A DNA stretch of 64,000 bases, taken from positions 310,001-374,000 of the forward strand of contig NIVC01000829.1 of assembly GCA_002269645.1 (NCBI GenBank). The letters run 5' to 3'. The notes beneath the pieces were generated by a model, which was not told where the DNA came from, ran no database searches, and saw only the letters and a list, made by a program, of their open reading frames with translations. The number at the start of each line of letters is the position of its first letter. Position 1 is the stretch's first letter. This DNA is from Macrostomum lignano (taxonomy: Eukaryota). Positions 1 to 64,000 of this stretch are shown piece after piece. The translations under genes and the position numbers were made by a program.

Positions 1-1569
1 GCCGCTCTCGTTCACGATGCACATGCCGACGCTGCTGCCTGCGTTCACCAGCACCGCGGGGAACTTGCCGGACGCGCTAGCGGCCGGGTCATTGTCCGCT
101 GCAATTTTGGGAAGGGGAATTAAGCAAGGCATTATAAAAGGGGGAGGGGTTGTATTGTATTTGGAACAATACTGTGTCAGACATTCAAAAATAAGTGTCA
201 AAAATTACTGAAATAAGTGTCAGACATACTGAAATAAGTGTCAGACATTACTAAAACAATTATGTCAGACATACTGAAATAAGTGTCAGGCATACTGAAA
301 TAAGTGTCAGATATACTGAAATAAGTGTCAGACATTACTAAAACAATTATGTCAGACATACTGAAATAAGTGTCAGGCATACTGAAATAAGTGTCAGACA
401 TACTGAAATAAGTGTCAGACATACTGAAATAAGTGTCAGACAATACTAAAACAATTATGTCAGACATACTGAAATAAGTGTCAGGCATACTGAAATAAGT
501 GTCAGACATACTGAAATGTGTCAGAAATTCTGAAATAAGTGTCAGACATACTGAAATAAGTGTCAGACATACTGAAAAAAGTGTCAGACATACTGAAATA
601 AGTGTCAGACATACTGAAATAAGTGACAGAAATACTGAAATAAGTGTCAGACATACTGAAATAAGTGTCAGACATTACTAAAACAATTATGTCAGACATA
701 CTGAAATAAGTGTCAGACATACTGAAATAAGTGTCAGACATGCTAAAATGAGTGTCAGACATGCTGAAACAAGTGTTAGACATACTGAAATAAATGTCAG
801 ATAGACTGAAATAGGTGTCAGACATACTGAAATAGGTGTCAGACATACTGAAATAAGTGTCAGACATACTGAAATAAGTGTCAGACATGCTGAAATGAGT
901 GTCAGACATGCTGAAACAAGTGTTAGACATACTGAAATAAATGTCAGATAGACTGAAATAGGTGTCAGACATACTGAAATAGGTGTCAGATAGTACTTAA
1001 AAGTGCCAGACCTACTCAAAAGTGCCAGAAATTCTGAAATAAGTGTCAGACACAATAAAATAAGCGTCAGACATACTGAAATAAGTGTCAGACTAACCAG
1101 CAGCAGTCTCCAAGTCCACCAAGCGACCAGAGGAGCTCTTGCAGAAGCACGGGTCGGTGGCCTCGTGCTGATAGAACAGATCTACCGGGTCCAGGTTCTC
1201 CACAGCCCAATAGTAGCCCCGAATCCAGCAGAGCGGCTCCACCACAAACTCGGACGAGGCCCCTAGCAACTGGTTGAACTGCTGCTCGTGCTTGTACCCG
1301 ACGCCCGTCACCTTCACCACGTCGCTACCGTCCCGCTGCAACAGCCGGCACTCCTCCCTGATGATGTCGAGTCCGTCATTGAAGTCGGCATTTTTCATCA
1401 ACAGAAAGTGCATGTTATAGGAAGCTGAATCGCGCTCAGTAATGTATAACATTTTGGTTAGCAAGCTGCCGCTGTCGATGGCCACCCGAGATGATGTGGC
1501 CGGGTCCAAGGCAGTTTTCGGCACAGGTATGACCAAGCGTTCGACTGTAGACGTTGCACTGGATGCCAT
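1..1569 (-). CDS. Divergent type II (eukaryotic) pantothenate kinase-like protein, partial; exons 1569..1098 and 98..<1, continues off the window
   Basis: Exon 1 encodes RVAIDSGSLLTKMLY, VKVTGVGYK and EPLCWIRG, matching the PANK motifs DIGG(S/T)LxK, ATGGGA and ExxCLxKG. Donor G|gttagt at 1097 and acceptor ttgcag|CG at 99 are phase-compatible and give FPAVLVNAGSSVGMCIV, matching PANK (F/Y)PYLLVNIGSGVS. Family match is from memory, not from a search. Confidence 0.8.
175..1092. repeat. 21-bp tandem repeat (ACTGAAATAAGTGTCAGACAT) filling the PANK-like intron
   Basis: Period directly visible; the MSDTYFS ORFs are its translation. Confidence 0.95.
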
Positions 1570-2384
1570 GATTTGGATTAGAACGATTTGAAACTGAATC
1601 AGCAGTTTGGGATTCAATCGGCGTGTCCCAGTGTTGGCGAGATTGGGGCAGAAATATATAAAAGGCTGGTGTGGGCATGCAGCGTACAACAACTTGGGGA
1701 AGAGGCGAGGCCGAGAGAGTGCCGGTCGGAACTGCGCAGGCCCTCTACCCCTCTCTCTCCCTTCTCGCGTCCACTCCTCGCTTGGCTAAGTTAAACGTGT
1801 AGCTCTATGCCGATAGACAGAGGACCGACCTAAGTGTACTGAGTCGTCATGTACACTGTAGCCTGATATATCCTGAGCGTACTCTATCTGGGAGAGTGCA
1901 CTTACAGGAAAGAAGTTTTGTAACGCATAAATGCTGTATTACAAAAGGAATAATGGACTGTAATATAATGTGTGGATATGTATACACTGTACAGCATGTA
2001 CTGATACAGACTGTAATTATTACATGTATCTACACTACAAGTACATTGGGAATAGCAGCATATACGCTAACTTATGAATCCATGGTCCAGTTCCAACCGG
2101 TTTACTGGCAGCATCCTATTAGATTTATGATTTATGACATTCAGCTGTATGTTCTTTTCCTCATATCGTAGCAATTACTAGAGCATTGCATGTACAAACT
2201 AAGGTCAAAATAATCATAGCTTCAAATTTTATACAACAAAAAGGCTGTAAGGTTCCGTCGATCCACCTATGCTAAATCTCAAAGATCTTAATCTTATAAA
2301 TGTACTAAAAATCATATAATTGCAATGTGATCGTTAAGCTATTGAAAACATTAGTACGAAACATGAAACAATGTTGGTGTCTGC

Positions 2385-3715
2385 CACAGTGACAGATGGA
2401 GACCACTCTCACATTGACAGATGGGACTGTCACAGTGGCAGATGGAGACCACTCTCACATTGACAGATGGGACTGTCACAGTGACAGATGGAGACCACTC
2501 TCACATTGACAGATGGGACTGTCACAGTGGCAGATGGAGACCACTCTCACATTGACAGATGGGACTGTCACAGTGACAGATGGAGACCACTCTCACATTG
2601 ACAGATGGGACTGTCACAGTGGCAGATGGAGACCACTCTCACATTGACAGATGGGACTGTCACAGTGGCAGATGGAGACCACTCTCACATTGACAGATGG
2701 GACTGTCACAGTGACAGATGGAGACCACTCTCACATTGACAGATGGGACTGTCACAGTGGCAGATGGAGACCACTCTCATATTGACAGATGGGACTGTCA
2801 CAGTGGCAGATGGAGACCACTCTCACATTGACAGATGGGACTGTCACAGTGGCAGATGGAGACCACTCTCATATTGACAGATGGGACTGTCACAGTGGCA
2901 GATGGAGACCACTCTCATATTGACAGATGGGACTGTCACAGTGGCAGATGGAGACCACTCTCATATTGACAGATGGGACAGTCACAGTGGCAGATGGAGA
3001 CCACTCTCATATTGACAGATGGGACTGTCACAGTGGCAGATGGAGACCACTCTCATATTGACAGATGGGACTGTCACAGTGGCAGATGGAGACCACTCTC
3101 ATATTGACAGATGGGACTGTCACAGTGGCAGATGGAGACCACTCTCATATTGACAGATGGGACTGTCACAGTGGCAGATGGAGATCACTCTCACATTGAC
3201 AGATGAAGGTGACTGTCACAGTGACAGATGGAGTGACTGTCACAGTGACAGATGGAGGTGACCATCACAGTGACAGATAGAGGTGACCATCACAGTGACA
3301 GATAGAGGTGACCATCACAGTGAAAGATAGAGGTGACCATCACAGTGACAGATGGAGGTGACCATCACAGTGACAGATAGAGGTGACCATCACAGTGACA
3401 GAGGTGATCGTCACAGTGACAAATGGAGGTGACCATCACAGTGACAGATGAAGGTGACTGTCACAGTGACAGATGGAGGTGACCATCACAGTGACAGATG
3501 GAGGTGACCATCACAGTGACAGATAGAGGTGACCATCACAGTGACAGATAGAGGTGACCATCACAGTGACAGATAGAGGTGACCATCACAGTGAAAGATA
3601 GAGGTGACCATCACAGTGACAGATGGAAGTGACCATCACAGTGACAGATGGAGGTGACCATCACAGTGACAGATAGAGGTGACCATCACGGTTACAGATG
3701 GAGGTGACTGTCACA
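2385..3715. repeat. Composite minisatellite: 46-bp unit (about 2385-3190) grading into a related 25-bp unit (about 3200-3715)
   Basis: Units CACAGTGGCAGATGGAGACCACTCTCACATTGACAGATGGGACTGT and CACAGTGACAGATGGAGGTGACCAT. Confidence 0.95.
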
Positions 3716-4320
3716 ATTATAAAACCGTGAATCATACAAGCCGGAAGTCAAGTGAACATATCCATTGAGCCAATTGACGCTAGCATTAGAGACAAAAACC
3801 GCAAGTCACACACACACACTCGTTTATTATTTAAGCAATAATTACATACTGATCAAATGAGTACATAATCGTACTATAAAATTATAACAACGCAATCTGA
3901 TACTATATTTATTATTAAGTAAGCAAGCGGAAATGAAAATCAAACACAGTCGGCCGCATACAGTGCTTAGATATGAATAGTGATCAGTCAGTGTTCGATA
4001 GGGAAAGATAAAAAACACGAAATAAAAAATCATATCTGCCTTTATGGTCATGCGACAGACACGAATTTAAATATAAATTTGGCAACATGACAGACAAAAA
4101 CACACACCACACTACTTAGCAGTTTGTTCGCCAAGAAGTAGTAGCTAACAGAGCAAATGCTTAAATATATTAATCTACTAAGATTTTTATTAAAGCATTC
4201 TCGTCCTCAGAACGTAGCAAGAAACCTCTGATAGATTCTTCTTCAGGCAATATTTAATATTGGACCTGGTTGCTAAGGGGATGTTTGCGAAAATATAACA
4301 GCAGAAGAGATAGACTAACA

Positions 4321-5281
4321 TTATCGCACTGATCTGTTAATGACAATGCGATCCAGTCTGCCAGCTCCTGATGCGGTGGACGCCGAGGACCGGCCTGCAA
4401 TGGAGAAATTGATGTAAAGATTAAATTAAGAGTAAGTAAGATGAATTCCATTTGGACGATAAAATGAAATAAAAGATTATGGAGACGAGAAGCTGAGGGA
4501 GGGGAAGAAGAAATTAAGAGAGAAGGTAAAGGAGAGGGTAGAGGGTAAAGGAGAGGGTAGAGAGTAAAGGAGAGGGTAGAGGGTAAAGGAGAGGGTAGAG
4601 GGTAAAGGAGAGGGTAGAAGGTAAAGGAGAAGGCAGAGGGTAAAGGAGAAGGCAGAGGGTAAAGGAGAGGGCAGAGGGTAAAGGAGAAGGCAGAGGGTAA
4701 AGGAGAGGGTAGAGGGTAAAGGAGAAGGCAGAGGGTAAAGGAGAGGGCAGAGGGTAAAGGAGAGGGTAGAGGGTAAAGGAGAGGGTAGAAGGTAAAGGCG
4801 AGGGGACTCATATAGGCGAGCTGATCATATAATTATCATTATCATATCAAGTCAACAACCCACCGCCATTGTCACGCCGGGCCTTAGCAACGATTCTCTC
4901 GCCAGATCGAGCGGGATCTCTCGAGTCCCGATAGTCCCTCGAGTCCCGATAGTCCCTCGAGTCCCGGTGCCTAGATGAATAGGCTGAAATAGAGTCGCTA
5001 TACAGAGTCGGCCCGAGGTCATCGGCAGCGGCAGACGTGGAATGGGCCTCGGCTTTTCTCACTGAGCCGACCGACTGACTGGCGTTTGATGAGGACGCGG
5101 CAGCCGATGCTGGCAGCTTCAGGACGCCTCGGTAGGACAGCGGGCCGGGGCCGCTGCCCTGCCGACTGCGGCGCCTGTCCTCCTCTTGGTGCCGCTCGCG
5201 GTGCCTCGGGGAATCGTCAGGTACTCGACTACGGCTGGGCCACCTGACAGCGAGTGGGATTGGGAGAATAGCATCCATTCA

Positions 5282-5316
<35 letters not shown>

Positions 5317-6233
5317 GCCTATTTATCTATCTACTATCTATCTACCTATCTAACTATCTACCTGCAATTCTAGATGCAAAAAATCGAGCTGCCACCTGTG
5401 TGAACAGCATGGTCAGTTTGGCCAGGTCTGCCCAGGCTCCAATGCCACTACTGGTCTACAGAATCAACCGAAAACTCCGCTGTGACTCCAGAGACGTGGT
5501 CTATGCGATTCTCTGTAAGACTTGTAATGGCCACTGCGGCTACATTGGGGAGACAGGTGGTGCTCTCAAGGTCAGAATACAAGCCCACCTGAGCGACATC
5601 AGGTTGGAAAAAGACACGCCAGTGTCGAGACCTTTTAACTCTGCCAACCACAGCCTTCATGACCTTCGCTTCATGGGCTTATGGTACCTGAGCACTGAGT
5701 GCAAAGCCGACAAAAAAAGGAGCCCAGCGCCGTAGAAGGGACATGGAACAAAAACTGATCGGCTTGCTTTGTACCCGTTTCCCAAGTGATCTCAGACCAT
5801 GCACGTGAGCTGGACACTGTGGCGGTGTACACCAGATCGCGCTCAATTCAAGACATTCCCTGTCCGTCTAAGCTGCCTACTCTCACCATTGCCACGCCAT
5901 AACCCATTTTCAGATCAATAAACTGCAACTACATTGTACACCCTGCTCAATTAGGAGCACAACGTGCGGCCCAGCACCCATTGGACTTTTAAACCTAATC
6001 AAACTGATTTTTATCTCCCGCATTTATTAACTTTCTCGATTTTTTCTTTGTAAAAATTTAAACTAAATCGAGTTATAAACTTTACTTTTCGACCCTGACG
6101 AAGGCCAGCCAATAGGCAGAAATATTGGTCGATTTAAATAAGTTCGATTTGACTAATCACTAAGAGAATCCGACTCTGCGTGCGTGGCTTTGCGTTGGCA
6201 TTCGGCTATTATCTATCTGTCTATCTGTCTATG

Positions 6234-6317
<84 letters not shown>

Positions 6318-6328
6318 CATCTATCCAT

Positions 6329-6389
<61 letters not shown>

Positions 6390-6400
6390 CATCTATCCAT

Positions 6401-6444
<44 letters not shown>

Positions 6445-9400
6445 TTATTTATCTATCTAGATAGATTAGTATCTATTATTATCCTTATTATTTATCTATC
6501 TAGATAGATCTATCTATCTCTCTACCTATTTATCTGTCTGTATGTCTATCTACTACGTATATTCTGACTCTGAGCAAGAGCGCCTTTTCTGCAGCTTATA
6601 CTACAAGACGTACGACTCTACTACGACTACAACTACCACGACAACTACTATTGCTACTACAACTGCTAATAATAATAATAATAATCTAAAACCGATCGGC
6701 AATGCCCAGCCGCCTGTGTCCAGAGGCTGTGCAGGCGGCGATCTGTGACCAGACGCCGCCAACTGCGACTCGTGGCCTGACTGGCTACTTAATTTAATTA
6801 CTGTATATGTATTTAAATATATTGATTTACAATTATTTAAGAAGTCAAAGTACTTTGAGCTCTACATTAAAAATATCATTTATTTCGAAATAACTTTTTG
6901 TTGTACTTTTCAAGCTGCTTAGTCATTAACGTTTTTTTAAAATCTATTTTTATAGCTCCTCACATCTATATTTATAGTGTGTTGTTTTTTTACACCTTAA
7001 AAATAAAGACCAGGAGCTGGCCGAAATATCGGTTTTTTTAAATGCTCGACAACTGACAAACTTCATTTTCTTCCGTGTGCGTGGTTGCAGTTTCAAACTG
7101 CCTTATGCATTTCTTGTACCCAGGACCCGACTATTGAGGCTCGTAGTGTTTGTCGACAAAACCTTCCACGTATATTCTGACTCCGCTAAAAATCTACTCA
7201 GGATCATAATGAGCAAGAGCTCTGCAGCTGATACAAGACGTACGACTCTACTACGACTACGACTATTACTTTTCTCAACGAGAGTCACGATCCGTTCGGT
7301 TCCGTAGTCGCAGGGTCAAACTGCCTGTGACCATGGGGCTTGGCACGGGAGAGATCTGTGCTCAGACTTTCCCACCTGCTACAAGCAAGTCATCTGCTCA
7401 TCAAGTGTGGACCAATGTCTATGAGACAGTCCGTCGTATCTGAATAAATATTTCGCACTATATTCACCAGAATTTCTCTTTACTTGAAAAACTTTTTTAT
7501 TCGAGAGAGCATCCGAGTAGCTAAATGTTAATTAAGCATGCGTACCATGGTCCTTTTCTGGACACACGTATGTTGTTTGCTGTTGAATTGGCCATAATCG
7601 TGTCCATTTCCAAGACCGTTCGTGTCCTGAACACCGAGGTTCGCTTCCTTGTCCGTATTAATGTCCATTCTCCAGTCCGTTTTTATCCATGGAAATTATG
7701 TCCGCTTTTTGTCCATTCAAGTGACCGCTTCGTTGTCCGCACAACCCGGACAAAAAAGCGGACCAAGGAAACGGTTTTGTGCGGACAGGAAACGGACATA
7801 GGCGGAGGACAACCCCAAAATATGTCCGTAAACGTTACCCTTCCTCCGTTTTTTACTACGAAAATAGGCCCAAACGGACACATTCCGGAAAAATTGGACT
7901 TTGGATCTCCGAAAAGACTATAAAAACGGGATTATTTTTACCCCGGCACGCGTTGCAACGTGACCGCCCAACCACATTGATCATTTTATTTTACTCGTGT
8001 CTTTCTATACTACCTGTAAACACTCAACTCTGCTTTAATTTGTCCGTTTGTAATGATTCTTTAATATTATACCCTGATGAAGACCCTGTTCGGGTCGAAA
8101 ATTTGGCTTTTTCTTAGAATCTAATTAAAGAAATTGTGACTTTGCTTCAACTGTGTGTGTGGTTTTGTATTATCTTCTTCCGGGACCAGTGCAGCAATCT
8201 CACAGTTTCGCTATGCCGCCCAAAAGCCGAAGCTGGTACAGCTCGCATCACCGCGAAGCAAGAGAACCTTAACAATCGGATAGTCGTCCACAAGGCCAAC
8301 CACTACCAAGGTGGGCGATCGACTATGAGACGACTAACTCCACAACACGGCCGACAGTATGATCGCCAGCGTGACTGTGATGTGCGATCTAGAAGCCGCT
8401 ATCGCCCAAGGACAGGACGGAAGGCGACCGGCAACAGCTTTGGAATGCAGGGGGGTCGCTGACGACCGCCGCGTCCGGAGTCGCCCGCCAAGTCAAACAG
8501 TTGTTTCGTGCTGCTCACCACCTGGAAAATAGGTAGTTTGACACCATCTGCGAAGCGGAATAAGTCTCAGCAGCTGAAAACGCCAATCCGGCCTGCCATG
8601 CCTACGGAATCTACAAAATCGCGGATTGCTGAGAATGCCGAACAATGTGGGAGGTCAGCACGCTGGACACAATGCAGAGCCACTACGAGATCAGCATCCA
8701 TCATCTAGCTGCTGGACTACTGGAAGCCAGGGAGGAAAAACCTCGGCAGAAGATTCAAGCTGCAGCCCTGATCTGCTGCAATCCCGGCTGAAAAGCATGG
8801 CCAGCAAGTTGAAGGTTCCCCAAAGAAACTAAACCAGCTCTATGGGGGTTCCCATTTTAAACCTTTTGTTTGAGGTGGTGACAAACAACAGGAAATTGTC
8901 CCTCCGGCCTTTCAACGGGCATGGAAGAATCTCCAAACTGACGGGACTTTAACGAGGAACCGAGCATGCTAAGCCATACGTACCGAGGACAACCAAGCTA
9001 GCTCGCCTTTTTATCCGATAACAGAGCCGTTTAAGGGGCTCGATACGCAAATGCAGAATCCAGTTTCCAGTGACCAGGGGCTGGACACGGGGGTGGACTG
9101 TGACCAGGCATCCCTAGCTGCTGCTGATAGCAACAACATGAATGCCAGCCAGGCTAACTATTCCGACTCTTTTGCGACATCCACCGACAATGATGCAGTT
9201 CCGCAGAGTGGATTTGCCTGCATGTACATTCAAACGGCTATCAATGATTTGATTTTTGAAAAAGACGAAAATGTCTTTCTGGTTAGAATGGATGTTGAAT
9301 GCCTAGTACACCAACATTCCCACTGATAAGGGGATGGACGCCATTAGATATGCCTTTCAAAAAAATTCTTAAACCTCAAGGCCGGATAACCTACTTGCGC

Positions 9401-11789
9401 TCCTGGACATTAACTTGAACAAAAATGATTTTGTTTTCAACGACACGCGCTTTCAAGTCAAAGGCACAAGCATGGGAAAGGCTTTTGCGCCATCCTACGT
9501 CAACATCTTTATGTCTGCCTGGAAATCCAAAACTTTAAAAGCAGCCCCGTTTACCCCTTGTTTCTTCAAGCGCTACATTGACGACATTTTTATGGTTTTC
9601 GTTCGGCGGCACTGAAGTCGAACTAAAGGAGATGCACAGGCATCTGAATGAATTTGATAGCAACATATGACTCACGATGCAATACAGCAGGCAGAAGATT
9701 CAATTCTTGGACTGCGGTGTCAGTCTGACTGACGGCAACAATAACAAGAGACTTTCGTGTTCTATCTACCTCAAACCCACCGAGTCGCGCCAGCTCTTGT
9801 ATCCGGGGTCTTTTCACCTAAAGCACACTTTTAAAGGTATACTGAAATCTCAGATCCTCCGTTACGCTCGCCGTTGCAAATTTAAAGAAAACTTTGATGA
9901 GACCAGCAGCAGTTTAACAAGCATCCTGAAAAAAAACAAGGATATTCTGTCCGCTTAATCAGGGATGCCAAGAATTCTGCTCTCATCCAGCTAGGCTTCT
10001 ACATTGATGGTCAGTTTTTCGAAAAGTCCGCTGTGACTCCAGAACGTGGGGCATGCCATTCTGTGCAAGACTTGCAATGACCGCGTATCTACGTAGGTGA
10101 GACTGGAGGCGCTCTCAAAGTCAGACTTCAAGCTCACCTGAGCAACAGACTGGCTAAGGACATCCCAATCTTCAGACACTTTCGGTCACTAAACCACAGT
10201 ATTCAGGACCTCCGCTTTATGGGTCTGTGGTACCTCAGTACTGAGTGCCTGGCCACTAAAGAGGTAGCTCAAAGCAAGCGGAGATATATGGAGCAGAAGC
10301 TCATCGCTTTACCACAGACTCAGACTCCGGCAGGCTCAAACACCGTCATCATTGAAAAAGATGCCTGCATCCTAATAGTGATCTCTTTCACGGACCACTC
10401 TGGGTGAGTTGTTTATCAAATTCACACGGCCATTTCGAACTACACTGCAGAGCTGGACACGGTGGCTGCCTATACTCGCTCACGCTCATTAAAGAACATT
10501 TTATGTCCATCCAACCTGTCCGCAGTAACTAATGGTAGGTCTCAAAGCTCAAACCTCTTTTCAGATGAGCACTAGATGTACAGGTGTACACACACGTTGC
10601 AACGTGCCCGCCCAAACATATTTGGTTTATGCAAGTAAACAAAACAATCTTACATTGTTTTTCTATGCATACTATAAATACTGAACTCTGTTTTCATGTG
10701 CCCCTTTTCATTGATTTTTTAATTATACCCCAACAGAGATTCAGTTCGGGTCGAAATATTGGTATTATTCTTAGAATTTAAATAAATAAATTGTGTTTTT
10801 GCTTGTACTGTATGTGTTTGTGGTTTCTTTTCGCCTTATCTATCTTGTTTCTTTAACTATCTATCTATCTATCATTCTAAACTGACTCACTTATCCACAG
10901 ATCTCATAGAGATTTTAGGCGGCGACGGTCCTTCCTCGCCGTTACGAGCGACGCTAAGATCTTTGCTATCAAACTGAATTTGCCGAATAATTGTCGGCTC
11001 TTTCGCGCGAACATCAGCGGCAGCAGCAGGGTGACCGGAAGTCGCAGCCAGAACAGTTCGTCCTCCAGTAGACGCCACAGCTGGCGGGGCGCCGCCGCCG
11101 CCAGAGCTTCCCACCCCGCCGAGACGGTTGAACACGCTATGAGTCGAAGATGCGGTCGTTGAATTCGAAGATTTTGAATTTGAAGCAGCCGGTGAGGGGG
11201 CGGCGGCAGCGCCCGCCGCTACGGCTCGACTGCTCAAGCTGCTCAACTCGCCAAGGCGGCTGAAGACCGGCCTGTCCGCTTCGGAGGCCTCGTGCAATCG
11301 GACTGAAGCGGCGCCAACCGCTGCGGCTGTCATGGCGGCTTTGAATCCATCGCCTGATTGTAAAAGTGCAAGCGATGATTAGTAAAAGTAAATTTTGGGT
11401 CGAGCAAATTAGCAAGTAAATAACAGGTGCTAAATGCAGTTTTTTCTAATGGTATGCTTCCATAGTGTTTTTCCATAAAAATAGACTACTTGTTAATTGA
11501 AAGTGTTTAACTTTCTTTTGTCTGCCTTTCTGTGTCTGCCTGTCTGCCTGTGTCCGTCTGTCTGCCGTCCTGTGTCTGTCTGTCTTATTGTGTCTGTCTG
11601 TCTGCCTTCTTTGTGTCTGTCTGTCTTTCTATGTGTCTGTCTGTCTGCCTTCCTATGTGTCTGTCTGTCTGTCTGCCTGTGTTTCTGTTTGTTAATCTGT
11701 CTGCCTTTCTATGCTTCTGTCTGTCTGCCTTCCGATGTTTCTATCTGTCTTGCTATGTGTCTGTCTGTCTGTCTGTCTGTCTGTCTTGG

Positions 11790-11822
<33 letters not shown>

Positions 11823-11825
11823 TGG

Positions 11826-11904
<79 letters not shown>

Positions 11905-12682
11905 TTTCATATGTATCAGTCAGCCTGACTGCTAGCCTGTCTTTAGATACCAGTCTGTCTTATTTAATTTTTATTTTATCTGCTGATCAAGAAACATACA
12001 ATCTGATTCAGGCACTGTACGCTTGTATTGTTCTTTCGCACTAATTAATATAAGAAACGTTCTACAGGCATTTAATAGTTTATGATCTGATCCAGAACTA
12101 AATCAAAATACTAACATCATAGACAAACGTACCCAGCTTTCTTTTAGGAGCAGCAGAAGATTGCTGCTGTTGCTGCGGTTTCGACTGTTGTTCCTCCAGC
12201 TCTGGAGCCGCCGCAAAGTGCCTCGATCCATCCCCGCTAGCTACAATTCGACCAAGAGATGCAACAGCTCCTGCACTACTACTGGCACTAGTTCTATCAG
12301 TAGTATTAACCACCATGGTAGGAACTTTTGACTTGTCAATAAGCTGCAAATCCTTCTGCTTTTTTGTAGCAGAAGATGAAGACAATAAAGCCGGCATTAG
12401 TTGAGCTTGCATCGGCTGCTGCTGTTGCTGCTCCCACTTGCTTGCTTGAACTTCATCTTGAGACTGCAAGCTGGCAGTCTGAGGCCAGGTGCTGGCCAAC
12501 TTTAATATACTAATAATGTCTCCCATTCGACGAATGCCCATATCTGTGAGGTGTTCTTTGCGCAGATCGCCCAGAACAGACTCTGTGATTCTGTTATCCT
12601 CAAATATGGCTGCATAGTTTTGTGCATCTGCTGATGGAATGCCAGCAGTGCTAAAGAATTTCCGCCAATATGATTGGCTCAT
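4321..12682 (-). CDS. C19orf47: C19orf47-like SAM-domain protein; exons 12682..12133, 11353..10891, 5243..4864, 4394..4321 (last exon less certain; alternative stop at 4847)
   Basis: N-terminus [27 protein letters not shown]...GDIISILK matches the C19orf47 N-terminal SAM-like domain. Later SVFNRLG and SYRGVLK motifs are typical of the family. All three GT-AG introns are phase-consistent (1, 2, 1). Confidence 0.85.
4525..4805. repeat. 19-bp purine-rich tandem repeat (GGAGAGGGTAGAGGGTAAA)
   Basis: Visible period; lies in the predicted last intron of the C19orf47-like gene. Confidence 0.9.
5380..6195 (+). mobile_element. 5'-truncated Penelope-like element: GIY-YIG endonuclease end plus 3' pseudo-LTR
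   Basis: [40 protein letters not shown] is the PLE GIY-YIG signature. It is flanked by (GTCT)n/(TATC)n microsatellites and is homologous to 10030-10830. Confidence 0.85.
6089..6132 (+). ncRNA. Minimal type I hammerhead ribozyme motif of the PLE pseudo-LTR
   Basis: TCGACC-CTGACGA-A-GGCC(agccaata)GGCA-GAAA-TATT-GGTCGA: perfect 6-bp stem I, conserved core, palindromic AATATT in place of stem III; the G10.1-C11.1 pair is mutated. Confidence 0.7.
6200..6545. repeat. (TATC)n microsatellite
   Basis: Directly visible. Confidence 0.97.
7947..10830 (+). mobile_element. Decayed near-full-length Penelope-like (Neptune-like) retroelement with diverged pseudo-LTRs at both ends
   Basis: RT motifs LVRMDVE (about 9280), QVKGTSMG and RYIDD (9415-9615), thumb FLD..KPT..LLY..S.H (9677-9958), and frameshifted GIY-YIG (10040-10340). 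Regions 7947-8175 and 10590-10830 are homologous direct repeats (GTTGCAACGTG..CGCCCAA..GGGTCGAAA..TTCTTAGAAT..GTGGTTT). Confidence 0.88.
8069..8108 (+). ncRNA. Minimal hammerhead ribozyme motif in the 5' pseudo-LTR
   Basis: CTGATGA-A-GACCC(tgttc)GGGTC-GAAA-ATTT-GG: core and 5-bp stem II intact, stem I weak. Confidence 0.7.
11520..11945. repeat. Degenerate (GTCT)n microsatellite in intron 1 of the C19orf47-like gene
   Basis: Directly visible. Confidence 0.95.
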
Positions 12683-15029
12683 GGACTGTGGAATTAAAAT
12701 TATGAATGAACCTCTTTTAGTTTTAGGATCAAATAAATCAAGGAAATATTAAAAAAAAATTTGGCAATTTTTCTACTATCAAAAGTCTTTTAAGATTCGA
12801 TATTTTTCTTATATTTATTGTCCTGATTTCAAATATACTAAAAATGGTATGTTGGTATCTAGTATAATACTAAATCCTGGGATCCCAGCAAAATGGGAAT
12901 CACTTTAACCCAAAAAATACCATTATAGCCTTCAACTGTCAATTTAGCCAATGAACTGCTAGTAAGTTAAGGCAAATTGCTAAGAAATTGAATACCAAAA
13001 ATGTAAAAGATAGGAGAGCAAGGAAAAAATAAAATAAAAACAATGAAAAACAATGCAAGTTGCAAAAATGGCATGTTGTTTAGGACATAAGTTGCATTCT
13101 TGGTCAAAATAAGGTCTTACCTATGATTATAAAAATGGTTTTCTATTGCTATATTTATATTAATATCTATATACACATTTAGAACTCCCAATTATTTACT
13201 TTAGTAAGACCCACCCAGATAGACCCAATTATTGATATGGCTAATATTACTTATATTAATTGCATATAAATAATTTATAAATGCCAATTGCAATAACTAT
13301 GTATCATATTTATTATTCTATTTGATAGTTTTTAGTTTAAATTTAGTTTAGTTTAGTTTAAAAGTTTAAATAAATACCTAAAGATAAGTTTTATCTTTCT
13401 TTTTAAATGTTAAAGTAATGTTCAGTGGCTTTGCTTTTAAATGCAATAACATTGTTTTATTGTTAGAAGTATAATTAATATGCAATTGCCTGCGGCGCTA
13501 AAATGAGTGCCTGCGGCGCTAATATATTTTTAAATAAAACAATGCAAGTTTTTAAAACAAATAAAAGCTGCATGCATATAAACCTTTTAGAATTGCTACA
13601 GATGTGCATGCAAATGCCAAAGTTTTTGTCAGTGCACATAGAACCCCACACTTAAATATATTATATAGCATGCCAGAAAAAAGTGACTTCCTACACTATA
13701 AAATTCAAGTTTACACTAGAAAAAAATAGATCATTTACTTATGATATACATACTAGACATTAATAAAGTCATTGCAACAATAACTAATAAGGGACCTTTT
13801 TGCATTGCAATAATAAAGGACCTTTTTGTATTACAACAATAAAATACCCAATCTTAATTATGACATTTTAACTATGAGTTAACATAATATTTAGGTAAAT
13901 GACAAGAGTAACTTCAACTATATTATAAGGGCTAAATGCCTTATCAGCTAATTAGTACTACTTTTAAACTTTTTGAATGGGTATTTTTGTAGCTTATCAG
14001 GCTGGGCCCCTTGCCAGTCAGCTAGATTGGCTTGTTTTACATCTAGATAATCAATATAAGGACAAAAGTGGCATAATTTATAGTCTAAAGATTCAAATTC
14101 TATATATGGCACATTATTTTTTGTAAATAAAAGAAAAACTATTAGTTGTGTTTTGCAAAGGCATATATAAGACTAAACAAAATAATCTACAAGAAAAATG
14201 CTAAATGACATATTAGGAATGAAAATCTATTGAATAGTTCAAAAGTTATGTCATCTATAACTCAGAAAATTAGACCTTTTAAGGAAAAGTGATCACAGTG
14301 CCTTATGCACTTGGGCCATACTCTCTTTTATTATAGTTATGCCAGAAATCTCTAGTGTAATTCTTAAAAAAATTTGCCTTGGCATAAATGCTTGGCATAA
14401 GAATTGATTGGCATAATGGCTAGTGTAAAAACAACTACTATAGACAATTGTGGCAGGCAAGTTGCCACGAAGAATTTGTAATAAATTGAACTTATTTTTT
14501 CATTTTAAATTTTGCAAGCAAGTGTTGAAATTTGTGCGTTTTCTATTACCTAGAGTGAGGTCACTCCCGACATTGGTTTTTGCTTGTTCCCCCACGTCAT
14601 GCATTTACTTACCAGATGCGGGACGTGAGCTGTAAATTTTGTTTTCCTATGTGTTTAATTCCACCCCGCGTTATGCCCTTTTGCATGATTCTGCCTCCAT
14701 GTTCATGCCCTGCCGGTGTTCCAATGAGTGAATGGTATTTTTTTTCCTCTTGTATATAGATGCGATGCCACAAGACTTTTTGGCATGCATCTTTTTCTCT
14801 TGCTCTTGTTTCTCTCGTTTGTTGCTCATTTACTTGTTTAGCTCAATTTTCTTATTTAATTAGCCTTCGCGAAATGGCACCCGCAATTAGTATTGTCATA
14901 GAACATTAACCGCATTCTTCTGTAATTGTTTTAATTAGTGACAGCATCAGTAATTTTATTATCCAGCCTGCTAAATAACAACTAAACCTAATAAACCTTA
15001 GTTTGCTAATATTTATTTGTTTGAACCAA

Positions 15030-17045
15030 GGCCATAGTATTTCTTAAGTCATTTGCCCATGGGGCATAAAATAACCTAAAGTTCTCAGCTCAAAGAAAGC
15101 TCCGAGACTTATTCATTCTGTAATACGTAAATTACGGTTGTGGCAGCAACTACCCTATTGAAAGTAATAAGCTTAGCAAATCAACGCATTAATTTTATCA
15201 GCACCAAAAGCTCCGGTATCTACCATTTGAAAAACTGTGCCGCTAACGACTGTTCCGCTACGATTAAAACCACCCTTCCCCTGGACTTGAGAACCCAGCA
15301 GTCGGAATAAAACAGGAGAAATATTTTGTTATGATTTGTCTGCACAATTTTCAGGTTTTATTTCTGTGAACACAATGCCAGCAGCAATTTAAAACATGGA
15401 ATGTTTTAGTTAACTATTGTTTAAACACATGATACACGAACCAGTAGGACAAGATTTTGTCTACTATAAATACAAGGCCAAAATAGAACATTTCTTTAAC
15501 TTTTTTGGGTTCAATATGTGGCAGTTGGGTGCCAATAGTGAAACTTGATTAACAATTTACTCTAGTAACTTTGAAATCGCATGCACAAGAAACATTAATT
15601 TTGTGTCCACTCAGTAAATTTTGGCATTCAATTTCCGTTAAGTAGACATCCAGCTACTGTATGTGGCTTCCATCTTTTGGACAGTGCGTGTTCCCTTTCG
15701 TTGGATTTTTGTTATAATTATTCTTTCCTCATTGCGACAAAGCTGTCCACCCAATGTATCCAAGCATTGTATTTTAATCCAACGGCCAGTCCAGTGCCTC
15801 CTCCAATTAATGTTCATGCTATTTTCTTACTTAATCTGCTCATGACGAATTGTCTCAAGTACCTTTTCCTACTTCCGTTTATTATTGTCTCCTACTTTTC
15901 TAAAGTTAGGCGTACCAGTTTTCTTTATCCTAAGATTATTTAGTGCACTAGCACCTGTGAATTCCATCCTTGTTTCAAATATTAAGAAAAACTAAGCTAT
16001 AAGCCTGTTTCATTAATAATAAGACACCAAATAAACATTTAATCCAATCCATATTTATTCCATTAACATAAGCCATAGTATTTATTGAGTCATTTGCCCG
16101 TGGGCTATAAAATAACCAAAAGTCCTCATCTCAAAGAAAGCTCTGGGATTTATTTGTTCCGTAATACGTAAATTATGGTGGTGGCAGCTCTACCCTACTG
16201 ACAGTAACCCCTATTGGAATAAATGTTAAAAACCCGCGGACGCGCGCTTTAGAAGAGTCAAACTATTTTACCACACTTTAGGATTATTAGAGATGTTCCG
16301 AAAGATCTGCAGTTTTGTCGAAATCAAAATTCGCTAACTTTCCAAAATCAAAATTGAAATTTCCTGAAATCATAATTTAGAAAAACAAAGTTTAGTATGA
16401 TCAACATTCACTTTTCTACTTTCAATTTACTGCTTAAGCAAGAAGTAATACATGTATATGTAGTAGAAAGTAGTTTATTTTTAGCGACTTTTTAGACACT
16501 ACCAAAATTTTCACTTTTTAAATTTTTTTTCGAAATTGAAATTTGCTCTAAAAAATTTCAAATTTTGGAAAATTGAAATTGAATTTTTTGGAATATCTCT
16601 AAGCTTAATAAATTACAAGTGTATAAGCCCCTTCAACAGAGGTATTATACCCATTTCCATGTATATGTATTTGCTAGAGCAGCAGCCAGTAAGAAAGGGC
16701 AGCGCATGCGCAGGCGATGCGCCTGTGCGCGCGCTGCGCTTTAGAAAAATTTCAAAAGTGCGCTGGACACTGTCCGCGGTTTTACAACTTTTTCCTATAG
16801 GGACAGTAACGAGTTCAACACATTGACACATTAATTTACGGAGTCAGAATCTCTGGTGTCTATAACTGAACGACCATGCCGCTCTATGACCACTCCGATA
16901 CGATTACGACTACCCTCCCCCTGGACTTGAGAACCCGACAGTCGGAGTAAAAGGAAAAGTTTTCCTGTTAAGATTTGTCTACGCAATTTTTCTAGTTTTA
17001 TTCGTGCAAACTCAACATTAGTGGCAATTCAAACGTGGAATCCAC
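15030..17045. repeat. Two copies of an unclassified interspersed repeat (about 15030-15410; about 16070-16208 plus 16803-17045)
   Basis: Shared blocks CCATAGTATTT..GTCATTTGCCC..CTCAAAGAAAGCTC..TAATACGTAAATTA and CCCCTGGACTTGAGAACCC..CAGTCGGA; the second copy is split by a MITE. Confidence 0.8.
16209..16802. mobile_element. 594-bp MITE with about 30-bp imperfect TIRs and an 8-bp TSD
   Basis: TIRs CCCTAT(T/A)GGAA..AAAA(C)CCGCGGAC; TSD ACAGTAAC at 16201-16208 and 16803-16810. Confidence 0.85.
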
Positions 17046-17858
17046 CCCACCTCACTAGTGTTTTCAAAACTGAGAATTTCCAAGAAAATTTTCTCCACCC
17101 CCACCTAAAATACTCAGTAACCTAGAAATTAAGATTTCTCTGGTTTTCTGACTTGGTAATTTAGGCAAGATTGCAAGTGTTAGTATGAAATACCATGTTG
17201 GATAGAAAGGGCGTTTTTCCAGTGCAGTTAAGTAGGGATTGTCGAACAAGCATTTTGCTTAATAAAAGAAAGGGTGGATTGCTCAGTAGAAAAGGAGGAT
17301 TACTAAGAAATAGATTCAGGCTGTTGCAGCTAAGCATGATGCAGTTTTAAGTTGTCAAAGACAGTACTAAAAGCCAGAAACCCCTCAGTCTTGGAACACC
17401 TTGTTTGGACTATATAGTTTAAGAGCTTAGTAGTAGTCAGCAGTGTTTTGTCACTTGGGCACTGAAGCTACCCAGGGTAATTTGTATTGACGATAGTCCA
17501 TAATATATAATACATATAGTTTTAAAAGTAGGATTCTTAGAAATAATAGGTTAGTACAAATTAGTAAAATCTTAAAAGAGAGAAATACATCTCTATAACA
17601 ACTTAGTGACAAATCAGTGGGATATTATAAAATAATGAAGGGGTCTAGAAGCTAGAACATTTATTAAAATATATAAATGTATAATATAGGCCTAACATTA
17701 AGTCTAGAAATAGGCCCTACCTATATATAAATCTATAGGCCTATAATATATACATGTGAAGTTATAATTAATGTTTTGACTGGCACCTTTTTGACTAGGC
17801 CTATTGCCTATGATGATGATGTTGCCCTTTTAATTAGTTCCCAGCCTAACTGTACTGC

Positions 17859-18410
17859 CACAGCCAGGAAGACGGTAGAATCCTCGGAATTTTCCGGCGC
17901 AAATCAGCAATTTGCCGGCGCACGGCGCACACTTCACTGCGCCGCGCGCATGGGCTCGGCGCATCGGCGCATGGCTCGGTGCATCGGTGCATGGCTCGGC
18001 GCATGGCGCACAAGGTACGTCAGTGTACGTGACAATATAATAATGATATTGTATATTAAATGTCAATCAATCAATAAAATAAACGATAGTCGATACGATA
18101 GTCGTTATTTCCAATGTTGTTTCTATTTCAAATTTCATTAATCGACTTAACAAACTTAACAAATTTGCGCCTTTCGCGGCTTTTGTTGCGTCTTTTTGCT
18201 TATATTTTGCAAATAGAAGCTATGATTGAACTGCTTGAACTTCCATTGGTATTGATTCAATTTAGATACTTAATACTTGATGGTGCTTTTTTAAGTGTAT
18301 TTTTCTCAGCGCATGGCGCACAAGTAATTTTTTTTCTCGGCGCACGCGGCGCACAACAAAAATTTTGATGGATGTTATTCCGGCGCACACGCTGCACCTT
18401 CCTGACCATG
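17859..18410. mobile_element. Old MITE-like element with GGCGCA sub-terminal repeats
   Basis: Imperfect termini CACAGCCAGGAAG / CTTCCTGACCATG; internal (T/C)GGCGCA repeats; no TSD found. Confidence 0.45.
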
Positions 18411-21400
18411 GGCTACCTAGAGTCTAGAGACCCTTTAATTTCTAGACTTTTCCTTGCCATTGCCAGGATTGGAATGGCAGGAGTCATAGATATGAAGTTA
18501 GGCCTAGGCCATATACCCTATACAACGACGGTGTGCGTGTAGGATAGGGCCTAGATAGGGCTAGCCTGGTAGACCGTACCGTACACCATCAGCCATCACC
18601 AAACCAAAATCGAATCGAAAGGCTTGATCGATCATTTTTTCTTCGATAAATTATAAATAAGTTGAACTCAAGTATATTAAAGTTTTAACAAAAAGTAAAT
18701 CAACGACGATAATTATAGCGAACACAATAAACTTAATCTCAGTAAACTAGAATTAAAAATAAGAATTAATGCTATTTTTATGTATATGTAAAGTATTTTT
18801 ATGTATCAATTAAATCTCCGCACTTTTTATGATGTGTCCGGCATTCTTGAATATTATTTAGTTAGTATTTATTCAGTAGTGAGTTTCTATTTCCGCGATT
18901 CTTACTGTACGTACTTTACTACTATTGTTTTACTGTATGCTAATTCCTATCGTATTTCAAACGCGAATGCGCTGTGTTTTGGTGTTAGGTCTCCTGCGCG
19001 CCGTATTAGTTGTAGTTGTAGGGTTGCATAGCCGTTCCAGAGTTCCAGTCGATCCAGTTTTAATTCAATAAAAGATATAGACATTATTTAGAATATATAT
19101 TAATTACCTTGACTACATAGATTGTTCAGATATAAATACAAATATATAAATGAAATGAATTGAAGCGCATTGCATCCACAAGCCAAGAACGCATTCGGCA
19201 TCCGTTTATTCATCTGTCATCACAACAAAAATAAGGCGATTCTTTGAATTCTTGGACTTCAAGAAACTTATTTTACATATATGTAAATCACATTTATAAA
19301 TCACATGGATGTGTAAATCAACTCTGCACCCAAAAAATACAAGTGAAAAGCAACGTGGGTCAGGTTCTGCTCGATATGTCACGGTGGCGCTGAGAGCAAA
19401 AGCGATTTTGATTATCAAGTTTCATTCCGTCGAGTCCACACTGCATTGTACAAGAGATGCTCATGGATTACGTTTCCGGGCTAGAAAGCCTGCCATTTCG
19501 GCAATATTTTCTTGAAACAGACAAATAACGTACAAACTGTATTTAGTCAACTTTTGTAACATTTCAGTTTGTCAGTAAAAAGTACAATCATTCGGATAAC
19601 CTTCATATCAAAATCTCACCGACCACACAACGCGCCGTACGCGTATCATACTCAGTCACAAAATACGATTTTGAACTGCCTGCAGCTTCAAAAGGCTGGC
19701 TGCTGTCGCGCTCCACACAAATTCGCGTTCAGAGAGCGATATGCACTTTCAGTTAGAGCTCCTCTCAATTAATTTGTCAAAACCAGCAGCCTTTCCAAAA
19801 ACTGCATGGCATCATCAACTGACGCAGAGACTTGTTAATTGCTGCACGTCTACGACTTCTTTACGCATCGGCATCTACTTCGATCATCGCGCCAAACAGA
19901 TCATGAAAGTCAGCGATGGCCAGATCAGGGCTGCATATACATGTATGCGCTAGAAGACATGTTGATTCTTAACAGATCTTATCTATCTTCTCGTCGGGTT
20001 GCTGCGCAAGAACTTTCAAGAACGTTCAAGATCTTCGCTATGATTAATACTTAGGTAAACTTACCAGATCTGGGCGACTTGCTAGCGTACTAGATCAATT
20101 AACGTTTACATGTATATCTTTTTATAGCTTCGAATCGAATATTCTATTAAATTTATTGTCCCATTTTGCCATAAAATAAAAAATAACGAAGCTAGAACAC
20201 TCTTGGCCAAATGAATGACAAAACAAATGTACCTCCCTTCAATTAGAAGATCCTGCAAGAACCGAGCAGATTGAGAAGATCTGCTAAGAATGGCACAGAG
20301 CAGAGACAAGGATGCTAAGTTTGAGAAACAGAATGTCCTCTGGGGAAGTGGCGCTAGCTGGCTCTCCTTTGATCCGAACTCCGATTAGTTGATAGTCATT
20401 AGTTGTAGCAATTGCCACGAATTTGAGAAGCGAATTATTTTCTAATGGTGAAAACTCAAATGAATAAATTTTGCGCAGATGCCATGTCGTTTGCGCCTCT
20501 GCGCAGACGACATGGTTTGCAAATCGTGGTCGCCGACTTTGAAAAAGATCGCTTGGATGGACCAGCTGGACGGCGAAGCGATAAAAGTACCGCGTTAGCC
20601 AACCCCGTCACTGATCTCGATACACTATACCACCTGATACTGAGCTGATGGGCCGTCGCCTCATCAGACCATTTTTGGCATGCGATCAATGGGGGGTACG
20701 TCACTGAGCCACAGATCCGATAACGGACGTCGGGGGAAACATACGACCGCTGGGTGTCGATAAAAATTTTAGCATTAGTAAAACTGTACCTGCAATTTTG
20801 TAGTGCCTCAGAGCTAAAATGCCAAAAATTATATGTTTTCATGGAAATACTTTTTTAATTCTGTCAATTTAAATCGACTCAGGTACACAGATAGAATAAA
20901 AAGCGGGCGTGCCTCTTAGGCCTAGATAGATATAGATTTGACGATGAGTCATTTCTCTAAAAAATCCGGAAAACCGCTACAAAATTACGTATAAGTTCCT
21001 ACACGTACAATTGAAATTTATTTTAAAACAGACGCTAAAGCGTCACACGCTATAATTAAAATCCTTGTGCTTTTAGAACGAAACAATTTTTTTAATACTC
21101 GTAGTTTTTTTATCTTTTTAAGAATTACGAGTTGTCACCAGATTTAAAAATAAACTTTATTCACTTTTCGCCTGTAAAAAGTTATATATTTAAATTGGTG
21201 TAGGTTGCCTTGCCTTCCCGCAGTGGTCAGGCTGTGGTGCAGAATTAGTCTAAAACAAATCAACGATGATTGCTCATTTAAGGCGGTAATTCACTCCATA
21301 CTATAGCAATCCCGCCCGTCTCGTGACACTACGGAATTGACGCTATAGCGTAATGGCTATAAAAAACATATTAAAAATGCTAAAAAAAGCAACTACACAT

Positions 21401-21767
21401 GATCTACAAACTCGCATGCAGCGTTAGGTGTACAGTCATGGGACGATTTTATATTGCTCTATTGTAAATGCGCCCATTGTTTACTTTTTTAGTAACGTAC
21501 GTCACCACTAACACAGTGTGCGCTGGCTTGTGCGTCAGCTGAAACACTATATAAACAGCTGCAGTTATTGCGAATGATAAAAAGGAAGAGAAGACAGGAA
21601 AGAAAGACAGAAGAAAAGCTAAGCACAGAATTTCAGCTTTTGAATTACACATCTAGCCCGCTATAAAACGCAGGTCTTTCTGTCCACAGCCGAGGGCAAG
21701 TGGATAATCGTCAAGAGAGAATTTGCAATTGCAACTTTCGGCTAGCAGCATTCAAGACCCAACAAAA

Positions 21768-24700
21768 ATGGAGTCGCAGAAGAGGGCGGCTCTGCTAGCG
21801 CTGAAAGGAAGCGCCATTTCTGACGTTGACGTGCGAGACATCGAGGACGAGTTGATTAGCAAAGGAGTGCTCAGCGTCGCAGATAAGGAGCGAATTCATG
21901 CAGCGAAGTCCACCGGTCAGCAGACTAACACTCTAGTTGACATTATCGTGGAAAGGAATAGACCACACTCGTTCGAAATATTTCTTGACAGCATCAAAGC
22001 CCCATATGAGCACGTATGGCAGAAGCTTGTCGAAGCTAAGAGCAGTCCGCAGACAGCACTAAACTCAGACCAGTGCGAAGCGATCTTCATCGAAGGCGGC
22101 ATCCCAGTCCTGCCTCAAGGAAACGTTGAATTGGAATTTGTTGTCCAGCTCAAGGATCACCTGGTCAAACTGTCGCAAAGGCGAGACGGCGGCTGGATCG
22201 TCATCTGGGGCCAGGCCGGCTCTGGCAAGTCGATCATGGCCGCTCAGGCCGTCCGAGGCTTCTGCAGTTCTCAGAGACGGATCGCCGCCTACTTCTACAA
22301 CAAAGTGTTCTGGGTGCACATTGGTAAGCTGTCAAACAATGACAAAGAGCGAGATGCCCAGCTGCTGTTAAAGATGCAAAATTTTTGCAAGCGCCTCGAT
22401 AGTAGCAGCAGATTTCAACCGCCAGTTGATCTTGAAGCGGCTCGAGACATGCTGCGATCTACTCTGATCAAGAACTATCCAATCTGCCTGATTGTTCTCG
22501 ACGATGTCTGGGATCCCATGGTACTAAAGTTCTTCAACGTACAGGCGCGAATTCTCATCACTAGCAGGTCTTCGGACATTCTCAGCAGAGTACAGCGCGG
22601 TGAGCACGGCCGAACCGAGACCATTCACGTGGATAGAGGATTCACGGAGAGTTCTAGCATCAGCCTACTCAACCAAATGGTTCCTCAAGAGGGAGAACGG
22701 CCCAACAGCGAAAAAACGAGCTGCTTCAAGCGCATTCACGAGGGTTGCAATGGAAGCCCTTTCGTAGTTTCCATTTTTGGCAGCCTGCTCTCTCAGAGCA
22801 GCATGTCCAGGTTTGAGTACTTCTTTAAAAAGTACAAAAACACCGCATTCAGCTCCGACAACGTGGAGGCCGGGGACTATCACTACGAGAACATCAGCGA
22901 TGCCATCATGGTCAGCGTAGAGGATCTACAAGAAGACGACAAGAGTTTGTATCTGCGACTGTCGATCTTCATGAGCAACAGTCTTCTCTCGCCGGCGTTC
23001 CTATCCGCCTACTGCTGGACTGACCTAGATGAGGAGGAAGCTCGCGAGACTTTGGAGAAGTTCGTTCGCCGATCCATTGCTACCGAAGAGAAGATCAAGG
23101 CGGACATGCAGACTTTCACTCTGCATGACATCATTGTGTCCGGTTTGCGATCAAAGTTCCAAAAGGAGACAGCTCAATACAATAGCGAGTTCGTTAAGAA
23201 CGTCCTGCAGAGTAGAGATGACTGCTCCAGCTGGCATGACATGGAAGACGACTGCAACTACTTGGCCGAGAATTTTGTGTACCATCTGGTCAGTGATAGT
23301 GATGTGCCGATTGATGATAAAAAGGACCTGCTGCTTGACTTTGACTTCCTGTCCTGGCTTTGCTGTAGCATTGGTCCTGACAGTCTAGCATTTTGCTATC
23401 GATTCGCGCTAAAGGCGCTTAAACTGGGCGACACTTGGCAAGAAATGCATAAGTTCATCCGTTTGCCAGTCTTTCGAATCCAGAGCCTCGGCCTTGCCGG
23501 CGGTCAGTCAACATCAACATCTTCTTTGGTTCAGCTCGCGCTGAGCTTCGCCGAGGGTGACAGTCTGCAGCAGCATGTCAAGGAATGGGTCTTCCAGCAC
23601 GAGCATAGTGCCTGCTTCTTCCACTGGATGAATAAGGCGCAAACGGAAGAGCAGATCATGGATACTCTAGAGCTCGGCTGCAACGTCACGTCTTACACCT
23701 TAAACGACGAATTAACTCACGTCGCTGTTGTAAGTGATTGCTCAGTCGTTATCAAAGATTTAAACTCGAGAAGTACCCTGTACCGCCGCCAGGACAAGGA
23801 GTTCGACAATGACCCAGTAGTGACCGCCTTCTTTGGGTCTGACAAAGAATCAATTTGGCTACTCACGGCGTCGAGACTAATAAGATACCGGCTCCCGGAA
23901 TTCGCTCTTGAAACCAATAGTTTGATGTCGCCAGCGTTGCAAGGTCACAACAAGCGCTACACTATGCTTTTTCCTATTGAACGACCACGCACTAGAACGT
24001 ACAGCAGCGAGAAGGAAGAAGAAAGGGCGCCGGCGCAACTAGTCTGGCAAGACGAGAAACGACCAGAGGACGAATTTACGGCAATGTGTTTTACCGACGA
24101 TCAGAAACTTATTGTTGGTAGCCAGAACGGAAGAATTTACGAGTTGACTGTCACAAGTACATTTATTAATTGTTGCTATGACTACCAGATCGACATGCAA
24201 GCCACGGATGAGTTGTGCGTAAGACACATTGCTAGTAGAGATTCTTCTATCGCAGTCAGCGGACCGGACTACTGCGTGTACGTATACGAAACAAGGCCAA
24301 ATGACAACGTGACGTCGTCCAGTGTTCGAAAGTACACCGGCTTCCAGGAACTGCGCGAGCCACCGATCCAGTCTGTGCTAGGCGTGCTAGGCCAGTTCAA
24401 ATGGATCATTTCGATCTCAAAGCACGAAATCCGTCTATGGGACTCTTTTACGCTAGACACTTTACTGACTGAGCAGTGCCAGAATTATACCGAGTTCACA
24501 AGTCTCGCATTGTCCAAGGATGGCGCTCATCTGGCAGTGAGCACAAGCCGGGCTCATATTTACCTCTACCGAGTGGCCACTGACGCTTCTGTGATTGGTA
24601 GCGGTGCCACGCTAGAGCTGGTCGACGAACTCAATGGAACAGGCACTAGGTCTCGCTGTCTGACGTTCCAATCCAAGTCTCTATTTTCTCTGTCGGAGGT

Positions 24701-25994
24701 TTCAAGCGAAAGTGTCTTAACTAAATGGATCGTCCGCGTTACCTCTTCGTCGCCCTGCTTTCAACGAAAAGTGAATAGGCAAAGCTCCATTTTCTTTGGG
24801 AACGAGTGCTGCACTCTGCGATTGCGCACCGTCTATGACGCCGTTTTCACACCGAACAATCGGATGGTGATGGCGTGCCAATCAGTGCGCAGGTCTCTGC
24901 TGATTCTGGAGTCGACAGAAAATGGAAACCTTAGACACATCGGAAAGTACAAGGGCGAGGGCTTCCAGCTAGGCAAGGTCTCGGCAGTCTGCATGGCTGC
25001 GGGCGGTAAGTCGGCAGTGTATGCACTACCAAACGGCGTGGTAAAAGCAACAGAAGCCGAAGATGGTAGCTGGCAATTTACGTATAAAGTTGAACCGATC
25101 TGGATCCGCGATCTCGTGATGCTTCCTAGCAACCGCGGGTTCATTGGGTCGAACAGATGGAATCAGTTGGTAGTTTACGATGCCAATTTCCAACGCGTAA
25201 AAACCGAGAGTATCTTTCACACGCATCTCCTACCGCTTCGTATGCCTCAAGCCATCGATAGCCACAAAGAAGCCAGGGCGGTAGTGCTAACTGAGTCTGA
25301 TTGGAACTTCGTTACGGAATCGCTGGATATCATCGCCAACAGAAGCATCGCTGAGGTGATCCAAGAGGATGCTACATTTCTGGTTAGTTTTGATGTCAGC
25401 GACGATGGTCGCTTTGGTGCCGGCGGCCTCAGCAATGGACGAATGGTGCTGTGGAACATTACAACTGGAGAGGCAATCGTGGTAAACTCGCGCAGTGTTC
25501 AGCCATTGCGTTGCGTCAAATTCGCGCCGAGGAGTCACCTGCTGGCTGGCGCCTACGATGACGGTCGTTTCTCCCTGTGGCACCTGCCTACCATGGAGGT
25601 GAGAAATATTCAAACACTGCTCGATTGTCATCCGGTGCCAACAACGCTTCAAGCAACTGGGGCCGATTGCGTCAGCGAGTCGAGTGTCAGCCTGGCCTGG
25701 TCAGTCAACTTCGGTTTCGTGAGCGACGGTAACACTCGCTACCGACTAGTGATGGCCTGCGATCGCTGCGTGTGGATTCTATGCTGCATGACTGATCAGG
25801 ACTTCATCAAGCACGACCAGTTGGACCCAGCTCGCATCAGCCTGGTGCCACTCTACAGCCGACAGGGCGTCAACAAGACGGTGGTCCTCGGTTTGGACGG
25901 CGAGGACCTGCTGTACGTTGACAATTCCCACACCGTGTTCTGGCTTCGATCGATGAACAGTCTGCATGGACAGAGACGGTGCAGTGCACCTTGA
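21768..25994 (+). CDS. APAF1: Apaf-1-like apoptosome protein (CARD, NB-ARC, WD40), single coding exon, about 1408 aa
   Basis: N-terminal CARD-like helices, Walker A GQAGSGKS, Walker B LIVLDDVWD, ILITSR, GSPF (GxP), LHD winged-helix motif, C-terminal WD repeats. ATG at 21768 follows AAAAA. Confidence 0.9.
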   Translation: MESQKRAALLALKGSAISDVDVRDIEDELISKGVLSVADKERIHAAKSTGQQTNTLVDIIVERNRPHSFEIFLDSIKAPYEHVWQKLVEAKSSPQTALNSDQCEAIFIEGGIPVLPQGNVELEFVVQLKDHLVKLSQRRDGGWIVIWGQAGSGKSIMAAQAVRGFCSSQRRIAAYFYNKVFWVHIGKLSNNDKERDAQLLLKMQNFCKRLDSSSRFQPPVDLEAARDMLRSTLIKNYPICLIVLDDVWDPMVLKFFNVQARILITSRSSDILSRVQRGEHGRTETIHVDRGFTESSSISLLNQMVPQEGERPNSEKTSCFKRIHEGCNGSPFVVSIFGSLLSQSSMSRFEYFFKKYKNTAFSSDNVEAGDYHYENISDAIMVSVEDLQEDDKSLYLRLSIFMSNSLLSPAFLSAYCWTDLDEEEARETLEKFVRRSIATEEKIKADMQTFTLHDIIVSGLRSKFQKETAQYNSEFVKNVLQSRDDCSSWHDMEDDCNYLAENFVYHLVSDSDVPIDDKKDLLLDFDFLSWLCCSIGPDSLAFCYRFALKALKLGDTWQEMHKFIRLPVFRIQSLGLAGGQSTSTSSLVQLALSFAEGDSLQQHVKEWVFQHEHSACFFHWMNKAQTEEQIMDTLELGCNVTSYTLNDELTHVAVVSDCSVVIKDLNSRSTLYRRQDKEFDNDPVVTAFFGSDKESIWLLTASRLIRYRLPEFALETNSLMSPALQGHNKRYTMLFPIERPRTRTYSSEKEEERAPAQLVWQDEKRPEDEFTAMCFTDDQKLIVGSQNGRIYELTVTSTFINCCYDYQIDMQATDELCVRHIASRDSSIAVSGPDYCVYVYETRPNDNVTSSSVRKYTGFQELREPPIQSVLGVLGQFKWIISISKHEIRLWDSFTLDTLLTEQCQNYTEFTSLALSKDGAHLAVSTSRAHIYLYRVATDASVIGSGATLELVDELNGTGTRSRCLTFQSKSLFSLSEVSSESVLTKWIVRVTSSSPCFQRKVNRQSSIFFGNECCTLRLRTVYDAVFTPNNRMVMACQSVRRSLLILESTENGNLRHIGKYKGEGFQLGKVSAVCMAAGGKSAVYALPNGVVKATEAEDGSWQFTYKVEPIWIRDLVMLPSNRGFIGSNRWNQLVVYDANFQRVKTESIFHTHLLPLRMPQAIDSHKEARAVVLTESDWNFVTESLDIIANRSIAEVIQEDATFLVSFDVSDDGRFGAGGLSNGRMVLWNITTGEAIVVNSRSVQPLRCVKFAPRSHLLAGAYDDGRFSLWHLPTMEVRNIQTLLDCHPVPTTLQATGADCVSESSVSLAWSVNFGFVSDGNTRYRLVMACDRCVWILCCMTDQDFIKHDQLDPARISLVPLYSRQGVNKTVVLGLDGEDLLYVDNSHTVFWLRSMNSLHGQRRCSAP

Positions 25995-26870
25995 CAACTT
26001 GCTCTTTCAACCACTTGTTTCAGTTGTACGATACTAATATTCAACTTTTCCGACTTTGTAAATATTTTTTGTTTCACTATAGCTTAGCACTGGTAGTTAG
26101 AAGCTCTAATTAGTGAAGTCAGTAGATCTGCAACAGAAATTCTCGTGTAAAGTTCGCTGTTAATATGCAACTCCATTCCACAGTCCACAACTGCATTCTG
26201 CTTAATTCCGTGTTAACCACTAAATTTTCAGTTGCCAAAAATTTAAGGCATTTTTATAAATTTGCTTACTGATACCTAAAAGTATTTGTTTAACTGTCGA
26301 CCCTTTTTGCACAGGTTGAGACGGCCAGCTTAGTTCCACGTTATTTAAAGTACGAATTGTACTCAAACTTAAAAGCTCTCTGCCAACAGTTGGGCATCAA
26401 AAGTACTAAATTAAAAACTAACAACGTGGAACTAACCTACCTGGTCTTGATTTTTTGCTGTAATTTCATTAAATGTGTATAGTTTCTGCTGTTTATTAAA
26501 ATAAAACAAAACAATCACTAATTAGAAATTAAATGATTTTTTATATTTTGTGTTCGCAACGAAATCGACAGACAAGTTATATTTTAATTACACTGTCTAC
26601 GTTAAGACCAACAAAAATGTTGGGGATAATAAAATACTTTTTTCAATGGCAAAAATCAGTTAAACAATAGGCAAAATTAAAAAATACACATATTTAGCTA
26701 CGGTGACAAATCATGGGTTTCGAAGAAAGCAGTTAACAATAACTTTATTGATGCGTCGATTCAGAGAGGCAAAAGTTTTAATTAACAACTTTATTATGTC
26801 CAGACTCTGTGCCTACAATCAGAAATGTAAACAAATCCACAATCCAAAGACTCAAAAGTCAAATCAGAAA

Positions 26871-29563
26871 TCAACAACAGCAGCAGAAACCTTTTCTATC
26901 ATCTGGGTCAACGTCAACAAACTGATTTTTAACGTCCAGCGCTTTCATCAAACCCTTCGACATGTAGTACGGCTTCTCCTTAGATCCGTCGTTTTTCGAC
27001 ACGTCAACCATTGCGCAGAGGAACATCGTGTCCACCGCAAAGTCGAATACGCTAAAGAATAGCGAACATATGATCCAGGTAGAAATGCCGATTAAAATTA
27101 CTGGCACAAAGAAATAATGCAAGTCCACCTCTAGGGACGAGTGAATTCGGATTTGCCCGTTAAAGAAAAGGAAGGCCACAGCCGTGATGAGGCCTGTGAC
27201 GATGAGCTTGCCAACGAATAGGACAAAACTGGTCACATTGTCCACCACCACAAATCGAACGCAGTTATTAAGAATAATTCCGAACGCTTGTTTGGCAGCT
27301 AAGCAAAAGTTTTTACCGTTAATGGCTGTGACTATGTAAGCATTCTTGGTTAGAAACTTCAGAAACTTCTCCAGACACCAGAAAAAGCACTTCAAACAGC
27401 AGAAAATGAATTTTACAAACAGATTCTCTCGGCCTTTCAGTTTGCTCTCCAGATAGCTGAGAATGGCTCGGATGAATTTGACGATGGCAATGAGCAGAGA
27501 GCCGAACGCGACTGTGCCCAGATGGTAGCGAACTGCCCGAGCCAGCGAGTGGAGAATAGGTAACGCCGGTATGTCTTTGGGCTTCTCCCAGGCCCAATAG
27601 TACGAGGCGAAGGCGCCAGCCAATACCAGCTGACCAAACGACACGACAAACGCGCTCAACCAGAAGCCCATAAATAAATTGTAGCCTTGCAGGTAATAGG
27701 ACCATTCGTTGCTTCCGTACCGCACAAACTGACAGGTGACGAAATCGGTGGCATTGTCGCAGGGCTCACTTTCTCTACTGGTGCTGTTCGTCTGGGCAAA
27801 CATCTTTTTACCTGTCGAGCCTAGCAGAACCGCGTTCAAAGTGAACGCTGCGATGACAAGAATTTGAAACAACAGCGGCCAGATCGGGAAGAACAGAGTG
27901 CTGGAGATCCCAGCGATGGCTTTGCTGGCCTCGCGGATCAGTGCAATGGCGAGCTGCAGTCGTTTTCGAAGGCACAGTAGAACTAACAGCACAATGAGCA
28001 TCACGATCCCGGATGTGATGCCGAAGGCTAGCCAGGTCTCCTTGATCCTCAGATAGACGGAGAAGTTTGTAGTGAAGTAAGAATTGCCCAAAGTGTCCTG
28101 AAACGACTGCAACGTCACGTCGAAGAAATATATCCAGAAACAGTAGCCGGAAATGGCGACAAAGACTAGGAAGAAGACTAGCAAACTGCCGTAGACCATG
28201 AAGGCGGCTGTGCAGCGAAGCAAGACGCACCAGATGAAAGCTACCACTGCTCCAATGCCGATGCCGCCAAGAATCAGGAACCGACTCGTCACCACATCGT
28301 TGAATGCGTCCTGGGCAACAGTAATTGTGCTTAGAAACAAGCTCAGGTAACTGCTGGCATTGGCAATGTCCGTGTACCGGATCTCTGTCAGGTTATCGCC
28401 AGTTCGCAGTGTGTTGCCGTCCTTCGATTCGATTCCAGCCAGCAGGTTGGGAATGTCAGCAAATATCGACGGTATGCAGCGGCCACCTACAGAAGTCGAA
28501 TTCAAATAATACGGAGCGCACAGGCCCTGACTGACCAGCTCGAACACGCTCAGCTGGGTATTGTTCTGCGGGTCGCCGTAGCGGCACACCATCTCCTGCT
28601 TGCGTCGAGCGACATCCCGAGAACTGCCCGGCGCCTCCTCCCGAGCCCACAGGTCCATCCAGGCCCAATTGCGATTCGGACACCGTTCGACGCACACCTG
28701 CGGATGAGAGGGGGAGCAGGGTAGCTTAGCCTCTGACTCTAATGCACACGTCAGAGTAACCTCCAAGGTTCGATGGCGTGCCACGGTGATGGCGCCACAC
28801 CATCATGGTTGCCAGCACTAAGGGGCGCCTGCGGTGCCAAAGCTGCTGTATAAGGCGGCGCCATGGATTCTGCCAGCCTACTGACCCGTGCAACATTCCG
28901 ACATCCGCCGCGAAGTATCCGAGGTAACCGACGGCGATAGATAACGATGTCGTCATACTTCGGCTACACGGCGGTGTACTTTTAGCGATCGACATCGGAT
29001 TGCTCTACGGATGTGGTAGAGGTGGGGTAGAGCTACGCCCCTGGGCCCAACCCCCATGAGAAAGTCAAGGCCGCTGTGCTCATCCAGGGTTCAGGCGGCA
29101 TCACTACTGCGGCAGTGTCAAAGCAACTGATCCCCTGTAAACATCATTGTGCATGTACACGTAATTAAACTAACTGACTGACCTGCGGAGTTGGGCAGCC
29201 GCCCGCTATGATAGCTCTCGGGCCCATCTTGAAGCATTCGAGCAGGTCGAAGAACACCAGGTGGCGCTGGTTGGCAGTCTGATTGGACCGGCCGCACAAA
29301 TTGCCTTGCGAATCGGTAGGGTAGATCAGTGTGTAAGGATCTCCTTGACTAGCGAAATAGGCCACCACTCCTAGGCCGCAGATGAACACAATAAACAGAA
29401 CCAGGCAGACAACGTCTGTGCAGCTACGATCCTTCATCTTGATGCGATAGGCCTGGTCTTCGTCGGCCTTCTGCTGGCGGGCCGACGAGCCGCGCTCCTG
29501 CATCTCGACATCGTTGCCCGCTGTCGTGTCGTCGGGCTCACCTCCAGAGCAGCAGCAGCTCAT
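26871..29563 (-). CDS. SLC44A: Choline transporter-like protein (SLC44/CTL family, CTL2/4/5-like), 735 aa; exons 29563..29183 and 28697..26871
   Basis: DRSCTDVVCLVLF, YPTDSQGNLCG, CPTPQ|VCVERCP, RYHLGTVAFGSL, CCLKCFFWCLEKFLKFL.KNAYI, AVDTMFLC and KPYYMSK are family motifs. Phase-0 GT-AG intron. Confidence 0.95.
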
Positions 29564-30012
29564 GATGAAGTTCTAACTAATCAATGTCGCTTAGTTACAG
29601 AAGCTATACAATAGAAATTAAATGTATGTTGCCTGACAAAGTCGAAAAATAGCAACGCCCAGAAGAAGTTTCCAAAAGCTATATTATATACGTAGTTTAG
29701 ACCGCTATTGCTGGTCTATTGATAAGAAGCAGGACTAAATTTTTTCTCTCTATTTTTCTGCCCTACAAAGTATTTGCTGGCAGTTTGGTGAGTCAGTTGA
29801 TAAGAAGCACTTTCTGTGACAGTTATAAAACTGTGTTGTGGCGGTTTTTGCAGGCATATAGCTGGGGAGTACACGTTCTCTCGCATTGCAGTAACTAAAG
29901 GCTATTCAGATTTTTGTGTACACAGGACGCCAACTAAAAATTGGAATTAAAAACACGGATGCGGTGTTGGTCAAAAATTTTAATTCAAACTGGGATTAGA
30001 GCTATTGTAGGA

Positions 30013-30235
30013 TTTACCTGATCCAGCTGGGATTTCATTTACCTGATCCAGCTGGGATTTCATTTACCTGATCCAGCTGGGATTTCATTTACCTGATCCA
30101 GCTGGGATTTCATTTACCTGATCCAGCTGGGATTTCATTTACCTGATCCAGCTGGGATTTCATTTACCTGATCCAGCTGGGATTTCATTTACCTGATCCA
30201 GCTGGGATTTACCTGATCGAGATGGGATTTACCTG
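30013..30235. repeat. 25-bp tandem repeat (TTTACCTGATCCAGCTGGGATTTCA), about 8 copies
   Basis: Directly visible. Confidence 0.93.
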
Positions 30236-31339
30236 AACAAGTAGGTAATTTAAATAAAAAATAAAGAAGTCTGAGTGATTAACGACAGATAAATATTTAC
30301 GGCTCAACATTGTGATCAAGATGATTGCAGTGACTGATACAGCCACATGAAAATACAATTGTTTTATATATTGTTATCTCATTTTGTATTTAATTAGGCA
30401 GACAAAAATTAGTTAACTTGACAATTATGGAAGCTACAAGAATTTAAAGCACATCAATAAATCATACTCACGCTCGTAAATTACACCGCTTTTACTTCTT
30501 AGAGTTAATTTAATAATGTGGAGATCGAAAAATATGAATTCATAAAGATAGAACATTATTTTTACTAGACTACTGATGACCTAAGTAATACAAAAAGTTT
30601 ATTACTATATTTTGTATTACACAAGAAGCAATTAAATATTATTAATAAGCAGGCAAAGAAAAGCAGAAGAGAATGACCTGCAACTAAAAGCCAATTAAAG
30701 CAGCTATAGCTCGTAAAAGCAAAGATTTAGGCTAGAAGAAGACGCTAAATCATCTCCATAACCTGTGACGTAATTATACCATCGCTTATTTACCAAAGGA
30801 AGACACTTCACTAACCAATTCACAATATAATGTTAAAACTTCAATAGGACATACAACATAAAGCAGATATATTTAATGAGCTCATATCATCAAAAGCTAA
30901 TCTCTAAACAATACTGCATATCGTCAACTAGTTAATTAAAACTACTAACTAACAAGTAGTTGCATGCGTTCGTTTAGCCTAGAATTTATCCAACAAAATT
31001 TACTAGAGTTAAAATTTACAACTCAAGCAAGATTAACATACTTTTAAGTAGTATTTAATGCGAATGATAGGCCTGGTTAATAACCGCCTTAAAATAGGGT
31101 AGGCGATCGGAACTGTAAGATGCTTATTAACAATACACAAAAGGTTAAATATAACAATTATACAAGCAATATAAGCTTTACAATACTGACGGACTGACAT
31201 GCACACAACATTGAAAATTAAAACACGCAACATGAGTGGCATAAAAACACAAAGGCAAAGGAAAAACTATTCAATTGTTACCTAAGCATCTCACAGAGCT
31301 GCTTTAAGTTTGCAGAAATCTTCGAGCGTAAAAGATCCT

Positions 31340-32040
31340 TCCAGCCAATCAGAAAGCAAGAGAAATCTAAGGAACCTCTCCCAGCCAATCAGAAAGCAAC
31401 AGAAATCTAATGAACCTTTTCCAGCCAATCAGAGAGCAACAGAAATCTAATGAACTTTTCCCAGCCAATGAAAAAGCATTAGAAATCTAATGAACTTCCC
31501 CCAGCCAATCTGAAAGCAACAGAAATCTAATGAACTTTTCCCAGCCAATCAGAGAGAAACAGAAACATAATGAAATTCTCCCAGCCAATCAGAGAGCAAC
31601 AGAAATCTAATGAACTCCTCTAGCCAATCAGAAAGAAACAGAAATCTAATGAACCTCTCCCAGCCAATCAGAAAGCAAGAGAAATCTAAGGAACCTCTCC
31701 CAGCCAATCAGAAAGCAACAGAAATCTAATGAACCTTTCCCAGCCAATCAGAGAGCAACAGAAATCTAATGAACCTTTCCCGGCCAATCAGAGAGCAACA
31801 GAAATATAATGAACCTTTCCCGGCCAATCAGAGAGCAACAGAAATATAATGAACCTCTCCCAGCCAATCAGAAAGCAACAGAAATCTTATGAACTTCTCC
31901 CAGCCAATCAGAAAGCAACAGAAATCTAATGAACCTCTCCCAGCCAATCAGAAAGCAACAGAAATCTAATGAACCTCTCCCAGCCAATCAGAAAGCAACA
32001 GAAATCTAATGAACCTCTCCCAGCCAATCAGAAAGCAACA
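31340..32040. repeat. 40-bp tandem repeat containing CAGCCAATCAG in nearly every unit, about 17 copies
   Basis: Unit CCCAGCCAATCAGAAAGCAACAGAAATCTAATGAACCTCT. Confidence 0.95.
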
Positions 32041-32454
32041 CTCATGCGTACTATAAGGCACCACAGAGAGGAGTTTAACACAGACAATAAAACTATAAAC
32101 ACAAACGCAATGATTAATATTAAAAAAAATAAGAGAACTGAATGGGTACAAAACAATAGTAATTAATTTCACGTCGCACCTCAATAATTTTTGTTTATAT
32201 CGACAGATTATAAATCGATATTTAGCTTTATAATTATAAATAAACATTTAATTCGTTAGACGTTATTGTATTAATTCATATTATACACTTAATATACATC
32301 ACGGGTCTGCCAACAGACCCAGGAGCCAGTTGAGAGCAAAACTTGAGAGAAGAGATCTGTAGAAGCGTAAATATTCAATATTATGGCGCTGATAGGCACT
32401 TATAAACATTTGATAGTAATGAAGAGCGCATCTTTACGATTGAAAATTCTATTG

Positions 32455-35010
32455 ATTATATCATTAGCTAGACTAGCAATCCATTTTATTGATTATATTC
32501 TTGGCTAGACTAGCAATCCATTTTATTGATTATATCCTTGGCTAGACTAGCAATCCATTCTATTGATTATATTCTTGGCTAGACTAGCAATCCATTCTAT
32601 TGATTATATCCTTGGCTAGACTAGCAATCCATTCTATTGATTATATCCTTGGCTAGACTAGCAATTCATTCTATTGATTATATCCTTGGCTAGACTAGCA
32701 ATCCATTCTATCGATTATATCCTTAAATAGACTAGCAATCCATTCTACTGATTATATCATTAGCTAGACTAGCAATCCATTTTATTGATTATATTCTTGG
32801 CTAGACTAGCAATCCATTTTACTGATTATATCCTTGGCTAGACTAGCAATCCATTCTATTGATTATATCCTTGGCTAGACTAGCAATCCATTTTACTGAT
32901 TATACTCGTATCCTTGGCTAGACTAGCAATCCATTCTACTGATTATATCATTAGCTAGACTAGCAATCCATTTTATTGATTATATTCTTGGCTAGACTAG
33001 CAATCCATTTTATTGATTATATCCTTGGCTAGACTAGCAATCCATTCTATTGATTATATTCTTGGCTAGACTAGCAATCCATTCTATTGATTATATCCTT
33101 GGCTAGACTAGCAATCCATTCTATTGATTATATCCTTGGCTAGACTAGCAATTCATTCTATTGATTATATCCTTGGCTAGACTAGCAATCCATTCTATCG
33201 ATTATATCCTTAAATAGACTAGCAATCCATTCTACTGATTATATCCTTGGCTAGACTAGCAATCCATTCTATTGATTATATTCTTGGCTAGACAAGCAAT
33301 CCATTCTACTGATTATATCCTTGGCTAGACTAGCAATTCATTCTATTGATTATATCCTTGGCTAGACTAGCAATCCATTCTATCGATTATATCCTTGGCT
33401 AGACTAGCAATCCATTTTACTGATTATATCCTTGGCTAGACTAGCAATCCATTCTATTGATTATATTCTTGGCTAGACAAGCAATCCATTCTACTGATTA
33501 TATCCTTGGCTAGACAAGCAATCCATTCTACTGATTATATCCTTGGCTAGACAAGCAATCCATTCTATTGATTATATTCTTGGCTAGACTAGCAATCCAT
33601 TCTATTGATTATATTCTTGGCTAGACTAGCAATCCATTCTATTGATTATATCCTTGGCTAGACTAGCAATCCATTTTACTGATTATATCCTTGGCTAGAC
33701 TAGCAATCCATTCTACTGATTATATCCTTGGCTAGACTAGCAATCCATTTTACTGATTATATCCTTGGCTAGACTAGCAATCCATTCTACTGATTATATC
33801 ATTAGCTAGACTAGCAATCCATTTTATTGATTATATTCTTGGCTAGACTAGCAATCCATTTTACTGATTATATCCTTGGCTAGACTAGCAATCCATTCTA
33901 TTGATTATATCCTTGGCTAGACTAGCAATCCATTTTACTGATTATACTCGTATCCTTGGCTAGACTAGCAATCCATTCTACTGATTATATCATTAGCTAG
34001 ACTAGCAATCCATTTTATTGATTATATTCTTGGCTAGACTAGCAATCCATTTTATTGATTATATCCTTGGCTAGACTAGCAATCCATTCTATTGATTATA
34101 TTCTTGGCTAGACTAGCAATCCATTCTATTGATTATATCCTTGGCTAGACTAGCAATCCATTCTATTGATTATATCCTTGGCTAGACTAGCAATTCATTC
34201 TATTGATTATATCCTTGGCTAGACTAGCAATCCATTCTATCGATTATATCCTTAAATAGACTAGCAATCCATTCTACTGATTATATCCTTGGCTAGACTA
34301 GCAATCCATTCTATTGATTATATTCTTGGCTAGACAAGCAATCCATTCTACTGATTATATCCTTGGCTAGACTAGCAATTCATTCTATTGATTATATCCT
34401 TGGCTAGACTAGCAATCCATTCTATCGATTATATCCTTGGCTAGACTAGCAATCCATTTTACTGATTATATCCTTGGCTAGACTAGCAATCCATTCTATT
34501 GATTATATTCTTGGCTAGACAAGCAATCCATTCTACTGATTATATCCTTGGCTAGACAAGCAATCCATTCTACTGATTATATCCTTGGCTAGACAAGCAA
34601 TCCATTCTATTGATTATATTCTTGGCTAGACTAGCAATCCATTCTATTGATTATATTCTTGGCTAGACTAGCAATCCATTCTATTGATTATATCCTTGGC
34701 TAGACTAGCAATCCATTTTACTGATTATATCCTTGGCTAGACTAGCAATCCATTCTACTGATTATATCCTTGGCTAGACTAGCAATCCATTTTACTGATT
34801 ATATCCTTGGCTAGACTAGCAATCCATTCTACTGATTATATCCTTGGCTAGACTAGCAATCCATTCTATTGATTATATCCTTGGCTAGACTAGCAATCCA
34901 TTTTACTGATTATATCCTTGGCTAGACTAGCAATCCATTTTACTGATTATATCCTTAAATAGACTAGCAATCCATTCTATTGATTATATCCTTGGCTAGA
35001 CTAGCAATCC
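32455..35010. repeat. 37-bp satellite (TTGGCTAGACTAGCAATCCATTCTATTGATTATATCC) with about 1.04-kb higher-order duplication
   Basis: Visible period; the rare variant TATACTCGTATCC recurs at 32901 and 33943. Confidence 0.95.
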
Positions 35011-35101
35011 AGCCTACATTTCTAAAGTACAAATCGGTAAAAAAAAGTGCCTTAGCGCACGCAGAGTTTTAAACATTAAGCAGCTGAAAGACCCAAGCAG
35101 C

Positions 35102-38100
35102 TCAAAGAATCTCGCAGGATATATAGTAGTTACAGCAGTAAAATCCGCGCTCTTCAATAGGCCTCGGCGGTATCAAATCAAGGTCATCGGCGTCCTGCTG
35201 ATCGTCCAGATTGTAGCCGTCTTTCAATAGTTGGTCGCGAATCTCGGCGTTAGTTAACCGGCGCATTGTGTGGGAGTCGTAGTAGGTGACGTCATCGTCT
35301 TCGTTGCTGAGGGCGATGGAAGAGGGATTTGAGATTGTGGCTGACATTGCTAAGGGGTGATTTTTAATGATTGTACGGGGTGATTCTTAGGGATGTTAGG
35401 GGCGAGTTTTTGGGAAGTTTAAGGGCGATTCTTAGGGAACTTAAGGCGCGATTCTTGGGATTTTAAGGACCGATTCTTAAGGAGTTTTAGGGGCGATTCT
35501 TAGGGATTTTAGGGGCGATTCTTAAGGAGTTTTAGGGGCGATTCATAGGGATTTTAGGGGCGATTCTTACGGAGTTTAGGGGCGATTTTTAGGGCGTTTA
35601 AGGGGCAGTTCTTAGGCATTTAAAGGGGCGATTTTTAGGGGTGTTTAAAGGGAGATTCCTAGGAAACTTAACGGCCGATTCTTAGAGAGTTTAAGGGGAG
35701 ATTCTTAGGGAGTTTAATGGGAGATTCTTAGGGAGTTTAAGGGGAGATTCTTAGGGAGTTTAAGGGGAGATTCTTAGGGAGTTTAAGGGGACATTCTTAG
35801 GGAGTTTAATGGGAGATTCTTAGGGAGTTTAAGGGGAGATTCTTAGGGAGTTTAAGGGGAGATTCTTAGGGAGTTTAAGGGGAGATTCTTAGGGAGTTTA
35901 ATGGGAGATTCTTAGGGAGTTTAATGGGAGATTCTTAGGGAGTTTAAGGGGAGATTCTTAGGGAGTTTAAGGGGAGATTCTTAGGGAGTTTAAGGGGAGA
36001 TTCTTAAGGAGTTTAATGGGAGATTCTTAGGGAGTTTAAGGGGAGATTCTTAGGGAGTTTAATGGGAGATTCTTAGGGAGTTTAATGGGAGATTCTTAGG
36101 GAGTTTAATGGGAGATTCTTAAGGAGTTTTAGGGGCGATTCATTGGGATTTTAGGGGCGATTCATTGGGATTTTAGGGGCGATTCTTACGGAGTTTCGGG
36201 GCGATTTTTAGGGCGTTTAAGTGGCGATTCTTAGGGATTTAAAGGGGCGATTTTTAGGGGTGTTTAAAGGCAGATTCCTAGGAAACTTAACGGCCGATTC
36301 TTAGAGAGTTTGAGGGGAGATTCTTAGGGAGTTTAAGGGGAGATTCTTAGGGAGTTTAATGGCAGATTCTTAGGGAGTTTAATGGGAGATTCTTAGGGAG
36401 TTTAAGGGGAGATTCTTAGGGAGTTTAAGGGGAGATTCTTAGGGAGTTTAAGGGGAGATTCTTAGGGAGTTTAAGGGGAGATTCTTAGGGAGTTTAAGGG
36501 GAGATTCTTAGGGAGTTTAAGGGGAGATTCTTAGGGAGTTTAAGGGGAGATTCTTAGGGAGTTTAATGGGAGATTCTTAGGGAGTTTAAGGGGAGATTCT
36601 TAGGGAGTTTAAGGGGAGATTCTTAGGGAGTTTAATGGGAGATTCTTAGGGAGTTTAATGGGAGATTCTTAGGGAGTTTAATGGGAGATTCTTAGGGAGT
36701 TTAATGGGAGATTCTTAGGGAGTTTAATGGGAGATTCTTATGGAGTTTAAGAGGAGGTTGTTAAAGAGGTTCAGGGGAGATTCCTACAAGAGTTTAAGGG
36801 GCGAAACCCGAAAAAAAGCCGACAGAAAATTTATCATTTATAAAAAACAACAGCTCACTTTTCGTCAGACCCGATGTCAACCAGCGGCTGGCCCTGTTCG
36901 CTCAGATAGTGACCCGAACTATTTCGCATCGGCACTTTGAGCTTGTCTCTGGACAGCAGATTGTATCGCCGAATGCGGGGCCGCTGGTCTAAAAAAACAT
37001 GGGCAAAGTAAAGTTATCAATGTACTTTTGTAGAATATTTTACATTAGAAAGGACAACCGTAACCGCAAACAACTGGCAACGCTAACCTGCTTTCTGCCG
37101 TCTCGATCGGCTCGGTTGACTTCGTCGGAACAGGCGAAAAAAGCCGGAATCGCTGCCTCTGGACACGGCCACCTGGATGGCACGAATAGTTGTTTGGCGT
37201 TAAAGAACTACGATATACTACTCACGCGTAAAAGTAGTCTGTCAAGCAAAAAACAGAAATCAAAACTGTGGCGATTTTGTAGATTTTAAATAACTACTTT
37301 ATGGTTTATAAGGGGTGATTATTGAGCGATATCTTGGGATATTAATGTGCTATGCTTGAGGATTTTAAAGGGCGATTCTTTAAGATTTTATAAAGACCGA
37401 TTTTTTGGAGGCTTTTAGGAGTGATTCTTAGGAATTTGAACAAGGGGCGATTTTTTAGGTTTTCGAATGCTTTTCTTGGGATTCGAATGCTATGCTCAGG
37501 GACTTTAAAAGGCGATTCTTAGAGTTTCGAGGGTCCTATTTTTGGGATTTTAATGAACGATTCTTAGAGATTTCAATGCAGGCAAGGAACATAGCCGCTT
37601 TTCCTGGCAAATTTAATGGGCGATTTTTAGGGATTTTAGGGGGCGATTCTTAGGGCTATTAAAGAGCGATTCTTAGGGATTTGAAGGGCGATTCTTGGGC
37701 ATTTTAAGGGGCAATTCTTGTGGATTTCAAGGAGCGATTCTTAAAGATTTGAAGGGCGATTCTTGGGGATTTTAAGGGGCGATTATTATGGATTTTAAGG
37801 GGCGATTATTGTGGATTTTAAGGGGCGATTCTTGGGGATTTGAAGGGGCTATTGTTATAAATTTTAAGGGGCAATTATTGTGGATTTTAAGGGGCGATTA
37901 TTGTGGATTTTAAGGGGCGATTCTTGGTGATTTTAAGGGGCGATTCATGGGGATTTTAAGGAGCTATTCTTGGTGATTTTAAGTGGCGTTTCATGGGGAT
38001 TTTAAGGGGCTATTCTTGGTGATTTTAAGCGGCGATTCTTGGTGATTTTAAGGGGCGATTCTTGGTGATTTTAAGAGGCGATTCTTGGGGATTTTAAGGG

Positions 38101-39692
38101 GCTATTCTTGGTGATTTTAAGGGGCGATTTATGGGGATTTTAAGGGGCTATTCTTGGTGATTTTAAGGGGCGATTCTTGGTGATTTTAAGGGGCGATTCT
38201 TAAAGATTTGAAGGGCGATTCTTGGGGATTTTAAGGGGCGATTATTATGGATTTTAAGGGGCGATTATTGTGGATTTTAAGGGGCGATTCTTGGGGATTT
38301 GAAGGGGCTATTGTTATAAATTTTAAGGGGCAATTATTGTGGATTTTAAGGGGCGATTATTGTGGATTTTAAGGGGCGATTCTTGGTGATTTTAAGGGGC
38401 GATTCATGGGGATTTTAAGGAGCTATTCTTGGTGATTTTAAGTGGCGTTTCATGGGGATTTTAAGGGGCTATTCTTGGTGATTTTAAGGGGCGATTCTTG
38501 GTGATTTTAAGGGGCGATTCTTGGTGATTTTAAGAGGCGATTCTTGGGGATTTTAAGGGGCTATTCTTGGTGATTTTAAGGGGCGATTTATGGGGATTTT
38601 AAGGGGCTATTCTTGGTGATTTTAAGGGGCGATTCTTGGTGATTTTAAGGGGCGATTCTTGGGGATTTTAAGGGGCTATTCTTGGTGATTTTAAGGGGCG
38701 ATTCATGGGGATTTTAAGAGGCGATTATTGTGGATTTTAAGGGGCTATTCTTGGTGATTTTAAGGGGCGATTCTTAGGGATTTTAAGGAGCGATTATTGT
38801 GAATTTTAAGGGGCTATTCTTGATGATTTTAGTAGCAATTCTAGTGGATTTTAAAGGTCGATTCTTGTGGATTTGAAGGGGCAATTATTGTGGATTTTAA
38901 GAGGGGATTTTTGTGAATTTTAAGGAGCGATTCTTGTGAATTTTAAAGAGCGATTCTTCAGGAATTAAAGGGGCGATTCTTGTGGATTTTAAGGGGTGAT
39001 TCTTGGGAATTTTAAGGGGCGATTCTTTAGGACTTGAAGGGGCGATTTTTAGAGGTTTCTAATGGTAATTTTTGGGAACTTTAATGGGAGACTATAGATA
39101 GTCAAATGATGACAAAAAATAGCTGGAAAAAAACTCTAGAAAGGATATTTATGTTACTTAAAGTAGCATCAAAACCAACGAGCTTGCAACAAAAATTAAT
39201 AAAATTGCAGAAGCAACGTAACGAAACCTTAACCATCAGTCCATCACCAATAATTTTTTTAATTTAATACCTATTTCCATTTTCTTTTATCTAAACACAG
39301 CAAGACTTACACGTGATGAAGTTGCATCGCCAGCAGCAATGCTTGTACTATTACTACACACAGTACTGTGATTATTATTACTAATCTGTTTTTGTTGGAA
39401 TTTCTGAAATACAAAAGCAACAGCTGGTTCAATTTTAAATGCAAAAAAGTATGAAATTTCAGGCAAAATCTCTCAGAATTCAGGTGATATTAAGCTATAA
39501 AGTACATATTAAGTAAATATTTAGATAGATTATTTAACTTCTGAGAAAACTCACCTTTGGCAAATCTAAATCGTGAATTCCACTGTTATCTTCCTCATCA
39601 TCATGCAATGCTGAATTGCCATTACCAGTGCGATGCTCTGTTGGATCTGCAGCTGACAGCATGGCACTGCCGCTGCCATCTCCACTTGCCAT
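35102..39692 (-). CDS. FAM219: FAM219-like protein, about 216 aa; exons 39692..39555, 39403..39311, 37172..37088, 36988..36859, 35306..35102
   Basis: C-terminus QLLKDGYNLDD...DDLDLIPPR...CC matches FAM219A QLLKDGYRLDEIPDDEDLDLIPPK..CMCC. PLVDIGSDE and NLLSRDKLKVP also align. All introns are GT-AG and phase-consistent (0, 0, 1, 2). The N-terminal exons are less certain. Confidence 0.8.
35380..36775. repeat. 23-bp G-rich satellite (GGGGAGATTCTTAGGGAGTTTAA) in the last FAM219 intron
   Basis: Visible period; the unit contains TTAGGG. Confidence 0.93.
37330..39090. repeat. Related 23-bp satellite (GGGGCGATTCTTGGGGATTTTAA) in FAM219 intron 2, with about 460-bp internal duplication
   Basis: Visible period; the block starting TTAAAGATTTGAAGGGCG occurs at 37741 and 38200. 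Confidence 0.92.
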
Positions 39693-41584
39693 TTTTTGTG
39701 CTCTGAATTGCCTCTTTGCTGCAGTCTTATTGCAGACTATTATTTATAGATTAAAGTTTTTGCAAAAAACTGCTTTAAGCTTTGAATGATTCACAGTTTA
39801 TAGATAGTCAGTGCATCAGTCAGATAGCACATCAGTTCAAACTCTGCATAGAATAGAAATAGGGGAACTGGCAATGAAGGAAAGTGGCATGGTAGAGCTA
39901 GTCAATAATGGGGGGTCTAAATGTACATTGACAGAGCTGACTGTACAGTGGAATTAGACTCTCTAAGAATTCATCAAATTATAATAAATCTGTTTTAACT
40001 CTGGTTTTTCAGTATTTAATATTTTGGCCTATTAGTGATGCAACCAAAAATTGGTTTAGGGGCAGACTCTAAAAGATAAAGACTCCAAAAAGGTAAAGAC
40101 TCTAAAAAGGTAAAAGGGGAAGGTCTATATTGTGGCAAAAATGTGCTTGGTTACCCTTTGGTTTTTTTCAAGTCAAAGAACTGCCCCTGCCCCCCCCTAC
40201 TGTTGCTTATGGTCTTGGACTAAAAACCTCATCTGGCCCTTGAGTAGAAAAAGGTTGCCAATCCCTGGCCTAAGCAGTTTAATAAAACTGTATTTTTTTA
40301 CTATTTATATATTTATCCCCCAGTTTTGATTTTTATACTTGCCCCTAGTGAGGGTTTCTATCTCAAATTATAGTTACTTTAGTGTCACATACAAAATTTC
40401 ATACCAACTAGTTAAATTGCTAAAATGTATTATCTTCAGTGTTGGGCACAAAACCCAAAAAGCATCAATGAAAACTGATATTCAAATATCCTTTCTAAAA
40501 AAGTATTGCTGATACCTAAAAGTCTAATACCCAAATTTTAGTAATTGTTGATATCCTAATGCTGATACTTTATTCTAATACCTAGATTTTGCAAAAAGCA
40601 ATGTTTAGGACTACAAAATAAATGCTTATAATTTAGGCTTTTTAGACTTTCTTCTAAATTTTTAAGGCAAAAGGCGAGAAGTATTGTTTTAAATAAAGAA
40701 ACCTTCAGTAAAATAAATAAAAAAGTTAACAAATAAAAAAAACAATAATTTGCCATTATAGTTGATTAATTAACTACTTACTAGCCACTGTAATCAGTCT
40801 TTTTTGTCTATTCTATTAGCACTATTATTGTTTTTATATAGTATGACAGCCTCTAAGTTTGCAATTGCTATACCTACACACTTAATCCCTCAGCCCTTGA
40901 TTTGGAGATTAGGCCTAGGTATACTCAGTTAGCCAATTAGACCAACTGCTCTAAGTAGGCCTAGCCTAATCTTTAAACTTTGATTAGGCAATACCTTGCC
41001 TTTTACTCTTAATACATATAAACTACAAGCAAATTGTATTACTTTCTCTTCCATTTACTTCCCTTGGTCTCACCTAATATATATATATATAAAATATATA
41101 TATATATATATAAATAGATATTGTAGTAGTGCTTCAATACTGTACGAATTTTGAGCAATAAAGGTATGTTTTCTTTGAAACTAAACTCGTGCGAAATACT
41201 AGATAAATATTTTGTTTTACTGTACCGAATATTTTGTTTTACTGCGTGAAATAAATTGGGAAGTTATTTTTTTGTTTTAATCATATGGGGGGAAACCACT
41301 ATATATAGGAGCAATTTTATAGCAAATAAACTAATTGTCTTGTACCCGTGAGCAAATAATTGTGAACAGAATAAGCAGTTCAATCTAAACCATTTCAAAG
41401 TCTTTGAGCTAAATAGCGACTTATTCATTTGCAAAACCTGTGAAACGATTCTAAGAAATTTGCTAAGAGAAGGGAATTGGGACTAATTCTTGGAGATATA
41501 CTAAGAGAGGCGCCGTGACCCTCTAGTCTCGGTGAATGCCCGATTAGGACTATTCACTAATACATATACCAGTACTAGACCGCT

Positions 41585-41735
41585 CAGGCCATAAGCTACC
41601 AGAACGCTACCAGAAAGCAAGCCATAAGCTACTAGAACGCTACCAGAAAGCAAGCCATAAGCTACCAGAACACTACCAGAAAGCAAGCCATATGCTACCA
41701 GAACGCTACCAGAGACACTACTAAGAACGCTACCC
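41585..41735. repeat. 33-bp tandem repeat (GCCATAAGCTACCAGAACGCTACCAGAAAGCAA), about 4 copies
   Basis: Directly visible. Confidence 0.85.
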
Positions 41736-43679
41736 AGAATTATTTAAATGAAATTCTAAGAAATAGTTAGGGAGTAAAAACAAGTATAATCAGAATAATT
41801 GTAGGAATAACCCCTATAACAACTTGGTGATAGTTAGTGAAGATAGTTGGAGGACAGAAGTAAGCCCTATGATAATATATTTTAAAAAGTCAATTTATTT
41901 ATTTATTTCTGACTATTTGTACATTGCTTACTAAATTGCTTAGATTATTATTATACCACAATACCTGAAATACTAGAATTCAAAGTCCAATACTAAAATA
42001 CTAGACAAACATTATAGATCAAGATCATACATGCGCAACCTTAGGAATCACTTGGCTAAAATAAACTAAAATAATTTGCAATGGGAAACTGAAAGATTGC
42101 CCTAATTTTTGTTGGAAGAAAATTAAATTTCTGAATATACATATTTTTAGACTTGAATAGACCTATGGCCTATACGCTATGGCTATATATCTTCTAGATT
42201 ATAAAGATAATATTTCCGTTATACCTTAAATTCTAAATCTAGAGGAGGACAGTACAGTCTAGATAGTCTACAGACAGTTTCTTAGGCCTAATGTTAGTTA
42301 AAAATATTGATATTATTTAAATTTAACATATTAATTAATTAAATATTTTTCCTGAAATATTAACCAGTGGAAGCAGCACTGGTTTAAAAATAAATTATAA
42401 TTCACTACGCCAGGATTATATTTTACATTAGGCCTATTAGATATTAGTTTTTTTCGTTTATATTTTTGGTAGAAACAAGCACTATAAAATATAGGCGAAT
42501 ATTAAAATAAACCACGGTTCGATTTGGTGCTCAGCTCGATCTATCATCTATCGTTTGTATGTGATAATGTGACGATAACGATATGAAGTAAGAACTCTTT
42601 CAAATGTGATAAAAATAATTAATTAATATGTAGAATGAATAAACAAAGAAACTAGTAGACATTTATAAATGTTTCGTTCTAATTTTTACACTTGATAAAG
42701 GCAGTAGTACTTTAAATACAATTATTAAGTTAACTAAAATTACTTTGAACTAAAAAATATTGTGTTAAATTAATTAATTAACTAATAGCAATTCAAATAA
42801 TTGTTATAATTAACGCAAAAAATCGTAAAAAGTTTAAGCTAGGTCCTTAAACATGGGTTTTGAATATTACATGTGAAATAAAAATATTGAAATAAAAATA
42901 TAAGATACATGTAATTTATAAGACTATGACGTTACTTCTCTAGAAGAATACATGTAATTGTCGTAAAAATTCTATCGATCATTAGCTTGATACAGTAAAT
43001 ACTTAAATTAATCCAATCGTATTGTAGTGTACTTTGAATGATTAATAATTGTGATTTCTCGCAGACATTATTACAAATCTAATTGATCAAATACATGTAA
43101 ATATGTTGCAAAATTAGATGTAGTCCTTAGCTTGCATGTGATCAGGTGCATCAGCGCGTCGCTATGGATTTTATGGTTAGGGACAAAGTAAAGAATTCTA
43201 AATGACGATATTCCTATATATATTATTTTGGATATCGGTGTTGTTAACACTCAATTTTGTTGCCAAACAAACACTCATTTTGTTCGCTTTTTCATAGCTT
43301 TTACTCAGGCCAGGGGGACATATGCACAGTTGTCCCGATGTCGGCCCCTGTCCCCCGTGGTGACGCGGGCCCATGCGTGTGATTATGAATTTAAGTACAA
43401 TTTCGTAAAATGAAACAATGTACAAGCTGGAAATAATTGCATATGAATTTAGTCTGCACGCGCCAGCATGAACCTCGGAAAAAAGGAAATTAAAGGGGTT
43501 ACAAACTCCGAAGGGCCGAGACCTTTCACGACTCTGTGAAAGGTCTCGGCCGTCGTGAAAGGTCTCGGCCTTTACTCGGAATTTGTTAGGGTTTTTAAAA
43601 ATTATTATGGCATTTGATTCAGTGCTATGTGCAGCACTTCCTTTTCTCTACGAACCTGTCGAGTCCCCAGCAGCTAGTT

Positions 43680-45040
43680 GGTGCCATCATATCGCTGTAT
43701 GGTGATACGCTGTGGTGACGGCAGACGGGTCTGAAGCTTCTTTTAGGAGTGCTACACAGAGCGACACATCCTAGCGCCGTTCCTCTTCATGCTGCTCCTG
43801 GCATGGATTATGCAGCTCTTGGAACGCACCCCCTCAGCAGGCGATGGCTTCCTGCTGTGCAGACACATTGGTCGTCGCCACAACGAGAAGCGCCTGAGCG
43901 TTTCTGGGCTACGCCGACGACCTCACACTCCTGTCCTCAACTGTTGATGGTGCACAGCGCTAGATTAAGGTTGGTCGAGGTGGCATCAAAGCGTCTGCCT
44001 ATTTGTCGACGCTGAAGACTAAGGCACTGGCATGACCATCTCAGCGAGCCGATATCCCAGCGGAGCTGACATGCCGCGGCGCAGACAGGCAGACGACCAA
44101 CCTCGCGCATGCTGTCAGCGGTTCACCTCGGCGGTTTGGTGCCCAACGTTGAGGACGAAATTCGGCGACGCAGATCTAGATCGAGAGGACTTGCTTGAAC
44201 GTCGACGGCCTACCGGTCGATTCGCGTCATCCTTCAGTCCAAAGCGCTGCCCGATCATCAGAGGGTTCGGCTGTTGAGACTGTCTTGCTTGACAACGCTG
44301 AAACGTGCGTGTTTAAGGGACGCTAGAATTCGCGCGACTGGATTTTGCGCTAATTGTTTTCTGCACGCCAGGATTTTGCGCGAATCGGATGATTTTAGGC
44401 GACTTGAAATTGAATCGACTGCATCATTTCTCGCGACTTACATGCATTTCAAGCGGCTAGATTTCGCACGACTGCAGTATTTCGTCCGACTGGATTTTGC
44501 GCGACTGAATTTCGCGCAACTGGATTTCGATCGACCGGATTTAAATCCAGTCGCGTGAAATCCAGTCGCTAGAAAGAATTCGCGCGCTTCAATGCCAGAT
44601 CGCGCGAAATCCAGTCGTGCGAATTCTAGCGTCCCGATGTTAACGGCCACGCGCTGGAGCAACAGCTAGACAATTGGAGCACTCGGCCCGTGGGGCTGCT
44701 CCATGCGTTCAGGCTGACAAAAGCGTCCCGTCCAAGGACCTGTGCGAGAGGAACGCACAGCTGCAAGACAAAAAAAACATATGTACCATCCCGCGCCGAG
44801 ACGGCGACTCCAACTGACAGGCGCTACGTGCAGATCCGGGCTAGCTATTGCCCAAGCCTGTCCAGGACATCCAGCCGCTCACTTTGCGGGAACCGTTCGT
44901 CAGCGGGCTCAAGCGATCGAGGACACGGAGATACGTGGACTAAATCCTGAGCAACGTTGGGGCGCCCGACACCGTCGATCAATGGGCCGGGCAATGGATT
45001 CTTCGCCTGCTAGAGCTTCCACATGCCATCTGACGCTCCC
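43680..45040 (+). mobile_element. Decayed RTE-like non-LTR retrotransposon, 3' half of RT, interrupted by a MITE
   Basis: GVLQxD/LAPFLFMLLL (about 43745-43810), LGYADDLTLLS (43904-43936) and RRRLQLTG (about 44800), all with frameshifts and stops. Confidence 0.8.
44317..44635. mobile_element. 319-bp MITE with 29-bp TIRs and CGCGACTGGATTT sub-terminal repeats
   Basis: GGGACGCTAGAATTCGCGCGACTGGATTT ... AAATCCAGTCGTGCGAATTCTAGCGTCCC; TTAA at the left flank only. Confidence 0.88.
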
Positions 45041-45416
45041 TCCCCTGACTACTGGGGACTGCATATTTTTTTGTTGCTGTTGTTCTATATAATTACCTAC
45101 GAGTATAAGCTGGTTATTTTACAAATTCAACGCTACAAACCTTTGTAGCTACGAAATCGTACAGTTTCTGACGTTTCAACATCACGCTATGCAAGATTGG
45201 AGACGTGCACTGAAGCAACAGTAAGGTCTGTGAAGCTGATTTTTTACATAAAGACAGATTTCAGAAGGTAAATTTTAGTTTCAAGTCAAAAATCGTTTTA
45301 CATTCAATTGTTTTTTGCCAAATCGATATTTTTGTTTTTTTTTTCTTATCGGGAACAACAACAACAACAACAACAAAATTCGCGACCCGCATGCACAGTC
45401 ACAGCTAGAGCAGGGC

Positions 45417-47100
45417 GCGACAGACTGGCCGGTCGGATAGGACAGGTAATGGATCAGGCGGACCCGCCCGTTGGACTTGGGAAGGGCACCGATGGGGTTG
45501 ATTTTGATCGGGCCGCTCCATTGGATGTACCTCCCAAGGCGCAGCTCCTCCTCGACCTGGGCTTCCACAGCAGAGCGGTGCAGCAGGGCGGAGGCGTGGT
45601 TCTTGGACGAAGTCAAAGGTGGCTGGCCAGCATTGGTGAGAGCGAAACCGTTGACGACGCCTTGCATCAGAAAGTCGCGGTCTGAGTCGTCGCTGAGCAG
45701 AGCACCCCAGGCGTCAGGTTGCAGGTCAGACGAGATGGGCAGCGAAGAAGTAAAAGCAGAAAAATCGGAATTAAAAGCAGAGCAGTCAGCTGGATAAAAT
45801 GGCATCAGTTTTTTGCACTCGCACCGGTCACGTGACCCGGCAGCTGTCCGGTGAGTAATGACTGCGGCGACTGCGTGTGAGCGTGAGCCGGGTGCGCTGC
45901 CAGGCAGCCTTGGATTTTGCAGACGTAGCGGAACTTGCAGTTCTGGCGGTTGCATCCGGACTCGCAGTTGAAGCGCAGACAGATCGGCCTGGTTGCTGCC
46001 GGGATTTGCTGCTGGCTGGGCTGCTTAGCGAACGTGAACCGCAGGTTTCTGGGGGCGTTGAGGTGCTTGTGGTACAACTGAGGGGGCTCCTCACCCCACG
46101 CCATGCCCGACTCCGCAACCAGCCTCCGGTAGTCCTCGTCAAACTCCCAGATTACGGACTCCGGGTAGTCAGCAGCCAGCAGCTCTCCAATCTTGCGATT
46201 GTAGTCAAGGTAGCCAAGGACGTCAGTCAGGAGACCATCAGTGCTTCCAGCAGCCGCCGGGAGTTTTTCCTTGATCAGCTTTTGCAAGATGATCGAGTTG
46301 GCCGCGATCCACTGACCAGCAGAGATACTAGACAGCTTCGGCTCCTGCTTTCTGAATGTGAGCGAGCCATTCTCCATAGTGGCGATCAACTGCTCCTGAC
46401 TGGCTGAGCCGGGTCCTCTGGCTAGCTTGATGTGGTCTCTGACTGGATGCAACTTGCGAGTCGGAGCCTGGCAATTAGCGGCCTGAAGCTGAGCCGCCTC
46501 CCTCATCCCAGATTCAAAAACCTCGGGCAACTGCAGACTGGCATGTGCGTTATGCTCACCTGATGATGATGCTGGCTGGGGCTGAGCCGTCAAGCGCTGC
46601 TGAGTGTGAAGCTGTTGCTGAAGATCCCGACGACGGCCTTCCAGGACTTGCAGTTCGAGCAGCTCCACCTCCTGCCGCAGCGCAGCCAGCCGGTCGCTCC
46701 CCGCCCCCGGAGGCGCCTCGCCCGCGCTGCCGATGCCGTCTTCGGCGTCCGGAGCAGAAGTCATCTCGGAGTTGTTGAAGTCTTCGTCAGGTTGCTCTAA
46801 ACCGAGTGCAGTAGACAAGCGCTTGGCAAGCTGTTGTTTGCGGCCCGTAGTAGGCAGGCCTCTGTTTCGCAGCTCAGCCTTGAGTTGGCGCACGTTTAGT
46901 CGCTTTGGGCTGGCACTCATGGCGGTGGCTGAGCAAAAAAATTGAGAAATGGCGGCGGAGCCAAGCCGGGCCGGGTGCAGAGGCTTTAAGCTGGCCGGCG
47001 CGGCCAACACCCCCACACCTCAACCCCCCGCCAAAGTACAGCGATATGTACAGCGGCACCCTCCGGCGCGTCTAACACCCCTTACTCAGAGAGTAACGAT
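45417..47100 (-). mobile_element. DIRS/Ngaro-type (tyrosine recombinase retrotransposon) fragment: intact gag-like ORF1 and truncated RT
   Basis: ORF2 has DRDFLMQGVVNGF...NHASA...EEELRLGR...NPIGALPKSNGRVRLIHYLSYP, the typical Ngaro RT N-terminus, and is cut at about 45417. ORF1 has DEDYRR...W plus ICLRFN..GC..NCKFRYVC..C...H zinc motifs. Confidence 0.82.
45805..46920 (-). CDS. Gag-like ORF1 (371 aa) with N-terminal SAP domain and C-terminal Cys/His fingers
   Basis: LNVRQLKAELRNRGLPTTGRKQQLAKRL is a SAP consensus; the ORF is uninterrupted; its stop overlaps the ORF2 ATG (TGATG, 45807-45803). Confidence 0.8.
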   Translation of the reverse strand: MSASPKRLNVRQLKAELRNRGLPTTGRKQQLAKRLSTALGLEQPDEDFNNSEMTSAPDAEDGIGSAGEAPPGAGSDRLAALRQEVELLELQVLEGRRRDLQQQLHTQQRLTAQPQPASSSGEHNAHASLQLPEVFESGMREAAQLQAANCQAPTRKLHPVRDHIKLARGPGSASQEQLIATMENGSLTFRKQEPKLSSISAGQWIAANSIILQKLIKEKLPAAAGSTDGLLTDVLGYLDYNRKIGELLAADYPESVIWEFDEDYRRLVAESGMAWGEEPPQLYHKHLNAPRNLRFTFAKQPSQQQIPAATRPICLRFNCESGCNRQNCKFRYVCKIQGCLAAHPAHAHTQSPQSLLTGQLPGHVTGASAKN

Positions 47101-48069
47101 TGCAATCATTATCGATGGGCATCCTGAAAGTATAAACTCTCAGAGTAGAAAAGTATTCAGCATTTAGTAATTTATAATTGGTCCCCTTTTCTGGCGAATT
47201 GGAGACAAAAGGGGGAGACAAAATACTACTCCCAGTAGTAAATACGCCTAGTTCGATAAAGTAAATATCTGGAGACAAGCTCATAGTTAAAAAATAAACT
47301 ACACGAGGTAGATGTACGTAGATTATCCAGCTGACTCAAAAGAGATCACTTTGATTCTACTGGATATGGCGGCCTTTATAGAAACTTTGACGTTGAACTC
47401 CACATGCACACCCAACAAATGACACTGCCAAGTATATTGTGATTGTGACGATATTAAAGTACTTTAATCCAATTTTTAAGTAGAATCTCCATACTTCGCA
47501 TATAAATCCTGCTTCAGTGCTTTAATTGAAATTATACACTAAAAGGCTTGTATAATTCTATGAAGGAAGTCGCAGACCTACATACATGTATCTGTGCGGT
47601 GCAGGACTGTGAAAAATTTCCCGCTAAGAAATGGTTGGAGATATTCTCAGCTTTCAATATTCGCTCCGATCGATGTTCATTTGAAACGGATGGAAATTAA
47701 TGGTTTTTAAAGGTAAAGAAGCAGCCGTAGAAGAACTCTTGTTGAAGTTTCGTATGAACAGACAGATATAGCTATATAGTAGTCAAAGTACATGTACTAA
47801 CCTTTGTAGATTTTAGAGATTCCTTTTTGGCATATATCTTATAAGTACTCGCGTATAATTATTTCCAACCAATGAGATGGAATTCGTACTATCAATAATA
47901 AGAAATTAGAATTTTAACACATTCATTGTAATACGTTAGGTTATCGGTTGAAGAACAAAAAAGTCAATTTTAATCACGAAAACATTTAGCCATCTTCCAT
48001 ATATTTTTTGTTCCACCAATAAATGAGAAACTCTATATTTAAAACAAAACTACCGCCATCGTCGCCGTG

Positions 48070-50733
48070 TCACAATAATGGATAGCGGTGTGCCAAAAAA
48101 CTGAGAAAAGCCAAAAATGAGAGCGTAGACCGTTTGGACAAACCAGCGACTTTTCGAGCAGACATCTTCTTCCCCTTGCGAGTATTACCGGAACACATGC
48201 CCATATAATAGGGCACCTTGAACTCTTTGGGATACAGCGCCCTCATTTTGTCCACATCCAGTTTGGTCATGGACTGTCGGTTAGCTACGATTTTAGACCC
48301 GTCAGATTTCTTGATCATGGTGTAGGCTCCGTTGCAGGAGAAGTGACAGGAGCCGTAGTGCATGATCGATGCGCTGTCGTAGGTGAGCTTTAGACTCGGG
48401 TCCGGCCCATCCATTGTGATGTAGTAGTTTGAGCACTCCGATGCTGCAATGTTTTGGGGAAGCAGAGTGACATATTTATCTCGGTCTGGCCGGCACTGCT
48501 CGTGATACCGACCCAGAGCGTGTAGAATCTCGTGCTGGATTGTGCCGAACGGACAGGAGTCCTCGTGAAGCCACACGCGGGTAAACGTTGGCTGCATGCC
48601 AACCTCAGCCCGGCACTGTGATAAAAAATTAATGAGTATAAGCTAGTATTGTTAAAACTGAATTAAGATGCTATTTATTTGAATTTTGCTAATAAATTTA
48701 TCATTGATTTTAGGTTTCTTCCACTGAAACGTAGATCTGCGGCTGAGCTGTCGGTTGCACATCTGGTCCAATTGGGCATTATGTGTTACATGTACATCGA
48801 ATTCGTCAACAAACTATTCGTCAACAGACCTAAAGTTTAAGAAATTCGTGGAAATCGAATTCCTCAACAGTTAAAACAAGCTGAGCGAATTCGTCATTCG
48901 GCGATCCATACTATGTACATAATACCACGTTGTACATAGTTGAGTATATCCAGATACAATTACAAGTATATCAAGAGTCCATCGGGTATAACGGTTTGTG
49001 TGCTGCGTATGCTTTATTACACTTTATTGCATCTCTCGAGTGAAGTACGTCACTATAATTCAAATTTAATCCCAAGTTTTGTTTATTTCAACCATTAACA
49101 AGGTTTTGAACTTCAGATTTCAAAATGCGTGCAAAAATAGTTCCGGGAATTTAATATTGGAAATCAGTGGGTTTAAAATCTGCGGGAATTAGCAGCTTGT
49201 AAAAAATTAATATCAAATAAAAACCCTGATCCTCCTTCGTTATCTTACATGTGTCTTCTCAATAGGCTTTTTGTCTTTAAATTTTTAGCGTGTAGCAAAT
49301 ATACTAATAAATAGCGTACGTATTTTCAGGTAAACTGAAATTCGTCAACAGTGCATTGTAAGGTAAACCGAATTCGTCAACAGACGTCAAGTTGACGAAT
49401 TAGATTTTGACGAATTCGGTGGCACCCTCAATCATTATTATTGTCATGTATACTCTGCGTACGTACGCTCGTATATAAGCGTACGTATCCTATGTTCCGT
49501 GTATGCTCAGGGTCAACAGAATGGCATGACGGCGTCCCCCCTGCGAACGTGTCCTTGCATTTATGACTGTGGATTGCTTTGTCGATTTGAAACTTAGCAG
49601 CAACTACAACCCCACTGGAGACTATGGAATGAGCTAATCCTGTTCAAATTCCATATATGCTTAATTAACATCAGCCAACTTCGTGCCGACTCACCAGTTT
49701 GTTCACATCATTAATGATGTGCATGTAGCCTTTGCGGCAGATTTCACCGCTTGAGGTTTGCGCCGCCTTGAACTCCAAATGCTCCTCGCCAACATTTTCC
49801 TGGATAATTTTCATTGCCTCGAGAATCTTCTTTGAGTAATCGAAGCTGAATGAGGGATCAATCAAGTAGAATATGATGCCGCCAGGCCAGAACTTCATGT
49901 TCAAGTTGTAGTTCGGGTCCAAGGTGTCAGAACTCGCCCGATCGGCCTGTCCCCTGGACGATGGCGGTGGACTCCTGGGAAACACCATGTCGTCAATCAC
50001 CAGATATTCGGTTCCGTACGGGGTTTTTTCGATTTGGCCCATTGAATTTCTGAGGAAATAAATATGGATTGTCTATCAATACATTGTACAGTGACATTCA
50101 TGAATGTTATATATTTAGCAAAAAACATATTCATTCAAATACTTTTCTCTTTACCTCAGGAGGGTGTCCTTGATTGGCGGATATCCACCAGTCTGGAATG
50201 TATTGTTCAGATAGGATCGCGGAATTAAAAAAGTTATAAGTTAAACCTTAAATATTCGAGTTAAATATTAATTTAGCTTTAATTAACAAGATACATATAT
50301 AGTCATTTTAATTTTGTTTAACAGTATATGCTTTTGGTAATCTTACTCGCAAACAAGCTAACATTTATAACTAGATTTTTTAAAAGTAAAAATTACATAT
50401 CTTATTAAACTAACAGTTATCCGTGACGTTAGAAATGCCTGCATACTTACAGGCTAATGCCTGCAAGGGGACGGACATGGCCCTTCTGCGAAGATCCAAT
50501 TGATTGTGGCACATAGCTAAATAACTATAATTATATATTCATTGCTAAGAACTCAAACTTACTGAACTTTTTATGGCAGCCGTGCAACTGCAGCTCTTAT
50601 TTTGAAAGTATGGGCACTGGAGATTCTTATTGTTGCTGTTTTTATTGCTTTTGCTAGCGGCCTGATTTACAGGCAACGCCTGCAGACCAACACAACAAGT
50701 TGCAGCAACGATTAGCAGAGTTGGCCACTGCAT
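48070..50733 (-). CDS. Astacin-family zinc metalloprotease A; exons 50733..50563, (50485..50451 or 50192..50155), 50049..49695, 48615..about 48070 (3' end uncertain)
   Basis: Signal peptide MQWPTLLIVAATCCVGLQA, WPGGIIFY, HEILHALGRYHEQCRPDRD (HExxHxxGxxH) and Met-turn SIMHY; phase-consistent GT-AG sites. Confidence 0.88.
48790..49425. mobile_element. Degenerate MITE-like insertion in an astacin A intron
   Basis: Repeated GAATTCGTCAAC motifs, with reverse-oriented copies (GACGAATT) at the right end; left terminus degenerate. Confidence 0.45.
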
Positions 50734-50996
50734 TGCAGAATTTTTTGCAGCCTTTGAAGACGCCGGCAGCTTCATGGCAGATTCGGCTGCTCATTTTCGA
50801 AAAAAATAGACAAAAACAACCCTTTTTTAGGAGCTTCGGTCTGCATTGTGTGCATCTCAAACGAAAATGCGATATCATTCTCCATAGCTGTGCAGAAGTA
50901 GCAGAATCAGATTGAGTCTATGGTCAAATTTTAAAGCACTTTGGACTTTAGGAACTTTGTACTTTCCTATTGTCTGGCGTAACTTTGCAGTAGCTG

Positions 50997-51393
50997 GGTG
51001 CTGGCGCCCCTTGGTGCTGGCGCCCCTTGGTGCTGGCGCCCCTTGGTGCTGGCGCCCCTTGGTGCTGGCGCCCCTTGGTGCTGGCGCCCCTTGGTGCTGG
51101 CGCCCCTTGGTGCTGGCGCACCTTGGTGCTGGCGCCCCTTGGTGCTGGCGCCCCTTGGTGCTGGCGCCCCTTGGTGCTGGCGCCCCTTGGTGCTGGCGCC
51201 CTTGGTGCTGGCGCACCTTGGTGCTGGCGCCCCTTGGTGCTGGCGCACCTTGGTGCTGGCGCCCCTTGGTGCTGGCGCCCCTTGGTGCTGGCGCCCCTTG
51301 GTGCTGGCGCCCCTTGGTGCTGGCGCCCCTTGGTGCTGGCGCCCCTTGGTGCTGGCGCCCCTTGGTGCTGGCGCCCCTTGGTGCTGGCGCCCC
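50997..51393. repeat. 16-bp GC-rich tandem repeat (GGTGCTGGCGCCCCTT); mirror copy at 62919-63316
   Basis: Directly visible. Confidence 0.95.
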
Positions 51394-52559
51394 TAGTTTT
51401 TTGTAGCTTTTTATCTCCACAATTTAATGTTTATATACTTCATAACTGCAATACATTTTCGCATCAAACAAACCTGATACGACGCCTAGAGCAAGGTGAA
51501 ATATTTCGTTGGTTTGGTTAGGTTTCCTATACAAAATTTGCAGACTATTATTGGGACACAAGAAAATTAGGAAAAAATGCGTACAAATGATGGTTAAATT
51601 AATAATTGTATATTAAAAAACACTCAGTTTCTTCACAGTTTTGTAAGGATGCATGAAAAATAAAATTATTCAACTTTTTCGAGTATATTTTACTGCTTCG
51701 GTAGAAATGAGTTGCAGATGTGTGCAATAATTCAGACAAAAGCAGAAGACCACATCCATGTCAGACAAATTGAAATTATTATCAGAATGCGGCAACTTTG
51801 GCCGAAAGTTTTTTTACCTCGTTTTTCAACGACGCCATCTTCGGCGCACATGCTCTCACTGTACGGCACCTTGAACTCTTTGGGATACAGCGCCCTCATT
51901 TTGTCCACATCCAGCTTGGTCATGGACTGTCGGTTGGGTTCGATTTTAGACCCGTCAGATTTCTTGATCATGGTGTAGGCACCGTTGCAGGAGAAGTGAC
52001 AGGAGCCGTAGTGCATGATCGATGCGCTGTCGTAGGTAAGCTTTAGACTCGGGTCCGGCCCATCCATTGTGATGTAGTAGTTTGCGCACTCATATGCTGC
52101 CATATTTTGTGGAAGCAGAGTGACATATTTATCTCGGTCTGGTCGGCACTGCTCGTGATACCGACCCAGAGCGTGCAGAATCTCGTGCTGGATTGTGCCG
52201 AACGGACAGGCGTCCGGGTGGAGCCACACATAGGTGTGCTTCACGCTCATGCCGACCTGTGCGCGGCACTGCCAAGGATGAGGCAGAAGGATTTGAGTAA
52301 AACTGAGCCGATGGTTCTATGGGCTAAAGTGATTTGCGATTCATTCCTGACCCCGTGAAACAAACAATTTTTTTATGGTTGCTGAATAGAGAATGGGGTT
52401 TCCCACTGAGTGTAACATTGTCTAGCCTCAGTAGGGCCGTATGAATAAAGTGATATTGCGTGGCTTTGCGAGATTTCTACGATCAATATGAATTATATTA
52501 TGAACAATATGAGCTGCCATAGACTAAAAGTCTGAGAATTTGCTCAGAAAATACGAACG

Positions 52560-53075
<516 letters not shown>

Positions 53076-53564
53076 TGTAGATAGATCTTTTAATGCACAC
53101 TTAAGTATTTACCACTGCACACTGCCACTGCACACTGCCACTGCACACTACCACTGCCACTAACTAACCTGTCTCTTGGAAGCTCTCTTCACAAACAGGT
53201 ACCCTTTGCGACAGATTGTACCGCTGGAAGTTTTCGCCTCTTAAACTCCAAATGATTCTTGCCGACATTCTCCTCGATTTTCTGCATTGCATTTAAAATT
53301 TCGTTCGAATAGTCCAAACTGAAGGCCGGGTCGATGTTGTAGAATATGATGCCGCCGGGCCAGAACTTCAAATCCAACTTGTAGTTCGGGTTGTTGGGAT
53401 CGGCAATCACCTGGTCAGCTTGTGACGATGACTGGGAGATGGGACTTCTGGGGAACATCATGTCGTCAATCACCAGGTACTCGGTTCCATCATCGTCAGT
53501 TTCTATGTGTCCCGGCATGTCGCTTTGAAAATTCGGATTTAAATTGACGTCAACAGCTGCAGAT

Positions 53565-54282
53565 TCGGGATCAAGGATCGGGATCAAGGATCGGGATCAA
53601 GGATCGGATCAAGGATCGAGATCAAGGATCGGGATCAAGGATCGGGATCAAGGATCGGGATCAAGGATCGGGATCAAGGATCGGGATCAAGGATCGGGAT
53701 CAAGGATCGGGATCAAGGATCGGGATCAAGGATCGGATAAAGGATCGGGATCAAGGATCGGGATCAAGGATCGGGATCAAGGATCGGGATCAAGGATCGG
53801 GATCAAGGATCGGGATCAAGGATCGGGATCAAGGATCGGGATCAAGGATCGGGATCAAGGATCGGGATCAAGGATCGGGATCAAGGATCGGGATCAAGGA
53901 TCGGGATCAAGGATCGGGATCAAGGATCGGGATCAAGGATCGGGATCAAGGATCGGGATCAAGGATCGGGATCAAGGATCGGGATCAAGGATCGGGATCA
54001 AGGATCGGATCAAGGATCGGGATCAAGGATCGGGATCAAGGATCGGGATCAAGGATCGGGATCAAGGATCGGGATCAAGGATCGGGATCAAGGATCGGGA
54101 TCAAGGATCGGGATCAAGGATCGGATCAAGGATCGGGATCAAGGATCGGGATCAAGGATCGGGATCAAGGATCGGGATCAAGGATCGGGATCAAGGATCG
54201 GGATCAAGGATCGGGATCAAGGATCGGGATCAAGGATCGGGATCAAGGATCGGGATCAAGGATCGGGATCAAGGATCGGGAT
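53565..54282. repeat. 13-bp tandem repeat (GGGATCAAGGATC); mirror array at 58950-60708 is more than twice as long
   Basis: Visible period; the long GSGSRIGIKDRDQ ORFs are its translation. Confidence 0.97.
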
Positions 54283-55097
54283 AATTGTCACCTACCTTTG
54301 AATGACTCCGTTTGAGAAGGTATCATCATTCTAAAATAAAGTTAAGCAGTAAGAATTTAATCGTTTTGAGCCACTTATGTTGACGGCACACTTGTGCAGG
54401 CATTCCAATGAGTAGATAATTATCGGATCCCACTTACATTAGGCCTACTGAAGCCGGAACAGCCGCAGGCCAACTTAGATCGATAATGGGGACATTGTAC
54501 TTTCGGGGTAGCCTTCTTAACTCTGTTAACGGATATGGCGATTCCAGCACAGCCTCCGATGCTATCTGAGACCAAACTCAGCACCAGGCAGCATTCAAGA
54601 AAACGGAGTATAGACTCAAATAGCTTTGCTCTTTGTTGTCTCATGGCTGACATCAGCCATAAGATTGTTAAATCTAATCGAATCTAATTTATTTTTCTAT
54701 TAGTCTTGCTTAGATAATCAGTTGAAAAATGGGGACATTATTTTTTGTCTATGGTGAATGATCAGAAAGGAAGTGTTGCTTTAAAAGGATGGGAGGCGTT
54801 GGTGATAAGCGTTTGCTTAAATGTGCAATACATACGAAATAGAAGGCCTTTCTTGACTTGACGTTTCTTCGGTAGAAAGTCTGGAAACCTCGTGACAATT
54901 TTTTTAGAAGTACAGAACTTTGTACTTACTTTTTGAAATTTCTCAATATCTAACATCGATTTGTTCCCTCTTTTCTTATTTCTTCTGGAGCTGAATTCAA
55001 CGATCAAAACAGCTCATTTATTTAAATATATTAATATTCTCAGAGGCCTTCGGCGACATCCTCCCACACCAAGGTATTGCTTCTTACCTTGAAAGTG

Positions 55098-55174
55098 NNN
55101 NNNNNNNNNNNNNNNNNNNNNNNNNNNNNNNNNNNNNNNNNNNNNNNNNNNNNNNNNNNNNNNNNNNNNNNNNN
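55098..55174. other. Assembly gap (77 N)
   Basis: Run of N. Confidence 1.
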
Positions 55175-55400
55175 GAACGTTTTAAACTATCAACAACTTC
55201 AACTTGACGCTATATTAAATAGTCGGATCCTATGTTAAATCTTAGCCTATTCTTTCGGTATCTATATATCTAGGCAAAAAATAGGAAGATCCTCTCAAAC
55301 TTTTGCATGTGTTTTTGAGATTGCAGTTGTATTTTAATCAAACTGTAGTTATAAAGTTTATGCTGGTTGCAAAGACGGCAAGAGGTCAATCGGTGCTTTA

Positions 55401-55706
55401 TCAACTTTTAGGTACACCAATCGGCCCTCTTCTGCAGGAGCCCTGACACCGCAGCGACCGGTCTGGATAGCGTCCGCAGCACTTTGAGCAGCAGTCGCTG
55501 TCGCTCTCGCATCGTTGCATTCTTGAAGCGCAGTTGCTGGGACAGGCCAGGCATTCAAGACCTGTTGTGGCGGACGTGCACGAAAAAACAAATCACAAAC
55601 ATTTACAAATACTGAATTACATTGCAGGTGTCTGTAGCATGAAAGCAGACAGCTTACCAACAGACACGAGAATGACTAGCACCAACAGCAGTACTAAATG
55701 CTTCAT
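55401..55706 (-). CDS. Secreted 69-aa cysteine-rich knottin-like peptide; exons 55706..55658 and 55561..55401
   Basis: MKHLVLLLVLVILVSV-G|LECLACPSNCASRMQRCESDSDCCSKCCGRYPDRSLRCQGSCRRGPIGVPKS*. Hydrophobic signal exon, G|gtaagc donor, pyrimidine-rich ...acaacag acceptor, phase 1, ATTAAA about 65 nt after the stop. Confidence 0.8.
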
Positions 55707-56193
55707 AATTATTATTTTAAATGATTTAGCTCAAGCGGCTCTTGACACGAAGATCTGGGTATGGCTTGTTAGTAATTGAGATCGTCTACTTGCATAGGCG
55801 AGTTTTTGATCAAAAACTTTTGCCTTATGTCTATGGTTAAAGGTGGTTATTCATTTTCCAAAAAAATCCAAGTTTTGTACGAGTTTGATCTGTATTGCAT
55901 TTTACTATGTGTAATAAACCACTGAAACGAGGAGATACGCGTACTCTATGCAGAATCTCGAGGCGAAGCCGAGGAGGTTTTGCCATAGAGTATCTCCTCG
56001 TTTCAGTGGGTTATTTTAATTTAATCAACTTTGCCTGTTCGCCTTGCTATGTCCCTAGTGTTAAGCTCGCGGAGATTATTGGTAGCGTTAACTCCGCTAC
56101 CATAGACAAACTTAAAATTGATAGTAAAACAAGAACACGTATATTTATTGAACGTTAAAACGGTAAACAAGCGTTTAGTCAGTTATAGTTGTT

Positions 56194-57250
56194 TTAGTTC
56201 GTTAGTCTACAACTTTTTATTGCTATCACTATTGCATCTTGTTTGTCGGGGAACTGAAATTGATCGTGCATGGTTGGCCCGTAGAAGTTTAGTACAGGGG
56301 CGGACCATTGTTGACTTAGAGCCAAAGCCTGCGGTCCGGAAATATTGGAGTTGCCGTTGGCAATTGCTGTTTCAACCTCACTCACGCCGCTCGTTTTGGC
56401 TGCGGCAGTGGGCTCTCCATATAGTACTGCCGACATGTTCTTCTCTGACTTACGGACGTCGATGTAGGACCTGTCAGCCTTTTCGGTAATCCTTCCAGTC
56501 TTCTGGCTTGCTATTTCCTTACTGATGCCGCCTTCCACCAACCTAGTCTTGCAGGTCCGACGCAGACTACTGTTCGTGATAGGTCCGGTCGTACTGCCGG
56601 CTTCAATCTGCTTGCCAGAGAACAGATTCTTCACGACGTTTTCAATCGTATGCACACCCATTGGTTGACTACGATACCATATATCAGATGTCGGCGCCTT
56701 GATCGGTGTCAGATAGAACGCAGAGTGACCTTGAGTCCGAATTGCTCCGGCCGGTGACGAACGTAGGTCTTATACATCGTGATGACACATTTGTCTGGGT
56801 CGCCATTCGAATAGATCCTGGTTGTTTTCGGCTCAACGTGTGCCTTGTGCAAACCAACTCTCCCGTTCTTCGACATTCGCTCGGTGTACACCAGACATTC
56901 AGTGTCATTTTCCTTGACGAGCACAAGCTGCGATCGCTCACCGAATTCTAACGCGCGATGTTCAGCACTCGCTCTGAGCGATAGGTGCAAACCTAAGTGG
57001 TCCTTAGGACCACTCTCCGTTGTCCTTGCGAAGTTCAAGCAGAAAGCACTGCAGCACGTAGTCCCATTCCTTCTTGCTCCACTCGAACATATCCTTCACA
57101 ACTTTCAACTGAGCAGTTTGGCGCACTCGCCAGTCAGTATACCAAGCGCACAGTTTATTCAATTGCTACGAACCTTTGTGGCCGTTGTTTTTGGAATTCG
57201 CGAGTCTCTAAATTCGGCAAGCCGGACGTCAAACGTTGGTGCTAGTGCTT
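56194..57250 (-). pseudogene. Decayed Crypton-type (DUF3504/ZMYM-like) tyrosine recombinase
   Basis: Fragments WYTDWRVR..WDYVLQCFLLELRKDNGE, GLHLSLRASAEHR..LVYTERMSKN..VEPK..DKCVITMYKTY, AFYLTP..WYRSQPMGVHTI and TNSSLRRTCKTRL..GI..TGR..RSY, with frameshifts and an internal deletion. Confidence 0.8.
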
Positions 57251-58578
57251 TGCACTGTAGACGCTTCAGTGCAAAGCACTGAACACTGAGCACTGAGCAC
57301 TGAACAAAGCAATGAAGACGCTGAATCACAGGTATACTTTTTGTCAACCAATCATAAGAAGTAAAGTCATAAAATGTTATTTTTAGCCACCAACCTTTCA
57401 TGCGTGACCTACAAATTATCATTTCAAACCACATCAGCGATTCATCATTCGGTCTGCACCGAATGAACCAATCAAAAATAACCCAGCTACGTTAACCAAT
57501 CATGCGCACTTACAGTAGACTTGTTGCTTAACTTTCTACCATGTCATGCTTGACAGCAACCAAAGCGTGACCCTTTGACATTTAAGAAAATGTACCCAAC
57601 GACCTCACGTGGGGTCCGTTTCTCTATAAAAACAAGTTGTCCGAAGAGGACCGGAGCGTCAAAAATCTGTCAGAGAGAAGAAGCTTCGAAGAGGAAGCCA
57701 GACTTTCTTCAGACCAAGTCAAAAAGGACTCGGCTGAGTTATTTGCGGTAATCCTTACTTATTTGCGCTAGTTGTTGAATCGACTCAAATTGATATTGTG
57801 ACTGAGTCTGTTTGAGACTCCATTGGTTGTAGTCTCCAGAAGGACTACCCTGATAGCGGCCCTAGAAGACTATCAGTGATTACCGGAGCTATACCTAGAG
57901 TGGATTAAGAAGGAATCCACTAGAAGGAGAAGGCTTATTTGAAACCGCAGCGCAGCGCAGGGATCCCCGTTGTTAATTCGAAGTTTCTCATTGGTCCGGA
58001 CTACAGATACCGGACAGGGACGACACCTGGGCAGTAAAAGAGAAACTAGCATCGAGCTACCAGCATCAAAGCGTCTAGACGAACTGACATCGAGGAATTC
58101 CAGATCGACAAAAGGAGTACTCATCCGAAGACACCACTTTCAAGGTAAGAAGCAATACCTTGGTGTGGGAGGATGTCGCCGAAGGCCTCTGAGAATATTA
58201 ATATATTTAAATAAATGAGCTGTTTTGATCGTTGAATTCAGCTCCAGAAGAAATAAGAAAAGAGGGAACAAATCGATGTTAGATATTGAGAAATTTCAAA
58301 AAGTAAGTACAAAGTTCTGTACTTCTAAAAAAATTGTCACGAGGTTTCCAGACTTTCTACCGAAGAAACGTCAAGTCAAGAAAGGCCTTCTATTTCGTAT
58401 GTATTGCACATTTAAGCAAACGCTTATCACCAACGCCTCCCATCCTTTTAAAGCAACACTTCCTTTCTGATCATTCACCATAGACAAAAAATAATGTCCC
58501 CATTTTTCAACTGATTATCTAAGCAAGACTAATAGAAAAATAAATTAGATTCGATTAGATTTAACAATCTTATGGCTG

Positions 58579-62580
<4,002 letters not shown>

Positions 62581-63580
62581 ATTATTGCACACATCTGCAA
62601 CTCATTTCTACCGAAGCAGTAAAATATACTCGAAAAAGTTGAATAATTTTATTTTTCATGCATCCTTACAAAACTGTGAAGAAACTGAGTGTTTTTTAAT
62701 ATACAATTATTAATTTAACCATCATTTGTACGCATTTTTTCCTAATTTTCTTGTGTCCCAATAATAGTCTGCAAATTTTGTATAGGAAACCTAACCAAAC
62801 CAACGAAATATTTCACCTTGCTCTAGGCGTCGTATCAGGTTTGTTTGATGCGAAAATGTATTGCAGTTATGAAGTATATAAACATTAAATTGTGGAGATA
62901 AAAAGCTACAAAAAACTAGGGGCGCCAGCACCAAGGGGCGCCAGCACCAAGGGGCGCCAGCACCAAGGGGCGCCAGCACCAAGGGGCGCCAGCACCAAGG
63001 GGCGCCAGCACCAAGGGGCGCCAGCACCAAGGGGCGCCAGCACCAAGGGGCGCCAGCACCAAGGTGCGCCAGCACCAAGGGGCGCCAGCACCAAGGTGCG
63101 CCAGCACCAAGGTGCGCCAGCACCAAGGGGCGCCAGCACCAAGGGGCGCCAGCACCAAGGGGCGCCAGCACCAAGGGGCGCCAGCACCAAGGGGCGCCAG
63201 CACCAAGGTGCGCCAGCACCAAGGGGCGCCAGCACCAAGGGGCGCCAGCACCAAGGGGCGCCAGCACCAAGGGGCGCCAGCACCAAGGGGCGCCAGCACC
63301 AAGGGGCGCCAGCACCCAGCTACTGCAAAGTTACGCCAGACAATAGGAAAGTACAAAGTTCCTAAAGTCCAAAGTGCTTTAAAATTTGACCATAGACTCA
63401 ATCTGATTCTGCTACTTCTGCACAGCTATGGAGAATGATATCGCATTTTCGTTTGAGATGCACACAATGCAGACCGAAGCTCCTAAAAAAGGGGTTGTTT
63501 TTGTCTATTTTTTTCGAAAATGAGCAGCCGAATCTGCCATGAAGCTGCCGGCGTCTTCAAAGGCTGCAAAAAATTCTGCA

Positions 63581-63863
63581 ATGCAGTGGCCAACTCTGCT
63601 AATCGTTGCTGCAACTTGTTGTGTTGGTCTGCAGGCGTTGCCTGTAAATCAGGCCGCTAGCAAAAGCAATAAAAACAGCAACAATAAGAATCTCCAGTGC
63701 CCATACTTTCAAAATAAGAGCTGCAGTTGCACGGCTGCCATAAAAAGTTCAGTAAGTTTGAGTTCTTAGCAATGAATATATAATTATAGTTATTTAGCTA
63801 TGTGCCACAATCAATTGGATCTTCGCAGAAGGGCCATGTCCGTCCCCTTGCAGGCATTAGCCT
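63581..63863 (+). CDS. 5' part of astacin D (inverted copy of A); exon 63581..63751 and 35-nt exon 63829..63863
   Basis: Reverse complement of 50733..50451; the gene runs off the window. Confidence 0.8.
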
Positions 63864-64000
63864 GTAAGTATGCAGGCATTTCTAACGTCACGGATAACTG
63901 TTAGTTTAATAAGATATGTAATTTTTACTTTTAAAAAATCTAGTTATAAATGTTAGCTTGTTTGCGAGTAAGATTACCAAAAGCATATACTGTTAAACAA

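Follow-up and report, generated by a model that had tools for sequence, protein, structure and literature searches.

The scorpion calcins (imperatoxin A / imperacalcin and maurocalcin; Pfam PF08099, Toxin_27) are peptides of about 33 residues with six cysteines and a strongly basic patch, and among sequences of solved structure they are the closest matches of the peptide described here. In cone snails, the framework XI peptides of the I-superfamily (GXIA, iota-RXIA) are built on the cysteine pattern C-C-CC-CC-C-C, and GXIA has been solved as an inhibitor cystine knot (ICK; pairs I-IV, II-VI and III-VII) with an additional V-VIII bridge, that is, as ICK+1 (PMC7912261). Among non-venomous invertebrates, the Mytilus CRP-I genes are lineage-restricted, multi-copy and clustered, and they encode small secreted C-C-CC-C-C peptides with a predicted knottin fold and a suspected role in defence (PMC10138031). 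Flatworms themselves have the UPF0506 proteins, known from Schistocephalus and Schistosoma, which are flatworm-restricted, secreted, cysteine-rich and of knottin fold (PMC8400842). For free-living Platyhelminthes, the searchable literature holds almost nothing on knottins.

[quoted passage not shown] We consider it probable, if well short of certain, that this is a transcribed and annotated M. lignano gene, lying in a near-identical array among astacin genes, and that its product is a secreted defence or effector peptide with five disulfides and probably a knotted fold. Direct reading of the minus strand and translation of the spliced sequence confirmed the two-exon layout, with the ATG at 55706, and the gene comprises the following features:

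55706-55658, minus strand: exon 1 from the start of the coding sequence, 49 nt, coding for MKHLVLLLVLVILVSV and the first base of the Gly17 codon
55657-55562, minus strand: phase-1 intron of 96 nt (GTAAGC...TTGTTTTTTCG...ACAG, GT-AG) with two in-frame stop codons
55561-55401, minus strand: exon 2, 161 nt including the TGA stop codon (55403-55401), coding for the rest of Gly17 and the predicted 52-aa mature peptide
55434-55553, minus strand: ten-cysteine domain, Cys20 to Cys59, with calcin-like ICK spacing and a part that fits framework XI
55333-55338, minus strand: ATTAAA, by its motif a likely polyadenylation signal, 62 nt 3' of the stop codon

Exon 1 closes with a G directly before the donor GTAAGC (55658/55657), and the acceptor ACAG is followed by the G that opens exon 2 (55562/55561). 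The spliced coding sequence of 210 nt yields a 69-aa precursor, MKHLVLLLVLVILVSVGLECLACPSNCASRMQRCESDSDCCSKCCGRYPDRSLRCQGSCRRGPIGVPKS, with cysteines at residues 20, 23, 27, 34, 40, 41, 44, 45, 55 and 59, spaced C-x2-C-x3-C-x6-C-x5-CC-x2-CC-x9-C-x3-C. The signal-peptide exon, the phase-1 intron and the ten-cysteine second exon with precisely this spacing agree in every detail with what the first-pass annotation had read from the DNA. Since the length of the intron is a multiple of three, both exons lie in one frame, and because the intron carries its two in-frame stops, the signal peptide is joined to the cysteine domain only in the spliced form. The only in-frame ATG of exon 2 is that of Met32, within the cysteine domain, and together with the intron stops this means that a sensible protein arises from the spliced form only. 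It had also been claimed that the intron keeps the gene out of the list of open reading frames, and the intron is indeed the only reason for its absence there. Translated in all six frames, the 64 kb contain no second case of ten cysteines within 41 residues, translations of a TGTC satellite excepted, and the GC content of exon 2 is 57.8% as against 33-41% in the intron and flanks. The two-exon pattern is beyond chance, and the gene is real.

By manual reading, the precursor opens with an n-region (MKH) and an 11-residue hydrophobic core (LVLLLVLVILV), followed by S-V-G and then L, so that the n-region, the h-region and the small residues at -3 and -1 that mark a secretion signal are all present in our judgement of the sequence. 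The end of this putative signal peptide coincides with the exon boundary. The remaining 52-mer would have a pI of ~8.6 and a net charge of ~+4, with cysteine making up 19% of its residues.

The public annotation already has a correct model of this gene, as an uncharacterised hypothetical protein. Every residue of its 69-aa product agrees with GenBank PAA76330.1 (BOX15_Mlig005852g7; M. lignano contig NIVC01000829.1, of which the window covers roughly positions 310001-374000), and the gene model in the public assembly covers the same 306-nt span. The first-pass annotation had presented the gene as hidden and undescribed; with PAA76330.1 on record and the same 306-nt gene called publicly it is not hidden, and as an annotated gene it is not undescribed, although we found no publication on it. 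The annotation of the assembly was not ab initio but drew on RNA-seq data assembled with StringTie/TACO and on a de novo transcriptome that had been mapped, and TransDecoder called the open reading frames (PMC5730564); the public gene model thus lends indirect support to a spliced transcript. The name 'Mlig005852' was not found in searchable full texts, nor in the portions covered of the supplements of PMC12732829, PMC5816591, PMC12896417, PMC5946080 and PMC7336406. Neither is it among the in-situ-validated transcripts of prostate, antrum, gonads and pharyngeal glands in the complete table of PMC7336406 (supplement file 16). A sibling protein record (GenBank PAA46449/58358/58359/61993) has His18; in all eight genomic copies shown for it the codon is CTT (Leu18), and His18 cannot be obtained from the sibling-record genes by splicing out any single intron. 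This record may derive from transcript and not from genome sequence.

Homology searches point to a gene that is, on present data, a lineage orphan, its family being restricted to the M. lignano lineage. In a word-indexed protein search the 99% identical sibling was the only match, and when the full precursor was run with phmmer against 1.84 billion representative proteins, the sibling and three further matches (E 2e-5 to 7e-4) were all that came back at E<=1e-3. We rejected as homologues an archaeal Dickkopf-like protein, the uncharacterised LOC143297701 of the whelk Babylonia areolata and a hypothetical protein of Diplonema (which shares 'RYPDR'), each of them a multi-repeat protein with a score summed over six to seven weak stretches. 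No credible homologue outside M. lignano was thereby found among the 1.84 billion representatives. In Pfam nothing was significant, the two entries listed, DUF1858 (E 0.15) and Toxin_27 (E 0.75), both being far under their cut-offs. Like the UPF0506 proteins, the product is a presumably secreted, cysteine-rich and flatworm-restricted protein, but it has no UPF0506 match in Pfam at E<=10. It resembles the Mytilus CRP-I peptides in being lineage-restricted, multi-copy, small and, as predicted, secreted, with no sequence relationship; the CRP-I genes have four exons and six-cysteine arrays and are hypervariable, whereas the M. lignano copies are near-identical.

A sequence search of the PDB (177,635 sequences) gave, at E<=10, three matches only, namely imperatoxin A, maurocalcin and a knottin trypsin inhibitor. 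Imperatoxin A was the best of them, with E 0.025 for the peptide and 0.019 for the core alone; maurocalcin had E 0.35-0.45, and the trypsin inhibitor, which shares RC(x)2DSDC, E 0.11. As the best of 177,635 sequences, the imperatoxin A match (E ~0.02) is borderline. When the cysteines were held fixed and the remaining residues shuffled 5000 times, the shuffled sequences aligned to imperatoxin A with a score of 40.5 +/- 7.6 and none of the 5000 reached the 76 of the peptide itself, which argues for a resemblance beyond the cysteine skeleton alone. Peptide and calcins have the loops C-x6-C-x5-CC-x3-C in common, followed by x9 in the peptide and x10 in the calcins, and both are basic in net charge, with an acidic D-x-D ahead of the CC. 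Against the calcin profile PF08099, however, the peptide scores 10.4 bits, far under the 25-bit gathering cut-off; with 52 residues and ten cysteines it is a longer molecule with more cysteines and a net charge of ~+4, and the basic patch KKCKRR of the calcins is missing. The resemblance may be convergent.

With the framework XI peptides the match lies in the arrangement of cysteines, Cys27 to Cys59 reading C-C-CC-CC-C-C with C-x6-C-x5-CC at the start. The later loops differ (x2, x9 and x3 in the peptide versus x3, x3 and x6 in GXIA), and the peptide has an N-terminal C-x2-C pair beyond the framework. The phmmer search with the full precursor against the 1.84 billion representatives (E<=1e-3) gave no homology to conotoxin precursors, and we read the likeness as a shared pattern and not as demonstrated homology. 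The CC-x2-CC core had been regarded as atypical; this cannot stand, given that C-C-CC-CC-C-C is conotoxin framework XI with its solved ICK+1 structure.

We took as ICK spacing six cysteines in the order C-x(3-7)-C-x(3-6)-CC (or C..C)-x-C-x-C, allowing the pairs I-IV, II-V and III-VI. Cysteines 27, 34, 40, 41, 45 and 55 have this spacing (C-x6-C-x5-CC-x3-C-x9-C), and the same six align with all six cysteines of imperatoxin A. AlphaFold without an alignment gave a low-confidence model of the 52-aa peptide (pLDDT 56) and, for a 38-aa core, a model with pLDDT 72 that has three short helices rather than a beta-sheet knot; Foldseek found no match in the PDB. No curated knottin-family profile in Pfam matched above threshold. 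The cystine-knot claim of the first-pass annotation thus stands as far as loop lengths and the exclusively calcin and knottin matches in the PDB go, and not as far as membership in a knottin family. By analogy with the described peptides, we consider that the product probably has five disulfides and a knottin-type fold.

The following sequence of events would be consistent with these features. The signal peptide encoded by exon 1 would send the product co-translationally into the endoplasmic reticulum, where it would probably be cut after Gly17 to leave the 52-aa mature peptide, and oxidative folding would then produce a compact mini-protein with five disulfides. An ICK core would be formed by Cys27-Cys41, Cys34-Cys45 and Cys40-Cys55, with two extra bridges, Cys44-Cys59, as in the ICK+1 peptides of framework XI, and Cys20-Cys23, which would close a local loop; for Cys27-41, 34-45, 40-55 and 44-59 this connectivity is suggested by the framework XI pairing of GXIA. 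A secretory cell of a gland or of the gut would release the peptide as a stable, protease-resistant extracellular ligand, and it would most likely serve as a defence or effector peptide whose target is a membrane or a channel. We obtained no support for a role in prey capture, as put forward earlier, or in venom, and nothing that we found bears on these roles or on the seminal one that had also been proposed. M. lignano is cultured on diatoms.

Besides the copy in the window, eight additional copies were present on three other contigs, making nine copies on four contigs in total; those listed by contig are three on NIVC01001982.1 (spaced 6.3 and 12.8 kb), two on NIVC01002383.1 and one on NIVC01004855.1. 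The copies are 99.7-100% identical across the 306 nt, intron included, and in the comparison of all nine the single variable site within the gene is an intron position, 55617 (A/C). All nine keep an intact reading frame. With the copies differing by one intron base only, dN/dS or any other test of purifying selection is impossible. The first-pass annotation had proposed a search for paralogues; near-identical ones are what these eight copies represent, and no diverged ones were found, since tblastn with the mature peptide returned only the gene itself in the window and the other copy-bearing loci held identical copies only. The flanks of the copies are also 97-100% identical across kilobases, so that one duplicated sequence context is common to all. 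As the DV1 line carries additional large chromosomes, the assembly has 180 Mb in blocks that are at least 95% identical (PMC5730564), and this duplicated-block structure together with the near-identity of the copies leads us to regard some of them as tandem duplicates of recent date and others as homeologous or allelic forms of a single locus.

Of the eight outside copies, seven have annotated astacin (PF01400) genes at a distance of up to 10 kb and one has none nearby, and the window copy is flanked by astacin genes on both sides, which brings the total to eight of nine copies across all four contigs. Around the window copy, the features are as follows:

48070-50775, minus strand: astacin (M12A) metalloprotease gene, public model of 383 aa, PF01400 at E 1.1e-26
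51732-52250, minus strand: astacin gene fragment, public model of 172 aa
55852-56021, minus strand: insertion/deletion polymorphism of 170 nt, located in what may be the promoter, 146-315 nt 5' of the ATG
60757-62580, plus strand: astacin gene, public model of 295 aa, in the mirror-image arm and divergent from the peptide gene
63539-64000, plus strand: in-window part of an astacin gene that begins at 63539

The constant sequence context and the astacin neighbours argue for segmental or tandem duplication and not for transposition, and we accordingly rejected a transposon origin. A clear match to a transposon had been named by the first-pass annotation as grounds for abandoning its reading; the copies, sharing their context and their neighbours as they do, are not transposon-like. 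For an exon of a neighbouring astacin gene our search returned no relatives at E<=1e-10, an unexpected result for an annotated gene that we ascribe to a limitation of the search.

The 170-nt insertion/deletion has a 20-nt inverted repeat (CCACTGAAACGAGGAGATAC / GTATCTCCTCGTTTCAGTGG) and resembles a small foldback or MITE-like element. Most copies have it, among them the window copy, and two lack it. Just upstream of the peptide gene, at 56194-57038 on the minus strand, there are two adjacent open reading frames that were duplicated together with the gene. They appear to be the decayed remains of a DUF3504 / tyrosine-recombinase-like (Crypton-type) element, the DUF3504 fragment at 56709-57038 matching in Pfam at E 1.4e-5, under the cut-off. 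The peptide gene also sits in the ~3-kb centre of a large inverted duplication (50314-55097 versus 58135-64000), the non-satellite parts of which are 100% complementary. Its left arm ends exactly at a scaffold gap of 77 N (55098-55174), and one arm carries 55.5 units of a 13-nt satellite as against 135.5 in the other. On none of the other contigs does the inverted copy follow directly after the gene. Either the inverted duplication arose in scaffolding, as an artefact, or it is a palindrome of very recent origin.

Several other readings of the gene have to be weighed against these data. The hallmark of the IGFBP N-terminal domain is a GCGCCxxC motif, with 12 cysteines in ~80 residues. In UniRef, both protein variants carry the automatic name 'IGFBP N-terminal domain-containing protein', and the opening C-x2-C and the later CC-x2-C recall the outline of the IGFBP N-subdomain, as would befit a disulfide-ladder domain serving as a small secreted binder of insulin-like or growth-factor peptides. 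Yet the peptide has ten cysteines over 40 residues and reads SDCCSKCCG where GCGCCxxC is missing, the domain itself (PS51323 / PF00219) being twice as long and richer in cysteines; PF00219 is unlisted in Pfam even at E<=10, and no IGFBP chain appears among the PDB sequence matches at E<=10. The UniRef label is the only sign of a match to the PROSITE profile PS51323, and we consider this explanation quite unlikely. The close association with astacin genes on all four contigs would also suit a knottin-type protease inhibitor or regulator whose partners or targets are these neighbouring secreted proteases, the genes for both having been amplified together as a single functional locus, the more so as a knottin trypsin-inhibitor chain is one of the three weak PDB matches and protease inhibition is common among knottins (PMC10138031). 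Linkage of this kind may, however, reflect only the duplication of a segmental block, and the trypsin-inhibitor match does not go beyond its E of 0.11; we give this interpretation a low probability. We know of no knottin inhibitor of astacins.

An orphan gene for a small secreted protein in multiple copies also has the profile of the fast-evolving reproduction genes of Macrostomum (PMC7336406, PMC5977470), a category to which many fast-evolving, lineage-restricted secreted M. lignano genes belong, and the product could in principle come from a reproduction-related gland, as a constituent of prostate or seminal fluid or of the antrum, cement gland or eggshell. The absence of Mlig005852 from the in-situ-validated list of PMC7336406 is a weak argument in the other direction, the positional expression tables being covered in part, and the chance that this account is right appears small to us. 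We hold it very improbable that the reading frame is spurious or non-functional, be it a frame that arose by chance where repeat-rich DNA is transcribed or an array of young pseudogenes. Such a view could draw on the lack of homologues outside the species, on a region that is rich in satellites and has an assembly gap and a fragment resembling a DUF3504 transposon, and on copies too similar to reveal constraint. It would, however, need a large coincidence, with a textbook signal peptide that ends exactly at a canonical GT-AG phase-1 intron and, behind it, a non-repetitive ten-cysteine stretch with ICK loops, coding-like GC content and a putative poly(A) signal; the frame is also kept intact in nine of nine copies. 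A more far-reaching version of the knotted-peptide reading, in which the gene is the founder of a flatworm-specific 'ICK+2' knottin family, toxin-like or defence-like in a free-living and non-venomous worm, recently co-amplified with astacins as a compact 'secretory cocktail' locus and with a calcin-like core that arose independently of scorpions and cone snails, strikes us as rather unlikely. We retain as the probable explanation a transcribed gene for a secreted, likely knotted defence or effector peptide.

The wider window contains further genes and a very high content of satellites and minisatellites. An uninterrupted open reading frame of 1423 aa at 21723-25994 on the plus strand has CARD, NB-ARC, APAF-1 helical and WD40 repeat domains, by which we identify it as an Apaf-1-like apoptosome gene, and it appears intronless across this span. 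On the minus strand there are open reading frames for a choline-transporter-like protein (26871-28784; PF04515, E 2e-95), a SAP-domain protein (45805-47016) and a SAM-domain protein (12098-12682). Satellite-rich stretches occupy 174-1093, 2381-3715, 31341-39047, 50997-54282 and 58949-63316. They include a 37-mer repeated 69 times at 32446-35011 and 23-mers repeated 63 times at 35351-36801 and 37612-39047, the latter array with a strong GC skew, and further arrays in the window are of 46-mer, 13-mer, 16-mer and 4-mer units.

The earlier interpretation overstates both the novelty of the gene, which is annotated and has a known cysteine framework, and its function; what the locus encodes is an uncharacterised, presumably secreted, cysteine-rich and ICK-like peptide. 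RNAi and in situ hybridisation work in M. lignano. Transgenesis is established as well (PMC5730564), and in combination these methods make this orphan secreted peptide unusually testable in vivo. Its gene is tightly linked to astacin genes, which suggests a hypothesis that can be tested in this way, namely that the peptide and the astacins are co-expressed in one secretory cell type. If the peptide is a true knottin with two extra disulfides, a free-living flatworm would join the animals with independently evolved ICK effectors.
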